IMG/VR virus record: IMGVR_UViG_3300024518_003391
Span: 1 to 58,233 of that record
Strand: one strand, 5' to 3'
Source of the DNA: a virus
Lineage: Duplodnaviria; Caudoviricetes
Length of the DNA: 58,233 bases
Shown here: one piece after another, positions 1 through 58,233 of the stretch
Position numbering within the stretch: the stretch's first letter is position 1
Layout of the letters: every line of letters begins with the position of its first letter
The notes under the pieces: model-generated
The model's input: only the letters and a program-made list of their open reading frames with translations
Database searches by the model: none
What the model was told of the DNA's origin: nothing
Made by a program: the position numbers and the translations under genes

Positions 1-135
1 GACGCTCCGCGCCGCACCGTCAATCGCGCCGTTTTGGCCGTAACCGCCAATATCGAAAAGGTTCGGGCCGCCGCCGGCCAGGTGCATCCAGTGACCGATA
101 ACTCCCCCATAACGCCGGTGTTGGCGGTACGGAAT
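1..135. repeat. Terminal direct repeat / circular assembly overlap (copy 1)
   Basis: 1-135 matches 58099-58233 except at position 9 (G) versus 58107 (A). Confidence 0.95.
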
Positions 136-180
136 AGCCGTTATTTCGCCGAACGATGGTTTTCGGTTGCGGAATATCAC
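1..180 (-). CDS. 5' part of the LamG-like virion protein, continuing across the circular junction into 57475-58233
   Basis: GTG at 180 overlaps the stop of the upstream gene and reads MIFRNRKPSFGEITAIPYRQHRRYGGVIGHWMHLAGGGPNL, in frame with the 57475..58185 ORF. Confidence 0.75.
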   Translation of the reverse strand, partial: MIFRNRKPSFGEITAIPYRQHRRYGGVIGHWMHLAGGGPNLFDIGGYGQNGAIDGAARSV

Positions 181-671
181 GTTTGCATCTCATACGGTAC
201 TGCCGTGAGTGAAAATCCGCTAACATTTGCGGACGCCTCAAAGTTGTCGGCCGTCCCGTTCCACGAAACCGGCATAAAATACCGGGCCGGGAGAAAGATC
301 CTGTCACTTTTAACGAATTCAACGGAAAGCGCGGCCTCGTCAACCTTGACGACAAGGATGGGGTTGCCGAGATTTAACAGCTTGTCCTCAGCGCTGACGG
401 CTATATCGCCGGTGCCGTCGTCGTTGTCCGGATGCGTGCCGTCGCTTGTTTTCGCATAGATTCTTACAGTCTCATCGACGACCGGCGTGGTCGCTGCCGT
501 GAACCAGAACCGTGCGACATATTCCAGAGCCCGTGCGGCGACGCCGAAGTCATGTATTGCGCCTTGACGACCCGTTCCTGCGGGAAGGTTGTTCAGCGTC
601 ATCGCGTACGTCCCGGCGGAATCGTGCCATGTAATCGCCGCCTCTTCGTTTATATATTGACGATTCGCCAT
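177..671 (-). CDS. Putative virion structural protein
   Basis: 164 aa, acidic and beta-rich; tightly coupled within the late operon. Confidence 0.6.
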   Translation of the reverse strand: MANRQYINEEAAITWHDSAGTYAMTLNNLPAGTGRQGAIHDFGVAARALEYVARFWFTAATTPVVDETVRIYAKTSDGTHPDNDDGTGDIAVSAEDKLLNLGNPILVVKVDEAALSVEFVKSDRIFLPARYFMPVSWNGTADNFEASANVSGFSLTAVPYEMQT

Positions 672-673
672 AT

Positions 674-988
674 TTACACGCTGGTATCAACGCCGGCCAG
701 AAAGTTAACGAGCCCGTTGACGGTAAACTGTAAATCGTTGTCTGTCACAGCCTCACCCGCAGCGTTAACCGTCGCGTTTTGAAGAACGATCCAAATGGCG
801 CGGTCGGCTTCCGCGATAGGAGCAGTGTTACTGGACAGGACGGATACCGCCCAGACGAACCGTTCCGCATGATTAGCCGTCACAGCCCCCTCGTTGCGTA
901 CGTCTTCGGCTGCGTCGGCAATCGCGGCGGCGATCCGCTCCCTGAGTGAGACGCTTCGTGTTAAGTCGTATGTGGCTTGTAGTGCCAT
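674..988 (-). CDS. Hypothetical protein, probably virion-associated; first gene after the putative late promoter
   Basis: 104 aa, GAGG RBS upstream, 2-bp gap to the next gene. Confidence 0.65.
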   Translation of the reverse strand: MALQATYDLTRSVSLRERIAAAIADAAEDVRNEGAVTANHAERFVWAVSVLSSNTAPIAEADRAIWIVLQNATVNAAGEAVTDNDLQFTVNGLVNFLAGVDTSV

Positions 989-1008
989 ATCATACCTCTA
1001 AACAAAGG

Positions 1009-1056
1009 AAAGCCCGCTCTTGACCCATTCGCCCATGGGAGTTAAGAGCGGGCTTT
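1009..1056 (-). terminator. Intrinsic terminator in the late leader
   Basis: 13-bp perfect inverted repeat AAAGCCCGCTCTT/AAGAGCGGGCTTT, followed on the minus strand by CCTTTGTTT. Confidence 0.75.
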
Positions 1057-1096
1057 GGTCTCTGATCTAAGATAATCGAGTCTTACGGTCGCTACA

Positions 1097-1125
1097 TATA
1101 TACACTATGCTCGACGGGCTGTCAA
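1097..1125 (-). promoter_or_regulatory. sigma70-type promoter (putative late promoter)
   Basis: Minus strand TTGACA-17 nt-TATATA. Confidence 0.65.
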
Positions 1126-1283
1126 GTGTTTTGTTGCTTTTTGTCGGCCTTTTTGTCTTTCTTGTCTTTCTTGGCTTGTTTTACTCTGAGGCTGTTCTCA
1201 ATAGCTTTGCGCCTTTGCGCGCGTCCACTGTTTCGCTTCAGCGCGTCCACGACTGTTGGGAATTTCCGCTGTCCGACTGACAT
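1122..1283 (-). CDS. Small Arg/Lys-rich protein (53 aa), not in the ORF track
   Basis: GAGGA RBS, then MSVGQRKFPTVVDALKRNSGRAQRRKAIENSLRVKQAKKDKKDKKADKKQQNT. Confidence 0.6.
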   Translation of the reverse strand: MSVGQRKFPTVVDALKRNSGRAQRRKAIENSLRVKQAKKDKKDKKADKKQQNT

Positions 1284-1311
1284 AGTTAGGGTCCTCGCAA
1301 CTTCAGTTAGT

Positions 1312-1356
1312 AAAAGGACAGCGGGAACGGCGATAGGGGGCGCCGCCCCCGCTGTC
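1312..1356 (-). terminator. Probable intrinsic terminator
   Basis: GACAGCGGGGGCGGCG...CGCCGTTCCCGCTGTC stem followed by CTTTT on the minus strand. Confidence 0.6.
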
Positions 1357-1503
1357 TGGAAACGTTAATGGTTGCCCATCCCAGATGATGAGCGTGGATC
1401 CAGTGCACAACGCACTGGTTGGTAGGCGCATCGCGGCTTTATTAAGCCGGTCAACGCCACAAGGTTGGCACGGTTTTAGCGGCTCGCGTCCGGCATGTAC
1501 GCA

Positions 1504-1740
1504 TCACAGAGCATCGCCCCCTTGCCATCCCCAGCCACTGATTCGACTCAGGACGTCAAGGGGATTTCCACGAAACAGCGTGCCCCCGCTGAGATTCGCC
1601 CGTGTGAGATCTGATCTTGTCAGGTTTGCCCCGCTGAGGTCTATCTGACATGTATCGTGATCTTCCCGATATCGGTTAAACTCCTCAACCTTCCCGGCTT
1701 TCAGGAGTTCAATCAGTTGCTTTTTACTCAGTTTCGTCAT
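1504..1740 (-). pseudogene. Truncated paralog of the pentapeptide repeat protein
   Basis: MTKLSKKQLIELLKAGKVEEFNRYR is near-identical to the N-terminus of 1764..2537; only about 4 pentapeptides follow, then unrelated sequence. Confidence 0.65.
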
Positions 1741-1763
1741 GGTCGATTCCTTTCGAGCGATTG

Positions 1764-2537
1764 TCAGCTGTTTTCGTTCACGCTGAAGGTCCTTTTTATG
1801 TAACAGATAATTGCTCCAGAAACGCCGCACCCTTGGAGGAAGGCGTGCGGGATCTCTCCGCAGGATTGTTCGATAGTATCTATCCCGATTGTGCAGGCGC
1901 CACTATGTTCAACCGATCCTAAGCCCTTCACCGTTCTGAGATTAACCGAGGCGAAGACGGTACTTATTACCCGAGCGTTGTCGAGGTTCGCCCCGGCAAC
2001 CTCGGTCGTATGAAAGTATGCTTCTCGGAGATCGGCGTCTGTGAGGTCTGCGTCTGTGAGGTCTGCGCCTCTGAAGTTTGCTCTACTGAGGTTTGCCCTG
2101 TTGAGGTATGCCCCACTGAGGTCTGCGCCATATAGCCGTGCCCCACTGAGGTTTGCCTCACTGAGGTCTGCCCCACTGAGGTCTGCCTCACTGAGGTATG
2201 CCCCAATGAGGTCTGCCCCAATGAGGTCTGCCCAGTTCAGGCGTGCCCTAATGAGGTTTGCCCCAATGAGGCTTGCCCCAATGAGGCTTGCCCTAATAAG
2301 GTTTGCCCCACTGAGGCTTGCCCTAATAAGGTTCGCCTCGTTGAGGTCTGCCCCACTGAGGTTTGCCCCAATGAGGTTTGCCCTATTGAGGTTTGCCCTA
2401 TTGAGGTTTGCCTTAATAAGGTTTGCCCCACTGAGGTCTGTAAGCGCATAGTCAGTATCCTTCCGATACCGGTTAAACTCCTCAACCTTCCCGGCTTTCA
2501 GGAGTTCTATGAGTTGTTCTTTGGTCAGTTCATCCAT
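1764..2537 (-). CDS. Pentapeptide repeat protein
   Basis: About 30 A(D/N/S)Lxx repeats with 15-bp DNA periodicity; start at MDELTKEQ after a GGGAGAGG RBS. Confidence 0.95.
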   Translation of the reverse strand: MDELTKEQLIELLKAGKVEEFNRYRKDTDYALTDLSGANLIKANLNRANLNRANLIGANLSGADLNEANLIRASLSGANLIRASLIGASLIGANLIRARLNWADLIGADLIGAYLSEADLSGADLSEANLSGARLYGADLSGAYLNRANLSRANFRGADLTDADLTDADLREAYFHTTEVAGANLDNARVISTVFASVNLRTVKGLGSVEHSGACTIGIDTIEQSCGEIPHAFLQGCGVSGAIICYIKRTFSVNENS

Positions 2538-2938
2538 AGTCGCCTCTCCCTGAAGGCATTCTCCTGTAGCGCGTATGACGCGCGCCCTGCTGACACTCGA
2601 CGACGCCACTGCATAAACTCCAAAGCGATCGCCATCTGCTGAATAATACTTTGGTGTTCCGAATATGGCATTATCGCCAACTCTTCGGCAATCTTACGGA
2701 GCCGTAAGTCGGTGATACGCATGCGCCCCCGGCCCAGCAACTTATCGCATGTTATATCCAGTGCATCAGCAAGTTGCTTCACCTTGTCGCTGTTTGGTCG
2801 CCTGCTGCCGGTTTCATAATACCAAATGCAGTTCTGTGACAGTCCGGCACGATCTGCTAATTCGGACTGTGTCATCCCCATGTTGGTACGATGCTCCTTC
2901 AGGCGTTGCCCGAATGATGAACCTATCGTCTTAGTCAT
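2525..2938 (-). CDS. XRE-family HTH transcriptional regulator
   Basis: FGQRLKEHR..GMTQSELADRAGLSQNCIWYYETGSRRP..LADAL. Confidence 0.92.
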   Translation of the reverse strand: MTKTIGSSFGQRLKEHRTNMGMTQSELADRAGLSQNCIWYYETGSRRPNSDKVKQLADALDITCDKLLGRGRMRITDLRLRKIAEELAIMPYSEHQSIIQQMAIALEFMQWRRRVSAGRASYALQENAFRERRLWMN

Positions 2939-3416
2939 GGATGTTGCCCCGTAACACGGTGTTAAACGCCTTGCCCGTATCCTCGACTTGACGATAGGTC
3001 ACACCGGCCGAGTCGTATAAACGTCTTGCGATAACGCTTTCACATTCATCGTATTTGTATAAATCAGCATAGATAACTTCGCGGATTCCAACTTGGATAA
3101 TCGCCTTCGCGCACTCATTGCACGTGAAAAACAGAACGTATATCCGGCAACCGTCAAGGTTGGCTTGGTTCGAGTTGAGTATCGCATTGAGTTCAGCGTG
3201 GATGACGGCCTCAGACTTCGCCGGGGAATCCCACGACCACTCCTCATCGGATACGCCTCGCGGGAATCCGTTATATCCGCAACCGACCCTGATATTATTC
3301 GCATCCACGATGACGGCGCCCACTTGGGTGCGAGGGTCTTTTGAGCGCTTCGCCATGACCCTTGCGCCCTCCATGAACGTCTCATCCCAAGATGCGACGC
3401 CTGTTCGCTTGCTCAT
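2931..3416 (-). CDS. dCMP deaminase
   Basis: RSKDPRTQVGAVIV, GYNGFPRG, HAELNAI and CNECAK zinc motifs; start at MSKRTG after GAGGAGG. Confidence 0.93.
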   Translation of the reverse strand: MSKRTGVASWDETFMEGARVMAKRSKDPRTQVGAVIVDANNIRVGCGYNGFPRGVSDEEWSWDSPAKSEAVIHAELNAILNSNQANLDGCRIYVLFFTCNECAKAIIQVGIREVIYADLYKYDECESVIARRLYDSAGVTYRQVEDTGKAFNTVLRGNIHD

Positions 3417-3677
3417 TTGGCCTCCTCTTCCTGAAATGACAACACCAGAGACTCGGGATAATCTCCCCGTAGTCATCAACCTGGCAGCCGTAACGTTCCT
3501 CCTTCTCGTCGCACTCACAGAGGCCCAGAAAGAGCGGCCCGGCAATCCGCACTTTGACCCGGCGGTGCGGTCAGGCTTGCGCATTAGGCGAGCGTGTTGT
3601 TGCGTGATGAGTTCCGGTACCGTCATGTGTTAGTCTCTAAGGGACGCGCGGCGCTAGTCGTTTCTCAGGTTAGCTTT

Positions 3678-4142
3678 TCATGCCGACCAATCCTCGGTCA
3701 GCTGTCGGGTGTGATAGTGAGTGAAGCCCTTCAGCAAGTGAAGAGATCCGCTGTAGTAGCCGTTACTACTGTTCCTAAAGGCAACCGTGCACCGTCCCTT
3801 GGGCGTTCGTATCTCATACCCATACACAATATCATGCTCTTGTCGGGTGCGGCCCGGCTGTAAGAACGCGTCCGGGATGGTTCCCTCTTTCAGCGCCTCA
3901 ACGCTCAACACCACTTGACCAAGCAGTGCAGGTAAGCCGATTATGTCGGCAAACCAGGACTCGGAGCATCAGTCGCCAACAGCCTTGTAAGCAATCGGCT
4001 TAGTAAGACGCGAACTAAGGCACCGGCACTCGAACACTAACAACTCTTCGCTTTCGGCAACCCAAACACTATCCACCTTCTCCCCTACCAACTCTTGCAT
4101 CGTCTCGCATACAGCCTCGGTATCAGGCTTGTTTATCATCAT
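3678..4142 (-). CDS. Conserved phage protein (recalled as DUF7448-like) with an in-frame UGA at 3969-3971
   Basis: The ORFs 3969..4271 and 3678..3914 share a frame and read YKAVGD*CSESWFADI...FRNSSNGYYSG; GGAGG RBS before the ATG at 4142. Confidence 0.7.
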
Positions 4143-4267
4143 GTCGATTCCTCCCTCTCCACTGCATGTGTTCCAATTAGCGCTGCCCCTCTCACCAGTC
4201 GCCGTCGCTGATTGAGACTCGCCGGCATGAGGGCGCAACCGGTTCGCGTTGTAGCTCGGCCTCATCC

Positions 4268-4552
4268 TCATACGTCCGTCGTCTCAATATGCCCCTCGAC
4301 TTCGATATACTCCGTTGCGGCGGCGCGGATATAATCGCCTTCGGTCATAGTATCATCGGAGGTCGCACAGCCGCATAGCCTACATACCCACGCAAGGATA
4401 TCAAACGAATCCGGCCCGCCCAGCCGCCAGTTAGTGTGAATCTCATCACAAAACCGACACTTCGCCTTATCGCCTTCTGCCATCGCAAGACCAGCGAGGG
4501 TGTCATCCGACCAAACGGATTCGGAGCCGGCTCGACTCAATAGCACGCTCAT
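4268..4552 (-). CDS. Hypothetical zinc-finger protein
   Basis: CRFC...CRLC pairs; overlaps the methylase stop codon. Confidence 0.55.
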   Translation of the reverse strand: MSVLLSRAGSESVWSDDTLAGLAMAEGDKAKCRFCDEIHTNWRLGGPDSFDILAWVCRLCGCATSDDTMTEGDYIRAAATEYIEVEGHIETTDV

Positions 4553-5559
4553 ACGACCGCCTCGATAAGCCGCTGTGCCATTAGCGGCGGAACAGAGTTG
4601 CCGATAATCCGCATCGATAGCGCAATATCCAGTTTCTTAGTGGCCGAGCGTGCCGGCCACTCATAATCATCAGGGAAGGTCTGCATCCGAGCAATGGCAG
4701 GGATCGTGACCTTTCGCACGTCGCCGGGGCCAAGTTCGCAGCGGATTGTTTGCCGGTCACAGGAGGCCGTCACTGCCCACAACGGCTGATAGCCGAAACG
4801 CACAGTGGGCGGCCGGTAGCCGCCGGGCGCAACTGGGTTCATATCCTTACCCTGCATCACATACGCTCGTGTCGGCGCTCTCAGTGCCTTACCGTCAACG
4901 ACGAACAAGCCCCGTTTCTTATTACGCGCCTGATCAACGGCGCCCTCTTGCCATTCGGCAAACTTGGACGGCGGGAGCCCGGGGATTAAATCCTCAATTG
5001 CTTCGTACCAGCCCAGCCGCCGCCATTTCGGGTAGAGCATCAGATCTCGCCTCCGTGTCGCAATCAAGAATAGCCGTTCTCGGCTCGATGCCACGCCGAA
5101 ATCAGCCGCGTTCAGAATCGGCGCGTCGATGAAATAACCCAGAGAGAGTAGACACTTCTGAATCTTCTTAAACGGCATAATCTCTCCGCTTTTTGGCTGA
5201 CTAGCGTATTCTCGAACATTTTCCAGGATAAATACGTCGGGTTTCAACGTCCGAAGAAAGAGGCCGATAGCGTCTCCGACCTGGTGGGCGTCGTCTCGAT
5301 TGGGCTTGCGGCCTTTATTTAGCTTGAATGCGCGAGAATAAGTCTGACACTCCGGAGACGCGAGAAGCACATCAACGGGTTCAAGCGACCGCGGATCCAC
5401 ATCGCGAATGTCCTTGACCGTGACATGATTGCCTAAGTTCGCAGAGTATACCGTCGCTGTCGCCGAATCGGATTCAACCGCCCAGGCCGGTGTTAGGCCG
5501 GCGGCGATGGCCCCTAAGCTGAATCCTCCGCCGCCGCAAAACAGATCTCCGAAAGTCAT
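4549..5559 (-). CDS. DNA (cytosine-5) methyltransferase
   Basis: DLFCGGGG (motif I), SPECQ (IV), ENV (VI), SRERLF (VIII), RMQTFPDDY, IGNSVPP (X). Confidence 0.95.
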   Translation of the reverse strand: MTFGDLFCGGGGFSLGAIAAGLTPAWAVESDSATATVYSANLGNHVTVKDIRDVDPRSLEPVDVLLASPECQTYSRAFKLNKGRKPNRDDAHQVGDAIGLFLRTLKPDVFILENVREYASQPKSGEIMPFKKIQKCLLSLGYFIDAPILNAADFGVASSRERLFLIATRRRDLMLYPKWRRLGWYEAIEDLIPGLPPSKFAEWQEGAVDQARNKKRGLFVVDGKALRAPTRAYVMQGKDMNPVAPGGYRPPTVRFGYQPLWAVTASCDRQTIRCELGPGDVRKVTIPAIARMQTFPDDYEWPARSATKKLDIALSMRIIGNSVPPLMAQRLIEAVV

Positions 5560-5837
5560 ATCCCGGCCTCCGCTAACGCGTCCGGCAGCCCAACACGCCC
5601 CGCCAGATCTTCGTATGTCGCAACACTTAGATTGCCGTAGCCGTCCCGTGCAAAGACTACCGACTTCGCAACCCTAAAATATAGAACCGACTTCGCCCGC
5701 CCCGCGACCTTGGCGCGGCGGCCTACTACGGTGTCGTTCCCGTCAATCGTGAACACATCACCGATACGGAGTGTGCGGCTGTATTGTAACGCGCGCCTAT
5801 AAACAGCCTCTTGTGTCGCTGTCATTGTTCGTCCCAT
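5556..5837 (-). CDS. Hypothetical protein
   Basis: ORF coupled to the methylase by an ATGA overlap. Confidence 0.55.
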   Translation of the reverse strand: MGRTMTATQEAVYRRALQYSRTLRIGDVFTIDGNDTVVGRRAKVAGRAKSVLYFRVAKSVVFARDGYGNLSVATYEDLAGRVGLPDALAEAGI

Positions 5838-6025
5838 ACCTTTCGCTAAAAGCCTTGCGAATATCCCACCGGCTTCGCAGGTTTGACTCCGGACAGACGG
5901 CCATTGTCGTCTTCTCCTTTCACAACCTCAACTCGGTTCAGCAACGGCGCGTCATCGCGTATCCGCCGTTCAGCCATCGCCCTGTCATCGCCCTGTCATC
6001 GCACGACTCCGGCGGTTAAGCGCGT

Positions 6026-6811
6026 TCACTCTACAACCCCCGCTTCATCGTTTAGATAACGCTCGTAAATGACCATCTCGTCGGCAAACTGCTTGACGAC
6101 CTGGCTGTCGTTGCGCTTGCCCTCAATCCGAGTCTTCCCTCGATTGAACGCCACCGCCGTTGACGCATACGAACTGTCGAAGCTGTTTATACCGATGTTT
6201 CTCAGTTCGCGGATCCATTCTTTCCGCCCTACGCCGAATGCATGTAGAGGGTGATGCGGCACGGCCTGTCTGACGAACCGGCAAACGTCATACAGGCCCT
6301 TCTTTGGAGAGCGCATGCAGACCGAACCGATGGCAATCCAAACGTCTGCCATATCGAACACCCCATAATTCCGATAGGCCTCAATACACTGCTGATACTC
6401 GCTCAACTCGTATCCCTGAATTACGAAGACTTTGACGCCGCACACGTTCGCGTTCATGAACGCCAGCGCGTTGCGTAGCGTCTTTCGGAGCGCATCCTGT
6501 GACTCAACGCCGTTCTTCGATAGCATGTGCGGCTCCATCGGCAAATCGAGCATGGACACGTAATCGGCGTCGAGGGCGTTGGCCGTCTGAATCACGTAGT
6601 CCTGGTTGTCCGCCCAAGAGATCTGTCCCTTCTTCCATGCGGAGATCATGCCTGAATCGATGAACAGTTCTTTCGCCAGGTGGATATGCCGTTTCATCCG
6701 GCCAAAGAATAGCTTGAGCCGCCATGCTGATGCGAGGATGCGGATCTGGTTCGGATAGTGTGTGAGGTGATCGGTCCGATCCGGCGTGCAGTGAAAGTAG
6801 TGGACGCTCAT
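6026..6811 (-). CDS. dpdA: DpdA-like / tRNA-guanine transglycosylase-fold protein (putative DNA 7-deazaguanine insertase)
   Basis: FIDSG, LDLPMEP, VIQG, IGSVCMR, LHAFG and SFDSS motifs in TGT order. Confidence 0.75.
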   Translation of the reverse strand: MSVHYFHCTPDRTDHLTHYPNQIRILASAWRLKLFFGRMKRHIHLAKELFIDSGMISAWKKGQISWADNQDYVIQTANALDADYVSMLDLPMEPHMLSKNGVESQDALRKTLRNALAFMNANVCGVKVFVIQGYELSEYQQCIEAYRNYGVFDMADVWIAIGSVCMRSPKKGLYDVCRFVRQAVPHHPLHAFGVGRKEWIRELRNIGINSFDSSYASTAVAFNRGKTRIEGKRNDSQVVKQFADEMVIYERYLNDEAGVVE

Positions 6812-7140
6812 GTCTGCGAATTCCGTATATTCAGCGCGTGGTTCATTCGCCCGCCCGATTCAACCGCTAGCAGGTAGGCGTTGTGCAGCCGCTCAACCAT
6901 CTCCCCAAGGCACATCTCGCAATCGCCGAAATCCCCTTCGACATCAATCACAGGCATCTTATGCAACATCTCGCGGACGTCCTGCACGTCGGCCGCCAGC
7001 CTTTCATAGTCGTCGTTCATGCTCTCTAAGCCCGCACGTTCTTCCAACAACAATCCATGAGCTAAAGTAAGCCTTTCGATCTCTGCCACTAACGCCTTCC
7101 TTATTACTTTCGATTCTTTCATCGTTATACATCTCCACAA
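6808..7140 (-). CDS. Hypothetical coiled-coil protein
   Basis: ATGA overlap with the dpdA-like gene; start uncertain. Confidence 0.55.
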   Translation of the reverse strand: MWRCITMKESKVIRKALVAEIERLTLAHGLLLEERAGLESMNDDYERLAADVQDVREMLHKMPVIDVEGDFGDCEMCLGEMVERLHNAYLLAVESGGRMNHALNIRNSQT

Positions 7141-7184
7141 CTGCTAAGTCTTCACTGTCGCCGATCAGGATAGCCAAAATCCGC

Positions 7185-7604
7185 TCATACGCTTTCCTTA
7201 ACCCGAACCCACGCGCCCGCTTCCCCCAGATTCAGCTCCAAATGACGCAAGAACGAAACGATCTGCTCTGCCCGTGATTCCTTCAGGCGACCACGCTTAC
7301 GATAGATTGCGAAGCCTTCGCCCTGACGCGACACCCGCACGGCATCCGAGAGCGCCGCCGGCTCTTTTGTGAGAAGCATTTGACGTAATTCCGCGAGGTC
7401 CTTCTCGTTCGATCTATAGGCTTTCACCAGCGCATTCCGTGCAGTTGCCGGCGACCCGTTGCGCCAGTACGTGGCAATCATGAAGACGATGAACGACTCG
7501 TCAACGCACGCTTCTCGACATCGATGAATGAGCGCTTCCCACTGGGAATCCCGGAGAACGTCCTTCAGGTCTGATCGCTGTGCTTGGCGTTGTTCAGGTG
7601 ACAT
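7185..7604 (-). CDS. Hypothetical protein
   Basis: 139 aa ORF coupled to the upstream gene. Confidence 0.6.
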   Translation of the reverse strand: MSPEQRQAQRSDLKDVLRDSQWEALIHRCREACVDESFIVFMIATYWRNGSPATARNALVKAYRSNEKDLAELRQMLLTKEPAALSDAVRVSRQGEGFAIYRKRGRLKESRAEQIVSFLRHLELNLGEAGAWVRVKESV

Positions 7605-7944
7605 TTGCCTTTTTCTTTCGTAGTTTGGCGGATAGACGCCTCAACCGCCCCAGATGGTCGTGGTGAACGTCCGGCGGCCAGCTACTTCTATCCATGGTCG
7701 TCAGCGCCGAATCCTCATAATGGTCGTCGATTCGGCGTTCTAAATCCGCTGTTTCGAGCCATTCGCCAGCGTTCAACGGTCGTAACACCGCCTTGACGGT
7801 CGTCCGATTGTTTCGGATGAGTTCGACAAGAGCGGGCGGCAACTGTCCTTTCCGGCCAGCCCAGATTCTGTCGCCGTCAAGTTTTGGCTGGACGCGGACA
7901 AATCGGCACTGTGCTAAGAGATGGTGAATATTTGTTGAGGTCAT
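7594..7944 (-). CDS. Hypothetical protein with a TubC-N-docking-like N-terminus
   Basis: LLAQCRFVRVQPKLDGDRIW..LPPALVELIRNNR pattern, often seen next to primases. Confidence 0.5.
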   Translation of the reverse strand: MTSTNIHHLLAQCRFVRVQPKLDGDRIWAGRKGQLPPALVELIRNNRTTVKAVLRPLNAGEWLETADLERRIDDHYEDSALTTMDRSSWPPDVHHDHLGRLRRLSAKLRKKKANVT

Positions 7945-8372
7945 AGAAGTTGCGAATCCTCATCCTCCGGGACAATGCGCGTCGCATCGTCGTAATACTC
8001 CGGGTAGCAATCTCTGATATGAGCGATGTCTCCGACCGTCAAGTCGTACCATTCGCCACCAACGCATTGGGGCTTAAATTCGCGGTGAAGATTACGTTCA
8101 GCTCTCATTCGCCGCTCCAATCCCTCACGAATATCCGGCGGCAACACCATATCCGAGACGTCGCCATTGCGCCAGTATTCGAGAGAGTTTTCAATGAATG
8201 CCTCGACCGTTTTTGCGAAAACGGTGTCAACGGTTTTCGCCCCCGCATTCACATAAGCATTGAGAAGGACAATGAATCCGTCCACATAACCGCGTCTATA
8301 TGCCGCTTCCGGTTCATCTTCCGGCGGGAATTCGATGTTGAGTAGTTCTTTCGCTGTCATTGTCCGTAGCAT
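7941..8372 (-). CDS. Hypothetical protein with a C-terminal GIY-YIG/T5orf172-like remnant
   Basis: AERNLHREFK..VGGEWYDLT motif. Confidence 0.5.
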   Translation of the reverse strand: MLRTMTAKELLNIEFPPEDEPEAAYRRGYVDGFIVLLNAYVNAGAKTVDTVFAKTVEAFIENSLEYWRNGDVSDMVLPPDIREGLERRMRAERNLHREFKPQCVGGEWYDLTVGDIAHIRDCYPEYYDDATRIVPEDEDSQLL

Positions 8373-8409
8373 CTCGTTGTATCTCCGTTCTTAGGTTTTT
8401 GCACAGGTT

Positions 8410-8775
8410 ATTAACCGGTTTTTACACGCACCAACTAATGGCTGAAAGCCTGTCATAGCCTATCTCTAAGTAGTTATTACCTTTTTACACATAATAAAAA
8501 CATAGGATTTAGGGGGCATACCCCCCTTGTGTAAAAAGTAAAAACCCCTTCCGTCTAGTCATAGCCTACCTTCTGGCTATGTGTAATAACTGTGTAATAA
8601 CTGTGTAATAACCTATGTCGCTATTGGGTGACATAAGGGTACTTTTGGGTATAGGGGGGGGGACTTGGGAGTATTTGGTGTAAAAACCCCTTGCGTTCAG
8701 TCATAGTCTACCTTACAACCCCGTGTAAAAACCGTGTAAAAACCGTGTAAAAACCTCCTCGGCGTGTAAAAACCC
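8410..8775. promoter_or_regulatory. Putative replication origin with iterons
   Basis: AT-rich noncoding stretch; TGTGTAATAAC x3 (8580-8612), CCGTGTAAAAA x3 plus one (8721-8773), GTCATAGYCTA x3; lies directly downstream of the primase-helicase. Confidence 0.8.
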
Positions 8776-8777
8776 CC

Positions 8778-10889
8778 TTATTCATCCTTGAGCGGATAAA
8801 AGCATTCGGTGGGGCGTCCGCCCTTCTTGCCTGATAATTCCTTGCGACACGTTATCAATGCGCTTTCCGTCAGCGTTGTAACACATTCATCAAGCTGGCG
8901 TTTCGACAGCCGCGACTTTCGATATAACGCGCTCCGGAGGACGCCGGGCTTGGCGCGAATGATGTCTATCACTTTATTCCTGTTCGCCATTTCTTCGTTA
9001 TACGACACTTTGTCCAGCAGTAGCGCTATGGATTGCTTCAGATAGTCGCACAGGCGGATGGCGTATTGCATCGCATCCGCCGAGATTTCGCGTCCGGGCG
9101 TATCCAGGGCGGTCGTGGCCTGAACGTCAATCTGATAGATTGTGGCAAACTTTAGGCAGTAGGGCATCAGGCGGGCGTAGAATGCGCTGATAAGCCCCTC
9201 ATGCTCTGTGTTCATGACTGCTTCAGCCTCAAGGCTTGTCGCGAAAGCGGTGAACAGATTTTTTGCCTCATCGGTGACGCTCATCCCGCCGTTGAACATG
9301 CGAGTGACAGCGTCCAACTTGTGTAAAAGACCCTCTTTCGCGTCGAGGTGCGGTGCTTCGGGCCATGCCAGGAAACGCCGTTTCTCCGACGCGATGACCC
9401 AGAGGAACCTGGGGAGGAACCCGCCGCGCATATTTCCTTCAGAGAGACAAGCGTTGAGCCAGTCAATAGTAGACGCCGCCATGATGTTGACGAACGGCTT
9501 TTCAACTTTAAGCATCCCATCCGATTGCGTGCGGCGATGCCACACGGCCGGACAGTCAAACAGCGCAGTTAGATCGGCTTTATAGCCGCGCATGTATGAC
9601 CGGTGCTCGAACGCTTCAAGTTGAGATGCAATTTCACTCCACGCGAAAAGCCCGTAGCTCTTTTCCGTCGCCAGGTGCTTGACGAACGCCTCCGGCGACA
9701 TTTGGTCGGGAAACGTCACGGGTTCGCCACACCAATCGTCTAGCAGGTACCGGGCGGTATCGATTGACGTGCTTTTTCGGTATAGCCCGGACGGCGCAAC
9801 GATTGCCAGCCACATATTGGGGCGGAGCGTCGATTGACCGTAGCGGATATATGAATTCCGACACGCCATCGAGAGAATCGACATGCCGCACATCATCGTG
9901 AACTGATCGGGGGCGTCGGTCGTCGGCTCAACGTATTCGATGTAGCTATTCAGGAATGAACTGGGCGGGACAAGATCACTTCGGTGGAACGGCGCGTCTT
10001 TGCGATGCGCCTGTGGGTCTGTGATGATTAGCGTGTCGGCTTCGGCCTGGGCGGGAGACGGGATTTGTTCGACATTGCTCCGACCACGTTCAGGTTCCGG
10101 CCTGTGCTGCTCCCAGGCGGCTTTGGCGATTCGCCTGACTTCGCCGTCGGAAAGCGGCGGATCGCAGTCTTGGTTCTCGTACAACAGAGCGCTTTCAAGG
10201 GCTTCAAGCGTGTGCAACGTCCGACGCAGCGCACACGCTTCACGGTACAGGGTGTCATTGCGCGAACCTTCAGCGATTATCCGTTTCCCCTGCTTGCCCT
10301 TTTTTCGCGACTTTCGCTCATTCGCTTTCGGCAATCGGTCAACCAAAAAAGCCGGCATCGGCCCGGCAGGTTCAGTGTTGATTGCGTATCGCTCCCCGGA
10401 GATGTGCAAGGACGGTGCGAGTATGATGTAGCCGCCGGTAGAGCGCACGTCGAACAGATCCGCTGTCTCCACGGCATTCTTGAGTGCGACCGGTGACTGC
10501 TGGAAAATGACATGATTCCCGCCCCCGCCTGTCCTTTGGATTGTCGTCTGGGGAAACTCATCAGAAAACAGCGCGGTAAAGTTCGCTACAGCTTTGTCGC
10601 TGTCTAGGTCAATGCAATCTCTGCCGGACGGGGCGCCCATCGCCGCGCCGATGCTCGCGTGCGGGAATCGCGCCCACCACTTCTCAATTATTTTCAGGTC
10701 TGACGTCGCCGCCTTGACGCCCTTGAGTGTGCGCGGGTGTTTAGCGGGACTGCCACAGTTTGCGCCTTTTGGACAACTACATATGTAGCCGTCCGCCGGG
10801 CTGTCGCCTAGCAGTTGCGGCTCAAACACCGGAAAGACCGCCCACCCCTGTGATGCGTAATCTAGGGCGGCGTCTAAGTGAGTATTCAT
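8778..10889 (-). CDS. Bifunctional primase-polymerase + PriCT + DUF3987-like helicase with C-terminal wHTH
   Basis: ALDYASQGWAVFP, AKHP, CIDLD, RTGGGGNH, DVRSTGGYII.APSLH; EGSRNDTL; APSGLYRKSTS P-loop; GFLPRFL. Confidence 0.92.
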   Translation of the reverse strand: MNTHLDAALDYASQGWAVFPVFEPQLLGDSPADGYICSCPKGANCGSPAKHPRTLKGVKAATSDLKIIEKWWARFPHASIGAAMGAPSGRDCIDLDSDKAVANFTALFSDEFPQTTIQRTGGGGNHVIFQQSPVALKNAVETADLFDVRSTGGYIILAPSLHISGERYAINTEPAGPMPAFLVDRLPKANERKSRKKGKQGKRIIAEGSRNDTLYREACALRRTLHTLEALESALLYENQDCDPPLSDGEVRRIAKAAWEQHRPEPERGRSNVEQIPSPAQAEADTLIITDPQAHRKDAPFHRSDLVPPSSFLNSYIEYVEPTTDAPDQFTMMCGMSILSMACRNSYIRYGQSTLRPNMWLAIVAPSGLYRKSTSIDTARYLLDDWCGEPVTFPDQMSPEAFVKHLATEKSYGLFAWSEIASQLEAFEHRSYMRGYKADLTALFDCPAVWHRRTQSDGMLKVEKPFVNIMAASTIDWLNACLSEGNMRGGFLPRFLWVIASEKRRFLAWPEAPHLDAKEGLLHKLDAVTRMFNGGMSVTDEAKNLFTAFATSLEAEAVMNTEHEGLISAFYARLMPYCLKFATIYQIDVQATTALDTPGREISADAMQYAIRLCDYLKQSIALLLDKVSYNEEMANRNKVIDIIRAKPGVLRSALYRKSRLSKRQLDECVTTLTESALITCRKELSGKKGGRPTECFYPLKDE

Positions 10890-11005
10890 CTAGTTTGCCT
10901 TGTCTCATCCATGTGGAATGTGATATAATACCCCTGGTTCAGCCGCCTCATGACGTCTTTGGTCAGTCGCGTGGAGCGGCGTTTTTGTGCCCTTTGCCGG
11001 TTGGC

Positions 11006-11266
11006 TCAAGATATGTTCTCTCTAAGCTCGGACGCTCGCCTTTTGTGCGTCTCAAGCAACGCCCGCAGTTCCTTATTCTCGTCCCTTACCCGCTCAATGT
11101 CGGCTTTGGCGTACAGCTTCCCTCGCGGCGGGTCGACCACAGGGATTAGCCTCTTCTCAGTCGCCAACTTACGAATACGTGACCGTGTACATCCATAGAT
11201 CTCAGCCGCTTCGCTTGTCGTTACTAAGCACATTTGCTCTAGTTCTTGGGCTGCGATATTTTTCAT
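11006..11266 (-). CDS. Small HTH DNA-binding protein (excisionase/MerR-like fold)
   Basis: VTTSEAAEIYGCTRSRIRKLATEKRL. Confidence 0.75.
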   Translation of the reverse strand: MKNIAAQELEQMCLVTTSEAAEIYGCTRSRIRKLATEKRLIPVVDPPRGKLYAKADIERVRDENKELRALLETHKRRASELRENIS

Positions 11267-11287
11267 TTTCTAGCCACCTCGTCCCTA

Positions 11288-11316
11288 AGTATAGCACTTT
11301 TATCGCCCTATGTCAA
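11288..11316 (-). promoter_or_regulatory. sigma70 promoter for the HTH/primase operon
   Basis: Minus strand TTGACA-17-TATACT with an extended TG. Confidence 0.75.
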
Positions 11317-11369
11317 TAGGCATGTCATCCGCAATCGCCGCGACGCCCGAAGAGCCTTTTTTGTGGCCG

Positions 11370-11783
11370 CTACGCGTCTTTCTTGTTCCACGGCCTAAAC
11401 GCCAGCAGGCCCTGAATATCAGGCCACGTCCCATTGAACTGCGCCGCTCGATCATCAAGCGTGATAAATGCCGGCGGCTTCTCTCGCGGGAAATCAAGGC
11501 ATAGGATGGGCTTGTCGGGAAAGTCCGGTTTTGATAAACCGTTGGCCTGTTCAATCAGTAAGTGCCCCAAATCCTTGGCGCCCTCCGACGTAAGTCCCAG
11601 ATGCGCAATCTCTTTCCCGAACGCCAGAATAACCTTCCCTTTGTAAGCACTGACTCCCATGCGAAGTTCGCCCTGGTCCTGCGGCGTCAGCATGCCTTCC
11701 GGGTACTCGCCCGTGGGGCCGAGATTCAACCGCTCCATTTCCTCCATGAGAACATCGTTTAAGTGGTCTTCATGATGTGACAT
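11370..11783 (-). CDS. Hypothetical protein fused to a collapsed HAD-phosphatase remnant
   Basis: AAGGAG RBS; C-terminus KPILCLDF-PREKPPAFITLDDRAAQFNGTWP. Confidence 0.6.
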   Translation of the reverse strand: MSHHEDHLNDVLMEEMERLNLGPTGEYPEGMLTPQDQGELRMGVSAYKGKVILAFGKEIAHLGLTSEGAKDLGHLLIEQANGLSKPDFPDKPILCLDFPREKPPAFITLDDRAAQFNGTWPDIQGLLAFRPWNKKDA

Positions 11784-11820
11784 CTTAATCTCCTTATATC
11801 TTGGTTGTTTTGTGCCCCGG

Positions 11821-12057
11821 TTACTCGCAAGCCCTTTCTTGCTCCTCAAACAATTCCTCACGGGCTCGCACAAGGTCTCCCATAACGCCCTGAAGGCCGT
11901 CATGGGCGTCGCCTAGATTTTCTCGGTTCCGTGGGCCGTGTTCAGAAGCACGGCGCCATAAATCCCCCACGCTCTCACGCAAGCGCCTTGCTTGCCCCCA
12001 AGCCGCCTCAATTTGCTCTAGTTGCGTCTGCTCAACCTCTTCTGGTACTGCACTCAT
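11821..12057 (-). CDS. Hypothetical protein
   Basis: GGGGG RBS, helical ORF. Confidence 0.55.
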   Translation of the reverse strand: MSAVPEEVEQTQLEQIEAAWGQARRLRESVGDLWRRASEHGPRNRENLGDAHDGLQGVMGDLVRAREELFEEQERACE

Positions 12058-12067
12058 CTGATTCCCC

Positions 12068-12490
12068 CTATGTGGCAAAACTCCGGTGTAGCCCCAGGTC
12101 TATCAGGGGGCACTTCGGGATGTCGGTCCGTAGATCGTTTGACACCGCCCCCTCGGTTATCATGTACTCCGACGCGCCGAGCTTCACGCATGCGTTGCCT
12201 GTCGTTATCGTCTTGAATACATGGCCGTACTCAAGCGCATCAAAAGACACGCGGGGCTCCGTCTCGCTAGCGGCTGTCTTGCCTTGCAACTCTACACGAT
12301 ACATCTCAAGATCGGCCCCTACGCCGCAAGCCGCGTTGTAAGCATTCATTAGCCAGTTTGACCGAGGCAGCTGCTTTGAGTGATGGTCTTTCCATAGCCT
12401 CGCCAGATCTGCCTTAAATGCGTCGGCATTCTCAATACACGCCTTTACGTCCTTTAACCGGATCTCCGCCTCTTGCAACACTTCATTCAT
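12068..12490 (-). CDS. Hypothetical protein
   Basis: ATGA-coupled ORF. Confidence 0.6.
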   Translation of the reverse strand: MNEVLQEAEIRLKDVKACIENADAFKADLARLWKDHHSKQLPRSNWLMNAYNAACGVGADLEMYRVELQGKTAASETEPRVSFDALEYGHVFKTITTGNACVKLGASEYMITEGAVSNDLRTDIPKCPLIDLGLHRSFAT

Positions 12491-12678
12491 CTAATCCCCC
12501 TTGTCTCTTCATGTAGTCGAGCACGGGTTTCCGTCAACAATACGTACCTCGTTAGCCATCGGCGCGTGACGACTAATCCATGTTCGCAGCGCATATTCGA
12601 GATCCCACCCTTCGTCAATCCAGTCGTCCGTGGCTGAATTGCATCTGCTAACGAGTTCGCCATCTCTTTCTTGTTCAT
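12487..12678 (-). CDS. Hypothetical protein
   Basis: GGAGG RBS, coupled to the next gene. Confidence 0.5.
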   Translation of the reverse strand: MNKKEMANSLADAIQPRTTGLTKGGISNMRCEHGLVVTRRWLTRYVLLTETRARLHEETRGIR

Positions 12679-12700
12679 GTCGTCACATCCTCCGTTGCCG

Positions 12701-12907
12701 CTAAACCGGCAGCGTTTCCAACTCCATAATTCTCTTCTCTACGACATCAATACCACTGCGCGGATCGAGCGACAGCATAAGCAAGTCCCCGTTGCCTGGG
12801 TAAGACCAATTGATTCCATCAATCGCCTTAATCCGGGCGTGATACGATTTATCGGCGTATACATGAATGCCGTTGTAAGGCATCCTCTTCACCAGCATCT
12901 CTTTCAT
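12701..12907 (-). CDS. Hypothetical protein
   Basis: AGGAG RBS. Confidence 0.55.
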   Translation of the reverse strand: MKEMLVKRMPYNGIHVYADKSYHARIKAIDGINWSYPGNGDLLMLSLDPRSGIDVVEKRIMELETLPV

Positions 12908-12950
12908 GGCTATCTCCTGTATTCGATAAACATGCTGTGGATAAACACCT

Positions 12951-13181
12951 TTAAGCCCGACCTGTTTCCTGTTGCGCCCTCATGTGCCTTCGTCGTTCGC
13001 GCATCGGGCGGCGCTCTTCGGCCACTTTTAGCACCGCCGTGACATCGACGACGTTTACACCGGTCAAAATGAACGTTGATTCATCCCTCACAATCGCCTC
13101 TTGTTTCAAGTAGCGGCGAATCGTGGTGTCAGTCACCCCCGCCCGTCGCGCCGCCTCTTTTATGCCTACCAATTCCATCAT
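12951..13181 (-). CDS. HTH DNA-binding protein (Cro/excisionase-like)
   Basis: VGIKEAARRAGVTDTTIRRYLKQ; first gene of the leftward operon. Confidence 0.75.
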   Translation of the reverse strand: MMELVGIKEAARRAGVTDTTIRRYLKQEAIVRDESTFILTGVNVVDVTAVLKVAEERRPMRERRRHMRAQQETGRA

Positions 13182-13198
13182 GTTCCCCCTTTTCGCCA

Positions 13199-13228
13199 AT
13201 TATATCACACTATGGGGCGTTATTTCAA
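13199..13228 (-). promoter_or_regulatory. Leftward sigma70 promoter
   Basis: TTGAAA-18-TATAAT with TG extension. Confidence 0.7.
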
Positions 13229-13268
13229 CCCTTTTCTTCCTATTTCTCTTATGTGAGCAAAATAAGGG

Positions 13269-13297
13269 TTGACACCTCGCCCCTTATATGTTATAAT
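13269..13297 (+). promoter_or_regulatory. Rightward early promoter, perfect consensus
   Basis: TTGACA-17-TATAAT with TGn extension. Confidence 0.9.
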
Positions 13298-13348
13298 CCC
13301 CAATGTTGACGGCAAGTAAGACAAGGCGAACCCAACGGAGGCAACGGC

Positions 13349-13549
13349 ATGGTGTTTACATACGACGAGCCAGGCTATATCGCAACACCTGTGGACAACG
13401 ACGAGTTCGACTCGATTATGTATCGAGATTCAGACGAGAACATACTACAGATCCCCATTGCCCTGGACTACGCACCGAGCATCTCTGAGGTTGCTGTATT
13501 TTTGAGGGCCTCGGGCTATAATGGCCCCGCCGATTGGCAGCGTGACTAA
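13349..13549 (+). CDS. Hypothetical early protein
   Basis: GGAGG RBS; first gene after the promoter. Confidence 0.65.
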   Translation: MVFTYDEPGYIATPVDNDEFDSIMYRDSDENILQIPIALDYAPSISEVAVFLRASGYNGPADWQRD

Positions 13550-13561
13550 CGAACTAAAGAA

Positions 13562-13597
13562 AAAGCCCGGCAGGTGTGACATCACCCGCCAGGCTTT
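13562..13597 (+). terminator. Stem-loop after the first early gene
   Basis: AAAGCC-GGC-GGTG / CACC-GCC-GGCTTT imperfect inverted repeat. Confidence 0.5.
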
Positions 13598-13683
13598 CAT
13601 GTCCGACATGTTTAACGTCAACGGCTCCGTTGATTTAATGCTCGCCGTTGATGACAAACTCTTCAAGCAAGGGGTATTCTACC

Positions 13684-14631
13684 ATGACCACAAGTCAACG
13701 TCAAGCCCAGGGCGCCCTGCAACGGGCAATCACAACCGACCAGCCGCTCTTGGAGGAGTGCATCACGACCCTCTACGACCAGCAGACCGAGTTTGAACAG
13801 AAGTGCAAGGAAACCGTTTCCCGGAACGGCGTCGGCTTCAACAGCGGCGATGCAAAATCCCTGTCCTTCTGCGCTGAATCCATCAAGCGCGGCGGACATC
13901 TGACGCCGTGGCGATTCAAAGACGCAGCTCGCCGCATGCAGAAATATTGCGGCCAACTCGCCAAGCTTGACATCTCTTCCAATCTGCAATCGCCCGCCCC
14001 AACGACTCCGCTGGATTTGGTCGGAGTCGCCAGGGACCTGAACATCCCGGCCCTGCCCGGCAACTGCAGTGCGTTGGGGCGATGTAAGCACCTTATTCCG
14101 GAGGTGAAAGTAGCCGACACCGACGAAAGAGGCGTCCATCGATGGGCGCTTGGGTGGATACGCGTACACGCAAGCTGGTCGGGTTGGTATTGCAGTTGCG
14201 GCGATTGGACAGAGTATCACTCGCGTCAATCGTCACCTTTCAGCAGCCCCAATTTCATCTGTGTTCACATCGCAGCGGTGCGCCTCAGGGAGAAAGAATC
14301 CCCGACGTACCTGGATTATGCCGCAACCGCCTCGCCGCTTCCCAAACCCCAAGCGGTTGAAGATCGCGAACTCAACCGGCGGCGATTCAAGGGCGTCGTC
14401 CGTAACAATAGGCGGCGCTTTGCCTTGGCCGGTCTGGGGCGCGGGTTGATAGAAGCCTACTTTGCTAAACGCAACGGCGTTAGGCGTATCGAGGACTTGA
14501 CAGAGCGCCAGTGGGCGGCTGCCGGTGCGAGCGTTGAGGCGATGGAGAACAATGAGGATATACTGAAAACCCAGGCGCTGGCGATTCGCGCAGCGTCTAA
14601 TCAGTTGAAGGAGGAACATAAGCGATGTTAA
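13684..14631 (+). CDS. SWIM zinc-finger-containing phage protein
   Basis: CSCGDW...CVH SWIM motif; N-terminal LYDQQT..EQ...NGVGF..D phage domain. Confidence 0.7.
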   Translation: MTTSQRQAQGALQRAITTDQPLLEECITTLYDQQTEFEQKCKETVSRNGVGFNSGDAKSLSFCAESIKRGGHLTPWRFKDAARRMQKYCGQLAKLDISSNLQSPAPTTPLDLVGVARDLNIPALPGNCSALGRCKHLIPEVKVADTDERGVHRWALGWIRVHASWSGWYCSCGDWTEYHSRQSSPFSSPNFICVHIAAVRLREKESPTYLDYAATASPLPKPQAVEDRELNRRRFKGVVRNNRRRFALAGLGRGLIEAYFAKRNGVRRIEDLTERQWAAAGASVEAMENNEDILKTQALAIRAASNQLKEEHKRC

Positions 14632-14906
14632 TGGTTGCCAAATACCCGATAGGTGAACTAGGCGAATTGAAAACAGAGATGGAATTGGAACTTCCGAGAG
14701 GAGCGCGTGTACTGGCTTTCGCTCAACAGCACGGCATCTACTGTGTGTGGGCGATGGTCAACCCTGAATCACCCGCGGAGTGCCGGCGATTCGTGCTAGC
14801 CGGCACAGGCCACAGTCTTGATGCGTATGCCTGGGATTTGCGGCATATCGACACGGTATTACCTCACGGGGGATCGCTAGTCCTTCACTTCTTTGAATGT
14901 GCCTAA
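14625..14906 (+). CDS. Conserved phage protein (recalled as DUF7352-like)
   Basis: KYP..LELPRGARVL..Q..CVWAMVNP..RRF..GTGH..IDTV..LVLHFFE. Confidence 0.7.
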   Translation: MLMVAKYPIGELGELKTEMELELPRGARVLAFAQQHGIYCVWAMVNPESPAECRRFVLAGTGHSLDAYAWDLRHIDTVLPHGGSLVLHFFECA

Positions 14907-14997
14907 CATGGGCTATGTTCTGAAGAAACAGGCGCCAACTCACCCGGGGCGGGGCGTAAAGTCCCGTTAGACTTAGTGGAATTTAAGGAGAGCTAGA

Positions 14998-15507
14998 ATG
15001 AGTACGAGATCTCTGATAGCGCGACGTCAACAAAACGGTAACTACATTTATGTGTATTCACATTCCGACGGGAATTCAGCCCACAACGGCGCAATCTTGA
15101 AGCATCATTACGGAACTGAGGAGCGAGCCAAGGAGCTGATTCAGCAGGGCGCAATTTCCAGCCTGGATGTCCGGATCCATCCTACGTCGCATCGGCGTCA
15201 TGATTTCTGCCACCGAGAAGACGGTGTGACTACTTTCTATCACCGCGACCGGGGCGAACCGAAAGATGTGAGCGATCCAGTCATGGACACACAGTGCTTA
15301 CTTGACGCCATGAACCGTTTCGACGCTGAATACTTCTATCTGTTTGAGCGGGGTGGGTGGGTCGTAGCGTCCGATGATTATTGGTATGGATGGAAGTCGA
15401 TCGATGAAGCGATTAGGCTCGACCTGGCCGGATACGAACCGGACCGTATCGATGTTGCAATAGTGTGGATTGAGGCTCTGAAAGAGATGCCGAAAGAGCG
15501 TTCTTAA
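14998..15507 (+). CDS. Conserved hypothetical phage protein
   Basis: MSTRSLIA..YSHSDG..G..L..HY..YHRDRGE..EYFYLF; AAGGAG RBS. Confidence 0.75.
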   Translation: MSTRSLIARRQQNGNYIYVYSHSDGNSAHNGAILKHHYGTEERAKELIQQGAISSLDVRIHPTSHRRHDFCHREDGVTTFYHRDRGEPKDVSDPVMDTQCLLDAMNRFDAEYFYLFERGGWVVASDDYWYGWKSIDEAIRLDLAGYEPDRIDVAIVWIEALKEMPKERS

Positions 15508-15560
15508 AAGTATACGCGGCGGGGGTTACGCCCTGTCACACCGATAAGGAGAGGACGATA

Positions 15561-16205
15561 TTGGAAATAGAAGGCGTCATCACGAAAGTGGAAATCAAAA
15601 CGTATCCGAATCGAGAGAGCGGGCGGGCTTGGAACCGAAATACCTCCATCAACGATCTGAAGTTAAGAGTTGAGATGGAGGCGTCCGATAACAACTACTG
15701 GTTTTTCACGCCGGCCACCCAGACGTGGGTGACCGGCAGTATGGGCGCATATGTTGCCTGTGTGCACTCGAATGATTGGATAACTGAAGGGGATGAATAT
15801 AATCAGCAGGGCGCGCTGAACTCGCGTCTGGTTGGGCATGCGTACAAGAGCCGCGTTCAGCGTGGCGATGTCGTCAAAATCAAAGGCAAGATAAAAGCTG
15901 ATACTCGTGACCACATTCATCTGTGGTATGTGAGGCGTCTGGACTTCAGTTTCAAGTCGATCAAGAAAGACTGGCAAAAGCGCGTAAAGGCCGCAAAAGA
16001 GCGATTGCCCGTGTCGGTTGGCTCTGAGGATTCCCCCGCGTCTGAGCCGCCCGTCGCGGTGCCAGGGGTAAAATGGCGGAGTATCGGCCACATGGGCAAT
16101 ATTTATGAATACAGGCGGTGCGTGACGGATGACACGGCGCTTGTATCGTGGCATGAGCGGCGGCCCGCGCAACGTCCGGCGGGCGTCTTACCCGAGACAG
16201 ACTAG
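15561..16205 (+). CDS. Hypothetical protein, possible OB-fold
   Basis: AAGGAG RBS with TTG start; IEGVITKV...GDVVKIKGKI. Confidence 0.6.
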   Translation: MEIEGVITKVEIKTYPNRESGRAWNRNTSINDLKLRVEMEASDNNYWFFTPATQTWVTGSMGAYVACVHSNDWITEGDEYNQQGALNSRLVGHAYKSRVQRGDVVKIKGKIKADTRDHIHLWYVRRLDFSFKSIKKDWQKRVKAAKERLPVSVGSEDSPASEPPVAVPGVKWRSIGHMGNIYEYRRCVTDDTALVSWHERRPAQRPAGVLPETD

Positions 16206-16252
16206 ACAACCGGGCGCAATTCCCATCGTCCCACCGATAAGGAGATAGGACG

Positions 16253-16366
16253 ATGGGAATTGACGTGACACTTTCATGGGCTGGAATGACTGACGAAGAC
16301 GGGCAAGCACATCAGGTGGTAGAAGAATTAGCCGCACCACGACAGGGCGCAACCTCGCCGGGTTAA
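16253..16366 (+). CDS. Short ORF (37 aa), possibly a truncated gene
   Basis: Strong RBS; MGIDVTLSWAGMTDEDG..; stop lies inside the inverted repeat. Confidence 0.45.
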   Translation: MGIDVTLSWAGMTDEDGQAHQVVEELAAPRQGATSPG

Positions 16367-16404
16367 ACAGCGTTTTCGGCGCCTTAACCCGGCGAGGTTG
16401 CGCC
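16346..16404. repeat. 21-bp perfect inverted repeat
   Basis: GGCGCAACCTCGCCGGGTTAA / TTAACCCGGCGAGGTTGCGCC with a 17-nt spacer. Confidence 0.9.
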
Positions 16405-16429
16405 AACACTGAGAAAGGAGACAGAGGGG

Positions 16430-16840
16430 ATGAGATTGACCAAAGAGCAGAGAGTAATCCGAGATGAACGGATAGTTTTAGCGGATCGCTTACTAGGTTC
16501 GTGCGAAGAGTTACGCGACTGCTTCGTATATACTGTGGGGGTGTCGCAAAACCTGAGAATAGCCGGATCTTCAGAAGACACCATGGATGGCATACCAGAA
16601 AGCACTATTAATGGTATATTGAACGCCATTAAAGCTTTGGTGGATTCTTCTAAGAGGTGGAGCTACGTTGAGAGGGAGGCAGTTTCCGCACTTGAGGCTG
16701 TTGCGATGCACACTACCGCACTAGCGTCTGGTGATCGAATGTCTATGCCTCGGGAAGTGTGGGAATGTTTGTCGAACAGTATCAGAGCTTGCGCCGGGGC
16801 GCAACTTGTCGCAGCACACCAGATTAAACCCTTAGTATAA
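16430..16840 (+). CDS. Hypothetical protein
   Basis: Purine-rich RBS. Confidence 0.6.
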   Translation: MRLTKEQRVIRDERIVLADRLLGSCEELRDCFVYTVGVSQNLRIAGSSEDTMDGIPESTINGILNAIKALVDSSKRWSYVEREAVSALEAVAMHTTALASGDRMSMPREVWECLSNSIRACAGAQLVAAHQIKPLV

Positions 16841-16852
16841 AGGAGAACCAAT

Positions 16853-17068
16853 ATGGTCACTAAATTTTGTCATTGCGGCGTCGCACATACGCGACGTGCA
16901 TTTATGGATGCGGGGCGGTGGCTCTGCGAGCGCTGCGCACAGAGGCGAGACGCGGCGGATACAGCTACCGAGTCAGCGAAAACGGCAAGATTAGGGGACG
17001 ACCTTCAGGCTCTGGATAGCCCAGTGCTGATGTTTGCGGACTTCCTGAAAGCACGGGGTGTGGTGTAG
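16853..17068 (+). CDS. Small zinc-finger hypothetical protein
   Basis: CHCG...CERC; AAGGAG RBS. Confidence 0.6.
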   Translation: MVTKFCHCGVAHTRRAFMDAGRWLCERCAQRRDAADTATESAKTARLGDDLQALDSPVLMFADFLKARGVV

Positions 17069-17200
17069 AATGAGCAAATCGCCATTGGCGCGGGTTGAGC
17101 TACACGCTGCACGACCCGTTACATACGGTCTATGAAGGCGACGGACTGGGGCGTCCGTATGCGGAAGTCGCCTACGGAATTAGCCCAACGGAGGTGGACA

Positions 17201-17422
17201 ATGTGGCCTAAGATTGACTTGGGGCGGCTTATGGTTAAGGAGAATTACAAGACGATGCTCGGTGCATCATTGGACGAGCCCGCGCTGTCGCGGTTCCGGG
17301 GGCACATATCCAACGGACCCAGCGGCCGACAGCGTTTGCGGAACCCCAGTGAAGTGCAACGGGCCCGACTTGCCGCCCGACGGAGATTGCCGAAAGCGCT
17401 CGCATGTCACCACAGTCGGTGA
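17201..17422 (+). CDS. Hypothetical protein
   Basis: GGAGG RBS before ATG 17201. Confidence 0.4.
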   Translation: MWPKIDLGRLMVKENYKTMLGASLDEPALSRFRGHISNGPSGRQRLRNPSEVQRARLAARRRLPKALACHHSR

Positions 17423-17480
17423 AAGTCGGTCCGTGGAGAATGATAGGCGAGGCGATGATTTCCTAAGAAAAGGAGGTTCC

Positions 17481-17807
17481 ATGAGTTCATACAAGAACGC
17501 CGACGCGCAGCGGGCGGCATTAGCAGATCTAACCGCAGCCCTGGAAGACGCCCGTCATGCGGTAGAGACACTGATACATGCACTGCCGGAAGTCCCGTCG
17601 ACTGTCGAAGTTAACGGCAACGGGGACCCACGGCGACACTATGACGACAACGGCCCGGAAGCGATGGACGAGTCCGTGGCGCGGAAGGTTCGCACGGGCG
17701 TGATTGAATGCCTGGACGAAGCGAAGAACTGGTCGGGGAACTGGTGGTATTTGGATACGAAGGAGTCCGACGATGTCGAGTCAACAGCAGGGCAAGTGGA
17801 CAGTTGA
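17481..17807 (+). CDS. Hypothetical protein
   Basis: AAGGAGG RBS, MSSYKNADAQ. Confidence 0.65.
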   Translation: MSSYKNADAQRAALADLTAALEDARHAVETLIHALPEVPSTVEVNGNGDPRRHYDDNGPEAMDESVARKVRTGVIECLDEAKNWSGNWWYLDTKESDDVESTAGQVDS

Positions 17808-17997
17808 AATCCGAAGGGAGGCACCCGAATCCATCGGTGAACTCCATAGAAGTCATACAACGGACACCAAGGCCGCCGCGCTGGAAATATTCGAGAAGGA
17901 GAAGGCCGACACTGGCTTCTGGGGGCCTAAATCGGGTGTGTCGGGTGGGACGTTGGTCTATCCCGACGGCCGACGGGAGGAATTACGTGGAACTTAA
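17773..17997 (+). CDS. Hypothetical protein
   Basis: AAGGAG RBS. Confidence 0.5.
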   Translation: MSSQQQGKWTVEIRREAPESIGELHRSHTTDTKAAALEIFEKEKADTGFWGPKSGVSGGTLVYPDGRREELRGT

Positions 17998-18068
17998 AGC
18001 AGCGCCGTGCACGACACTGAATCGCATGACCGAGTCGATGATTTTGCAAGAAAAGGAGGGGTATTAAC

Positions 18069-18395
18069 ATGGGGAACGTATGGTTATCGGCACTCCTAGG
18101 AGATGGTAAGAGTCGTAGAATAAAGCACATGCTCTGTGATAGCGGTGGGAATCCGCTGCTGTTCGACACTCAGCTGAACGCTCTTAGATGGTGGCGGTCC
18201 TATAAGGACCGCTTTTCTGTGCCTGCTAAGTTTGACAGGCGATACGATCGGGTGACTCCGCAGGTCGTTAGAGACGACTATGCGGATGGCGTTCTGTTCG
18301 AGAAGCTGGACCAGGAAGAATATCAACCGATTCAGCCAAAGGAGTGCTACGTTCTTTATTCTGACGATCAACAGAATCCTGAATGGGTGCAGTAG
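18069..18395 (+). CDS. Hypothetical protein
   Basis: AAGGAGG RBS. Confidence 0.6.
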   Translation: MGNVWLSALLGDGKSRRIKHMLCDSGGNPLLFDTQLNALRWWRSYKDRFSVPAKFDRRYDRVTPQVVRDDYADGVLFEKLDQEEYQPIQPKECYVLYSDDQQNPEWVQ

Positions 18396-18410
18396 AGGAG
18401 GATAAGTAGA

Positions 18411-18887
18411 ATGTGGTGGGAGAAAGCAGAGAAGCAGTACGAAGCGTATCTAAGTCAGAATCGTCGTGTGATGGCAATTCTTGCGAAGTGGAGAAGTGGA
18501 GAGGCACAGGAACACATCAAGGGCGCTGTTCGCGGGAAAACCGCATGTTACTGGTACGTACATGAGGACGAAGTTTTATTCGCGATAAGTTTCGGAGATG
18601 AATTACATGAGTTTACGCCGGAGGATAATACGACGAGCACCTTTTCGGACACGTTTCAAATTCACCGCTACGCCGAGGCTTCTATCCCAACTTCTGACGG
18701 GAAACTGTTCATAAGTGTTCATCCGAATCAGATAAAGAAAGTTGCTGCGGATTTAGGAATATGCTTTTCCGCAGAAGGCATAGCCACGGCCATGACGCTC
18801 CACAAGGGTTTGGCTTATATGTTGCATGAAACCCTAAGCGCTGTGGATGAGTGGCGGGACAGGCAGGGAATCCAGGAGGAAGAATGA
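18411..18887 (+). CDS. Hypothetical protein
   Basis: GAGGAGG RBS; coupled to the next gene. Confidence 0.65.
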   Translation: MWWEKAEKQYEAYLSQNRRVMAILAKWRSGEAQEHIKGAVRGKTACYWYVHEDEVLFAISFGDELHEFTPEDNTTSTFSDTFQIHRYAEASIPTSDGKLFISVHPNQIKKVAADLGICFSAEGIATAMTLHKGLAYMLHETLSAVDEWRDRQGIQEEE

Positions 18888-19405
18888 ACGAACCAACAGC
18901 AGAGAAGAAAATCGAGGCCGCCACGGCGATGATTGGCGATCTAGCGTACACAATGGCGGGGTCGAGGTATGCGTTGAGCAGCGTACTCAGGGCGCTCGGC
19001 ACAGAGGGCAATCAGGACGGGAGAAATCTCCGCGCCGCGATGGGCGAAATGATACACGCCCACAAGCTATTCGCCGCGCTGGAGATAGTCGATAATGCGA
19101 TGTCGTACGGCAAGCAGCAAGAAGCGTACGCCGAAATCGTCGCTCACCAGGGGCAAATTAGAGAGGCGATCCTTGCGGCCCGGGGCGGATACAGCGAACA
19201 AGTAGACGAGCAACCGCCGAGAAGGCATAACAGTGAGACACGCAATGAGATGCGTGCTGCGTGCGAGGCGGCCCGGGCGCACCTGGAAGCGCTCCGGATG
19301 GAGACGCCGATTGGGAAGTACCTCACCGACAGTCAGCGCACCGTGTTTGGGGATGTCCACAAGCAACTAATCAATGCTATTCGGGCAGGAAGGGGAGAGG
19401 CATGA
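18884..19405 (+). CDS. Hypothetical protein
   Basis: ATGA overlaps at both ends. Confidence 0.65.
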   Translation: MNEPTAEKKIEAATAMIGDLAYTMAGSRYALSSVLRALGTEGNQDGRNLRAAMGEMIHAHKLFAALEIVDNAMSYGKQQEAYAEIVAHQGQIREAILAARGGYSEQVDEQPPRRHNSETRNEMRAACEAARAHLEALRMETPIGKYLTDSQRTVFGDVHKQLINAIRAGRGEA

Positions 19406-20400
19406 AGCACAACACCGGTATTGGGTGGACGCACATGCCGGGTCACACCGGGGAAACCTGGAATCCGCTACGGGGATGTAGTCGCGTGTCCGCCGGCTGC
19501 GAAAACTGTTACGCTGAACGAATGGCAGCCCGCTTCAGTGGCGCCGGGCGGCCGTATGAAGGCCTGGCGAAGATGACAAAGAGCGGGCCGCGCTGGACAG
19601 GAAAGATTATGACCGTTGACGCGAAGCTGGACACACCCCTCGGGTGGACAAAGCCTCGATGTATCTTCGTCAATTCGATGAGCGACCTTTTCCATGAGGA
19701 TGTCCCGTTTAGCTACATCGATAAAGTGTTCGCAACTATGGCGCTCACCCCGCGCCATATCTATATCATTTTGACCAAACGGCCGGAGCGACTCCTTGAG
19801 TATGACCAGTCTCGGGGGCAATACGACTACGAGGAGATCCCCGACGACTGGTACGACGAGGCGGGGCTCATGGCACGCAAACACAAGATTGAATGGGTTG
19901 AGCCGACACGCCCACTACCCAACGTTTGGGTAGGGGTATCGTGCGAGAATCAGGAAACAGCAGATGAGCGGATACCGTTGCTGCTGAAGTATTCTTGCGC
20001 TGTCCGGTTCGTCTCTTTGGAGCCAATCCTGGAATATGTGGATCTGGATGAGTATCTCTTGATAGAGCACCCCCGTGACTATGGATATACCTACGAAGGC
20101 GTCTGGGATAGCGACGGCCAGGTTGCGTCCCACAAAATAGGGTGGGTGGTAGTCGGAGGCGAATCAGGTCCAGGCGCGAGGCCGTGCGAGGTCGAGTGGA
20201 TAGAGCAGGTTCGTGATGATTGCATGGGAACGGTGCCGCTTTTCATCAAGCAGCTGGGTGCCCGCGCTACGTTGCTTGACGGCAAACGGCTTGCGCTAAA
20301 AGACAGGAAGGGCGGCGATATGGAAGAGTGGGGGCGGCATCTTCGGGTTAGAGAGTGGCCGGCTACGCACAAATGTGAAAGGCAAGGACGGTACCGATAA
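19402..20400 (+). CDS. Phage Gp37/Gp68 (DUF5131) family protein, radical-SAM-like
   Basis: TWNPLRGCSRVSAGCENCYAE, FVNSMSDLFHE, LTKRPER, NVWVGVS.ENQ, SLEP, WVVVGGESG.ARP, FIKQLG. Confidence 0.93.
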   Translation: MKHNTGIGWTHMPGHTGETWNPLRGCSRVSAGCENCYAERMAARFSGAGRPYEGLAKMTKSGPRWTGKIMTVDAKLDTPLGWTKPRCIFVNSMSDLFHEDVPFSYIDKVFATMALTPRHIYIILTKRPERLLEYDQSRGQYDYEEIPDDWYDEAGLMARKHKIEWVEPTRPLPNVWVGVSCENQETADERIPLLLKYSCAVRFVSLEPILEYVDLDEYLLIEHPRDYGYTYEGVWDSDGQVASHKIGWVVVGGESGPGARPCEVEWIEQVRDDCMGTVPLFIKQLGARATLLDGKRLALKDRKGGDMEEWGRHLRVREWPATHKCERQGRYR

Positions 20401-20867
20401 TGGCTGAACAGAACGGCGAATCATACGACATCCCGATCCGGCGCCAATTCCAAGTGTATGAGATTACGATAGGGCGGTTCGTAGTTATCAACGGCGGCGC
20501 GCGCGATGACGGCGACGAAGGAGGGATGCTCTGCAAGGCGATCAGCCGCCGTCTGGCGTGCTTCAAGTATCCGCTGACGTTCCCGACAGAAGAGGATGCT
20601 CAATTGTGGATTAAGCAAGGCTGTCGCATGACCGAGAAGGGTATGTGTTGGAGTACCGGCTTTTTCCATGAAGCCGGTAATATCCCTCTCAAGGTAGCTG
20701 AAGCGGCGGAACGGGCTATGGGCACTGCGTCTATGTCCGGCGTCTTTAACGGGTTGGCATCGACGTACCAGAAGGCCTGGGCGAAGGCGCACCAGGGACT
20801 CAAGGCCGCAATCGGCAAGGCCCGCGACGAACCCCCGAAAAGAGGTTCAACACATGAACCGCATTGA
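20400..20867 (+). CDS. Hypothetical protein
   Basis: Coupled by a TAATG overlap. Confidence 0.55.
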   Translation: MAEQNGESYDIPIRRQFQVYEITIGRFVVINGGARDDGDEGGMLCKAISRRLACFKYPLTFPTEEDAQLWIKQGCRMTEKGMCWSTGFFHEAGNIPLKVAEAAERAMGTASMSGVFNGLASTYQKAWAKAHQGLKAAIGKARDEPPKRGSTHEPH

Positions 20868-21090
20868 AAAGCACATAGAGCGCGGTTTCTGGACCCGTTA
20901 CGGTGCACCGGAAAACGGATACTACGCCTTTGCCGATGCAGCCCTGTTCGGGGGCTATGTCATTAGGCATTACGCGGGGCATGGGGTGTGCTTTCAGAGT
21001 AGATCGTATGACAGCACGTCCGATTTGGAAACCGCAATGAGAGAAATCGAACCTGACCTGCGACGCTGGCGACTAACCCAGGGAGGCTAA
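20854..21090 (+). CDS. Hypothetical protein
   Basis: GAGG RBS, overlapping ORF. Confidence 0.55.
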   Translation: MNRIEKHIERGFWTRYGAPENGYYAFADAALFGGYVIRHYAGHGVCFQSRSYDSTSDLETAMREIEPDLRRWRLTQGG

Positions 21091-21163
21091 TCAATGAACA
21101 TCCATTAACTTGCAAAAAAGCGGAGATAGTTGGGACTTGGCGCTGATAATCGTGACATATGTC

Positions 21164-21192
21164 TTGACAACTGCCTAGACACATGGTATAAT
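21164..21192 (+). promoter_or_regulatory. Second perfect sigma70 promoter
   Basis: TTGACA-17-TATAAT with TGn. Confidence 0.88.
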
Positions 21193-21276
21193 ATAGTCAA
21201 CAAAGGAGGGGGAAACGGACAAGCCGCTTCCCTGGATGATTCGAGCGAAACGTATTATACCACAAGGAGCAAGGAA

Positions 21277-21864
21277 ATGGACGGAGTAGTAAGCGTAATC
21301 AGCCAACTAATTCAGCCAAACCCGAAAAAACGCTACAACGACGCAGAAACCGTCAAAGACTTCACCGTTGGCGATAAGGTCACCATCGCCATGAAAACGC
21401 TTGATCTATGGGGCGGAGAGAAGGCCATCGAACAAGGTGAAATCGGCGTTGTCACCGCCGTGCATGAATCACTACTTAATGTTCAATTTGAAGGGCGCGA
21501 CGAGCTTATAAACTACCGCCCATACACGTTTGAGGTCATCGAGGCCGAATTGGAAACGACGGATAGCGAATTGGAAACAGCAGAAGCGGCCGACGTAGAT
21601 CTGCTGTATGCGCACCTGCTCGGAAGCGTTGAGCAGTTACAAGCGCAAGCAATCGATGTTCCCGATTGCTTCACGGTCGTTCGTGTACGCCTCAATCGGC
21701 ACGTTGTGGAATCGGGCGACGGACGTTATCAGGAGCATGGGCGGATTGAGGCCCTGGGCATTCAGTATCCAAAGACGCCGCGCGCGCAATGGCGAGCCGC
21801 TAAAAGAACATTTAATGAAGCGTTGGAGGCGGCCGGTTGTTATCTGATATTTGAGGCCAACTGA
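21277..21864 (+). CDS. Hypothetical protein with an SH3/KOW-like segment
   Basis: FTVGDKV...GEIGVVTAV..LLNVQF; AAGGAG RBS. Confidence 0.6.
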   Translation: MDGVVSVISQLIQPNPKKRYNDAETVKDFTVGDKVTIAMKTLDLWGGEKAIEQGEIGVVTAVHESLLNVQFEGRDELINYRPYTFEVIEAELETTDSELETAEAADVDLLYAHLLGSVEQLQAQAIDVPDCFTVVRVRLNRHVVESGDGRYQEHGRIEALGIQYPKTPRAQWRAAKRTFNEALEAAGCYLIFEAN

Positions 21865-22253
21865 TGGACACGGTAAACCCAATAACACCTCAAGAAATCA
21901 GAGCCCGCCGCAAAGCGGCCAGGCTCACCCAACACGCCTTCGGCGCCCGGATAGGCGTCGGCGGCACGGAGATCTCCAGGTGGGAGCGCGGCAAGCATAA
22001 ACCGCATCCCATCATGGCGGCGAAGATTCGCGAGATGTTCCCCGACGATGAGGAAGAAGCGGTTGAGGTCATCGGGAGCAACCTTGATTGGATTGCAAAT
22101 GCGGTAAATCGAGTGCTTGACGTGTGTGTAGTACATCCGGAGATTCCGGAAAGCGTCAAGGCCGGTATGATGATGATAAAGGCGTCAGTGACGGATGCAG
22201 CAAAGGCGTTGTACGGGAAGGCCGACGACTCTTCAGAAAGAGGCCAGCCATGA
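21864..22253 (+). CDS. XRE-family HTH regulator
   Basis: TPQEIRARRKAARLTQHAFGARIGVGGTEISRWERGKHKP. Confidence 0.9.
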   Translation: MDTVNPITPQEIRARRKAARLTQHAFGARIGVGGTEISRWERGKHKPHPIMAAKIREMFPDDEEEAVEVIGSNLDWIANAVNRVLDVCVVHPEIPESVKAGMMMIKASVTDAAKALYGKADDSSERGQP

Positions 22254-22513
22254 CACTAGCCTTTTTAGTTCATTTGATCGCCAGCGATAACAGCATCAGT
22301 CTGCTACCAAGCGCTGAATGGACGCTGCCCGCCGAGTGGGATACACTTAACCGTCAAGTTGCCTCACTCTCACGGCAGGAAGCGGGGGTTTTTGTATGCG
22401 GCGAGGAAGAAGAGGCGAAACAGGTAATGATAAAGTATGAGTTGCAAGCCGTCAAGGCACTGTTAGATGCCATCTTTGACGGCTCCAGGCACTTCAACGG
22501 TTTCACATACTAA
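22250..22513 (+). CDS. Hypothetical protein
   Basis: ATGA overlap. Confidence 0.55.
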   Translation: MTLAFLVHLIASDNSISLLPSAEWTLPAEWDTLNRQVASLSRQEAGVFVCGEEEEAKQVMIKYELQAVKALLDAIFDGSRHFNGFTY

Positions 22514-22543
22514 CACAGGCGGGTAACCGCCGAGGAGAATAAG

Positions 22544-22813
22544 ATGGTACAGTTCAAGGGATTTCCCGTAGATGTAGACGGGCGTATAATGGACGTGTGT
22601 GCTTGCAATGAGTGTTTGGCGGGACAGAACGACGAACTAGAGGAGCGCTATGGCGAAGGGCATTTTGCCTGCTCGTACGTGGACAGGGGGCTGCTAAAGG
22701 CGTGGGCTGACGGCACTATTATTAACGCATACGTTGACTCCGGGTGGGCGTTTTTTGTTTCAAGCCATCCTGCAACCTCACACCAAACCCCGCCGGCAAA
22801 ACATCGGCCCTAG
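22544..22813 (+). CDS. Hypothetical protein
   Basis: GAGGAG RBS; CACNEC. Confidence 0.5.
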   Translation: MVQFKGFPVDVDGRIMDVCACNECLAGQNDELEERYGEGHFACSYVDRGLLKAWADGTIINAYVDSGWAFFVSSHPATSHQTPPAKHRP

Positions 22814-22839
22814 CGGCTTCTATCGACGACATACCACTA

Positions 22840-22953
22840 TCAGTCCGCCTTCAGCGCTTTAGCCACGTCGGCCGCTTCTTCCGGCGTCATTGAGTCAATG
22901 CGCTTGTGCATCTTCTGTAGCAACGCGCACCTACGTTGTTTAAGCTCTACCAT
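22840..22953 (-). CDS. Small hypothetical protein (37 aa), last late gene
   Basis: MVELKQRRCALLQKMHKRIDSMTPEEAADVAKALKAD overlaps the upstream membrane gene. Confidence 0.35.
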   Translation of the reverse strand: MVELKQRRCALLQKMHKRIDSMTPEEAADVAKALKAD

Positions 22954-23137
22954 CTCGTCTCTCTTCGATGCGCCGGTGAAGCGCCGCCAAATCGTTCGTA
23001 AGGCGTTCATTATCCGCTCTCAATTCTTTTATCCGTTGGCCTTGCACTCCCCATGCCACAGTTGCCAACGTAGCGATAACGCTCGCCAAACCGGCGACGA
23101 GACCAAATAGCCAGCGCACGATCAGCTCAGTCTCCAT
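22940..23137 (-). CDS. Small membrane protein (holin/spanin-like)
   Basis: One hydrophobic helix followed by a coiled coil; sits at the end of the tail module. Confidence 0.5.
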   Translation of the reverse strand: METELIVRWLFGLVAGLASVIATLATVAWGVQGQRIKELRADNERLTNDLAALHRRIEERRDGRA

Positions 23138-23256
23138 TACGATTGTGCGGGCGTCACCGTAACTAGTACCTAGCCTCGGGTGTCGAGGTCAATCCCTCCG
23201 CCCGCCTCCTGAACATCTGTGTTCTCGGTTGTATACCCGCCCTGTGGCGGGGCGTT

Positions 23257-23472
23257 TCATGTCTCTGTCACACACTCACCTTCGGGCTGCTCATCCGACG
23301 GCCACCCTGCAACCTCTTCCAACATTGCCAGCGCGCCCTGAACCGCCGCTTGCTGTGTCTTCAGGCATTCCAACTCGTCAGACGCTTTCAAGATTGATGT
23401 CTTGAGTAAGTCGAATGTGTTTCTGAGCTCAGCCGTTCTATTTGCAAGACGCTGATGGTAGTTCGTATCCAT
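23257..23472 (-). CDS. Hypothetical coiled-coil protein
   Basis: Heptad pattern; follows the tail-fibre gene. Confidence 0.55.
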   Translation of the reverse strand: MDTNYHQRLANRTAELRNTFDLLKTSILKASDELECLKTQQAAVQGALAMLEEVAGWPSDEQPEGECVTET

Positions 23473-23499
23473 AAGTGCTACGTCCCGTATCCATAAGTG

Positions 23500-24798
23500 C
23501 TACGTGCCGTGGGTATAAGCGACCAGATAGAACACTGTGCCCCCGATGTCAACGGGGACCTGATGGCTAATCGTGCCGACCCCCGTTATCGCATCCGCGG
23601 CACTTTTCAGCAGTGGCTCATCAACCGCCATCGCTGAGAAGTCTATCCCCGCTCCGACGCCCGCCCCTGCGTTGTCCGCAGTCACCTTCATCGCCCAGAG
23701 CGTGCCGGCGTCGTCGCCGTCGAAGTCCACCTCGATAGCGAAGTCGTTGCCGTTCTGATCCACAATGATACCACGCCCCCCGGAGTCTGCGTCTTGAACA
23801 ATCTCCAGGACATCAACACTATCATTCAGCGTGCCGGCTGTCTCGGTCGCCACGTTCTGAAGGCGGAGGACAGACCCGTCCGCGTTCAATGTTCCGCCCG
23901 CCCCGTTCATGTGGTTCGTTCTAGTCAGTGATGCAAGATCGTAGTCATCCGAGACCAGCCCGGCGGTGTGCGTCATAGTTCGATCGACGATGGCGTCTAC
24001 GAAAGATCCGACGCGATTCGCCGCTACGGCCGAGCTTATCACGTGTGAGATTTCGATAGCTCGCGTTGACGTTTGCGCCGGCGCGTCCACGCTGATGTTC
24101 AACGCTTTACCGGTCAGAAGTGCATCGCCCGTCAGGCGAAGTACCTCCGTCTCATCGGCCGCCAGCGTCGCAACCTCTGCGATGATACTTGAAACAGTTG
24201 AGGCGCCCTGATGGTCAACGAAAAGGTGCCGGTGGCTGCTGGTCAGGGATGTTAGGCTCGACTGGATATGTTGGAGGTAGTTGGTAGTCGGAGTGACGCC
24301 GATCCCCGCCTGGCCGGTCACCTCAAGGTCGCCGTTCACGGTCAAATCGCCCGCGGTGAAGGCCGATGACGATAAGGTCAACGCCTCCGTCACGATAGCG
24401 ACCTGAATAGCGGTCGTTGACACCGTGCGGCCGACTACCTGCACAATACCCGACGTCGGCTTGGTTGACGTTATCGCCCCGGCGGCATCGAGATAGTAGA
24501 CGGTATTTGCCGTAAGCCCGCTCAAGCCTTCCGCGAGACCCGACGGTATCACCTCGACATCATTCGTTGACTCACGGACTACGACACCTTCCGCGAGCGT
24601 CGCGGCTGACGATCTGTCGGCGAGAGTCCAGACCCCCGAATTGCGGTATACCCAGTCCCCCACACTGAGCCCGTGGGCTGCCTGATTATTGCCGATGGTG
24701 ATACGCTTATGGTCAAGCGCCAGAATAAGGGCGGATACCAGCGCGGCGGGGGCGTCTTTGGCGGCATCTTGTATGGTTTGGTTTACGCGTCTGTCCAT
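23500..24798 (-). CDS. Tail fibre / minor tail protein
   Basis: AHGLSVGDWVY..GLTANTVYYL module, GDLTVNGDLEVTG, GIGVTP, beta-rich C-terminus. Confidence 0.7.
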   Translation of the reverse strand: MDRRVNQTIQDAAKDAPAALVSALILALDHKRITIGNNQAAHGLSVGDWVYRNSGVWTLADRSSAATLAEGVVVRESTNDVEVIPSGLAEGLSGLTANTVYYLDAAGAITSTKPTSGIVQVVGRTVSTTAIQVAIVTEALTLSSSAFTAGDLTVNGDLEVTGQAGIGVTPTTNYLQHIQSSLTSLTSSHRHLFVDHQGASTVSSIIAEVATLAADETEVLRLTGDALLTGKALNISVDAPAQTSTRAIEISHVISSAVAANRVGSFVDAIVDRTMTHTAGLVSDDYDLASLTRTNHMNGAGGTLNADGSVLRLQNVATETAGTLNDSVDVLEIVQDADSGGRGIIVDQNGNDFAIEVDFDGDDAGTLWAMKVTADNAGAGVGAGIDFSAMAVDEPLLKSAADAITGVGTISHQVPVDIGGTVFYLVAYTHGT

Positions 24799-26738
24799 TA
24801 GAGCGCCGCCTGCGGGTTCTCTTCAATTAGCAGCCGCGTCTGCAACGTCAGCAAATGCTTTTCTACTTCCATCACCCATGCACGCCCGGCGTACTGCGCT
24901 GAGGACGAATACACTTCAATGATGTCGCCCGGCTCCAGCATCAACATGTCCGGAGTACCTTCAAGCCGAAACTGCTTCATCGGGGCCGCAAATCTGTTGA
25001 AGAAGAACGTTGACGCGCTGTTGACGTCCGCCAGGACGTACAGGTAGGCCGTCTCTTTATCGATCTCCCGCTCCTCGGATGTTCGCCCTTTGAATTGGCG
25101 TTCCCCGAAGTCCGTAATCGATGATGCGTCGGTATTCACAACTTCTATATTGCGATAGTCTTTATCATGCCGCACGACGATTTTGTTGACCACCCGCTCA
25201 TTGTCTGCGTCAACGGCGGTAATGTTCAGCACGTTGTAGGTGTTCGTGCCGTCGGCGACGTTCGACGAAAGCGTTTTATCAGTTGCGTCGTTCAGCTCCT
25301 CCGTCGAATGATACCGGATGTAGAGTTCGCCTGAATGCTTCTGCGCGATGTAGCCGTTCGCTACGAGTAGCGCCTGCATAATCACATCCATCACCGGCGT
25401 GCCTTTGAGAAACTGGCCCTGGATGTCGTAATCTTGGGCGAGGGTTTTTGTGTGGGCTAACTGGGTCGTCTCAAACATGTTCGTATGCGTGCCGAGTTCC
25501 GGATCCCAGTAATCGATCTCCAGCATCTGGTCGAAGAAATGCTCGATAACGGATGCTTGCGAGAGGGAGCTCAACGTCCCTGTATCAATCGGGTTGCTGA
25601 TCGCATCTTCCCCGAGAATAACGCCCAGCGTGCCGTCAATCAGCGACCAGAATTTCATCGTATCGCCGTTCACCCAAGCCGTGTCGCCTTCCTCAATGAC
25701 GAAACCAAGCCCCTCATTGGCGCGTAAATCAATGTCCCAGCGCCATCCCCCCGACTCGCCCGTCGGCACGAAGGCGCCCTCACCGTCATGGTTTGGGGGG
25801 ATGTTGCCCGACGCAATGGTCCTGGGCGCTCCTGTCGTTATATCCCATCCACCCACCGTGTTCCCGTCATCGTCAACAGCCGTGGCGTCGTATGTCGCCG
25901 TCCATGCCTCCGTAAGAATTTGCCCCCGGAGCGCCGAATCAATCGCATAGGTAATAGGGCTAACCACTCCGTCGCCGGTGTTCCCCGCGTCAGGCGACGG
26001 CCTGGACGCTAACCCCCTGTCCCCGACTTCATAGTCGCCCGTCAGAGAGAGCTTCACAAGTTTCTGGATGATACTCCGACAGTTGATTAGTACCTGCTGA
26101 TCGTTCGACACAGTGCCGTTGACGATTTCGCCCTGGTACATGATAACCGTGTCGGACTCATTCTCAAAACCGAGCTTAATCCGGACTGACCCGATAAACT
26201 GGTCTTGCTGCGTGCTGTTGAGGGTGGTTTCGGTCGGTTCAATCGCCCAGGCGTATCGTATCTCAGTCCCGACGGCGTAATTGTTGCTGAGCGCACTGTG
26301 GATAGTGATAGCGGTTAGCCCCCCGTTCGCGGCGGTAGTCAGTCCCGTGACCCGCTTATATTCAACGTTTAGGCCGTCCGTTATCGAGATCCAGTCGTCT
26401 TGGGGTGAGGTCAGGAGCGCGAACTTCTGAAGGCGGGGTTGCACCGTTAGGGTCGTTCCGGCGACATAAGCGACGGTCAACTCGGCCAGCGGGGCGTTGT
26501 CGAACATGAATGATGTCGTATTGCCCCGACTAAACCCGTCGTCCGCGCCTATCGCTTCCTTCATCATCGTCATATCCGCGAATAGTTGGGTGACGTCGCG
26601 GGTGTATGACGTGCCGGATAGTTCACGACAGAACAGGGCGGTAACTATCGGCTTATTGGATCCGTCGTCATATTTCGCGCCGATTCGCGTCGTGAATCCC
26701 GCGCTGATAGCGCCGCCACCGTCGTCTTTTTCTATCAT
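24798..26738 (-). CDS. Tail tip / baseplate hub-like protein
   Basis: Position after the tape measure; C-terminal SITDFGER...LEPGDIIEV motif. Confidence 0.7.
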   Translation of the reverse strand: MIEKDDGGGAISAGFTTRIGAKYDDGSNKPIVTALFCRELSGTSYTRDVTQLFADMTMMKEAIGADDGFSRGNTTSFMFDNAPLAELTVAYVAGTTLTVQPRLQKFALLTSPQDDWISITDGLNVEYKRVTGLTTAANGGLTAITIHSALSNNYAVGTEIRYAWAIEPTETTLNSTQQDQFIGSVRIKLGFENESDTVIMYQGEIVNGTVSNDQQVLINCRSIIQKLVKLSLTGDYEVGDRGLASRPSPDAGNTGDGVVSPITYAIDSALRGQILTEAWTATYDATAVDDDGNTVGGWDITTGAPRTIASGNIPPNHDGEGAFVPTGESGGWRWDIDLRANEGLGFVIEEGDTAWVNGDTMKFWSLIDGTLGVILGEDAISNPIDTGTLSSLSQASVIEHFFDQMLEIDYWDPELGTHTNMFETTQLAHTKTLAQDYDIQGQFLKGTPVMDVIMQALLVANGYIAQKHSGELYIRYHSTEELNDATDKTLSSNVADGTNTYNVLNITAVDADNERVVNKIVVRHDKDYRNIEVVNTDASSITDFGERQFKGRTSEEREIDKETAYLYVLADVNSASTFFFNRFAAPMKQFRLEGTPDMLMLEPGDIIEVYSSSAQYAGRAWVMEVEKHLLTLQTRLLIEENPQAAL

Positions 26739-27109
26739 AACTCTTCCAGCCGAAACACCACGTCAACTAGATCGTTATTTACGCTGATACGCGCCGACGT
26801 TTCCACAATCCGCACGCGCAAGGCGTCTGCCGTTACGTCGGTATCTCTGAGATAGAGAAAACGCTTTAACGCCAGTATCGCCTGGATGCTCTGCCATTGG
26901 GCAATCGTAATTTGGCCCAATGACACGGGCGTTATTATCTTCTGTCCGGTCACCCACATCCACACCCATCGCCCCTGGGGGTCTTTTGCCCCACGTTGGA
27001 TGCGCTGGATGGTTTGCAACGCGCCTTGCGGAATCGCGGGCTCAGATACGGCGACCGGGAATGCCACAATGGTGCTCAGGTCTTCGGTAGCAATACCGGC
27101 CAAACCCAT
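26735..27109 (-). CDS. Minor (distal) tail protein
   Basis: Synteny; V.FRLEE terminus. Confidence 0.55.
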   Translation of the reverse strand: MGLAGIATEDLSTIVAFPVAVSEPAIPQGALQTIQRIQRGAKDPQGRWVWMWVTGQKIITPVSLGQITIAQWQSIQAILALKRFLYLRDTDVTADALRVRIVETSARISVNNDLVDVVFRLEEL

Positions 27110-27489
27110 TATGCGGTCTCCGTCAAAGTAAATTCCAGGACGTATCGTCCTGTGCGGTTTAAGGTCGTAGTGTCAAGTACTTCCGGTTCCAAGATAACCT
27201 GCTGAGTCGATCCGGTCTTGTACACGAAGTTAAAAATCCCCTTGAGAGACCAGCGCCGCAGTTCAAACGCATCGTCAAAACCAACATCCCATCTCACCGG
27301 CCAGACCAACGTGGTTCCGTCCGGAGTTGCGTTCAGGACTCGATCAAGCGCGTCCCTGCTCACCTGCTGATGGTGCAAAACAAACAGCGCGTCAGCGAAA
27401 GGCGGCAACGTCTGAAGGAGGCCGAGTCCGCCTACGCCGAAGGTGTCTGATGCGTCGTCAATATCTTCAAAATATGGGGCTGGAGGCAT
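27109..27489 (-). CDS. Minor (distal) tail protein
   Basis: Directly after the tape measure; LEFTLTE terminus. Confidence 0.55.
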   Translation of the reverse strand: MPPAPYFEDIDDASDTFGVGGLGLLQTLPPFADALFVLHHQQVSRDALDRVLNATPDGTTLVWPVRWDVGFDDAFELRRWSLKGIFNFVYKTGSTQQVILEPEVLDTTTLNRTGRYVLEFTLTETA

Positions 27490-29397
27490 TCAGTTTTCCA
27501 CTCTCAATGACGGCCTGCCCGGCGCTGTGTCCCTGGGGCTGTCGCCCCCGCCGAGATGGATACCGAGGAGCTGTAAGCCGGTCCCCACAATCCCCCCGCC
27601 AATCCTTGCAAATGGGTTGTCGATTTGTTGCGAAATGTTCGTGATAAGTCGCCCGAAGGCGACAAGGATGTGATCTGATCCCCTTGCCATTTGCAGCGCC
27701 ATCGACTCAAACATGCTCGCCCACTGTCCAACGATCTGTTGGGTATGCCGCCTCTGCAAGTCCTGGAGTCGCTGAAATTGTTCCGCTGACTCCTCTGCCG
27801 ATTGCCTGGAGAAGTCCCGAACAAAGGGAACGCCGGCGGGCAAATTTAGCCGGCGTTCCGCGAACCGTAAAAAAGGCTGGTTAATCGGCCCGGCGTCCCT
27901 GTCAGGAGGAGCCGCGCCCAGGAACTGACCGAACCCACTGAAATCAAACGCAGAGCGCATTTGCGCGCCAAAGGCCGCCGTGCCCGCCCTACCGAACGCG
28001 CCGCCGATAGACCGAAATAGGCGATTCCTTGCGACAATACCGCGCCCCCGCCGGATAAAAGCGTCTGACACGCCCCCCGCGCCTCTCCGGGCGCTTGGAA
28101 GAGGGAAAGCCTCAGCACCAAAAGCAGGAGGCGGCGCTGGGCCTCCTTGGACGACAAATGATGCCTCTCCGAACCCCGAAAGCACATCGGCTGCTGCTGC
28201 ACCTGCTTGGGGGAAGCCCCGGAATGACGGGACATTCAGGGCTTGTAACTGTGGGCGGCCGCCTTCACCGAACAGCCCGGCCGGCAGAACGTTGACAAGT
28301 TTTTGGACGCCGGGGATCACGGCGTTTATTCCGCGTGCCACGCCTCCGGCGATTGCGTCTGATATGATGTTGCCGAGGTCTTGGAATACCGCCACTACCA
28401 CTGTTTTCATTCGCCCGAAAATAACGGTAAGGTTGGCCATTAACCCTTCGTTTCTGGTGAACAGATCGAACAGGAAGCCCAGCACGCCTTGAAGGCGCGT
28501 GAGTATGTCATCAAGCAGCGGCCCCAACCGATTGCCAATTAAGAGAAGGAAATCCGAGACGGTGTTTTTGATGACCTGCCACTTACCGGCGGTCTGGTCG
28601 AGCAGTTTGTTTTCGATGCCTTGGAAACGGCTGGCCTGTTCGATCGCCGCTTGGAACGTGACGGCGACAAGTTCAGCTTGGGTCAGCTTTCCGATCGTCT
28701 TGCCCGTCTCGGCGGTCAGCGTTTTGAACGCTTCACTAGCTTCGATCGCCTTCTCCGTCAGATTCAAGCCCAACGCCTCAACGCCCTCCGTCTCTTTGAA
28801 CAGCGCGGCCCGTGACACCCTGCGAACGCCTTCGGACAGCGTTGATATTTCCTCCGATGCCGAAACGACATCACGCAACTGGTCGGCCAGTGCGAAGGCT
28901 TGCGGGTTATTGAGACCAAACCGCCGCCCCGTAACAGCGGCTTCCGTGACATCTTGGCCGCGAAACAGCCCGCCGCCCCGCGCCCGCCCGAAGGCCCTAA
29001 CTCGCGTCTGTTGCTCCTGTGTCCGGGCGAAAACCTGTAACTGCGCCTCCGTCCGTTGCGCCCTGAACGACTCACCGAAGCCGCGCCCCAGAAGCCCGCC
29101 CACAGCCGCGCCTGCGATAAGGCCCGGCAGAGAAAACATGGCGCGAACGGCACGCGCAACACCCCGGAAGATAGACACTATCCCCCGCGCCGACCGGCGG
29201 GCGAATCTCTGGAGTTGAACAAACGACGTCCGGACGACACTGACCATGACCTTGAACGCGCCGCCGATTCGGGTGTTCGCACTTTCCCAAATAGTCCGGA
29301 TCGATTTCGCCGTTCGTTCCGTAGCGTTACGCAACGATTCAAGTCCTTGCCGGGCGGCGTTAATCGCCTTGATCCTTAGGGTGATTTCCTCGTCCAT
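27490..29397 (-). CDS. Tail tape measure protein
   Basis: ITLRIKAINAA N-terminus, Ala/Gly-rich and helical; follows the chaperones. Confidence 0.85.
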   Translation of the reverse strand: MDEEITLRIKAINAARQGLESLRNATERTAKSIRTIWESANTRIGGAFKVMVSVVRTSFVQLQRFARRSARGIVSIFRGVARAVRAMFSLPGLIAGAAVGGLLGRGFGESFRAQRTEAQLQVFARTQEQQTRVRAFGRARGGGLFRGQDVTEAAVTGRRFGLNNPQAFALADQLRDVVSASEEISTLSEGVRRVSRAALFKETEGVEALGLNLTEKAIEASEAFKTLTAETGKTIGKLTQAELVAVTFQAAIEQASRFQGIENKLLDQTAGKWQVIKNTVSDFLLLIGNRLGPLLDDILTRLQGVLGFLFDLFTRNEGLMANLTVIFGRMKTVVVAVFQDLGNIISDAIAGGVARGINAVIPGVQKLVNVLPAGLFGEGGRPQLQALNVPSFRGFPQAGAAAADVLSGFGEASFVVQGGPAPPPAFGAEAFPLPSARRGAGGVSDAFIRRGRGIVARNRLFRSIGGAFGRAGTAAFGAQMRSAFDFSGFGQFLGAAPPDRDAGPINQPFLRFAERRLNLPAGVPFVRDFSRQSAEESAEQFQRLQDLQRRHTQQIVGQWASMFESMALQMARGSDHILVAFGRLITNISQQIDNPFARIGGGIVGTGLQLLGIHLGGGDSPRDTAPGRPSLRVEN

Positions 29398-29406
29398 CCG
29401 GTTTCC

Positions 29407-29673
29407 TTATCGGCCGCCAAATGTAACCGTTGGCGGCGCCCTATTTTGTGCGGCGTCTTCAGTATGCACGCTATGAATAATCAGGAAGGCTTCGGCGGTT
29501 CGTTGCGGGGTTTCCCTGCCGTGAATCCATGTAAAAATCCCAGACATCCCGGCGGTTCCGATTCGCGCCATTGCATATTGAAGCAAGAAGGATTCAGCCA
29601 CCGGATCGGGTACGTGCGGCCGCCCGCCAAGCTGTGCTTTTGTCACAGCCTTCAGGCGGCTCTCCAGTTTTTT
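29407..29673 (-). CDS. Tail assembly chaperone, -1 frameshift extension (gpT-like)
   Basis: Open -1 frame after the A AAA AAC slippery site at 29667-29673. Confidence 0.7.
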   Translation of the reverse strand, partial: KKLESRLKAVTKAQLGGRPHVPDPVAESFLLQYAMARIGTAGMSGIFTWIHGRETPQRTAEAFLIIHSVHTEDAAQNRAPPTVTFGGR

Positions 29674-30149
29674 GCGCGGTTCAACTGATCGAAACTGCTC
29701 TTGATCATCACGCCTAACCACGACGGCTCAAGAGACAGCCACGTCTCATCATCAACGGGTAGATCTTCAATGCCTTCTTCGCTCTCTTTGCCCGCTTCAA
29801 TTACATAGCCCCATGTCCCAATCGTTGAGATTATCTCCTCTCGGCTAATCTTACGGCCAATCTTCTCGCCTTTTAGTATCTCCGCCTGTGACGGCTCTCG
29901 ATTCTGACCCATCCCTTCTGAAATCAAAAGGTCGTTCTGTGTATCTTGCCACTCTTGCGCCTGTGCGACGTTCTGAACGCCCATTGTCCACCGAAATATG
30001 TTCAGCTCTTTCGGTGGTGACTCAATCTTAAGTTGCGGTGCGATGTCGGCGTCAAGGTATTGGCTCCCGTCCGCGTTGATGTACGCATAGCACGCCTTCT
30101 CCTTGTATTGCCTGGGCGTTCGCTTCGGTTTTTTCTTCGGTTCTGCCAC
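29652..30149 (-). CDS. Tail assembly chaperone (gpG-like)
   Basis: GGAGG + GTG start; lies between tail tube and tape measure; slippery heptamer near its end. Confidence 0.75.
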   Translation of the reverse strand: MAEPKKKPKRTPRQYKEKACYAYINADGSQYLDADIAPQLKIESPPKELNIFRWTMGVQNVAQAQEWQDTQNDLLISEGMGQNREPSQAEILKGEKIGRKISREEIISTIGTWGYVIEAGKESEEGIEDLPVDDETWLSLEPSWLGVMIKSSFDQLNRAKNWRAA

Positions 30150-30242
30150 TGTGTAACCTCCAAGACGTTGGCGGAACGGGTCGTCTTGGCAACCCGCTCC
30201 GCAGGTTACTCGGCGCAACTGGCCGAGTGCGAATGGTGTTAT

Positions 30243-32114
30243 TTAGGCCGGCGTCGTATACTGGCCGGCGGAGTCGATTTGTACGTCAATCTCGAAAGCG
30301 TGGTCGTCGGTGTAGATTGTATGGTCCCAATCGTCACTGTCGGGCACGCCCCAAGTCAGGCCGCCATCTACGCTTACGGAATGCGTATTCGTACCCCCGG
30401 TATCGCCGACGATCTCAATATCGTTTGCTTCGGTGTTGAGCGACGCGATTACCAACCACCATACGGCCGTGCCGTTGTTGTAGGGCTTATTGGCGAACTT
30501 GAAATAGACAGGAACGCCGGTTTCGTTTAGCGCCTCCGACTGAATCGTGTTTGACACGCCCCCGACGACTGCGCCCGCTGCGCCGTCCACCGGCTCAGAC
30601 GGAGACCCGCCGTCGTCAGTCCACAACGTCGTTACGAGATTTTTCGCCGTGGCGACTGACGCGTTTTTAAGCGTGACGCGGACGCCCGCCACGTATCCAC
30701 CGCCGGAGATTGTCGCCAGTTTGACCGCTTCGCCGTCGCCGTCAACGCCCACATCCCAATCGTCATTGACTGCGAGAGTGTGGTCGGTACCGGTCGCCAC
30801 GTTGGCGGTCTCCGTGGCCTGCTTTCCCAAGCCTTCGGCCTCGATGTTCCGCATCTCAACCTCGTCGGCGCCGTCCGACCCGGCGATGGGGTTGGCGTTG
30901 GTCAGATGAAGGTTGCGATACGTGAGCGTCCAACGGTACTTGTCGCCCGCCGCGTTCCTGGCGGTGGGGTGGTGTAGCCGCACGTCGTACCGCCGCGCCG
31001 TTTGGTTTCGGTAGTCGTCAAGTCGAGACATCGCGTCGGCCTGGTCAAGCGAGTAGCCGGCGAAAAAGCGTTGGCTTCCGAGGTGAATCGCGCTGATATA
31101 CGGATCGTTGTCCCCTGTCGCGAATTTGCGGGGGGCAAGCGTATTTTCAATACGGAATCCGAAACTCTGGAAATTATGCGCGGATGTGAACCCGGCGGAG
31201 TCCACGTCAACGATAGCGTTCTGGAATATAAACCCGGTTTCCACGGCCGACCCGAACAGCGTCGGGCGGTCATTGACCAACGCCGGCACGCCCTGTATCA
31301 CGTCAACAACATCGCGTTCGGTCGTCAGATTCGTATCATCGCTTTCGTCATTGGTAATGGCGTTGATAGTGTATCCGGCCTGCGCAACAATAGTCACGAC
31401 GCCGGCCGAGTTCGTCGCCGTAATGCCGGTCAATGTGTTCAGGTGCACGACTAATGCCGCAGCGCTCACGGTATTGCTCGTGACGGCCGTCCAGTCCCCG
31501 CCCTCTGTGATTGTGTTGACCGTGCCGTTGACCGTCAAGGTTATCACGGTGTTGTTCGTTGCCACATCGGCATAGTCTAGGATATTAACCGTCGCCGTGG
31601 TACTCACAACCGGCTGCTTGCCGAGTCCCGTCAACTCCGTAATGAACAGCCCGTCTTCGCCGCCGGCTCCCGAGGCCGTCATCTGTAGCGTTGCGATGGT
31701 CAGGCCGTGGAATAGCTTCGTCTGTTCGCCCGCGCCCAGGTGGTCCGGCTTGCCTGTATCGACCGCCAGCATAAAGGACGGCAAAGACGTTATCACGCCC
31801 GGTTCCGGTGGGATTAAACGATACCGTCCGCTTCCGACGTCGAGAATCACGCCCATCGCGAACTTGCAGAACCATACCGCCTCCTCGGGCTTCAGCCCGA
31901 GCGTCATCGACCAATCTATCGCTTTGGCGGTGACGACACGGCGCGTCGGCTGGCGGCGTCCGCGCATGAAGGGATGGTCAATGGCAACGTGCGCTTCATT
32001 GATTACCGGATCCACGATCGGTTCCACGGACATCGCATTTGTCCACAATGATGTCGGCATCTGTGCAAAGGCCGGTTCCTCGATGAATTTATATAACTTC
32101 TGAGCCGGTAGCAT
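30243..32114 (-). CDS. Major tail (tube) protein with inserted and C-terminal accessory domains
   Basis: LPSFMLAVD, GLTIATLQMT, FGFRIENTL tube-like segments; position before the chaperones. Confidence 0.8.
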   Translation of the reverse strand: MLPAQKLYKFIEEPAFAQMPTSLWTNAMSVEPIVDPVINEAHVAIDHPFMRGRRQPTRRVVTAKAIDWSMTLGLKPEEAVWFCKFAMGVILDVGSGRYRLIPPEPGVITSLPSFMLAVDTGKPDHLGAGEQTKLFHGLTIATLQMTASGAGGEDGLFITELTGLGKQPVVSTTATVNILDYADVATNNTVITLTVNGTVNTITEGGDWTAVTSNTVSAAALVVHLNTLTGITATNSAGVVTIVAQAGYTINAITNDESDDTNLTTERDVVDVIQGVPALVNDRPTLFGSAVETGFIFQNAIVDVDSAGFTSAHNFQSFGFRIENTLAPRKFATGDNDPYISAIHLGSQRFFAGYSLDQADAMSRLDDYRNQTARRYDVRLHHPTARNAAGDKYRWTLTYRNLHLTNANPIAGSDGADEVEMRNIEAEGLGKQATETANVATGTDHTLAVNDDWDVGVDGDGEAVKLATISGGGYVAGVRVTLKNASVATAKNLVTTLWTDDGGSPSEPVDGAAGAVVGGVSNTIQSEALNETGVPVYFKFANKPYNNGTAVWWLVIASLNTEANDIEIVGDTGGTNTHSVSVDGGLTWGVPDSDDWDHTIYTDDHAFEIDVQIDSAGQYTTPA

Positions 32115-32172
32115 CGCCCGCTCCTTTCCTCTCTGTAATCGTTAGCGTAGCGCGTGTCTCATTCACCGTCTT

Positions 32173-32418
32173 TCACCACTTCAGTGAGTTTGTCCGGTAC
32201 CACGGCAATCGTGCCACCGCCCGTGTACTCACCGAAGTTGCGCGAATCAATCGCAGTTCAACGCAGTTCGGCAACACTGCCATAACCTGAGCCTCCAGGT
32301 CGTTTATCTGCGTCATGCCGGCGGCGCCCGATACCTGGGCCTTTCCTTCAACGCTGAACGCCTGCGGCCCGCTTATCAACACTTTCGTAGTTCTACCACG
32401 TGCGAGGTGTTTAATCAT
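32173..32418 (-). CDS. Hypothetical protein
   Basis: AAGGGGG RBS. Confidence 0.45.
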   Translation of the reverse strand: MIKHLARGRTTKVLISGPQAFSVEGKAQVSGAAGMTQINDLEAQVMAVLPNCVELRLIRATSVSTRAVARLPWYRTNSLKW

Positions 32419-32446
32419 ATCAGCCCCCTTTTCTCAAACACTACCG

Positions 32447-32674
32447 CTACAGCGCGTTTAAGTCCACGAGAAGCGCATTTAGGTCGTCCAATCTGTCCTG
32501 TAGTTGCGCGCCTTCCGCCTCAAGAGTGCTCAACGCAACCGTCCGCTCCTTCGGAGCCACGGCCGCGCCGGTGATGGGGTCGTACCGATTCTCTGATATG
32601 CAGACCTCTCTCCCGTCCCCCTTGCGGAGCCGGATTCGCCCTTCGCGTTTCTTGTCTTCGTATCGGTCAGACAT
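32447..32674 (-). CDS. Hypothetical protein
   Basis: GGGGG RBS; RYDPITG; C-terminal coiled coil. Confidence 0.6.
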   Translation of the reverse strand: MSDRYEDKKREGRIRLRKGDGREVCISENRYDPITGAAVAPKERTVALSTLEAEGAQLQDRLDDLNALLVDLNAL

Positions 32675-33050
32675 CGACGCCCCCCATACTGTTATCCGAC
32701 TTCGCACGCAAGTTGCCAAACGCCGTCGCCACTACGGAGGCGTCCCGTTGCAATCGTTGCAGAGTTTCGAGCCTCTCCGTCAATGCGGCAAGCTGCACTT
32801 GGCACCGATAGATTTCGCCGTCGAGTCGTTGCGCGTCCAGGCCACGGCGTGCGATAGTCGAGGTTATCGTATCCTCCAGCACCTTCAGCTTTATATTCGC
32901 CGTGCGCTCCATCTCCACTGCGTCCTCTGCAGGTACCGCAGCAGTCGCGACTGATTTCGCATCATTTTTGCCTGCTGCTTTCGCTTGCTCCGCGGCTACC
33001 ACTGCCGGCAAGGCCGGCGTCTCCGCTCTATCCGTTTTCGCGTTGCTCAT
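32667..33050 (-). CDS. Hypothetical coiled-coil protein
   Basis: AGGGGG RBS. Confidence 0.55.
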   Translation of the reverse strand: MSNAKTDRAETPALPAVVAAEQAKAAGKNDAKSVATAAVPAEDAVEMERTANIKLKVLEDTITSTIARRGLDAQRLDGEIYRCQVQLAALTERLETLQRLQRDASVVATAFGNLRAKSDNSMGGVDV

Positions 33051-33069
33051 TGCAACCCCCTACATGATA

Positions 33070-36000
33070 TTAACTTAATGTGACATTCGTAGATGCTTCA
33101 ACATACCATATCCCGCCGAAAGCCCTCAGCGTTATGCCATCCCCGACGGCGCCGCCGAACGTGGCGAAGTCGGTACCCGTGCCGCCGTTGTTGAACCCGC
33201 TTCCGGCCGAATTATCGAGAGTGTGCGCCGCCGCCGTACGGGAGATGAATGTCAGCACATAATCGTCGTGAGTCGTCGCTGTCGGATCAACCAGCGTCAT
33301 GACGGCCGGTGTTGCTTTGTTAATCCAGACCGTTTTCGACCCGGCCGTTATGGCGCCGTCGCCGCTGACTGTTTCATTCGCGTTCTGATGTCCCCCGACC
33401 AGGATGTCGCCGTGTACCGCCTCAGCGTTCAGCGTCCCAGCCCCTTGCGATGTCCCGGCGGGCGTGCCGACGACAACACCGCCGTCGTGGTCAACGTACA
33501 TTCGCTGCTCCGCGTCGGAGTCGGCCGCGCCTCGCGTATCAACCCTCCAGCGCCCCGTCTCAACCCCGTTCGCCGCCGATACAATCTCCGTGCCGATTGC
33601 TGCGTAGACTACCGTATCTTGGGGCGCATTGTCGTTCCGCCCCTGCCACTCGATTCGGCCAAGCTCATCGTCAGCCGCCGGCGACGTGGATTCACGCAAC
33701 ATCCGAAACCTGGGGCCGGGACCACTGCTCTCGTTCAGCTCTCTGATATTCATCGAGGGGTTTACGCGGGTCCAATGCGTGCGAAGGTCGCCGTTGTAGA
33801 AGATTCTGAGGTCGTCGGTTGAATTGCCCCCGACTTCCCAATGATCGCCGAGGGTGCCGGCCAATGTTACGCCGAGTTTTAGGGAAGCATTGGCCGCGTT
33901 TATGTCGGTTTCCGTGTCCCGAACAATGAGGCTGGCGTCGGCGGCTGCAACGGTGCCGGCGGCGTATGTGAACCCCCCGAGCGACACCACGTCCCCCTCC
34001 TCAAAAAGACTCCAGTTGATAGCATCAGAATCGTCAATCACCTTCAGCACGGTGGCGTTGCTGGTGTCGTCGTGGGAGGCCAATACCATCGGCTGGTTGA
34101 ACGTGTCGTGATACTCGTTGCCCTGCGCTACGATTCGCGTTCCTACTCCGAGATTACAAATGTCCGTGGGCGACATCTGGTAGCGGTGGATAAGTTCGAC
34201 CCTTTGCGTAGCTTGCTCTCCAATGGCAATCGGACCGCACGTGTTTTCAAAGCGCATCGGATGGATTTTCATGCCGGTCGCGTTGAAGAAGCCGAAAACG
34301 GCACCGTTTTTCAGCGTGAAAGTCTCGTTGGTGGTGGGGCTCGGGCCGATCCAATTCTTGACGGTTATATCGCTGCCCGATGCCGCCGTGATTCGTCCGA
34401 GACCCGACCGGCGGAACTTTAACTGCGTCGCACTTGCGTCCGTGCTCACACTGGTCATGCGCAGCATATGTCCCAGTTCCGAGCCGTCCGGCGACCACGG
34501 CGCGGTAATCGTCCATGTGCCGTTAAGATTGTTCACGACTGCCGAAACGACGCCCGAAGCGATTTCGGTGGGAGCGCCCAAGCCTGAATGGTGCGTGCCG
34601 TCCCGCATAACGCACCCGGTCGGCCCGGAGTCAGCGATAACGGCGCCGCTTCCGGGCGTCGCTGTGATTGTCCCTGAGCCGGTCGATGTGATATTGAGCG
34701 CTGTCCCCGCCAGCGCCAAAGCGCGGGTTGTTGCCAGCAACAGACGCGTGCTGTCGATACGGATAGCGTAATACAGCGTAGAACCGGCGATCCCGCCCGG
34801 CAAGGCTCCCGTTGACGCAAAAGCGCCGATAGGGTCGCCGTCGCGTAGTTCGTGATTCGCGGCCGATGTGAACGTCAAGATGTTGTTAGTGGTGTCCACG
34901 GCGTCGACGGTAACATCAACGCGGCTCGCCCAATTGTCCCAGACATGGCCTTGGACGGTGGCGTGTGTCGTGACGCCCAAGGGCCACACGCCTACACTCC
35001 AGTCGCCGCCGTTGAAGACTATGTCATTGATGCTGCCGGTGTCGCCGGCGTCAAGGCCGTTAATCGCGTGAGTGTGAACCTCGTTGTGCTTGCAGCGCAT
35101 CATTTCAATGTAGCCGACGTTTACGCTGTTATCGATTGCACGCAACTGAAGCCCTTTTTGAAACCCGCGAACGCGGCCGATCTTCATCCGGAACCGCTGG
35201 GAATCCACGACCCGGATTCCGATATTGTCCTCGGTCCAGTCCGCGACGAAATCGCCGCCGCTATCAACGACACTCAATGACCCGATAATGATTTCATATC
35301 GGTCTGTGATTACCGGACTGTCCGCCGTGGTTGAGGCGTCACTGCCGATATTCAGCGCTACGTTCGCCGCGCCCGGCTCGACAATGTTGAAATGCGCCCC
35401 CGGAGCGTCAAGGGTACAGCCGTCGGGCGGATTGAAGACGAGGTGCGATATAGTGTATCCGACGCCGGGCGCGATACCCAGCTTGTCTCCTACCTGCATC
35501 ACGCTCACGGCCTTGGCGAAGGCGGCGTTATTTACGGCGGCGCTTGCGCTCGTACTGAAGCCCCACCAGTGCGGATAAATCGTTATCGGCTGAACGGTGA
35601 ACTCGACATCCCCGTCGCCGGTGAAGACCTCCGATGTGGGGTTGGCTAGAATCTGATCAATCGTCACTGTCTGACCGGAGTCCACGGACAGCTTTCCGCC
35701 GTGGTCAAACCGCCATAGGGCGGCCCCGGTCAACCCCGTTGCGGACCTAAACGTTTTCCCGCTTTTGGCGCGCATCACGCCCGACGCGCCGGCGGCCGTG
35801 TCGGCTGATACTAAAGCGTCCTTATCGTCGGTACTGCCGTCCCCGACGGCTCCGTGTTGAGAGTGCGTCGGGTCAACTTCGTTCCAATTCGTCGTGGACT
35901 CTTGTAGCGTGCCGTCAACCACAGCCGCTCCGGGCGTCCCATTGTCGTCGGTGATCGCTTCGTTGTCTTGGAATGTGCCGGATATGTTCGACAGCTGCAA

Positions 36001-36594
36001 CACGCCTGTCGTCCCGTGGTCCGCAACAGTGTCGATCGTCGCAGTGGCGCCGCTTGTCGTCCCCGTGAGAGTTGCGCCCGCCGTGAAAGGCGCCGTTTCC
36101 GCGTCGTAGCCCAGGAAGAACGCGACATCAGTCCACCCGGTCGTTACGATTGCGTTGTTGATGTTAATTCGGAAGCTTGCCTGGGCGGCGTCGTCAACTA
36201 GGCTGAACTCGCCCACACCGCCGCCGATGACATGGGACGATACGCCGGCGTTCACATTGTCGGATGTCAGGTTGATAGTGTGGCTGCCGTCACCCGCATT
36301 GAACGACGCGTTAATCTGGTCCCAATGAATCGTGAACGTCGAGTCCTGATAGATGACATTGAACGCCTGATGTATCACATTGTTGACAATGCCCAGCTCG
36401 GTCGTGTTGCCGAGCTCCAGACTGATTGTCGTGTGCGTTGCGCCCAGGCTGAGATCTTCCTTGACCTCGAAATTCATCTCGCCCTCGGTCTGGCGCATCA
36501 GACTCCCTACGATAGTCTGTAGGGCGGCGGCTGTAACATAATCCGCAAAATCCGTAAGCGCGACCGCATCATTTTCGATGTCTGTAAACGCCAT
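33070..36594 (-). CDS. Large tailspike/fibre receptor-binding protein
   Basis: 1174 aa; HGAVGDGSTDD and YPHWWG beta-helix entry motifs, NHELRDGD..LPGGI..LYYAI module. Confidence 0.8.
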   Translation of the reverse strand: MAFTDIENDAVALTDFADYVTAAALQTIVGSLMRQTEGEMNFEVKEDLSLGATHTTISLELGNTTELGIVNNVIHQAFNVIYQDSTFTIHWDQINASFNAGDGSHTINLTSDNVNAGVSSHVIGGGVGEFSLVDDAAQASFRININNAIVTTGWTDVAFFLGYDAETAPFTAGATLTGTTSGATATIDTVADHGTTGVLQLSNISGTFQDNEAITDDNGTPGAAVVDGTLQESTTNWNEVDPTHSQHGAVGDGSTDDKDALVSADTAAGASGVMRAKSGKTFRSATGLTGAALWRFDHGGKLSVDSGQTVTIDQILANPTSEVFTGDGDVEFTVQPITIYPHWWGFSTSASAAVNNAAFAKAVSVMQVGDKLGIAPGVGYTISHLVFNPPDGCTLDAPGAHFNIVEPGAANVALNIGSDASTTADSPVITDRYEIIIGSLSVVDSGGDFVADWTEDNIGIRVVDSQRFRMKIGRVRGFQKGLQLRAIDNSVNVGYIEMMRCKHNEVHTHAINGLDAGDTGSINDIVFNGGDWSVGVWPLGVTTHATVQGHVWDNWASRVDVTVDAVDTTNNILTFTSAANHELRDGDPIGAFASTGALPGGIAGSTLYYAIRIDSTRLLLATTRALALAGTALNITSTGSGTITATPGSGAVIADSGPTGCVMRDGTHHSGLGAPTEIASGVVSAVVNNLNGTWTITAPWSPDGSELGHMLRMTSVSTDASATQLKFRRSGLGRITAASGSDITVKNWIGPSPTTNETFTLKNGAVFGFFNATGMKIHPMRFENTCGPIAIGEQATQRVELIHRYQMSPTDICNLGVGTRIVAQGNEYHDTFNQPMVLASHDDTSNATVLKVIDDSDAINWSLFEEGDVVSLGGFTYAAGTVAAADASLIVRDTETDINAANASLKLGVTLAGTLGDHWEVGGNSTDDLRIFYNGDLRTHWTRVNPSMNIRELNESSGPGPRFRMLRESTSPAADDELGRIEWQGRNDNAPQDTVVYAAIGTEIVSAANGVETGRWRVDTRGAADSDAEQRMYVDHDGGVVVGTPAGTSQGAGTLNAEAVHGDILVGGHQNANETVSGDGAITAGSKTVWINKATPAVMTLVDPTATTHDDYVLTFISRTAAAHTLDNSAGSGFNNGGTGTDFATFGGAVGDGITLRAFGGIWYVEASTNVTLS

Positions 36595-36606
36595 TGTATC
36601 GCCTTT

Positions 36607-37929
36607 TTAATCTCTCCAGGGCCATTTGAATCGCACACTCAAGTTCAGTCTGCCGGTGAACAGGATATGGTTTCCGACCTGTGCTGCGGCCGTCGGCAGT
36701 TCGTCTGATGTAACCGTCGTATTGTCAATCGTCAACGCTGAATCCCACAACTGCGCACCCGTCCCGTCGGCATTTGATGACGCCAACTTCTCAATCTCGT
36801 ACAGGGTTCGGCCGATTGCGGCGCGGCTCAGTGTCGGGTCGGTGTTTGCCCTGTCCGCATCGTCGTAGACGTCAACACGCACCGTCGCCGTGCGTTCAGC
36901 CATCTGCATCTTGACGCCTTCGCGAAAAGCACTGTCATACACAATGTTGACCAGGGGCATGTTGGCTGTCGCCAGAAACGAGGAGAGCAGCGCCCCCGCA
37001 ACCGTATAGGCGACTTCGGAAAGCGGCCCATCGTCAAGCATCGCCTGCTCAATGACCGCCCGCATACTCAATTCCAGAACCTGTCCAGGCGAGCTTGCCC
37101 CAACCGTCGCGGCGGCCAAGAGAGTCGGTCCCGCCAGAAACGGGCTGTTGTGGTACTCGACGCCGGGCTCGTTGAGCGGATAATAGGGGAAGCGATACGG
37201 ATCGCTTCTGACTTCGTTGGCGCTCACATCCTCCGCGCCAATCTGGTACGTCGTCGCAACGTTCTTTTGCCAAGCGGCGTCTTGGTAGTGGGTGACGACA
37301 ATCAAGGACGTGTTCTGCTTTGTGCCGTTCTTGTAGAAGTTCCAACCGACCGCCGGGCTTACCGCCGCGTCCCAGGCGAAACGGGCAATACCGCCGTTCA
37401 GCGTGCGTGTGATACCGGTTGGCAGGCTCAGGGTTGTCGGCGTCGCGACGAATCCGCCGGTTCTCGCCTCATATTCGTACCAGACGCGGATGATGAACAC
37501 ATGTGTAGCATACGGCGTCGCCCAATCTCCTTCGCCGGCGAAACGCCGCACGGCGATAACTTCGGAGCGCACCACATCGGCAACTGAACTTCGCATATCT
37601 CCGATTGCGCGATAAACGTCGTCAATAGCTTTGCCGACCCGCAACGTGATAACGTCTCCGGACTTCGGATCTTTCAGAAACGCCCAGGCTTCAACCGGAA
37701 CCATCCCCAACGCCATACCGGCGCGGGGCGCGTCCACAAACCCGCTCTGGCTGGTGGATTCGGCCCCGTACTGCACTTTGACCTGTGGGAAGCCGACATC
37801 GGACGTCGGACGCGGTGCGATGTTGTCGTCGCGAGTCTCGACGTTGTAGGTGGCATTGTAGCCCGCTGCGACCGTCATCCCTTGCAAGTTGGTAACGATG
37901 GCATTGTAGATGTCGGATGCTTTAGCCAT
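36607..37929 (-). CDS. Tail terminator/completion protein with extra FN3-like and second gpU-like domains
   Basis: IYNAIVTNLQGMTVAAGY N-terminus; WDAAV..GWNFYKNG..YQD..YQIGAED FN3-like segment. Confidence 0.6.
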   Translation of the reverse strand: MAKASDIYNAIVTNLQGMTVAAGYNATYNVETRDDNIAPRPTSDVGFPQVKVQYGAESTSQSGFVDAPRAGMALGMVPVEAWAFLKDPKSGDVITLRVGKAIDDVYRAIGDMRSSVADVVRSEVIAVRRFAGEGDWATPYATHVFIIRVWYEYEARTGGFVATPTTLSLPTGITRTLNGGIARFAWDAAVSPAVGWNFYKNGTKQNTSLIVVTHYQDAAWQKNVATTYQIGAEDVSANEVRSDPYRFPYYPLNEPGVEYHNSPFLAGPTLLAAATVGASSPGQVLELSMRAVIEQAMLDDGPLSEVAYTVAGALLSSFLATANMPLVNIVYDSAFREGVKMQMAERTATVRVDVYDDADRANTDPTLSRAAIGRTLYEIEKLASSNADGTGAQLWDSALTIDNTTVTSDELPTAAAQVGNHILFTGRLNLSVRFKWPWRD

Positions 37930-38377
37930 TATGTTCCTGGGAATCCAGCCGTTCGCGAAGCTCTCGCACTTTCAAGCCTATCCGCGAGATCGCTTCAGTC
38001 TGCTGCTCAAACATGACTTTAACGGTGTCGCTTGTAGCTGATAGATACTGCTCCATTTCCGAAAATAGCGGGGCGGTTAGGATGTGCGCAACCTCGTGGT
38101 AGATGCCCTGCTCAACCTGTTCCCAATTACCATTGTTAATGAGCGCCGGGACAGACTGAAACATCGTAATCTCGGCGATTAGATATTCAGGAGAGATTTT
38201 AATCCGGGCGAATTGCGGCATAGCTTTGTCAAATTCGCCTTCCGGGTCTTGAACAGATTTCTCCACGGACACGCGGTACACCATCGCCGCGTACCCCATA
38301 TCCTCACAGGCTTCATTGATAAGCTGATAGAGCCGTGCTTCATCGGCGGTGGTTACGGACTCCCATCTGTCTATCAT
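37922..38377 (-). CDS. Putative zinc metallopeptidase-like protein
   Basis: YHEVAH HExxH plus downstream EQ..E. Confidence 0.6.
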   Translation of the reverse strand: MIDRWESVTTADEARLYQLINEACEDMGYAAMVYRVSVEKSVQDPEGEFDKAMPQFARIKISPEYLIAEITMFQSVPALINNGNWEQVEQGIYHEVAHILTAPLFSEMEQYLSATSDTVKVMFEQQTEAISRIGLKVRELRERLDSQEHNG

Positions 38378-38419
38378 ATACTAAATCTCTGCAATGTCGA
38401 ATGCTTTAGCCGTGTTCTC

Positions 38420-39028
38420 TCACTGTTGACAGAGCGTCTTAATCAGTTCGGGATTATCACGAATTAGCATGCAGACCGCGAAATCGAGTCGCTCAACGTC
38501 GTCTTCCTGGATACGAGTGTGAGTAGCCCTAGCGATTGCGTGTATGGTTTCGTGCCAAAGAATAGACCACTGCCGAGTAGTGTCGCATTTGCCCTGCACT
38601 CTAATACGTCCCGGCGCCCATCTCACATCACCAGCGGCGGACTTATCATCCAGGCCATCCGACTGTAATTCAACGGGATAGCGGAAAGGCGGCGACTCTA
38701 TGAACTCGGGAACTGAAAAGCCGTCAGGCGTGCGCAGAGATGGATTAGCTTTAAGGGCGGCGGCGACCGCAAAGGATACAGCCGGCATACACTCCGCAGT
38801 AACCTGTACTCGTACCTCAACAGTATAGAGGTTCAGCGATTCCATAAAGACGTATAGCGCCTTATCGCATTGGGCCAGCCGCTCGCATATAGTTATCGTA
38901 CACTGTTCCCAGTTGCGCTTTGTCACGATCCCGTCATCGCGCAGGGCATCACTATCCTCGATAATTCGGCATGTCAACCCGCCTATCTTCACTGAATCAA
39001 CCATCTGGTAGAACCCGCCTCGACTCAT
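38420..39028 (-). CDS. Tandem-domain ImmA/IrrE-like metallopeptidase
   Basis: Second domain WHETIHAI..EDDVE..LIRDNP; first domain degenerate (FMESLN..LKANP). Confidence 0.65.
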   Translation of the reverse strand: MSRGGFYQMVDSVKIGGLTCRIIEDSDALRDDGIVTKRNWEQCTITICERLAQCDKALYVFMESLNLYTVEVRVQVTAECMPAVSFAVAAALKANPSLRTPDGFSVPEFIESPPFRYPVELQSDGLDDKSAAGDVRWAPGRIRVQGKCDTTRQWSILWHETIHAIARATHTRIQEDDVERLDFAVCMLIRDNPELIKTLCQQ

Positions 39029-39233
39029 CAGTCGGCGTAACTGCTTTTGGGTGTTGAGTGCCGTCGCAATCCGGGCATTTCTCCAATTCGTCGGGATACG
39101 CTTTGGGCTGACGCGCGGCCCTATCGGTCAGCGCTAATTCACCCATCCCTGAACACAGCCCGCAGATCCCGTGCTTCCGCTCATATATCGCCCAGAGTTC
39201 ACTCGTTCCTGCTATTTGATGACTACTTTCCAT
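38997..39233 (-). CDS. DnaJ-type zinc-finger small protein
   Basis: CGLCSGMG...CPDCDGT. Confidence 0.6.
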   Translation of the reverse strand: MESSHQIAGTSELWAIYERKHGICGLCSGMGELALTDRAARQPKAYPDELEKCPDCDGTQHPKAVTPTDESRRVLPDG

Positions 39234-39291
39234 GATAACCGCCCCCCTTCTCCATGCGCTGCACTATAATCAGAGCAACCAATGCAGAACC

Positions 39292-39570
39292 TCAAAAGCT
39301 CGACTCGTTCCGGACTATCCATCTATACCCTTCGGGTAGCCTATTCATAGACGGCAGATACCGCAACACCCCATCGGGACGCCGAGCAAGCCTGCCGTGT
39401 TGTGCGTCGTCCCCCGTGCTGCAGTTACTACAACAGTAGCCCGGCCCGTTATCCAACTTGTGGAATCCGGACCAACACAGCATATTGCTAACCCATCCGC
39501 CTACTGGGCGGGGCGGCGTCGCATATCCGTGTTCCGTTAGCGCTTCGTATCTCGTTACACGTCGGGGCAT
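39292..39570 (-). CDS. Hypothetical protein
   Basis: GGAG RBS; Cys-rich. Confidence 0.4.
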   Translation of the reverse strand: MPRRVTRYEALTEHGYATPPRPVGGWVSNMLCWSGFHKLDNGPGYCCSNCSTGDDAQHGRLARRPDGVLRYLPSMNRLPEGYRWIVRNESSF

Positions 39571-39622
39571 CGTTGCTCCAATGACTGTTCAATCTGCAAG
39601 ATGTGATCTGAACCGGCTTTAA

Positions 39623-40021
39623 TCAGCGTGCGCCCGCGTCAATAAGCGCGGTAGCCTTCTGAGTCATGCCCTCAAGGATGTCATCACCCCTATCCCTGAA
39701 CGACTGCGCGAATACGTCGCGTGTGCCGTCGCCACTGTGGAAACGGGCGTGTTCGGCCGGGAAGTGAATTACGGCCGTGCGTGATTGGAAGAAGGCGTTT
39801 CCCTGCCGTTCAATAGAGATAAAGGACGTATCCGCCAGCTGACCTGTGCGGCGGTGCAAATGCGCCGGATGGAAGCCGGGCGGGGCGTCGAGGTGTTGCG
39901 CCCGCATGACGCCCAGATGCTCCCGCGCCTCTGCTTCGACAATCATCTCAAGGGCGTCGCCGTCAAGCTGCTCAAGAAGCCCCTGTAGGTTGTGCGTGAT
40001 GTCCACTTCAAAAGCAATCAT
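39623..40021 (-). CDS. HK97 gp10-like head-tail joining protein
   Basis: RRTGQL..S, HARFH..GTR motif; synteny. Confidence 0.7.
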   Translation of the reverse strand: MIAFEVDITHNLQGLLEQLDGDALEMIVEAEAREHLGVMRAQHLDAPPGFHPAHLHRRTGQLADTSFISIERQGNAFFQSRTAVIHFPAEHARFHSGDGTRDVFAQSFRDRGDDILEGMTQKATALIDAGAR

Positions 40022-40338
40022 ACAACCCTCTGCGTCTCTGTTAGTACGAACTCCTGAACGTCGCCCTGCTCAAATATGCGAGTGACGTACAGCTCGGCGG
40101 GCGTCTTGCCCGTGCGCGTCACTTCGTCGCCGAGCTGCACGCCCGACAGCGGTACTCGGACGAAGCCACGATAGGTCTCCTGCGCTCCGATGAATACGCC
40201 GTTGATAAACGCCGGTTTCGTATCGTCCTGGATTGCCATTCGCACATTGGACAAGACGACCGTCTTAGCCGCCAATCGTTCGTTATTCCTGTTGATTGTC
40301 ACGGGTTCAAGATCTGCGTCGTCGATCGGAACGCTCAT
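40018..40338 (-). CDS. Head closure (stopper) protein
   Basis: 106 aa, beta-rich, VQLGDEV..LYVT; synteny. Confidence 0.6.
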   Translation of the reverse strand: MSVPIDDADLEPVTINRNNERLAAKTVVLSNVRMAIQDDTKPAFINGVFIGAQETYRGFVRVPLSGVQLGDEVTRTGKTPAELYVTRIFEQGDVQEFVLTETQRVV

Positions 40339-40922
40339 GAGCGATATAGCCGCGTCAGCCGCTGGTTGATGCGGTTGCCGCGCCTCCGGTAGTCCTTTAC
40401 TTTGCCCTCAGTGCCATACGTCCGCGTCGTATTGCCAATCCGCAAGGTTTTCACGGGCCTGCGTCCGTCGTCCGGTGTCAAGCTTAATAGATCAGCGGCC
40501 GCATGCCAGGCGTTGTACGCTGTGCCGTAGATGTAAAGGCTTTTGTTCGGCGGCGTGCTGAACGTGAATGTTCCGCTAATCCACTGCGTATCGTCGGGCG
40601 TGTGGAGCGCCCCGCCCTCGAACCGGTCATCCCTCAAGACGACATCATTTGACAGGAAGCGCACCGGCTTATACTGCGAAAAGTCCGGCGTCGTCACGTC
40701 AATAAGTTCCCTATCTCTGACAAGCAGCTCACCGAACCGGAAGGGGCGCGTATAGAAGCGCCGGTAGTCCGGATCAGTGTCAAGCAGCACCCACTCAAGG
40801 TCAAGGCGCCACTGATCCAATGAGTCCTCAACATCATTGTTCGTGAACGGTGTATCACTGCCCTTTTGGCCGAGTAGCCCCATTGTATAATCAATGATGT
40901 CGAGCATCTCTAAACGCGCCAT
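40335..40922 (-). CDS. Head-tail adaptor protein
   Basis: FTNNDVEDSL, AAADLL, LRIGNTT pattern; synteny. Confidence 0.65.
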   Translation of the reverse strand: MARLEMLDIIDYTMGLLGQKGSDTPFTNNDVEDSLDQWRLDLEWVLLDTDPDYRRFYTRPFRFGELLVRDRELIDVTTPDFSQYKPVRFLSNDVVLRDDRFEGGALHTPDDTQWISGTFTFSTPPNKSLYIYGTAYNAWHAAADLLSLTPDDGRRPVKTLRIGNTTRTYGTEGKVKDYRRRGNRINQRLTRLYRS

Positions 40923-40926
40923 TCTC

Positions 40927-43866
40927 TCACCTCAGTGCAATCTGCCCGACTTCCATGCGACCGGCTTCCCATGCGAAATAGGCGCTCATTTCTTGGGCCG
41001 TTCGGAAGCGATTCACCTGCGGCGTTTTGTCGCCCGTGTCATCCACAAGCGTCCGGACAGGCTGGCCGATCCCCAGATAAATCATGGCTTGCTGATAGAT
41101 CGGCCACATCTTATCGGTGTTCGGATGAGCGAAGTCGCTGAACTTGTCGTCCCAGATTGCGACAATCACTCCGGCATGTTTCCGTTGGACCGTCGCCGTT
41201 TGCGGCAAAGGCCCCGGCTTGTCACGCTGAATCCCCAAATCATCAATGTCCCATAGGATTCGATTCAGGTATTCACGCGCCAGAAAGGCATCGTATATCT
41301 TCCTGCCGGGGTTGAGTATCTTGTCCACCATCAGCAACTGCATGTTGCGGTCTCTGCATTTGGCGCGCCGATCGGCTTCGGTCAGATACCCGTAGTGCGC
41401 AATCTTAGCCGGCATGGTCGTTGACGGAAAGATATTATCGTTAAGGGTCTCCATGCAGTGCTCGTGAATGGCACCATAAAATTTATAGCCCCGCCTGTTT
41501 CTCCACATACGCACAGGCTCATCATGCGTATTCAGTGCATCGAGCATCAGGTGGTGTTGCTGGATTACGTAGCCATTGTAGGCCGGAGAGTCCAGGTATC
41601 GGCGTATCGATCCGGAGTCCGTAACTTGTTCGTCAGCGTCAAGCCAGAGAATCCAGTCCGCCTCATGTGCCACGTCAAGGATCTGATTGCGTATCCAGGC
41701 AAAGTCGCCGGGCGGAGGTATGCGGAATCCGAGATCAGGGAAGTCCTCCGGCAGCGGCGCAATCGGCGCAATCTCAATAACCTCCGCGCCGTAGAGTTTG
41801 GCGACCTCGCGGGTCGCATCGCGTGACCCGTTGTCGCCTATGATGATATTATCCACGACCTTGCGCACGGAAGATAGGCACCGGGGCAAATCTTCGGCGG
41901 AATTTCGCGTGTTGACCATCAGTTCGACTGACTGATAAGGGCGCGTCGTTAATGCTTTCTTGTGCAGGTCAATCGTCCCGGTAGGGCCATGGCCGTGCAT
42001 AATCAGCCAGTGCCCGAGCAGGTTGCCGCGCGGCGTGTGGTGCATCGGTATGAACCGGACTACCATATCCGACTTCTTCCCGAACACTTCATGCGCAGTG
42101 TTGTATTCCCAATGGACCTTGTGGTTGCGCACCTCCGGCAAGCCGTCGGCCAGAATCTCGATAAACGCGCCGCTCGGCACAGTCCAGATGATTCGGCCGT
42201 CGATTGCTAACAGGTTTTCCAGCGCTTCAATGACAGCGCCATAATCCCAGTTATGCTCTAAGAACTCTCCGCAGAATATGACATCATATGCCGGATCGTC
42301 GGCAGCATCTTCCATTGAGCCGTGTCGGATGAAGGTGTTCTTACAGCCGCGTCCCCGGACGAACCGTTCAGCGATTTCGCACAAATCGGATGAATAATCA
42401 ACCCCGATAACCTCCGCCGTAGGGAACCGTTCAGCCAGCATTGCCGTCATTGTGCCGTTCCCGCAAGCAAAATCAAGGATACGCTTCGGCGCAAGCCCGT
42501 CGAGCATCTCGATTACCGTCCGGAACCTTGCCGGCCTCTGAATCTCTTCGTGGGGGTTCATCGCGTGTGCGGCGTATTCGTCGGGCGATTCCGAAGCGGT
42601 CAGCCGCTCTATCTCGGCGGATGTTTCTGTGAGCAGCCCCAAGCCGGCGCGCTTGGCAAAGTCCTTGGCAGTCAGGAAGTCGTCGTGATGAATGAGGTTG
42701 CGGATAATCGCTTGGGGGCGTGCCATTGCGCGTTGTTCAAAGTATTCATCCCAGTGCGACTCCCATGCAACAGCTACAACTTCAGAGTGATACCGGCGCG
42801 TGTGCTCAATCCCGGCACGTTGTAGTTGGGTATAATCGATAGAGCGCCCGCCCGCAAGGAGGGCTAAAGTCTCGCCCATGAAAACGTCATGATACTCACC
42901 ACTGTAGGCGTCGCCTTCAATCTTGACCCCCGCCTCATCGTGCAACGTCTCAACCAAGCCGCCTTTAGCGGAGCATATCAGCGGCGTTCCCAACGCTTGC
43001 GCCTCGATCGCGGCGATGCAGCTTGTCTCGTCAAAGTCCGGAACGCCGGGGTAGACCATCAACGCCGATGTTGCGATTTCTCGATACAAATCTGCTTTGT
43101 TCAAGTTGCCGAGCCATTTCACGCCGTCCATCCCCGCCACGGCGCGATCCGCCCAATCACAGATTGCCTTTACGTTGGGGTTGGATTCATACATCGACTC
43201 GTATCGGCAGATGTGCAACTCTAGATCTGGACGGGCCGCCTTCATTTTAGGGAACATCTGAAGTAATGGTTTTAGGCCGCGTTCCGGGCGACTGACATAG
43301 ATTATCTTGTTGAAGTCATTCTCTAGGCCGGAGCATTTGCCATCTGAATCAGATCCCATGTCCACTTCTGACAGCGTGGCACGCGCCAATTTCGCATCAT
43401 AGCAGTTGCGAGTCACCCATCCCATTTGTGCGGCGTTGTCGGGTATTTGCGATTCGTACTGGCGGCGTTGCCACTCGCTGACATAGTACAGTTCGTCCGT
43501 CTGCCACAGGCAAGAATAGAAATCACTGGGGACGGAGAGAATGTCTTGATTCCAGACGGCTCTCAGTTTCGCACGGATGGGTTGCGTCATTACCTGGAAA
43601 TGTCGCAACGATACGAAGATGTCGTATTCGATTTGACCGGTCATGCTTGGCATATCGGCCAGATCGTACCACTGAACGCCCGCATACTCGCCGGCGTGTT
43701 CGGGGTCCGGGATGTCGGTGAAGATTGAAACGTCGTGATCGCGCGTCGCGAGTGCGTTGGCTAACATCACAAGCGCCGATTCGGAGCCGCCCAGGCTCGT
43801 TTCAAGCCGGATGCTCTTATCGGTAAACGGGACGGATTGACAGTAGAATGCGACGTTATATTTCAT
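40927..43866 (-). CDS. GT4-like glycosyltransferase + class I SAM methyltransferase + GT2-like glycosyltransferase fusion
   Basis: LGGSE, SRPERGL, ETSCIAAIEAQA (EX7E); ILDFACGNG, EFLEH; LPRCLSSV, DNGSRDAT, WLDADE, GAIHE, HYGY. Confidence 0.92.
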   Translation of the reverse strand: MKYNVAFYCQSVPFTDKSIRLETSLGGSESALVMLANALATRDHDVSIFTDIPDPEHAGEYAGVQWYDLADMPSMTGQIEYDIFVSLRHFQVMTQPIRAKLRAVWNQDILSVPSDFYSCLWQTDELYYVSEWQRRQYESQIPDNAAQMGWVTRNCYDAKLARATLSEVDMGSDSDGKCSGLENDFNKIIYVSRPERGLKPLLQMFPKMKAARPDLELHICRYESMYESNPNVKAICDWADRAVAGMDGVKWLGNLNKADLYREIATSALMVYPGVPDFDETSCIAAIEAQALGTPLICSAKGGLVETLHDEAGVKIEGDAYSGEYHDVFMGETLALLAGGRSIDYTQLQRAGIEHTRRYHSEVVAVAWESHWDEYFEQRAMARPQAIIRNLIHHDDFLTAKDFAKRAGLGLLTETSAEIERLTASESPDEYAAHAMNPHEEIQRPARFRTVIEMLDGLAPKRILDFACGNGTMTAMLAERFPTAEVIGVDYSSDLCEIAERFVRGRGCKNTFIRHGSMEDAADDPAYDVIFCGEFLEHNWDYGAVIEALENLLAIDGRIIWTVPSGAFIEILADGLPEVRNHKVHWEYNTAHEVFGKKSDMVVRFIPMHHTPRGNLLGHWLIMHGHGPTGTIDLHKKALTTRPYQSVELMVNTRNSAEDLPRCLSSVRKVVDNIIIGDNGSRDATREVAKLYGAEVIEIAPIAPLPEDFPDLGFRIPPPGDFAWIRNQILDVAHEADWILWLDADEQVTDSGSIRRYLDSPAYNGYVIQQHHLMLDALNTHDEPVRMWRNRRGYKFYGAIHEHCMETLNDNIFPSTTMPAKIAHYGYLTEADRRAKCRDRNMQLLMVDKILNPGRKIYDAFLAREYLNRILWDIDDLGIQRDKPGPLPQTATVQRKHAGVIVAIWDDKFSDFAHPNTDKMWPIYQQAMIYLGIGQPVRTLVDDTGDKTPQVNRFRTAQEMSAYFAWEAGRMEVGQIALR

Positions 43867-43874
43867 GCGGCCTC

Positions 43875-44210
43875 TTATTTTATACGAACCCAGACATTGA
43901 AGAAATGGCGCCCATCGCTGATGTGCATCAATTTGAGCGTCACCATATTATAGCGAACGCAAACGGGCGGTGTGTCTAGGCCGTCGTCATAGGCTCCGAA
44001 AGACGAATCGCCTATAGGCACAGGCACGTTACACATCCCGCCGCAATGACGTGCAACCTCAAGCCATGCGGCGGGACGGCCTCGCGCCCAATTTGCGTCA
44101 CCCACTTCGCCGCACTCGACTAGCTGTTCAATAAGTCGTATGCCGGGGAGTTGCGGTGCATAGTCGCCAGGCGCACCTTCGATCTCCTGGCTCATGCAGA
44201 ATTGCTTCAT
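43875..44210 (-). CDS. Hypothetical protein
   Basis: GAGGAG RBS, MKQFCMSQE. Confidence 0.5.
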   Translation of the reverse strand: MKQFCMSQEIEGAPGDYAPQLPGIRLIEQLVECGEVGDANWARGRPAAWLEVARHCGGMCNVPVPIGDSSFGAYDDGLDTPPVCVRYNMVTLKLMHISDGRHFFNVWVRIK

Positions 44211-44416
44211 GCGGCGCTCCTCGCTTGGCGCTTTCGTGCCGCCGGCTTCTTGGACACCGCGCACAACTCATCACGCTCATTGATGACAGTCTGCATATCT
44301 CGCTTGACCCTGTCCAGGAACTTCGGCGACAACGCTCGCGTAGATGGGAACCTGAGGAACTTTTGGAGTGCTTCCATATGTCGAAGATTCGGGCGGAGTC
44401 GCCCCCGCCCGCTCAC
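44207..44416 (-). CDS. Small basic hypothetical protein
   Basis: Coupled between the capsid gene and the downstream gene. Confidence 0.45.
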   Translation of the reverse strand: MSGRGRLRPNLRHMEALQKFLRFPSTRALSPKFLDRVKRDMQTVINERDELCAVSKKPAARKRQARSAA

Positions 44417-44419
44417 GTG

Positions 44420-45547
44420 TTATGCGGCCTGATTCGCTTTCGCGTGGCCGTCCTCGTTCATCAGTTCAACGGTGTACTCGCCGATAATCTCCAGCTTGTC
44501 GGCGTCCCCGGTTTTGGCGCGCGCCTCTGACTGGAACGATCTGCCGGCCAAATTCATAACCTTGATTCGCCCCGATGCCAGGACCATCAAGCTGGTTACC
44601 GGCATCCAGCGATCGGGTCGGAGGATGTCAAGTTCGGCGAAACTGCCTTCATAACGGTTCACGACCGACCGGAACCGGTCTGCGTCCTGATCTGTACGGA
44701 TGCGACTATCGGAGAAGCCGTCTAACAGATCTTTCCATATCCCATCGGCGACCAGGAAATCGAGATCGGCCGCGCCGTTATCCCAGGCGGGCTTGATGAC
44801 CTGGTTATTGAGGAAACTTTCCGTCAGCGTTGTCGCCGATGAAATGTTCGTCGTCAGGAATCGCCAGATACCTTTCATTGTCCGATAAGCGCTCGATGAC
44901 CCAAAGCTGTTGGCGGTTTCACTCAGGATAACTGCGCGTTCCAGGTCGCGGATAGCCTCGCGGGACCGCTGAACAGTCTGGTAATCGAACTCATCCGTAA
45001 CGCCGCCCAGATTGGTCACAGCGCGCTTTGAGCCGGACACAACAACGGGCTTGCGGAATATCTGGGTGAAGTTAATCTTTCGCGATCTGTTCCCGCTGAT
45101 GTCATCGTTCATGTCGGTGCCTTCGAGGGAGCTGTTCGAGACTAGCTCTATCGTCGCACCGACCACCGAGCTGGATGGCCCGATGCCGCCCACGCCGCGC
45201 TCGAATGTAGAGCTGGTCACAGCAGTGGCTGTGACTCGCATCAGCTCCTCATTATCCAGAGACGCCGCGCCGGTATATCGCACGACATCGCCTACCTGTA
45301 ACTTACTGCCATCCAGCGCCAGCGTTTCCGCAGCAGTTGCGGACGTAATCACGCTTGACGCAGTCAACGTTCCCGGCGACAGTGCGTCTTCAAGCCATTC
45401 GTGTAGCACGTTTTCGGCGGGCTGCGCCGCATCGCCTAATCGGTCCAGAAGCGGCGTCTCAAATGGGCTAATCATTCCAATAATCGGGGATACATCCTCT
45501 CCGATTTCTGATGTCTGATCGTGTGTCGCTCTACCTGTGAAAGCCAT
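44420..45547 (-). CDS. Major capsid protein (SU10/DUF5309-like) with insertion domain
   Basis: EDVSPIIGMISPFETP, HEWLEDAL, NFTQIFRKPVVVSGS, AKTGD..IIGEYTVE. Confidence 0.93.
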   Translation of the reverse strand: MAFTGRATHDQTSEIGEDVSPIIGMISPFETPLLDRLGDAAQPAENVLHEWLEDALSPGTLTASSVITSATAAETLALDGSKLQVGDVVRYTGAASLDNEELMRVTATAVTSSTFERGVGGIGPSSSVVGATIELVSNSSLEGTDMNDDISGNRSRKINFTQIFRKPVVVSGSKRAVTNLGGVTDEFDYQTVQRSREAIRDLERAVILSETANSFGSSSAYRTMKGIWRFLTTNISSATTLTESFLNNQVIKPAWDNGAADLDFLVADGIWKDLLDGFSDSRIRTDQDADRFRSVVNRYEGSFAELDILRPDRWMPVTSLMVLASGRIKVMNLAGRSFQSEARAKTGDADKLEIIGEYTVELMNEDGHAKANQAA

Positions 45548-46479
45548 TAGTTATCACCCCTTGGGATTTCTGCACGCCACGCTGCAACGATGTCAGCCGT
45601 CCGGTTCGACCCCTTCGCCGTTTGGCTCAGAGCTTCGGCCTGGCCGGGATCAGGCACCCTGGCCGGCTGATTGAAGGCGCCACCGCTTCCGCCGCGACTG
45701 CCGGCGGATACGAACTGCGGGAACTCCGCAACGAGCAGTTGCACAACGCTCGTCTCGTCGAGGAACTGTCCTTTCCCGTCGGTTACGCGCTGGTCTTGGC
45801 CGTCAACGACCAGAGTCGTATAATCGCCGTTCTCGCCTTTTTCGGCCTTCACCTTGACGAAGCGGCCTTCAAGCTGATGCCCCCGCCTAAGCATGTCGCG
45901 AATTACTGGGATTATCTTCGGCATAACACCCTCCACAGAGCCGATGCCGCGATCAATGGCGGCGTCCGTATGATAATCCCTGAGCGCAGCGTAAGCGATT
46001 TGCAGTTCAGCCTCGACCTCTCTGACTTTTTTGGCGTGCTGCTGTGCTATCTCTTTCTGTTGCGTTTCCTTCTCTGTGATAATCTGCTGAAATTTGCCCT
46101 CTTCCGCGAGTTGCGTCTGGCGGGCTGTTTCAGCCTCTGTCTCACGTTCCTGCTTTTCGGCGCGAAGCGTTTCCAGTTCCGCGTGGTCTTCGTCTGAACG
46201 GCGCGAAGCACGCTTTATCCGCTCACTGATAAGGCCGTCAACATGTGCTTGCTGGGCGTCTGTCAGCGGCGTAAAGCCATCACCGTTCGGCTCCGTGTTT
46301 TGCGTCCCGTCGGACTCACCGGTTTCTGTGCTACCGCCCCCACCGGCACCGTCGTCGGTTTTGGCGTAGAACAGGCTTGCAATCCGCACCAATGGGTGTG
46401 ATCCCATCTTGGCAAGCTCGCTCCAATCATCATGGGTATGTTGAATCATTGTACCCTCCGTTTTAGGCCCGTCGGCCAT
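45547..46479 (-). CDS. Capsid scaffolding protein
   Basis: Acidic coiled coil, AEEGKFQQ, GSRGGSG; directly upstream of the capsid gene. Confidence 0.85.
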   Translation of the reverse strand: MADGPKTEGTMIQHTHDDWSELAKMGSHPLVRIASLFYAKTDDGAGGGGSTETGESDGTQNTEPNGDGFTPLTDAQQAHVDGLISERIKRASRRSDEDHAELETLRAEKQERETEAETARQTQLAEEGKFQQIITEKETQQKEIAQQHAKKVREVEAELQIAYAALRDYHTDAAIDRGIGSVEGVMPKIIPVIRDMLRRGHQLEGRFVKVKAEKGENGDYTTLVVDGQDQRVTDGKGQFLDETSVVQLLVAEFPQFVSAGSRGGSGGAFNQPARVPDPGQAEALSQTAKGSNRTADIVAAWRAEIPRGDN

Positions 46480-46748
46480 ATGCCGTTTAACGCCCGTCGG
46501 CGCGTAGTGTTAGGTTCTTTTCTTTTAGGTGCCCCATACGTCGCCGGGGCCAATGCTTTTATCTCTGCGACGACCTCGTCGCAATTATACCGTCGGTCAA
46601 CATCAACCTGAAGATACGCATCAACATCGAACGTATCCGCAACACCTTCGACCGCCGCTATCTTGGTGTGTATTTCGCGGTCCGCCCAAACCTTAAGGTC
46701 TCCCCAGGACAACACCTCGACTTTGATATCTTGCAGCCGAGTCGCCAT
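46446..46748 (-). CDS. Hypothetical protein
   Basis: AGGAGGAGG RBS. Confidence 0.6.
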   Translation of the reverse strand: MATRLQDIKVEVLSWGDLKVWADREIHTKIAAVEGVADTFDVDAYLQVDVDRRYNCDEVVAEIKALAPATYGAPKRKEPNTTRRRALNGIWPTGLKRRVQ

Positions 46749-46782
46749 GCTTACCTCCTCCTATGTTGACACGATGCGGCCG

Positions 46783-47907
46783 TTACGTTGACAACACGTC
46801 AACGCCCCCTGCCGTTATGGTTGCCGGCGCGCCGTTGGTCAATGCGCTGTGTGGCTGGTTGAGTGCGTCCCTGCCGATTTCCAACTGATTCGCGCCCGGC
46901 CCGATTTCCGTAAACGTCATCGTAATCCCCGTCGCGTCAAGGTTAGTCGTGCCGGGAATGAACGCCCCGCCGCTCTCGTTTTCAGCATAGAATACGCCCG
47001 CTAAGGCAAGATAAGGGTTCGGGGTGTGATCTCGCACGGCCGCCTGTGCCGTTGCCAGATCCGCATACGCGGCGCCAAGCTGTACGGCGATTTCCACATC
47101 ATCAGCGAGAACGTAGAACAGCCACGCCCCTACGGCGCCGTCGGCAACGTTACTGCCGGCGATGGTTACGTTAGCTTTGCCCGTTGGGACAATCCTCGTC
47201 CCGTCTCCGAGCCTAAGAACGCCCGCGCCATAGGTGAACGTTGCGGCAGCCGCGTCCAAGACGAAACTTGCTATAACGGTTTCTACGCCCGGTTGACCAA
47301 AGAAGTCCGTGTACGTAGCGCTTTCGGCCGTGAGTGAGTCGGTTCCCCAAGTATAGGGACCGGAGTTGTTCTCCGTGATGAGAATCGCTCCGATGGGGAC
47401 ATCATCCGCACCCGGCGGAAGGGTGTTCGTGGGAACGCTGTACTGCGCCCACGCTTCAATAGCAGTATCATAGTCGGCGGCGTCTTTGTCCACCTCAACA
47501 TCGCCGGAGCCTGCCGTGTTGGCGAAAACCCAAGCGACCCCGACTTTGTTCTGAGTGATAGTGGCGCCACCGGCGGCCAACGCTGATATATCCAACTCGG
47601 CGATAGCGGCGACTTTGTAGATTTGACCGTTGAAGCGAATTAAAATCGCCTGGCCTGTTTCCGCATTTTCGGCGTTCACGCCGTCCACGGTCAGCCCCGC
47701 CGTGAGGACTGTCGGGATGACTTCCCCCGCGAGCAGTTGCGTCTGCAACATGCTTATCCGCGCCTCATTGGCGTCTACGGCGGTCTTAAACGTTCCGTGA
47801 TCCGTCCGTAGCTCATTGCTCAGGCTAATACTCTGGTCCAATTTCACGCCCAACTGCTCTTGGTCCGTGCCGGGCGTCGCTAAGTTTAGCGCTTCTATTC
47901 CTTGCAT
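46783..47907 (-). CDS. Putative virion (head decoration/fibre) protein with internal duplication
   Basis: Two similar halves (GVAWVF..ADY..A..A..P / GAWLFY..AAY..A..A..P); Ala/Thr/Gly-rich. Confidence 0.6.
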   Translation of the reverse strand: MQGIEALNLATPGTDQEQLGVKLDQSISLSNELRTDHGTFKTAVDANEARISMLQTQLLAGEVIPTVLTAGLTVDGVNAENAETGQAILIRFNGQIYKVAAIAELDISALAAGGATITQNKVGVAWVFANTAGSGDVEVDKDAADYDTAIEAWAQYSVPTNTLPPGADDVPIGAILITENNSGPYTWGTDSLTAESATYTDFFGQPGVETVIASFVLDAAAATFTYGAGVLRLGDGTRIVPTGKANVTIAGSNVADGAVGAWLFYVLADDVEIAVQLGAAYADLATAQAAVRDHTPNPYLALAGVFYAENESGGAFIPGTTNLDATGITMTFTEIGPGANQLEIGRDALNQPHSALTNGAPATITAGGVDVLST

Positions 47908-47994
47908 CAGTGTTGTTCCCTCGATGGTGCGAAGCCTATCAGGTTATCCACGCCCCTGCGTGAAGGCCAAGGCGTTTAATATTAACGCCTACGA

Positions 47995-48207
47995 TTAGGG
48001 GGCGGGCGCGTCGCGTATGAGTAGGTCTAAAAAGCGCTTCGCCGCTTTGTTGCCGATTGAGTGTAGCTTCTTGCGTGAGTCCCTCGATCCTTGGTGATGC
48101 GCTTCATCCTGGAATGCCATCGCTATATTAGCCTGCCACCCATGCCGGTAATCAGGGTCATTCGCAAAAGCCTTACGAAGCCGGTCAATTGCAACCTTTA
48201 CGTCCAT
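47995..48207 (-). CDS. Small conserved phage protein
   Basis: DPDYRHGWQANIAMAFQDE..NKAAKRFLDLL. Confidence 0.7.
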   Translation of the reverse strand: MDVKVAIDRLRKAFANDPDYRHGWQANIAMAFQDEAHHQGSRDSRKKLHSIGNKAAKRFLDLLIRDAPAP

Positions 48208-48227
48208 CGATTAATTCCTTTCGGCTA

Positions 48228-49271
48228 TTAGCCATTCGCTATTGATGCTGACTTATCGGTCTCCGTCACCAAATCCCGGAAGATTTGCCGCTGTGTCTTG
48301 ATAAAGCCCGGCGAACCCTCTTCAGTCGCCATCCGGCCCGAACGGCTAACGTCTTTGGTTAGTGCCACCGGCCCCTTGGGTTCCGACCATTCAGATGCCG
48401 GGCGTAGGACGTCAGTGACAAAGCACAAATCGTTCGGGTGCGGCTTTGGTGGAATCTTTTCCGGCGGGTATTCACCGGGACCCAAGCCGTACAGATTTTG
48501 GGAGGCCAGGATGTCACATACGTCCCATTTCGGATGGCTCTGACTGAGGTTCCACTTCAGCGCCCCAACCAGCGGCGACTCAACAGCGGAAATCCGGTTC
48601 GATTCCCAAGACGCATTGGCGATTTCGGTACGCGCCAGCCGCGTGGCTTTCGTGTTGATGGAGTGGCCTAGCTTGCGGCGCGCCGCGCCCGTCACGGTTC
48701 GCAGATCCTTCAGTTCGTCCTTAGTCAACTCCTCCGACCCAAGGACGAACTCCCTAAGCCGCCGCGCCGTATCCGCAACGCTCTCACCTCTGACCTGCCC
48801 ATCCAACGCCGCCGTCCGAATTATTGACGCCTGTTTGTTGCCCCATATGGCCGGCGATACTTTTAGTCTTTCAAAGTCAACAGTTTTCGCTAGAACCTCA
48901 GCCGTCCGGCGTGGCACTTCGGAGAAGTCAACGATTAGCGGGCTTGCCGCTTCGGATAATAGCGCGTTGGTCGCGTCCTGTCGGACACTGCTTACAGCCG
49001 TCGCCGTCGCGTTCGTCGCTTGGATAATATCCGCTTTGATGTCTAACCCCAGTTCAGCCATAAGCCGCCGACTCGCTTCCTGTTTTGCGTTCCATGCCGC
49101 CAGATCGAGAGTCCCTTTAGCGTTCCGGGAGTCACGTAGCATCCTCTCCAGTTCGCTCCACGCGTTTCCCAGTGCCGTCTGAAGGCGACCCTCGACACCT
49201 TTCATCTCTTTCAACGGAACGGCTCTGAGTGCGAGAATAGCGCGGTGATAGTCGTTCAGCGGCATCAGCAA
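48228..49271 (-). CDS. Minor head protein (Mu gpF / SPP1 gp7-like)
   Basis: RLARTEIANA, KWNLS..H..DVCD, PHPNDLC. Confidence 0.88.
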   Translation of the reverse strand: MLMPLNDYHRAILALRAVPLKEMKGVEGRLQTALGNAWSELERMLRDSRNAKGTLDLAAWNAKQEASRRLMAELGLDIKADIIQATNATATAVSSVRQDATNALLSEAASPLIVDFSEVPRRTAEVLAKTVDFERLKVSPAIWGNKQASIIRTAALDGQVRGESVADTARRLREFVLGSEELTKDELKDLRTVTGAARRKLGHSINTKATRLARTEIANASWESNRISAVESPLVGALKWNLSQSHPKWDVCDILASQNLYGLGPGEYPPEKIPPKPHPNDLCFVTDVLRPASEWSEPKGPVALTKDVSRSGRMATEEGSPGFIKTQRQIFRDLVTETDKSASIANG

Positions 49272-49699
49272 CGCGCCTCAGATTCCCATAAATCGATCAG
49301 AAGTGGGTCTATTGGCTTTCGGAGCATTGACAGGCGAGTCCAGCCGTAGTATTCGGCGGCACAGCCCTGGTGTAGAGGGCCGATACGCGCGTCGTAAGGA
49401 TTCCCTGACTGGCACGAATAGGGCGGCTTGACCACTTCCCCGCACTGGATGCACATAAACCGGCCGTCTGACTGCGTGCCTTCGTCCCTCGGCTGCTGTA
49501 ACGGTCCGTACCATTCTAATCCGCGCACATGCTCTAATGCAATGCGTGCGCCCTCACGAAACATGGCACTGTGACACATACAGCCCCGCTGAACAAGCAC
49601 TATTTCCGTGATGTCCGCAAGCGTACAGTCTTTGTAGGCTGGGTATCTAGCCCAATAATATCCATCTTCTGTCGGCGCCTTCTCAGTCCATTCAAGCAT
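49265..49699 (-). CDS. Hypothetical protein
   Basis: WTEKAPTEDGYYW...EWYGPL; CxxC. Confidence 0.6.
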   Translation of the reverse strand: MLEWTEKAPTEDGYYWARYPAYKDCTLADITEIVLVQRGCMCHSAMFREGARIALEHVRGLEWYGPLQQPRDEGTQSDGRFMCIQCGEVVKPPYSCQSGNPYDARIGPLHQGCAAEYYGWTRLSMLRKPIDPLLIDLWESEARC

Positions 49700-49721
49700 G
49701 GATAACTCTCCTCAGATACTA

Positions 49722-51122
49722 TCAAGCGGCATCCCTTATCGCCCGGTCAAATGCGGCCGCCTGCTGTTCAACGACGACGGCCTCCTCAAGTTCGCCGTCT
49801 ATCACTTTGCGGACGTCCTCTTCCATCTTCGGCTGCAGGCGGGTGGCTACGGTTTTGAGGTGTTCGGAGATCATCGTCGGTGATTGGTCGGTATAAAGAG
49901 CTACCACGTCTAGTGCGTTCTTTAGTGTCTCTTCAAGCGTGCCGATGTCGTAGGAGTCGGGGTAGTCTACCATCGGCTCAACCTGCCTGCCTTCCCACAA
50001 CCCCCACACCCTCTGAATGCTTTCCTCAGTGCGTTCAAGCCGGCGAGCGTATCGCGTCAAAGCCGCGTCGGTCTCCATGAAATCCATCTGCTTTGCGACG
50101 CCCGATTGTTCCATCAAGACTCGCGTCTCAAGTTTTGCCAGCCTGAAGATTTGCCGCGTCAGGAAGTCTTGGACGTAGACTTTCATAAACTCCGCCGGGT
50201 CAATCGGCGGGGATATGTACTGCGGCGGATGTGTCCCCTCGGGGTATCCGTATACGTTGTTTGCGCTAATCTGTCTCGCTTCTTCGGGCTGTACGGCCTC
50301 CGCCTCTTCTTCCGCGAGAAACGGAAACGCCTGTTTTGCGACAAACTCGTCGATGTAACTAATCACGTTGACCATCATTCGGTTAATCCGAGCGATGTCT
50401 TGAAGGATGCCGATGCCGATTAGGTTCGACGTCGGATGCCGATCGAAGTAGTGCATAATGAACGGAACGACGCCCAAAGAGTGATCAGCGCCCGCTATGA
50501 CCTTCGCATCTTCGTCATGGATAAACCATTTGTCACGCGTCCACACACGATACAGCGCCGTCGGCCGCTGCGTCGTATTCATCGGGTCCGCATCGTTGCG
50601 TTCCGATTCCGCCAGCCTGACCCACTTAAAGGCGCCGAATCGGTCAAGCGACCAATCCACAATCGACAGCGCCGGATAGATGGTCAAGAATGTACGCAAG
50701 CCCGCCTCGCGGACGTCCGCCAACGTGATAATCTTATCGTCTTTCTGCGGCTGGTCAACGAGTATCCCGACGTGTCCTTGCATCTGCCCCCACATTGAGA
50801 TGTCCTGCATAAAATCGTCAATCGGGTTGCCCCGTAGATCTACATCCTTCGCAAACGTGTCCCAGCCGGGATCCTTCAGGTCTCGCGTGACGCGTTGGTC
50901 TGCGCCGAAAATGAACGCGGTGTAGGTATCAATCACCGGCCGGCAGTAGTTAAAATACGCAGCGCGCCCGATTCGCGTCTTGTAGTCGTTAGCGTCTTCC
51001 CTACCGAATTTGAACATATTATCAGATGTCAGCCACTCATCGCCGCCGACATAGGAATCAAGGAAGAACTTCCAACGCTTCTTGTTTTTAGAGTATGAGG
51101 GATGTAGGAACCGGGACCGCAT
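49722..51122 (-). CDS. Portal protein
   Basis: HPSY..W..SYVGG, Y..R..RA.YFNY, DVDLRG, GILVD, HSLGVVPF, SGVAKQMDF. Confidence 0.93.
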   Translation of the reverse strand: MRSRFLHPSYSKNKKRWKFFLDSYVGGDEWLTSDNMFKFGREDANDYKTRIGRAAYFNYCRPVIDTYTAFIFGADQRVTRDLKDPGWDTFAKDVDLRGNPIDDFMQDISMWGQMQGHVGILVDQPQKDDKIITLADVREAGLRTFLTIYPALSIVDWSLDRFGAFKWVRLAESERNDADPMNTTQRPTALYRVWTRDKWFIHDEDAKVIAGADHSLGVVPFIMHYFDRHPTSNLIGIGILQDIARINRMMVNVISYIDEFVAKQAFPFLAEEEAEAVQPEEARQISANNVYGYPEGTHPPQYISPPIDPAEFMKVYVQDFLTRQIFRLAKLETRVLMEQSGVAKQMDFMETDAALTRYARRLERTEESIQRVWGLWEGRQVEPMVDYPDSYDIGTLEETLKNALDVVALYTDQSPTMISEHLKTVATRLQPKMEEDVRKVIDGELEEAVVVEQQAAAFDRAIRDAA

Positions 51123-51468
51123 CTGGTATCGGAAAGGTCTCCTTGCGTGGTATTGAGTATGCCCTCATTCGCTGGGCTTCGTTGTTGAGCTCAAACCATT
51201 TCTCGCGGTCAATCAGCTTGGCGACAGTACGGTCGTAATACCACACCACCGAAATGGAGTCAAACACCCCACCGGCAAACTCCGGCCTCGCCGGGACGAT
51301 GTAGATTGTCCCTTCGTAGGCGACTAAATCCATGCTGTATAGCCGCTCTACGCATTCGAGGACACAACATTGACCGAAGACGCCGAGCGTCATTTTCTCC
51401 CAGAGTGGGCCGTACAGCATTTTCGCGTTCGTCAGCGATTCAAACTTGTAAGATTTAGGCAGATGCAC
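51088..51468 (-). CDS. Hypothetical protein
   Basis: ORF between the phosphatase and the portal. Confidence 0.5.
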   Translation of the reverse strand: MHLPKSYKFESLTNAKMLYGPLWEKMTLGVFGQCCVLECVERLYSMDLVAYEGTIYIVPARPEFAGGVFDSISVVWYYDRTVAKLIDREKWFELNNEAQRMRAYSIPRKETFPIPDAVPVPTSLIL

Positions 51469-52132
51469 TGTTCAAGCCCCCTAGGACGCGTAGTAGTGTA
51501 TCGTGTGAAATGTCTAGCTTCCCGGTAAGGTGGCTGGTGATGTTCAATTCAAAGCGGCTGCAATTGGCATCAAGCAACTTAACTACCGTAATGCCCCCAT
51601 TCGTCAGCGCAAACTGCTGATAAGGGGCACGCAGAAGGAAATGCAAAAGGAATGCCCCGGTAATGCCATGACCTACAAGGCACACAACAGCGTCGTTGAA
51701 CTCATTTCGTAATTGCCACATCCGGAGAGCGACCTGATGGGATCGCTCATACGCATCCTGAAGAGTCTCATCCGGATTCACCCACCAATCCCCGTCGGTA
51801 ATCGACGGAGGCAGATCGACATACGGGAAGCGTTGCTCGATGTCGCCTCTTTTCATCCCATGGTATCCGGAATATGCCCAATGTTCTGCAAGATCCGGGA
51901 GTATCATAGGCGGCCGGGACTTACTCCTACGCCGCGCCTTAGTAATCGGCTCAATAGTCTCCATCGCCCGACGCAACGGACTGCAATAAATAACATCAAT
52001 CGGCGCATACTTCAGCACCTCCGCTACACGCCGTGCCTGCCTATGCCCTAATTCCGTCAGTCCCAAATCCGGCTCCGTCGTCTCCATCACGTTCTTTATC
52101 GCTTCGCCGTGCCGTACAAAGATAAGTCGCAT
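51455..52132 (-). CDS. Histidine phosphatase (phosphoglycerate mutase family)
   Basis: IFVRHGE, LTELG..QA, SPLRRAMET, L.E, VGHG. Confidence 0.93.
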   Translation of the reverse strand: MRLIFVRHGEAIKNVMETTEPDLGLTELGHRQARRVAEVLKYAPIDVIYCSPLRRAMETIEPITKARRRSKSRPPMILPDLAEHWAYSGYHGMKRGDIEQRFPYVDLPPSITDGDWWVNPDETLQDAYERSHQVALRMWQLRNEFNDAVVCLVGHGITGAFLLHFLLRAPYQQFALTNGGITVVKLLDANCSRFELNITSHLTGKLDISHDTLLRVLGGLNSASA

Positions 52133-53466
52133 CAGATATACCTCACCGAACGCGATGTCGTCCGGCGCGGCGCGACAACACTCATCACAGCATACCTTTT
52201 TTGGTCACAGCCGTGGTCGTCAATCTTGGCCGGCTCATCTTTCGCCACACCCGCTCCGGACACCGCCCATTCATAGCCGAGTATCTCTTCGAGCGTTGAT
52301 TGCGGTCGCTTGCGCTTGATTGGTCCGTCCGTGTCCAGTAGTTTCGGGTCGGCGTCTACCAGCGCATCCCGACAGATGAATAGCTCATCATTAGCGATTT
52401 TTTCGTATGTCTTTTCGATTCCCAGTGCAACATCCTTTTTCGCGCCGATGGTGCGTATACCGTTCTCCGCGAGCGTCAATCTGTCGGACACGTCGTGATC
52501 AGCGACAGTGTATGCGTATCGTTCGCCGATCGAAGCCTCGTTTATCATCCCGGCGAAGTCCTTGACGCTGATACCCGACCAGTAGATCTCTCGATACATA
52601 TACATCTTCCGTCCGTCAATTACGCGCCAGAACCCGCACACGTGCGGGTTGTTGCCGCCGAAGTCGATTGACCTGAAGTTGAAGTTATCAGGCCACTTCG
52701 CCCCATCGGGAAGCGGGGGCACGGCATCGATAACGTGTTTGGCATCATCGAAACAGTCGTAGATACGTCCGGCGAAGCCGACCCATTCACCCAAGACCAT
52801 ACGGCGGTAAAACAGACCCTTGATGCGTTCAAGGGTCGCCAGGTACGCGGCGGATAGAGTCGGGTTGTCGAACGTCGTGACGCGGATAGTAAGCGTGTCG
52901 GAATCCTGTTGCTCGACGAATCGCTGATATAGCCAGTGACTCGGACTGCCGGGGTTACTCGCCATGAAGATTTGGGGCGTTGACCCGGCAACTTCATACG
53001 ACAACCGGGTCGTAACCATGTCGAAATCGGATTCATCCAGTTCATACGCTTCGTCAATGTACGCTTTCGTCAGTTCAAGCGAGCCGATTTTAGTCAGCTT
53101 ATCGATGCCGAAAAAGAGTATCTGCGACCCGTTGGAGAGGGTCGCCTTGAACTCGCTTTTCGCCCAGTGCTTGATTAGGCCGTATTCGCCTGCGTTGTCG
53201 TCTTCACTCGCCCATCCGCAAGCGTCCACAAGAAAACTGCGAATGGTGGTGTTGAACAGCGTAGCACGGACCTTGCGAAAGACACCGAAGCGCCCGCCCG
53301 GGTATCGCAGGGCGTCTTGAAGCACACGCTCTACCACCGGCCTAGACTTGCCGGCGCGCACCGCCCCCGAAATTATATTGAACTTCTTATCGGACGCCAT
53401 GAACGGCGCCTGCTTCTCAGTCGGCTCAAAGGGCGGTTTGTTCAGCGTCGGCGCGGCTGCCGGCAT
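52132..53466 (-). CDS. terL: Terminase large subunit (PBSX-like)
   Basis: GAVRAGKS Walker A, YIDEA Walker B, SNP, DNP, IDFG, DDHGCD; probable start MPAAAP. Confidence 0.95.
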   Translation of the reverse strand: MPAAAPTLNKPPFEPTEKQAPFMASDKKFNIISGAVRAGKSRPVVERVLQDALRYPGGRFGVFRKVRATLFNTTIRSFLVDACGWASEDDNAGEYGLIKHWAKSEFKATLSNGSQILFFGIDKLTKIGSLELTKAYIDEAYELDESDFDMVTTRLSYEVAGSTPQIFMASNPGSPSHWLYQRFVEQQDSDTLTIRVTTFDNPTLSAAYLATLERIKGLFYRRMVLGEWVGFAGRIYDCFDDAKHVIDAVPPLPDGAKWPDNFNFRSIDFGGNNPHVCGFWRVIDGRKMYMYREIYWSGISVKDFAGMINEASIGERYAYTVADHDVSDRLTLAENGIRTIGAKKDVALGIEKTYEKIANDELFICRDALVDADPKLLDTDGPIKRKRPQSTLEEILGYEWAVSGAGVAKDEPAKIDDHGCDQKRYAVMSVVAPRRTTSRSVRYI

Positions 53467-54814
53467 CGGATAGCGGTATTGGTAGATGTGGGGTTGATAT
53501 GCGCTGGCCATGGAATAACTCCATGAAGGGGATTCGCTGTCCATCGCGTTCGCACCACGCCCCCGACTCGCCACCGACGTGTGCCACCCACCGCCTGACA
53601 GCAAGATCGACGTAACGTGGCTCTATTTCGACAGCGTAACATCGGCGTCCTAGCTGCTCACAAGCAATCAGGGTCGTCCCGGATCCCAGGAAGGGGTCGT
53701 AAACTGCGTCTCCCTCCTTAGACGAGTTAAGCAGAGCGTTTCCTACTAACGCGACGGGCTTCGTCGTCGGATGATCAGGCGAGGCCCGGGGCTTGTCAAT
53801 CGGCCACACAGACGTATTGAACTGGCCCTTCCCATAGTGCTTATGCGTTTTCTTCCACGTGTATAGAATCGGCTCGTGTTGATATTCATAGTCAAGGCGA
53901 CCCATGCTGAAGCCAGGCTGGTTCTTGAGCCAAAACAGAATGTGACGAACAGGAAGGCCCACCTGCTGCATCATCATCAGGAACATTCCCCCCCCAGATC
54001 CCCCCTGCGGCCCAGTGACATAGATAGCCGCGCAGTCGTCCATGACCTCGCGAACTAACGTAAATGCAGCGGTCAGCATTGGTCGTAACTCGTCACTAGC
54101 CAGGGAATCTCCATGCAGTTTGTCGAGTGACCTTGCGGACCTCCTCTGGAGGGTGTTCAACAGAGCGTTCTTCTCACCGATACCCACCCCATAAGGCGGA
54201 TCGGTGAACACCAAGGCCGCCGAGCCTCCAGTCATCAAGCCAGCGACAACCGATTTGTCCGTACAGTCTCCGCACGCGAGATGATGCTCACCTAGTACCC
54301 ATAAATCACCTACCTGTGATGCCGCTTCATCAGGCGCCGCCTCATCGAAGCCATCTTCAACTATTTCGGGCGCCCCTCTGACATCCGCCAGGAGATTATC
54401 AAGCTCATCGGCATCAAACCCAGTACCCTCAATATCAATATCCGGCACGGCCTCAAGTTCTTCGATTAAGTCATTAAGCGCCGTGGCATCCCATTCGCTG
54501 GTTTCCGCCGTCCGGTTATCGGCAATCGAATACAGTTTAGCGTCATTCTCCGACATGTCCACGTAGACAACAGGCACCGTTTCGATGCCTTCAGCCTTTG
54601 CCGCCTCAAGCCTACCATGTCCAGCGATTATCATGTTGTCGGCCCGCCGCACAATCACGGGATTCGTCCATCCGAACCGGGTGATACTCCGCTTAATGTC
54701 AGCGATATTCCGTTCCGAGTGATGGCGCGGGTTGTCAACAAATGGCTTCAGTGCGTCAAGCGCAACGTACTCAATCGCTATCGGATTCTGCACGCCGTGC
54801 TGTTTGGTTTGCAT
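53426..54814 (-). CDS. ParB-like domain + beta-class N6A/N4C DNA methyltransferase
   Basis: NPR, FGWTNP, IIAGHGR, IADNR; TDPPY, HPTTKPV, DPFLGSGTT. Confidence 0.95.
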   Translation of the reverse strand: MQTKQHGVQNPIAIEYVALDALKPFVDNPRHHSERNIADIKRSITRFGWTNPVIVRRADNMIIAGHGRLEAAKAEGIETVPVVYVDMSENDAKLYSIADNRTAETSEWDATALNDLIEELEAVPDIDIEGTGFDADELDNLLADVRGAPEIVEDGFDEAAPDEAASQVGDLWVLGEHHLACGDCTDKSVVAGLMTGGSAALVFTDPPYGVGIGEKNALLNTLQRRSARSLDKLHGDSLASDELRPMLTAAFTLVREVMDDCAAIYVTGPQGGSGGGMFLMMMQQVGLPVRHILFWLKNQPGFSMGRLDYEYQHEPILYTWKKTHKHYGKGQFNTSVWPIDKPRASPDHPTTKPVALVGNALLNSSKEGDAVYDPFLGSGTTLIACEQLGRRCYAVEIEPRYVDLAVRRWVAHVGGESGAWCERDGQRIPFMELFHGQRISTPHLPIPLSDAGSRADAEQTAL

Positions 54815-55268
54815 GTTCGTTGCCGATGCCTATCAGATCTTTGAGCGCTTCCCTGTTGGTATTGTATCCCATCATCGCCTGGCGATATGTGCTTGCATCC
54901 GGCCGATCGTCTTTGCTGATTCCAATCATTATCTTGCGGGCGACCTGCTGTGATAGCTTCATGATGGTGAAATCATGCTCGATGAATCGTTGGATGTCGG
55001 CATTGCGTGCAAGTATGAATTCCCGGAGCGCATCTTTGCTTCTGGAGATGTCCCAATCACGGGCGCGTTCTTTCCAGTTATTATCATCCGCCCACCTATT
55101 CCAATTACCCGGCTGATGTTTGTTCTCATAGCCCGGTTCATAGCCCCGTTCCTCGCAATGTTTATGGTATGCGCGCCGACGGGTCCGGCTATCGCTCGGA
55201 AGGTCCCTATACCGGCAAAATGCGCGATATGCCGCGTCGGTTTCTCCTTTAATCCGTTCCCCTGCCAC
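54771..55268 (-). CDS. terS: Terminase small subunit
   Basis: GETDAAYRAFCRYRDL...W...NWKERARDWD; position upstream of terL. Confidence 0.75.
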   Translation of the reverse strand: MAGERIKGETDAAYRAFCRYRDLPSDSRTRRRAYHKHCEERGYEPGYENKHQPGNWNRWADDNNWKERARDWDISRSKDALREFILARNADIQRFIEHDFTIMKLSQQVARKIMIGISKDDRPDASTYRQAMMGYNTNREALKDLIGIGNEHANQTARRAESDSD

Positions 55269-55279
55269 ATCCTCAACTC

Positions 55280-55594
55280 CTACCCGAGCGTGTAGACCCT
55301 TACCGCTTCCTTGAAGGTGTTCCCCTCACCCGTATACACGCAATCAGCCCGATAAAAATGCTTGGCAACTAATGTCTGGAGGAGCGCCATTGTGACGACG
55401 GTACCGGACGCCGTCGCGTCCGCCGCAGGCATCACTTCGGTTGTCACGACTCTATCATCATCGGATTCGTCATATACGATCGGCGTCGCCGGCACCGGTG
55501 CAGAAGTGTTGGCAGCGGTATCGAACGCCCACGAAATCTTCTCACCGACTCGCTGCTCCTGTACGCCTTGTATAACTTGCCTGACGTCTGCCAT
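55280..55594 (-). CDS. Small Ig-like virion/fibre adaptor protein
   Basis: Beta-sandwich-like pattern; lies in the pre-terminase virion module. Confidence 0.5.
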   Translation of the reverse strand: MADVRQVIQGVQEQRVGEKISWAFDTAANTSAPVPATPIVYDESDDDRVVTTEVMPAADATASGTVVTMALLQTLVAKHFYRADCVYTGEGNTFKEAVRVYTLG

Positions 55595-55595
55595 A

Positions 55596-55775
55596 TCAGA
55601 GTTCCTTGCTTGTTAGCGACGTATCCACTTCTTCACTCGTCAATGTCGTATCCACTTCAGCGCTTGTTAGTGACGTATCCACTTCAGCGCTTGTCAACAC
55701 TTTCGCGGCGGCATCGGTTGGGGTTGTCGTTCCCCACGGCCCTACCCAACCAAGCGTCAATCCAATAAGATCCAT
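55596..55775 (-). CDS. 59-aa protein with LTS(A/E)EVDT(S/T) repeats, not in the ORF track
   Basis: TAATG coupling; MDLIGLTLGWVGPWGTTTPTDAAAKVLTSAEVDTSLTSAEVDTTLTSEEVDTSLTSKEL. Confidence 0.65.
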   Translation of the reverse strand: MDLIGLTLGWVGPWGTTTPTDAAAKVLTSAEVDTSLTSAEVDTTLTSEEVDTSLTSKEL

Positions 55776-57214
55776 TAGACGGTATTAACCTCTGTAATCG
55801 GGTCTGCGTCCGCATCACTGGTAACGACCTGCGTGCCGAAGGCTGTCGCGTCGTCTTCCTGGTAAACTGTGAGCGTTGACGACGGGGCCGCTACACGGTT
55901 GACCAGTTTGGAGGCCGCTCCCAACGGCGACCGGAAAATAACCGCGTCCCCGTCCGAACTTGCCCGGGAATTGGCTAGTGTACGCCTCCATATGTGGTCT
56001 GCGATCTTGTTCGCCGCCGCCGCCGCAATCGCCCCGGCGTCAATCGCACCGTCCGCAATCTCCGACGCGCCTATCGCATCGGCGGCTATTGTGGCCGCCG
56101 TTATGGCGTCTGTAGCAATGGCCGTAGCGGTTAAGACGTTCGCCGCCATTGCCCCGACGCTTGAATCCATACGCCCGCCGACTAATGCGGCGGGGAGAAG
56201 CGCCGGGATAGTTGTGCCGGTGCCAAGGAGAATGGCGTCAATATCCGCCGGCAGATTGGCCGCGTCCAGTTCAGCAAGCCTTGCCTCTGTCGCTACGCTC
56301 GCTAAAGCCAAGTCGTCCCGCAATGCCTGAAGTGAGTCGGTCGTATTAACGAAGTCGTCCCAATCGGCGGTCGCCGACTTGCTGGCAAGTTTCGCGACGA
56401 TTGAATTATCGGTAACGTCAGCGCCTACAACGGCGGCGGATACCAGGTGGTCGAGGCCGATAGCCGCGAGCCGTGCGTCAATATCAGCCGTTCCCAAGTC
56501 GTTCAGCGCCGCGATAAGCCCCGGGACATCATCGCTCTGAAGCTCATTGGTGTCGGCAAGAATCGCATCAATAATGAGGTCAAGCCGCCCAGCGTCCACC
56601 CAGTCCGTCTGTAGCTCATTTGAGTCGTCGTACACGCTTCGTAAGACTTCAGCCAAACTAACGCCGTTACCGGGCGCGGCCGCCCCCGGATAGGTGACAA
56701 CGCCCGCCGTGCCGACCAGCACATTTATGAGCTGTTTTACGTACTGCATCACCGTGTCGGCAGCCGTAGGATCGCCGTCAGCGGCTCCGTCGGCGAGCGC
56801 CCCGAGAACTGCCGCCGTCGCCGCGTTGTCGGTGCCGCGCATCGCCGTATTCATGTCGAGATCAGTCAACTGAATCTCGATCGGAAGCGGCGCCATGTTC
56901 GTTGCGCCTTCCAAATGCACGCCTACGGAGTCAACGCCTGTTGCCAGAATCGCATCGCTCAGATCCAGGCGATACCAACCCGGCATGTTCGTAGCGTCAA
57001 TTTCGACGAACCCGCCGTCTGAATGGGCGCCCGTCACTGTTTGCGTGGCGAGTGTCAGCGCCGCCGCCACAGCCAATGGGCGGGCGTAGTACGAGGCCAG
57101 CCCCGCCGAATTCCAGACGAGACCCGTTAACCCCGCGCCGGTCGTTGAACTGCTGTCAGCAATCCATATCTCGATAGTAACGTCCGTGGATGCCTTGGCC
57201 AGCTGTAGCTTCAT
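55775..57214 (-). CDS. Virion fibre-like protein
   Basis: 479 aa, Ala/Asp-rich; GFVEIDATNMPGWY; AIATDAITAATIAADAIGASEIADGAI repeats. Confidence 0.7.
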   Translation of the reverse strand: MKLQLAKASTDVTIEIWIADSSSTTGAGLTGLVWNSAGLASYYARPLAVAAALTLATQTVTGAHSDGGFVEIDATNMPGWYRLDLSDAILATGVDSVGVHLEGATNMAPLPIEIQLTDLDMNTAMRGTDNAATAAVLGALADGAADGDPTAADTVMQYVKQLINVLVGTAGVVTYPGAAAPGNGVSLAEVLRSVYDDSNELQTDWVDAGRLDLIIDAILADTNELQSDDVPGLIAALNDLGTADIDARLAAIGLDHLVSAAVVGADVTDNSIVAKLASKSATADWDDFVNTTDSLQALRDDLALASVATEARLAELDAANLPADIDAILLGTGTTIPALLPAALVGGRMDSSVGAMAANVLTATAIATDAITAATIAADAIGASEIADGAIDAGAIAAAAANKIADHIWRRTLANSRASSDGDAVIFRSPLGAASKLVNRVAAPSSTLTVYQEDDATAFGTQVVTSDADADPITEVNTV

Positions 57215-57264
57215 CTATTATCCCAACGGATTCCACATCTGTTGACCGTGACCAATCAACCCCG

Positions 57265-57471
57265 TTATAGTTCAACAAACCCGCCGCCCGAGCGAGCGTC
57301 GGCCAATGTCCGCGTTATAAGCGTTTGCATCGCAGCCCGCCGCCGACGGGCGCATCCGGTAGCGGTCGAGGCCGCCGAATTGAGCGCGATACCAGCCAAG
57401 GGCGCGCCGCTACTGTCAGTAATACATAACTCGATAGTGATGTCTGTAGATGCTTTAGGGAATATCTTCAT
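57265..57471 (-). pseudogene. Degenerate duplicate of the N-terminus of 55775..57214
   Basis: MKIFPKASTDITIELCITDSS..GGFVEL* versus MKLQLAKASTDVTIEIWIADSS..GGFVEID. Confidence 0.75.
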
Positions 57472-57474
57472 AGA

Positions 57475-58233
57475 TTACCCCAACGGGTTCCACATCTGTT
57501 GACCGTGGCCGGTAAGCCCTGATAGGTCGCCGTAGCGAGCAATACGACCGCCTACCACAGCCGGCGCCTTCCATACGGGCGGCTGTGGCTCAAACTCAAG
57601 GAACTGCGCATCAAACAGCGACGCAACCACCGCATCGGGCGCGGGATAGCCATACATTCGTATATCGTCCATCTCGCCGTCATAATAGTTGCTCGCGACG
57701 CCGGCCTTTTTCGCAAACGTTAGGACATGCGTTGACGCGTTCGGTACCGCGTGTGTCCCCGACCCGTCCAACACGCCGTCTATGAAGATATTGACCGTGC
57801 CGGCGTCGTTGCGAACAACCACATGCGCCCATGTATCTACCACGAGGGAGTTGTTGGATGACGTGATCCCGGTCGAGTCATTATGGCGTACCTGGATGTT
57901 GCTGTTCAACCCAATCTCAATCGTGTATCCGTCATCCGTGCCGCCGCCCTTATCAATAATGCGGTCATCTTCACCGAATGAAGCCGGCTTTATCCAGAAC
58001 GAGATAAGGTAGCCGCCCGTCAGGTCAAGCCTATCATTGTCGGCGACGGCGGTAGAATCGTTCCCGCCATCGTAACTCAAGGCACCGCCGACCCGGCCGA
58101 CGCTCCACGCCGCACCGTCAATCGCGCCGTTTTGGCCGTAACCGCCAATATCGAAAAGGTTCGGGCCGCCGCCGGCCAGGTGCATCCAGTGACCGATAAC
58201 TCCCCCATAACGCCGGTGTTGGCGGTACGGAAT
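57475..58233 (-). CDS. LamG/concanavalin-A-like lectin domain virion protein (start at 180 across the junction)
   Basis: GGALSYDG, ISFWIKP, WAHVVV, IFIDG, YDGEMDDIRMY. Confidence 0.9.
   Translation of the reverse strand: MPYRQHRRYGGVIGHWMHLAGGGPNLFDIGGYGQNGAIDGAAWSVGRVGGALSYDGGNDSTAVADNDRLDLTGGYLISFWIKPASFGEDDRIIDKGGGTDDGYTIEIGLNSNIQVRHNDSTGITSSNNSLVVDTWAHVVVRNDAGTVNIFIDGVLDGSGTHAVPNASTHVLTFAKKAGVASNYYDGEMDDIRMYGYPAPDAVVASLFDAQFLEFEPQPPVWKAPAVVGGRIARYGDLSGLTGHGQQMWNPLG
58099..58233. repeat. Terminal direct repeat / circular overlap (copy 2)
   Basis: Matches 1-135 with one mismatch. Confidence 0.95.

What the first reader, a model, noticed from the sequence alone, without database searches (positions are those of the whole stretch)
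1764..2537. Pentapeptide protein resembling a bacterial pentapeptide-TIR protein with the TIR domain removed
Seen: an N-cap LIELLKAGKVEEFNRYR, about 30 pentapeptides, then a C-cap FASVNLRTVKGLGSVEHSGACTIGIDTIEQSCGEIPHAFLQGCGVSGAIICYI and a stop. Knowledge (recalled): bacterial proteins with this cap (VKGL..V.H.GPS.IGIDT...S.G.IP..FL.GCGV) continue directly into a TIR domain starting CFISYS. TIR domains are immune effectors or signalling enzymes, and pentapeptide folds can also mimic DNA (Qnr, MfpA). Inference: a captured host sensor retained as a dominant-negative decoy, and a possible clue to the host.
Basis: partly seen in the sequence, partly recalled or inferred. Interest (0 to 1): 0.7.

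Follow-up and report, generated by a model that had tools for sequence, protein, structure and literature searches.

The report
Phage pentapeptide protein lacking its TIR
An uncultured phage carries an intact gene for the rod-and-cap part of a widespread, unstudied bacterial pentapeptide-repeat/TIR protein family but without the TIR enzyme domain, which makes it a plausible, untested candidate for a phage-made decoy of a host immune protein.

Summary
Window 2537..1764 (-) encodes a 257-aa pentapeptide-repeat protein (about 34 units) with the N-cap and C-cap described.

The C-cap belongs to a large bacterial family.
- Representative search: 1914 hits at E<=1e-3. Of the 149 best examined, 112 continue through a roughly 20-residue linker helix into a TIR domain or its start.
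- Metagenome scan: 80 of 88 cap-bearing ORFs in the 80 closest loci show TIR.
- The phage protein stops inside that linker. No TIR remnant lies anywhere in the 58-kb window.

The predicted homodimer interface is the cap's most conserved motif (TIGIDT).

The decoy reading is unproven and is weakened by four points.
- Genuine TIR-less cellular relatives exist as a minority.
- The nearest relatives are only about 50% identical.
- The host is unknown.
- The PRP-TIR family itself has no shown defence role.

Qnr and MfpA membership is rejected.

My best reading (0.35) is an effector-less sensor/dimerisation module that interferes with host PRP-TIR-type proteins. Nearly as likely is a generic phage pentapeptide inhibitor of some other target.

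The scan had already noted the bacterial PRP-TIR family on other DNA.

The parts
1764..2537 (-). Gene for the 257-aa TIR-less pentapeptide-repeat protein (P0001), stop codon included
   Evidence: ORF list and translation. Pfam Pentapeptide E 3.7e-50. AF2 model with mean pLDDT 92.5.
2451..2537 (-). N-cap, residues 1-29 (two helices, 6-14 and 18-27), with the motif LIELLKAGKVEEFNRYR
   Evidence: Sequence and model helices. The family consensus is LxxLxxGxxxWNxWR. Here W is replaced by F and by Y.
1938..2450 (-). Pentapeptide-repeat beta-helix, residues 30-200, about 34 units
   Evidence: Register listing. Strand periodicity in the model. Foldseek hits to pentapeptide structures 4yc5, 2j8k, 3du1, QnrB1 and MfpA.
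2057..2437 (.). 15-bp tandem DNA array that encodes most of the repeats
   Evidence: TRF: period 15, 25.4 copies, 77% matches, score 340.
1818..1937 (-). C-cap, residues 201-240 (VKGL..H..TIGIDT..S.G.IP..FL.GCGV). It is the predicted dimer interface.
   Evidence: My cap HMM hits only here in the six-frame window, E 8.1e-26. 16 of 19 invariant or nearly invariant family columns are kept; the exceptions are D199N, P214A and S215C (plus the sequence). Interface residues 214, 216-223 and 238-240.
1767..1817 (-). C-terminal helix, residues 241-257. It corresponds to the linker helix that precedes TIR in relatives, and the protein ends here.
   Evidence: Helix 241-255 in the model. It aligns to FIAYIRSLSQNP of P0003, which goes on to CFISYS and TIR_2.
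2543..2550 (-). Shine-Dalgarno-like GGGAGAGG, five bases before the ATG
   Evidence: Read from the sequence.
2525..2938 (-). Upstream XRE-family HTH gene (137 aa). Its stop overlaps the pentapeptide gene's start by 13 nt, and its start overlaps the dCMP deaminase gene by 8 nt.
   Evidence: Pfam HTH_3 4.4e-13. PHROG transcriptional regulator families. Coordinates.
1504..1740 (-). Downstream 78-aa paralogue (P0002): same N-cap, about 4 pentapeptides, then an unrelated tail
   Evidence: Translation. Pfam Pentapeptide 7e-06. 63% identity to P0001 residues 1-59. DNA alignment.
1317..1356 (-). Terminator-like hairpin (16-pair stem, 12 G-C) that would end the HTH / pentapeptide / P0002 transcript
   Evidence: Consensus scan. 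This is a pattern match only: 3 sites were found against 2.3 expected.

Best explanation
The gene encodes a folded, expressed-looking protein made of the 'sensor rod plus dimerisation cap' module of the bacterial pentapeptide-cap-TIR family, without the TIR effector. It ends in the linker helix that normally leads into TIR.

Proposed mechanism, inferred and not shown. The phage makes the protein from a leftward operon that also holds nucleotide-metabolism and DNA-modification genes. The protein pairs through the conserved cap. It then interferes with host proteins of the same family in one of two ways. It may form mixed dimers that carry only one TIR, which would be subunit poisoning. Or it may compete for whatever the beta-helix surface binds. 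Either would blunt a TIR-based response.

Shown: the homology, the exact domain boundary, the absence of TIR, and the phage setting. Predicted by models: the fold and the cap-to-cap dimer. Inferred: that PRP-TIR proteins are immune sensors, that the host has one, and that this protein binds it.
For: Homology.
- Cap residues 178-257 gave 1914 hits at E<=1e-3 and 124 at E<=1e-10 among 1.84 billion representatives.
- Of the 149 best examined (P0004, 3951 aa, left out), 68 have a full TIR, 39 the start of one and 5 only its first strand. That is 112 of 149. Pfam TIR_2 matches 92 of the 150 sequences scanned.
- In the 80 closest metagenome loci, 88 cap-bearing ORFs were found. 74 have a full TIR, 6 a partial one, and 2 are frameshifted TIR genes.
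- All 88 cap ORFs in the 80 genome loci have TIR. That set was chosen with a full-length query and is biased towards TIR.
- All 6 other cap-bearing viral-contig ORFs have TIR.

Domain boundary.
- P0001 residues 128-255 align at 48% identity to P0003 residues 47-173. P0003 continues into Pfam TIR_2 at residues 182-313.
- P0001 ends 19 residues after the invariant G238.
- A six-frame search of the whole window finds no TIR, best E 0.4.

The protein looks functional.
- The frame is intact, with an SD-like site and translational coupling to the HTH gene.
- The model has mean pLDDT 92.5.

Dimer.
- The model supports binding of two copies; it does not show it. Score 0.55, best of 3 controls 0.00. 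The mark was reached by 20 of 30 proteins solved as pairs of one chain and by 1 of 23 solved as single chains. The runs agree in 100% of contacts and the partner's pLDDT is 91. My own alignment was used, so the calibration counts hold only roughly.
- The interface is the family's most conserved motif (residues 214, 216-223) plus residues 238-250.

Module logic.
- The same rod and cap carries other C-terminal domains in relatives: EAD7 in 2, a protein kinase in 1, and coiled-coil-like tails.
- Tandem arrays of paralogues occur: 3 in L125 and L130, 2 in L129, L148, L149 and L164.

Setting.
- The window is a phage: portal phrog_145 3e-61, primase and tape-measure matches, and a terminase with tblastn matches.
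- The gene lies in one leftward block with dCMP deaminase, a C5 methylase and a DpdA/TGT-like gene.

Precedent.
- A phage pentapeptide-repeat protein (24_60) is reported to counter the Sucellos defence system. I read one passage of bioRxiv 10.1101/2024.07.02.601686.
Against: - No role in defence has been shown for the PRP-TIR family. PADLOC models hit only the TIR part of relatives and nothing in P0001. In the 8 papers that hold both 'pentapeptide repeat' and 'TIR domain', none of the passages I read in 4 of them describes this two-domain family.
- TIR-less cellular relatives exist, so a TIR-less form need not be a viral invention or a decoy. Examples are L128, L142 and L145, P0029/P0154 on a 157,609-b contig, and pentapeptide-only Atlas clusters of 131, 157, 176 and 75 members.
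- 14 of the 149 best representatives end in the linker.
- The nearest relative is only 52-53% identical, so there is no sign of recent capture.
- Three nearly invariant cap positions are changed (D199N, P214A, S215C). Residue 214 lies in the predicted interface, which could prevent mixed dimers.
- The host is unknown, so it is not known to carry a PRP-TIR gene.
- Solved pentapeptide proteins such as MfpA and Qnr are known dimers (recalled). The dimer pass may therefore reflect likeness to solved structures.
- The contig is about 54% complete by CheckV. A separate TIR gene elsewhere in the phage is not excluded.
Confidence: 0.35

Rival explanations
1. It is a generic phage pentapeptide-repeat inhibitor. 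The beta-helix surface binds some other host protein, such as a DNA-handling enzyme, a restriction or defence protein, or a regulator. The cap serves only to make a homodimeric rod. The kinship with PRP-TIR proteins is shared ancestry without functional meaning.
For: - Phages often carry pentapeptide proteins. P0001 matches 10 PHROG families: 9 are of unknown function and 1 is a weak 'tail fiber' hit.
- One phage pentapeptide protein counters Sucellos (one passage read).
- The protein is mildly acidic, net charge -8 and pI 4.95.
- A homodimer is predicted: score 0.55, best control 0.00; the mark was reached by 20 of 30 solved one-chain pairs and 1 of 23 single chains; contacts agree 100%; pLDDT 91.
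- TIR-less cellular relatives show that the rod plus cap can work on its own.
Against: - It is not a Qnr or MfpA member: NCBIfam Qnr 52 bits against a cut-off of 240, MfpA 45.9 against 360.
- Its charge density, -3.8 per 100 aa, is close to the median of 125 relatives, -2.7. Nothing marks it as a DNA mimic.
- tblastn finds no copy of this cap in 50,697 deposited phage records. It is therefore not one of the usual phage pentapeptide families.
Confidence: 0.3
2. It is a passenger or decaying remnant. A host PRP-TIR or PRP-cap gene was picked up by recombination, lost its 3' part, and is carried without a selected function.
For: - It lies 1.7 kb from the contig end in a region of small unknown ORFs.
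- A truncated paralogue (P0002) sits next to it, with about 40 nt of identical DNA. That shows recent rearrangement.
- The 15-bp array is prone to slippage.
- No related phage carrying the gene was found: 0 relatives by cap, 0 by primase.
Against: - The 257-codon frame through a repeat array is intact.
- 16 of 19 conserved cap columns are kept.
- The end falls exactly at a domain boundary, with the linker helix retained.
- There is an SD-like site and a 13-nt overlap with the upstream gene.
- The fold is confident.
Confidence: 0.1
3. It works with the overlapping XRE-HTH gene in the phage's own regulation or in exclusion of other phages. It could be a protein partner or anti-repressor-like modulator, as HetL binds HetR in Nostoc (recalled).
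For: - Translational coupling to the XRE-HTH gene.
- Foldseek and NCBIfam likeness to HetL: 3du1 at E 2.6e-11; penta_HetL at 118.6 bits, below its cut-off of 260.
Against: - HetL membership fails its cut-off.
- No conserved HTH plus pentapeptide pair emerged. The clustering of neighbours in the 80 genome loci found no partner gene in more than 10 loci apart from ORFs overlapping the gene itself.
- That test covered TIR-bearing cellular genes, not phage genes.
Confidence: 0.1

Closest known systems
Bacterial pentapeptide-repeat / cap / TIR_2 proteins. An uncharacterised family, e.g. P0003, P0022 and P0041. The top genome hits are mostly MAGs titled Acidobacteriota or Acidobacteriaceae, with some Anaerolineae, Planctomycetaceae, Prosthecobacter, Prosthecochloris and Betaproteobacteria.
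   Same: N-cap type, pentapeptide rod, C-cap motif (16 of 19 conserved columns) and the linker helix. 48% identity over 128 residues to P0003.
   Different: No TIR domain. D199N, P214A and S215C at nearly invariant cap positions. F and Y replace the two N-cap tryptophans. It is encoded by a phage.
TIR-less cellular pentapeptide-cap proteins: the L128/L142/L145 lineage (259-269 aa), P0029/P0154 (143 aa), and Atlas pentapeptide-only clusters
   Same: The same architecture: rod plus cap, ending in or just after the linker.
   Different: They lie in cellular contexts: an amidohydrolase-like gene nearby and a convergent membrane-protein gene next to L145. They are 45-47% identical to P0001. A common origin with P0001 is neither shown nor excluded; the tree is unresolved and the AU test did not finish.
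Qnr / MfpA / AlbG topoisomerase-protecting pentapeptide proteins
   Same: Right-handed quadrilateral beta-helix (Foldseek). A C-terminal dimer is predicted.
   Different: It fails the NCBIfam cut-offs by a wide margin. It lacks their caps. Its charge is not unusual for its own family.
Phage 24 protein 24_60, a pentapeptide-repeat protein proposed to counter the Sucellos defence system (bioRxiv 10.1101/2024.07.02.601686; one passage read)
   Same: A phage-encoded pentapeptide-repeat protein with an anti-defence role.
   Different: Its sequence was not at hand, so no comparison was made. That paper mentions no link to TIR or to this cap in the passage I read.
Cyanobacterial Rfr-type proteins (Np275/Np276, 2j8k) and HetL (3du1)
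   Same: The best structural matches among natural proteins.
   Different: By sequence, no solved structure covers the cap. In the search with relative P0003, matches to pentapeptide structures end before the cap and the only later matches are to TIR domains.

Membership tests
Pentapeptide-repeat proteins (Pfam PF00805) | Tandem five-residue A(D/N)LXX-type repeats above the family cut-off | tested here: met
   167.4 bits against a cut-off of 20.2, E 3.7e-50. About 34 units.
Pentapeptide-repeat proteins (Pfam PF00805) | Right-handed quadrilateral beta-helix fold | tested here: met
   AF2 model with pLDDT 92.5. Foldseek E 2e-13 to 1e-11 against solved pentapeptide proteins. This is a prediction, not a solved structure.
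Pentapeptide-cap-TIR family (uncharacterised) | C-cap motif VKGL..H.GPSTIGIDT..S.G.IP..FLRGCGV | tested here: met
   My cap HMM scores E 8.1e-26. 16 of 19 invariant or nearly invariant columns are kept.
Pentapeptide-cap-TIR family (uncharacterised) | N-cap L..L..G...WN.WR | tested here: inconclusive
   The same helix pair and spacing are present, but both tryptophans are replaced: LIELLKAGKVEEFNRYR.
Pentapeptide-cap-TIR family (uncharacterised) | C-terminal TIR domain after the linker | tested here: not met
   No TIR by Pfam. The protein ends 19 residues after G238. No TIR in any of the six frames of the window, best E 0.4.
Qnr family (NCBIfam NF033086) and MfpA (NF000349) | Score above the curated equivalog cut-off | tested here: not met
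   Qnr 52 bits against 240. MfpA 45.9 against 360.
DNA-mimic proteins in general | A strongly and evenly negative surface that imitates the DNA backbone | tested here: inconclusive
   Net charge -8 and pI 4.95. The rod carries -5 over 161 residues. Charge density is -3.8 per 100 aa against a family median of -2.7. No surface map was computed.
Known anti-phage defence proteins (PADLOC-DB 2.0) | Match to any model | tested here: not met
   0 families for P0001 and for P0002. Relatives match only through their TIR part.
Phage anti-defence proteins that copy a host immune component (decoy or subunit poison) | Binds the host immune protein or its trigger and lowers defence | not testable with these tools
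   The host and its PRP-TIR genes are unknown. Only self-pairing could be modelled.

The most novel reading that the evidence does not exclude
A phage-encoded, effector-less copy of a one-protein TIR immune sensor poisons the host's pentapeptide-TIR proteins by forming cap-to-cap mixed dimers that carry a single TIR. This would be a natural dominant-negative inhibitor of TIR immunity. It would also be the first functional handle on a very large, unstudied pentapeptide-TIR family of soil and freshwater bacteria.
Probability: 0.25. Interest if true: 0.75.

Novelty: new member of a known kind. Interest (0 to 1): 0.45.

Why it matters
Pentapeptide-cap-TIR genes are numerous. The cap gave 1914 representative clusters. 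Strict peptide patterns found 510 loci in the one-genome-per-species collection. The genes often sit in tandem arrays, and at least one lies inside a phage-like element (L006). No function has been tested.

A phage protein that keeps exactly the rod and the predicted dimerisation cap but drops the enzyme domain gives a simple, testable hypothesis. It would address what the cap does (pairing) and whether the family is immune. It would also give a ready-made candidate inhibitor to use as a probe.

If the decoy reading is wrong, the gene is still the only copy of this cap found in phage DNA without TIR. None of the 6 other IMG/VR loci is TIR-less, and tblastn found no cap at all in 50,697 deposited phage records. 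In that case it is an ordinary phage pentapeptide protein of unknown target.

Tried and rejected
- Close relatives of the phage or of the gene. There was no DNA match of window 1-12000 in the phage collection. The cap as a single query found no viral-contig relative, and neither did the primase. The word-based protein search gave one hit for the cap at near lengths (P0003), none at longer lengths, and none for the N-cap.
- Host.
  - No tRNA genes.
  - The best cultured-phage terminase match is 34% identical, from a Thermobifida phage, with halovirus and Streptomyces phage matches at about 30%.
  - The cap is 40-52% identical in 5 genomes of different groups.
  - The portal is at most 28% identical over most of its length, and 32% over one 173-residue piece. 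It matched in 5 of 301 sampled genomes of the phylum of G001, a MAG titled Acidobacteriota.
  - No host could be named.
- Origin. A tree of 113 cap regions (116 columns) left P0001 without any supported sister. The AU test of 'P0001 plus the TIR-less lineage as one clade' did not finish in two runs of 288 s and was dropped.
- Conserved partner gene of cellular PRP-TIR. Clustering of neighbours in 80 genome loci gave only ORFs that overlap the gene itself and nothing else in more than 10 loci.
- Plasmids. No plasmid record covers 80% or more of a PRP-TIR query.
- Split TIR gene. L109 first looked TIR-less. It is a frameshifted TIR gene, with the rest of TIR in another frame downstream. L122 shows the same out-of-frame peptide. 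Neither was counted as TIR-less.
- Supplementary files of the papers could not be seen. Domain tables in the supplements of PMC7159879 and of bioRxiv 10.64898/2026.10.19.760177 may list pentapeptide-TIR architectures.
Full report
**What is in the sequence**

On the minus strand an ORF runs 2609..1764. The start that fits is the ATG at 2537.
- It has GGGAGAGG five bases upstream.
- It overlaps the stop of the upstream gene by 13 nt.
- It gives an N-terminus of the same length as in relatives.

The product (P0001, 257 aa) scores E 3.7e-50 against Pfam Pentapeptide. It has four parts:
- a two-helix N-cap, residues 1-29;
- about 34 pentapeptide units, residues 30-200;
- a C-cap, residues 201-240;
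- a last helix, residues 241-255.

At DNA level the rod is a 15-bp tandem array at 2057-2437, 25.4 copies at 77% matches.

After ...GAIICYI come ten more residues, KRTFSVNENS, before the stop.

It repeats the N-cap: 63% identity over 59 residues, with about 40 nt of identical DNA. It holds only about four pentapeptides before an unrelated tail.

**Setting**

The window is an IMG/VR virus record, linear, about 54% complete by CheckV. It encodes:
- a portal (phrog_145, 3e-61), a primase/helicase and a tape-measure-like protein;
- a large terminase, at most 34% identical to any deposited phage.

The pentapeptide gene is the third gene of a tightly packed leftward run: dCMP deaminase (2931-3626), XRE-HTH (2525-2938), P0001, then P0002. 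The overlaps are 8 and 13 nt. A terminator-like hairpin at 1356-1317 follows (a pattern match only).

Further upstream on the same strand lie a C5 cytosine methylase and a DpdA/TGT-like gene. The gene therefore belongs to the phage's replication, nucleotide and DNA-modification block. It is not obvious host flank.

**Homology of the cap**

Residues 178-257 were searched against 1.84 billion representatives. They gave 1914 proteins at E<=1e-3 and 124 at E<=1e-10.

I took the best 150, left out one 3951-aa protein (P0004), and classed the other 149 by what follows the invariant G238.

| What follows the cap | Count of 149 |
|---|---|
| Full TIR | 68 |
| Beginning of a TIR (cut by a contig end or frameshifted) | 39 |
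| First TIR strand only | 5 |
| Ends in the linker | 14 |
| Other tails | 23 |

The 'other tails' include two with EAD7, one protein kinase, coiled-coil-like tails, and out-of-frame junk. Pfam finds TIR_2 in 92 of the 150 sequences scanned.

The family consensus is VKGLExVxHxGPSTIGIDTxxRSxGxIPExFLRGCGVPDxxIxYxxSLxxxPxxxYSCFISYS. A linker of about 20 residues, a helix in the model, separates the cap from CFISYS.

P0001 aligns to the TIR-bearing P0003 over residues 128-255 at 48% identity. It stops inside that linker.

**Closest relatives**

A metagenome scan seeded with P0001 and three near relatives kept the 80 best loci of 511 confirmed relatives. The best is 52% identical. These loci hold 88 cap-bearing ORFs.

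| Class | Count of 88 |
|---|---|
| Full TIR | 74 |
| Partial TIR, running off the contig | 5 |
| Partial TIR, with a stop | 1 |
| Runs off the contig before TIR | 3 |
| No TIR in frame | 5 |

Of the five without TIR in frame:
- L109 is a frameshifted TIR gene. The rest of its TIR is a downstream ORF in another frame.
- L122 shows the same out-of-frame peptide and is probably frameshifted too.
- L128, L142 and L145 form one lineage with a true stop 17 residues after the cap model. In L145 a convergent membrane-protein gene follows, in an ordinary cellular context.

Other collections:
- All six other cap-bearing ORFs in IMG/VR contigs have a full TIR. One of them (L006) lies between a Prim-Pol primase gene and a gpA-type terminase gene.
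- tblastn finds no cap in 50,697 deposited phage records.
- A six-frame search of the whole window finds one cap and no TIR, best E 0.4.

**TIR-less relatives are real but a minority**

- Besides the L145 lineage, the 143-aa P0029/P0154 was seen on 4 contigs, the longest 157,609 b. The 227-aa P0152/P0155 comes from two sources.
- Five of the 14 'ends in linker' representatives stop exactly 17 residues after G238. That pattern is not what random contig ends would give.
- The ESM Atlas lists pentapeptide-only clusters of 131, 157 and 176 members as nearest by features.
- By structure the Atlas shows a mix: pentapeptide-only, pentapeptide-TIR, and TIR clusters of 210-221 aa that align to residues 192-255 without listed pentapeptide repeats. 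These are leads only, and the method was not calibrated for parts of proteins.

Together this suggests that the cap is a module of its own. It can stand between a rod and an effector, and either side can be absent.

**Structure and pairing**

- The AF2 model is confident: mean pLDDT 92.5, pTM 0.79.
- Its Foldseek matches are solved pentapeptide proteins.
- By sequence, no solved structure covers the cap (run with relative P0003).
- For two copies of P0001 the model supports binding but does not show it.
  - Score 0.55, best of 3 controls 0.00.
  - The mark was reached by 20 of 30 proteins solved as pairs of one chain and by 1 of 23 solved as single chains.
  - The runs agree in 100% of contacts, and the partner's pLDDT is 91.
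  - My own alignment was used, so the calibration counts hold only roughly.
- The interface is symmetric and tail to tail. It takes in residues 214 and 216-223 (the TIGIDT motif, the best-conserved stretch of the family), 238-240, 242-243, 246 and 250, and the last coil.
- In a TIR-bearing relative such a dimer would place two TIR domains side by side.
- Pentapeptide proteins such as MfpA and Qnr are known C-terminal dimers (recalled), so the pass may owe something to memory of solved structures.

**What it probably does**

TIR enzymes generally need to pair or stack to be active (established knowledge, not tested here). A strict S-x(1-4)-W-x(3)-E pattern is present in 47 of the 68 full-TIR relatives. 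That this motif holds the catalytic glutamate is recalled. The other 21 mostly carry variants of it.

Several features fit a self-contained sensor-effector family: a rod and cap with exchangeable C-terminal domains, tandem paralogue arrays, and presence on a phage-like element. No paper I could search describes the family (searches; passages read). PADLOC has no model for it.

A phage-made copy without the effector could act in two ways. It could form mixed dimers with one TIR only, or it could compete for the rod's ligand. I give this reading 0.35.

Four points speak against it.
- The nearest relatives are only about 50% identical.
- Three nearly invariant cap positions are changed (D199N, P214A, S215C). 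One of them is in the predicted interface.
- Effector-less cellular relatives exist.
- The host is unknown.

**Rivals**

- A generic phage pentapeptide inhibitor of another target (0.30).
  - It fits the many phage pentapeptide families of unknown function and the Sucellos precedent.
  - The Qnr/MfpA type is excluded by the family cut-offs.
  - The protein is no more acidic than its relatives.
- A decaying passenger (0.10). This is suggested by the truncated neighbour P0002 and by the lack of any related phage. It is opposed by the intact frame, the clean domain boundary, the coupling to the upstream gene and the conserved cap.
- A partner of the XRE-HTH gene in the phage's own regulation (0.10). 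Only the gene overlap supports this.

**Host clue**

None was found.
- The strict-pattern genome scan, ranked with a query that is probably acidobacterial, returned mostly Acidobacteriota MAGs, plus Anaerolineae, Planctomycetaceae, Prosthecobacter, Prosthecochloris and a betaproteobacterium.
- P0001's cap is 40-52% identical to the copies in five such genomes, and none stands out.
- The portal found only distant matches in 5 of 301 sampled genomes of that phylum: at most 28% identity over most of its length and 32% over one 173-residue piece.

**Earlier notes of this scan**

Three earlier notes describe the bacterial pentapeptide-TIR family on other DNA as large, uncharacterised and possibly immune: e1-4116694, e1-4292985 and e1-4099078. 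The last also notes other domains in the TIR slot. My counts agree with them. Other notes describe phage pentapeptide arrays for which DNA mimicry was not supported (e1-5969031). None of the notes shown reports a TIR-less phage copy.

**Verdict**

The homology claim is confirmed. The decoy mechanism is plausible but untested, and it is weakened by the TIR-less cellular relatives.

I class the protein as a new member of a known kind: the effector-less form of the pentapeptide-cap family, here in a phage. Interest 0.45.

Noticed in passing
window 1504-1740 (-): A 78-aa gene directly after the pentapeptide gene repeats its N-cap (about 40 nt of identical DNA). It has only about four pentapeptides and then an unrelated 25-residue tail. 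It is either a truncated duplicate or a mini-protein made of the N-cap alone.
   Followed up: partly
window 2057-2437: The pentapeptide rod is encoded by a 15-bp tandem DNA array (25.4 copies, 77% matches). Rod length could change by slippage.
   Followed up: partly
L006:4986-6035 (viral contig): A complete pentapeptide-cap-TIR gene sits between a Prim-Pol primase gene and a gpA-type large terminase gene. Phage-like elements therefore also carry the full-length, TIR-bearing form.
   Followed up: partly
L125, L130 (3 genes each); L129, L148, L149, L164 (2 each); L085 (3) and seven other genome loci (2 each): Pentapeptide-cap-TIR genes often stand in tandem arrays of diverged paralogues, as fast-diversifying sensor families do.
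   Followed up: no
L109:2782-4101 and L122: These two pentapeptide-TIR genes are broken by a frameshift at the linker, so gene callers report a 'TIR-less' product. Some apparently TIR-less database entries are of this kind.
   Followed up: partly
ESM Atlas structure rows 7 and 9: Clusters of TIR proteins of 210-221 aa align to residues 192-255 of P0001, and Pfam lists no pentapeptide repeats for them. The cap may also occur as an N-terminal extension of TIR alone.
   Followed up: no
window 6026-6811 (-), 4549-5559 (-), 53426-54814 (-), 2931-3626 (-): The phage carries a DpdA/TGT-like gene, a C5 cytosine methylase, a ParB-methyltransferase fusion and a dCMP deaminase. That is an unusually rich set of DNA-modification and nucleotide genes, and it suggests modified DNA.
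   Followed up: no
window 40927-43866 (-): A 979-aa ORF next to the structural genes combines two glycosyltransferase-like regions and a methyltransferase-like region, by PHROG matches.
   Followed up: no

What the first reader, a model, noticed from the sequence alone, without database searches (positions are those of the whole stretch)
3678..4142. In-frame UGA at a probable Cys-Cys motif: candidate phage selenoprotein or recoding site
Seen: two ORFs in one frame are separated only by TGA (3969-3971), reading GAC TGA TGC TCC GAG TCC TGG = GD*CSESWFAD. Both halves are intact, the upstream half has a strong RBS and the downstream half has no evident one. A hairpin GGT-TT-GCCGA-CATAA-TCGGC-TT-ACC starts about 13 nt after the UGA. 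Knowledge (recalled, not searched): this phage family normally carries a D-C-C-S/E..W motif and a C-terminal SNGYY.G, so the UGA sits where a Cys is expected. Cys/UGA alignment with a downstream hairpin is the hallmark of bacterial selenocysteine insertion. Inference: a Sec-Cys (UC) redox or metal-binding protein using the host SelAB/tRNA-Sec, since no sel genes were seen here. Caveats: the apical loop lacks the G typical of bacterial SECIS, and TGA acts as a normal stop elsewhere in the genome.
Basis: partly seen in the sequence, partly recalled or inferred. Interest (0 to 1): 0.82.

Follow-up and report, generated by a model that had tools for sequence, protein, structure and literature searches.

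The report
Candidate selenocysteine codon in phage gene
A marine phage gene of unknown function carries a real in-frame TGA exactly where its relatives have a near-invariant cysteine, and an unrelated phage has TGA at the same spot, so it is a candidate phage selenoprotein, though a plain nonsense mutation is not excluded.

Summary
On the minus strand, one DUF7448 (PF24240) gene runs 4142→3681 and is interrupted only by TGA at 3971-3969. The TGA lies on the first Cys of a GD-C-C-S-x-S-W motif. That column is Cys in 127 of 131 related loci.

The TGA is not an assembly error: contigs of 4 seawater runs carry it with no difference. It is not a code change either. TGA is the window's commonest stop and also ends this same gene.

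One divergent viral homolog (L027, 35% identical, 33% GC, a different phage) has TGA at the same column. Its nearest relatives (58% identical) have Cys-Cys.

L027 has a 10-bp hairpin that meets all four published bacterial SECIS criteria. The window's cited hairpin fails the loop-G rule and also occurs in Cys-bearing homologs. A second hairpin has a GGUC loop but lies too far downstream.

Over 75 nt, the two TGA bearers rank 4th and 6th of 111 for excess structure. That length was chosen after seeing the fold.

Neither phage record has sel genes or tRNAs, and the hosts are unknown.

Verdict: selenocysteine recoding about 0.5, fixed nonsense allele about 0.35.

The parts
3681..4142 (-). DUF7448 coding sequence read through the internal TGA (154 codons; Sec/stop is codon 58)
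   Evidence: Translation. Pfam PF24240 36.2 bits against a cut-off of 27, and PHROG 2650, both spanning the stop. AlphaFold2 model of the joined protein: pLDDT 89.7, pTM 0.83.
4149..4160 (-). Shine-Dalgarno-like GGAGAGGGAGGA, 6 nt before ATG 4142
   Evidence: Read.
3969..3971 (-). In-frame TGA on the first Cys of the GD-CC-SxSW motif (candidate Sec codon)
   Evidence: Present without difference in contigs of runs X1-X4.
3966..3968 (-). TGC, the invariant second Cys of the vicinal pair
   Evidence: Second-Cys codon is TGC or TGT in all 123 loci that the script scored. The 8 loci it missed all read CC by eye.
3931..3955 (-).
   Evidence: In my constrained fold (the hairpin with up to 8 nt of flank on each side) it reaches -12.3 kcal/mol. 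It fails the loop-G rule. Its 5-bp core ranks 29th of 111 by energy.
3908..3929 (-). Hairpin 2: 9 bp with loop GGUC (3920-3917), loop beginning 48 nt after the UGA
   Evidence: Minimum-free-energy and centroid fold. The spacing lies outside the 16-37 nt of the published model.
3900..3970 (-). Whole three-way structure: closing stem GAUGCUC/GAGCGUU, which includes the GA of the UGA, around hairpins 1 and 2
   Evidence: -27.6 kcal/mol, z -2.75, 2 of 200 dinucleotide shuffles fold as well. Rank 4 of 111 homologue sequences.
3678..3680 (-). The gene's own terminator, also TGA, directly after the family's C-terminal DWSA

Best explanation
The TGA at 3971-3969 is a selenocysteine codon. The gene would encode a full-length 154-residue DUF7448 protein whose conserved vicinal Cys-Cys pair is Sec-Cys (U58-C59). 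The pair sits at the turn between two beta-strands. Because the phage records carry no sel genes and no tRNA, decoding would use the host's SelA, SelB, SelD and tRNA-Sec. SelB would be recruited by the mRNA structure just downstream, within the coding sequence (3970-3900). Shown: the TGA is real. It sits on a near-invariant Cys. Both halves keep every invariant residue. TGA is otherwise a stop in this phage. A second, divergent phage has TGA at the same column with a hairpin that fits the SECIS model. Inferred: that the codon is read as Sec, which hairpin serves as the SECIS, that the host makes selenoproteins, and that the Sec-Cys pair is a redox (selenenylsulfide/selenol-thiol) centre. The biochemical role of DUF7448 is unknown. 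It lies among nucleotide-metabolism and DNA-modification genes.
For: (1) Cys/TGA pairing. The column is Cys in 127 of 131 related loci, TGA in 1, and Arg, Gly and Ser in 1 each. Both Cys are invariant in 101 of 101 homologous proteins.
(2) Homology spans the stop, and all 14 invariant positions downstream of it are kept.
(3) A second TGA at the same column occurs in L027: 35% identical, 33% GC, a CheckV 99%-complete 49.8-kb phage whose own stop is TAA. Pfam matches L027's joined protein at E 9.6e-20 across its stop. Its nearest relatives, 58% identical, have CC. A random nonsense hit on that codon has probability 1/53 to 1/68.
(4) The TGA stands in contigs of 4 seawater runs at depths 19.1, 18.7, 7 and 4.1, with 0 differences. 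Three of those runs may be the source sample.
(5) There is no code change. TGA ends 42 of 86 ORFs in the window and 10 of 71 in L027's record, and coding density does not rise when TGA is read as sense.
(6) L027's hairpin has a 10-bp stem, a 7-nt loop GAACACA, spacing of 18 nt, and -10.2 kcal/mol. It meets all four criteria of the published bSECIS model. Its 3' arm lies in a variable part of the protein.
(7) Over 75 nt from the codon, the window (z -2.75/-3.25) and L027 (z -3.39/-3.05) rank 1st and 2nd of 18, and 4th and 6th of 111.
Against: Only 1 other TGA case was found among 131 loci. The 94 weaker metagenome relatives were not seen.
The window's hairpin 1 has no G in the first two loop positions, and hairpin 2 (GGUC loop) lies 48 nt from the UGA. 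So neither hairpin meets all four bSECIS criteria.
Those criteria are unspecific as I implemented them: 26 of 111 sequences pass, and 25 of those carry a Cys codon.
In the first structure analysis (60 nt, mononucleotide shuffles) the window ranked only 18th of 111. The 75-nt frame was chosen after seeing the fold. Four Cys-bearing sequences are as structured or more so.
The AU test does not reject a tree that joins the window and L027 (p 0.121), so two independent origins are not formally shown.
The first Cys is replaceable in three loci: L030 Arg, L069 Gly, L085 Ser.
Nonsense and frameshift alleles do occur in this family: L002=L049 has an in-frame TAA, and L032 loses its frame.
The host is unknown for both phages, so Sec capacity is untested.
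UGA followed by U is, from recalled E. coli data, a comparatively efficient terminator.
Confidence: 0.5

Rival explanations
1. Fixed nonsense allele. A single TGC/TGT-to-TGA substitution truncates the protein after 57 residues, and the gene is a recent pseudogene in a phage that can do without it. L027 is a second, coincidental nonsense mutation.
For: One base change is enough. Broken copies exist in the family: TAA in L002=L049 and a frame loss in L032. The window's hairpin is ordinary among Cys-bearing homologues and fails the loop-G rule. A recent lesion would leave both halves intact. The first Cys is dispensable in 3 loci. The finding was picked from a very large scan, so rare coincidences are expected.
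Against: Two nonsense hits on the same one of 53-68 possible stop-creating substitutions has probability of about 0.015-0.02 per event. Both hits fall on the codon where Cys/Sec exchange is expected. Both are followed by structure in the top 6 of 111. The allele is the consensus in 4 runs. No second lesion is present in either gene.
Confidence: 0.35
2. Leaky termination. The UGA is read at low frequency by a near-cognate tRNA (Trp or Cys), giving a little full-length protein plus a 57-residue fragment, without selenium.
For: No canonical SECIS in the window. No suppressor tRNA is needed for such reading. Low-level UGA read-through in bacteria is established knowledge, recalled here and not tested.
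Against: It does not explain why the stop sits on the conserved Cys in two phages. It does not explain the excess structure downstream. The UGA-U context is not a leaky one in E. coli (recalled).
Confidence: 0.1
3. Sequencing or assembly error, or a phage or host that reads TGA as a sense codon throughout (table 4 or 25, or a phage suppressor tRNA).
For: None found.
Against: Contigs of 4 runs agree with 0 differences. TGA ends 42 of 86 ORFs in the window and also ends this gene at the family's normal C-terminus. Reading TGA as sense does not raise coding density. No tRNA gene was found in either phage record.
Confidence: 0.03

Closest known systems
Bacterial selenoprotein genes (in-frame Sec-UGA with a SECIS hairpin inside the coding sequence, read by SelB and tRNA-Sec; model case E. 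coli fdhF)
   Same: In-frame UGA aligned with a conserved Cys. Conservation on both sides. A TGA-bearing homologue in another genome. A stable stem-loop immediately downstream. These are the criteria used for Cys/Sec-pair discovery (PMC13188914, passages read).
   Different: The gene is on a phage that carries no sel genes. The window's hairpin at the right spacing lacks the loop G, and the hairpin with a GGUC loop is 48 nt away. The protein family is not a known selenoprotein family. Host Sec capacity is unknown.
Thioredoxin reductase C-terminal Gly-Cys-Sec-Gly (vicinal Cys-Sec redox pair; recalled, not searched)
   Same: Sec directly adjacent to Cys, which could form an eight-membered selenenylsulfide ring.
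   Different: The order is Sec-Cys rather than Cys-Sec. The pair is internal, at a beta-turn, rather than C-terminal. The fold is unrelated. No redox activity is shown for DUF7448.
DUF7448 / PHROG 2650 proteins of tailed phages and giant viruses (for example Mycobacterium phage Danforth gp41, next to DNA polymerase I)
   Same: Same domain, same GD-CC-SxSW and FRNSSNGYYGG motifs, same length.
   Different: Of the 131 related loci and 101 homologous proteins examined, all have a sense codon at the first Cys column except L027. Only the window and L027 have TGA.
Selenoproteins of eukaryotic viruses (glutathione peroxidase homologues of molluscum contagiosum and fowlpox viruses; recalled)
   Same: A virus-encoded UGA read by the host's Sec machinery.
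   Different: Those use eukaryotic 3'-UTR SECIS elements and a known selenoenzyme family captured from the host.

Membership tests
Bacterial selenoprotein gene | In-frame UGA aligned with Cys in homologues (Cys/Sec pair) | tested here: met
   Cys in 127 of 131 loci at the column; invariant in 101 of 101 homologous proteins.
Bacterial selenoprotein gene | Sequence conservation on both sides of the UGA | tested here: met
   Pfam and PHROG matches span the stop. 14 invariant positions downstream are kept.
Bacterial selenoprotein gene | TGA-containing homologues in other organisms | tested here: met
   One: L027, 35% identical, a different phage. Three further IMG/VR pattern scans found no more.
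Bacterial selenoprotein gene | bSECIS: 3-9 nt loop on a 4-16 bp stem, G in the first two loop positions, 16-37 nt from the UGA, MFE <= -7.5 kcal/mol (PMC13188914 Fig. 2 legend) | tested here: not met
   Hairpin 1 has spacing 23, loop CAUAA and -12.3 kcal/mol (constrained fold with flanks), but no G. Hairpin 2 has loop GGUC but spacing 48. L027 meets all four. The same review states that a subset of bacterial SECIS elements does not fit the model.
Bacterial selenoprotein gene | selA, selB, selC, selD available in the cell | not testable with these tools
   Host unknown. None of these genes is in either phage record. The window's record is only 54% complete.
Bacterial selenoprotein gene | Selenium incorporated at the UGA | not testable with these tools
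   Needs 75Se labelling or mass spectrometry.
DUF7448 (PF24240) | Profile match above the curated cut-off, with the family's invariant motifs | tested here: met
   36.2 bits against a cut-off of 27. CC-SxSW and FRNSSNGYY are present, with S for the near-invariant G131.
Phage or host with TGA reassigned to a sense codon | TGA rare as a terminator and frequent inside genes; longer ORFs when TGA is read as sense | tested here: not met
   TGA ends 42 of 86 ORFs. Coding density is 0.921 under code 11 against 0.911 with TGA as sense.
Decayed pseudogene | Further stops, frameshifts or loss of invariant residues | tested here: not met
   One stop only, and all invariant residues are kept. This does not exclude a recent nonsense allele.

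The most novel reading that the evidence does not exclude
Tailed phages have converted the first Cys of the DUF7448 vicinal Cys-Cys pair into selenocysteine, probably more than once. That would make a phage-encoded selenoprotein family with a Sec-Cys centre that is built entirely with the host's Sec machinery. In the marine phage, the signal would be a non-canonical, two-hairpin SECIS: hairpin 1 acts as a folded spacer that brings the GGUC-loop hairpin 2 to the SelB-binding distance.
Probability: 0.3. Interest if true: 0.85.

Novelty: new variant of a known kind. Interest (0 to 1): 0.62.

Why it matters
I found no description of a bacteriophage-encoded selenoprotein. Full-text searches for selenoprotein/bacteriophage/SECIS, selenocysteine/phage-encoded/UGA, and selenoprotein/'phage genomes' gave none (listings). 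A 2026 review of prokaryotic selenoproteomes contains neither 'phage' nor 'virus'. [quoted passage not shown] DUF7448 appears in no paper of the library.

If the codon is read as Sec, three things follow. Phages can tap the host's selenium pathway. Gene callers are systematically splitting such genes (here into P0004 and, in L027, P0047). And the Sec site would flag the conserved Cys-Cys pair of a widespread, uncharacterised viral domain, found in phages and giant viruses, as its reactive centre. That gives a handle on the domain's function.

Tried and rejected
Sequencing error was rejected. A global TGA reassignment and a phage suppressor tRNA were rejected. A frameshift is not needed, because both halves are in one frame. 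The ATG that overlaps the stop (UGAUG) is out of frame, by my reading.

Rfam at gathering thresholds found no match in the window.

Three extra IMG/VR pattern scans for TGA at the column gave no new case. They returned 2, 13 and 0 stretches. Apart from L027's own contig, all were chance hits outside DUF7448 genes.

A search for short split forms in the protein collection covered only 30-59 residues. It gave one truncated Cys-Cys protein, which is uninformative.

Function by fold was inconclusive. Foldseek against the PDB gave nothing at E <= 0.001. VIA-align gave a best Z of 5.5 (5v77) and 5.4 (PIM7 immunity protein 8owu_E), and Z 3.6-4.8 for NFACT-N and Fpg/Nei N-terminal domains. All are below the level the tool calls meaningful.

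Host inference failed. The terminases are only 30-41% identical to phages of many hosts. The methyltransferase's nearest Atlas clusters are weakly Pseudomonadota.

No RNA holder was listed for the stretch.

Supplementary files of papers were not consulted.

Full report
**Observation**

The feature lies on the minus strand. A 154-codon reading frame runs from ATG 4142 to the stop TGA 3680-3678. A strong Shine-Dalgarno-like run, GGAGAGGGAGGA (4160-4149), precedes the start. The frame is interrupted once, by TGA at 3971-3969, in the context GAC TGA TGC TCC GAG TCC TGG. After this TGA, the next in-frame start is GTG 3914, which has no ribosome-binding site.

**What the gene is**

Read through with X at the stop, the protein matches Pfam DUF7448 (PF24240, 36.2 bits against a cut-off of 27, residues 51-134). 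It also matches PHROG 2650 (E 3.5e-19, residues 13-138). Both matches cross the stop.

A protein search returned 43 proteins at E <= 0.001 among 68 candidates. One of them (P0004) is the window's own upstream half, seen on 3 contigs. A second search, seeded with the L027 protein, returned 64 among 66 candidates.

In the alignment of 102 sequences, both Cys of GD-C-C-S-x-S-W are invariant, as are R, N, S, N, G, Y and G of FRNSSNGYYGG. The window's first Cys in that alignment is my TGA=C reading. The TGA therefore sits exactly on the first Cys of a vicinal pair.

The AlphaFold2 model of the joined protein is confident (pLDDT 89.7, pTM 0.83) and all-beta. Residues 58-59 lie at the turn between strands 47-56 and 61-68.

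Fold searches gave no function. Foldseek against the PDB found nothing at E <= 0.001. VIA-align gave a best Z of 5.5, which the tool itself rates as uninformative. BFVD shows the fold in many phages and in giant viruses, all uncharacterised.

The neighbours in the window, all on the same strand, are a dCMP deaminase (2931-3626), a C5 DNA methyltransferase (4549-5559) and a DpdA/TGT-like protein (6026-6811). In Mycobacterium phage Danforth the homologue follows DNA polymerase I. The family thus sits in replication and nucleotide modules.

**Is the TGA real, and is TGA a stop here?**

Logan contigs of four seawater-metagenome runs cover 3969-3971 with no difference, at depths 19.1, 18.7, 7 and 4.1. 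Three of the four may be the sample of origin, so independent support is limited. Still, a one-off assembly error is excluded.

TGA ends 42 of 86 greedily chosen ORFs in the window. Reading TGA as sense does not raise coding density (0.911 against 0.921). The gene itself ends in TGA, exactly where homologues end in DWSA. No tRNA gene is present. A changed genetic code or a phage suppressor tRNA is therefore rejected.

I examined 131 related loci: 46 viral, 80 metagenomic (the best 80 of 174 confirmed relatives) and 5 from genomes. The first-Cys column reads as follows (script for 123 loci; by eye for the 8 that the script missed):

| Reading at the first-Cys column | Loci |
|---|---|
| TGC or TGT (Cys) | 127 |
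| CGT (Arg, L030) | 1 |
| GGT (Gly, L069) | 1 |
| AGC (Ser, L085) | 1 |
| TGA (L027) | 1 |

The collections overlap: there are 111 distinct sequences including the window and L027.

L027 belongs to a different phage, of 49.8 kb, 33% GC and CheckV 99% complete. Its protein is 35% identical to the window's. It matches DUF7448 at E 9.6e-20 across its own TGA. The gene ends in TAA. Its closest relatives, at 58% identity, have Cys-Cys. TGA ends 10 of 71 ORFs in that phage, and it carries no tRNA.

On a quick maximum-likelihood tree, the window and L027 are not neighbours, so the TGA state needs two changes. However, the AU test does not reject joining them (lnL 50.8 lower, p 0.121). Either reading helps the recoding idea. 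Either there were two separate conversions, or one TGA has been retained across 65% sequence divergence with both halves intact.

Under the null model of random nonsense mutations, a hit on this codon has probability 1/68 in the window gene and 1/53 in L027. The family does contain other broken copies: an in-frame TAA in L002=L049 and a frame loss in L032. So lesions happen, but elsewhere in the gene.

Three further IMG/VR pattern scans aimed at TGA-Cys-Ser-x-Ser-Trp found no additional case.

**The RNA signal**

The published bacterial SECIS model requires four things (PMC13188914, Fig. 2 legend and text, passages read):
- a 3-9 nt loop on a 4-16 bp stem;
- a G in the first two loop positions;
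- 16-37 nt between the UGA and the loop;
- MFE <= -7.5 kcal/mol.

L027 meets all four. It has a 10-bp stem, loop GAACACA, spacing of 18 nt, and -10.2 kcal/mol. The 3' arm of its hairpin lies in a variable stretch of the protein.

The window does not meet all four. Hairpin 1 has the right spacing (23 nt) and energy (-12.3 kcal/mol in my constrained fold with flanks), but its loop is CAUAA. Hairpin 2 (3929-3908) has a GGUC loop but lies 48 nt from the UGA.

The model is also unspecific as I implemented it. 26 of 111 sequences pass, and 25 of those carry a Cys codon. Hairpin 1 arises from conserved Ala-Asp...Gly codons and recurs in Cys-bearing homologues.

The structure rankings are:

| Analysis | Window | L027 |
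|---|---|---|
| 60 nt, mononucleotide shuffles, 111 sequences | 18th | 2nd |
| 75 nt including both window hairpins, dinucleotide shuffles, 18 sequences | z -2.75 | z -3.39 |
| 75 nt, dinucleotide shuffles, all 111 sequences | 4th | 6th |

In the 18-sequence comparison, the 16 Cys controls ranged from z -1.70 to +1.01, so the two TGA bearers were the two most structured. The 75-nt frame was chosen after I had seen the fold, so this enrichment is suggestive only.

**Machinery**

No tRNA-Sec, SelA, SelB wing domain or SelD was found in either phage record. The window's record is only 54% complete. Any Sec insertion would therefore depend on the host. The hosts could not be inferred.

**Verdict**

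The accepted computational criteria for a new selenoprotein are a Cys/TGA pair, conservation on both sides of the TGA, and a TGA-bearing homologue elsewhere. All three are met. The SECIS criterion is met in L027 and not in the window. Host competence is unknown.

I put selenocysteine recoding at about 0.5, a fixed nonsense allele at about 0.35, selenium-independent leaky read-through at about 0.1, and artefact or code change at about 0.03.

If the codon is Sec, the protein carries a Sec-Cys vicinal pair. The nearest known chemistry is the Cys-Sec pair of thioredoxin reductase (recalled). It would also be, as far as my searches show, an undescribed case of a bacteriophage-encoded selenoprotein.

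Noticed in passing
window 6026-6811 (-): ORF with DpdA (PF23859, E 5.4e-10) and TGT (PF01702) matches, near the C5 methyltransferase (4549-5559) and the dCMP deaminase (2931-3626). The phage may put 7-deazaguanine into its DNA as well as methylating cytosine.
   Followed up: partly
window 4268-4552 (-): 94-residue ORF directly upstream of the DUF7448 gene, with two Cys-x-x-Cys pairs (CRFC...CRLC) and no Pfam match. Possibly a small zinc-ribbon protein.
   Followed up: no
window 1764-2609 (-) and 2525-2938 (-): A pentapeptide-repeat protein (E 6.7e-50) whose listed GTG start overlaps the end of an XRE-type HTH gene by about 85 nt. The true start is probably further in.
   Followed up: no
L002 nt 3187 (= L049, the same 43,872-nt contig in two collections): A DUF7448 homologue with an in-frame TAA at a non-conserved position, with both sides otherwise intact.
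   Followed up: partly
L032 (IMG/VR contig of 93,609 nt), about nt 3290 onward: A DUF7448 homologue that loses the frame after the CCSESWFAD motif, with no FRNSSNGY in frame. Probably a frameshifted copy.
   Followed up: no
L030, L069, L085: The first Cys of the pair is replaced by Arg, Gly and Ser respectively, while the second Cys is kept. The first Cys is therefore not absolutely required.
   Followed up: no
protein P0110 (96 aa, on a 43-kb Logan contig): A homologue that begins MRLAVVSESWIEH, with Val-Val at the Cys-Cys column and no N-terminal half. Its DNA could not be fetched, so the cause is unknown.
   Followed up: no
BFVD matches to the model of window 3681-4142: The DUF7448 fold is also found in proteins of giant viruses (Tupanvirus, Mimivirus, Pithovirus, Hokovirus) at Foldseek E 1e-4 to 2e-6, an unusually wide viral range for an uncharacterised domain.
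   Followed up: no
window 8778-10889 (-), 52132-53604 (-): A Prim-Pol/PriCT/DUF3987 primase-helicase-like protein and a Terminase_3 large subunit. The terminase is only 30-34% identical to those of actinophages and haloarchaeal tailed viruses, so the phage has no close cultured relative.
   Followed up: partly
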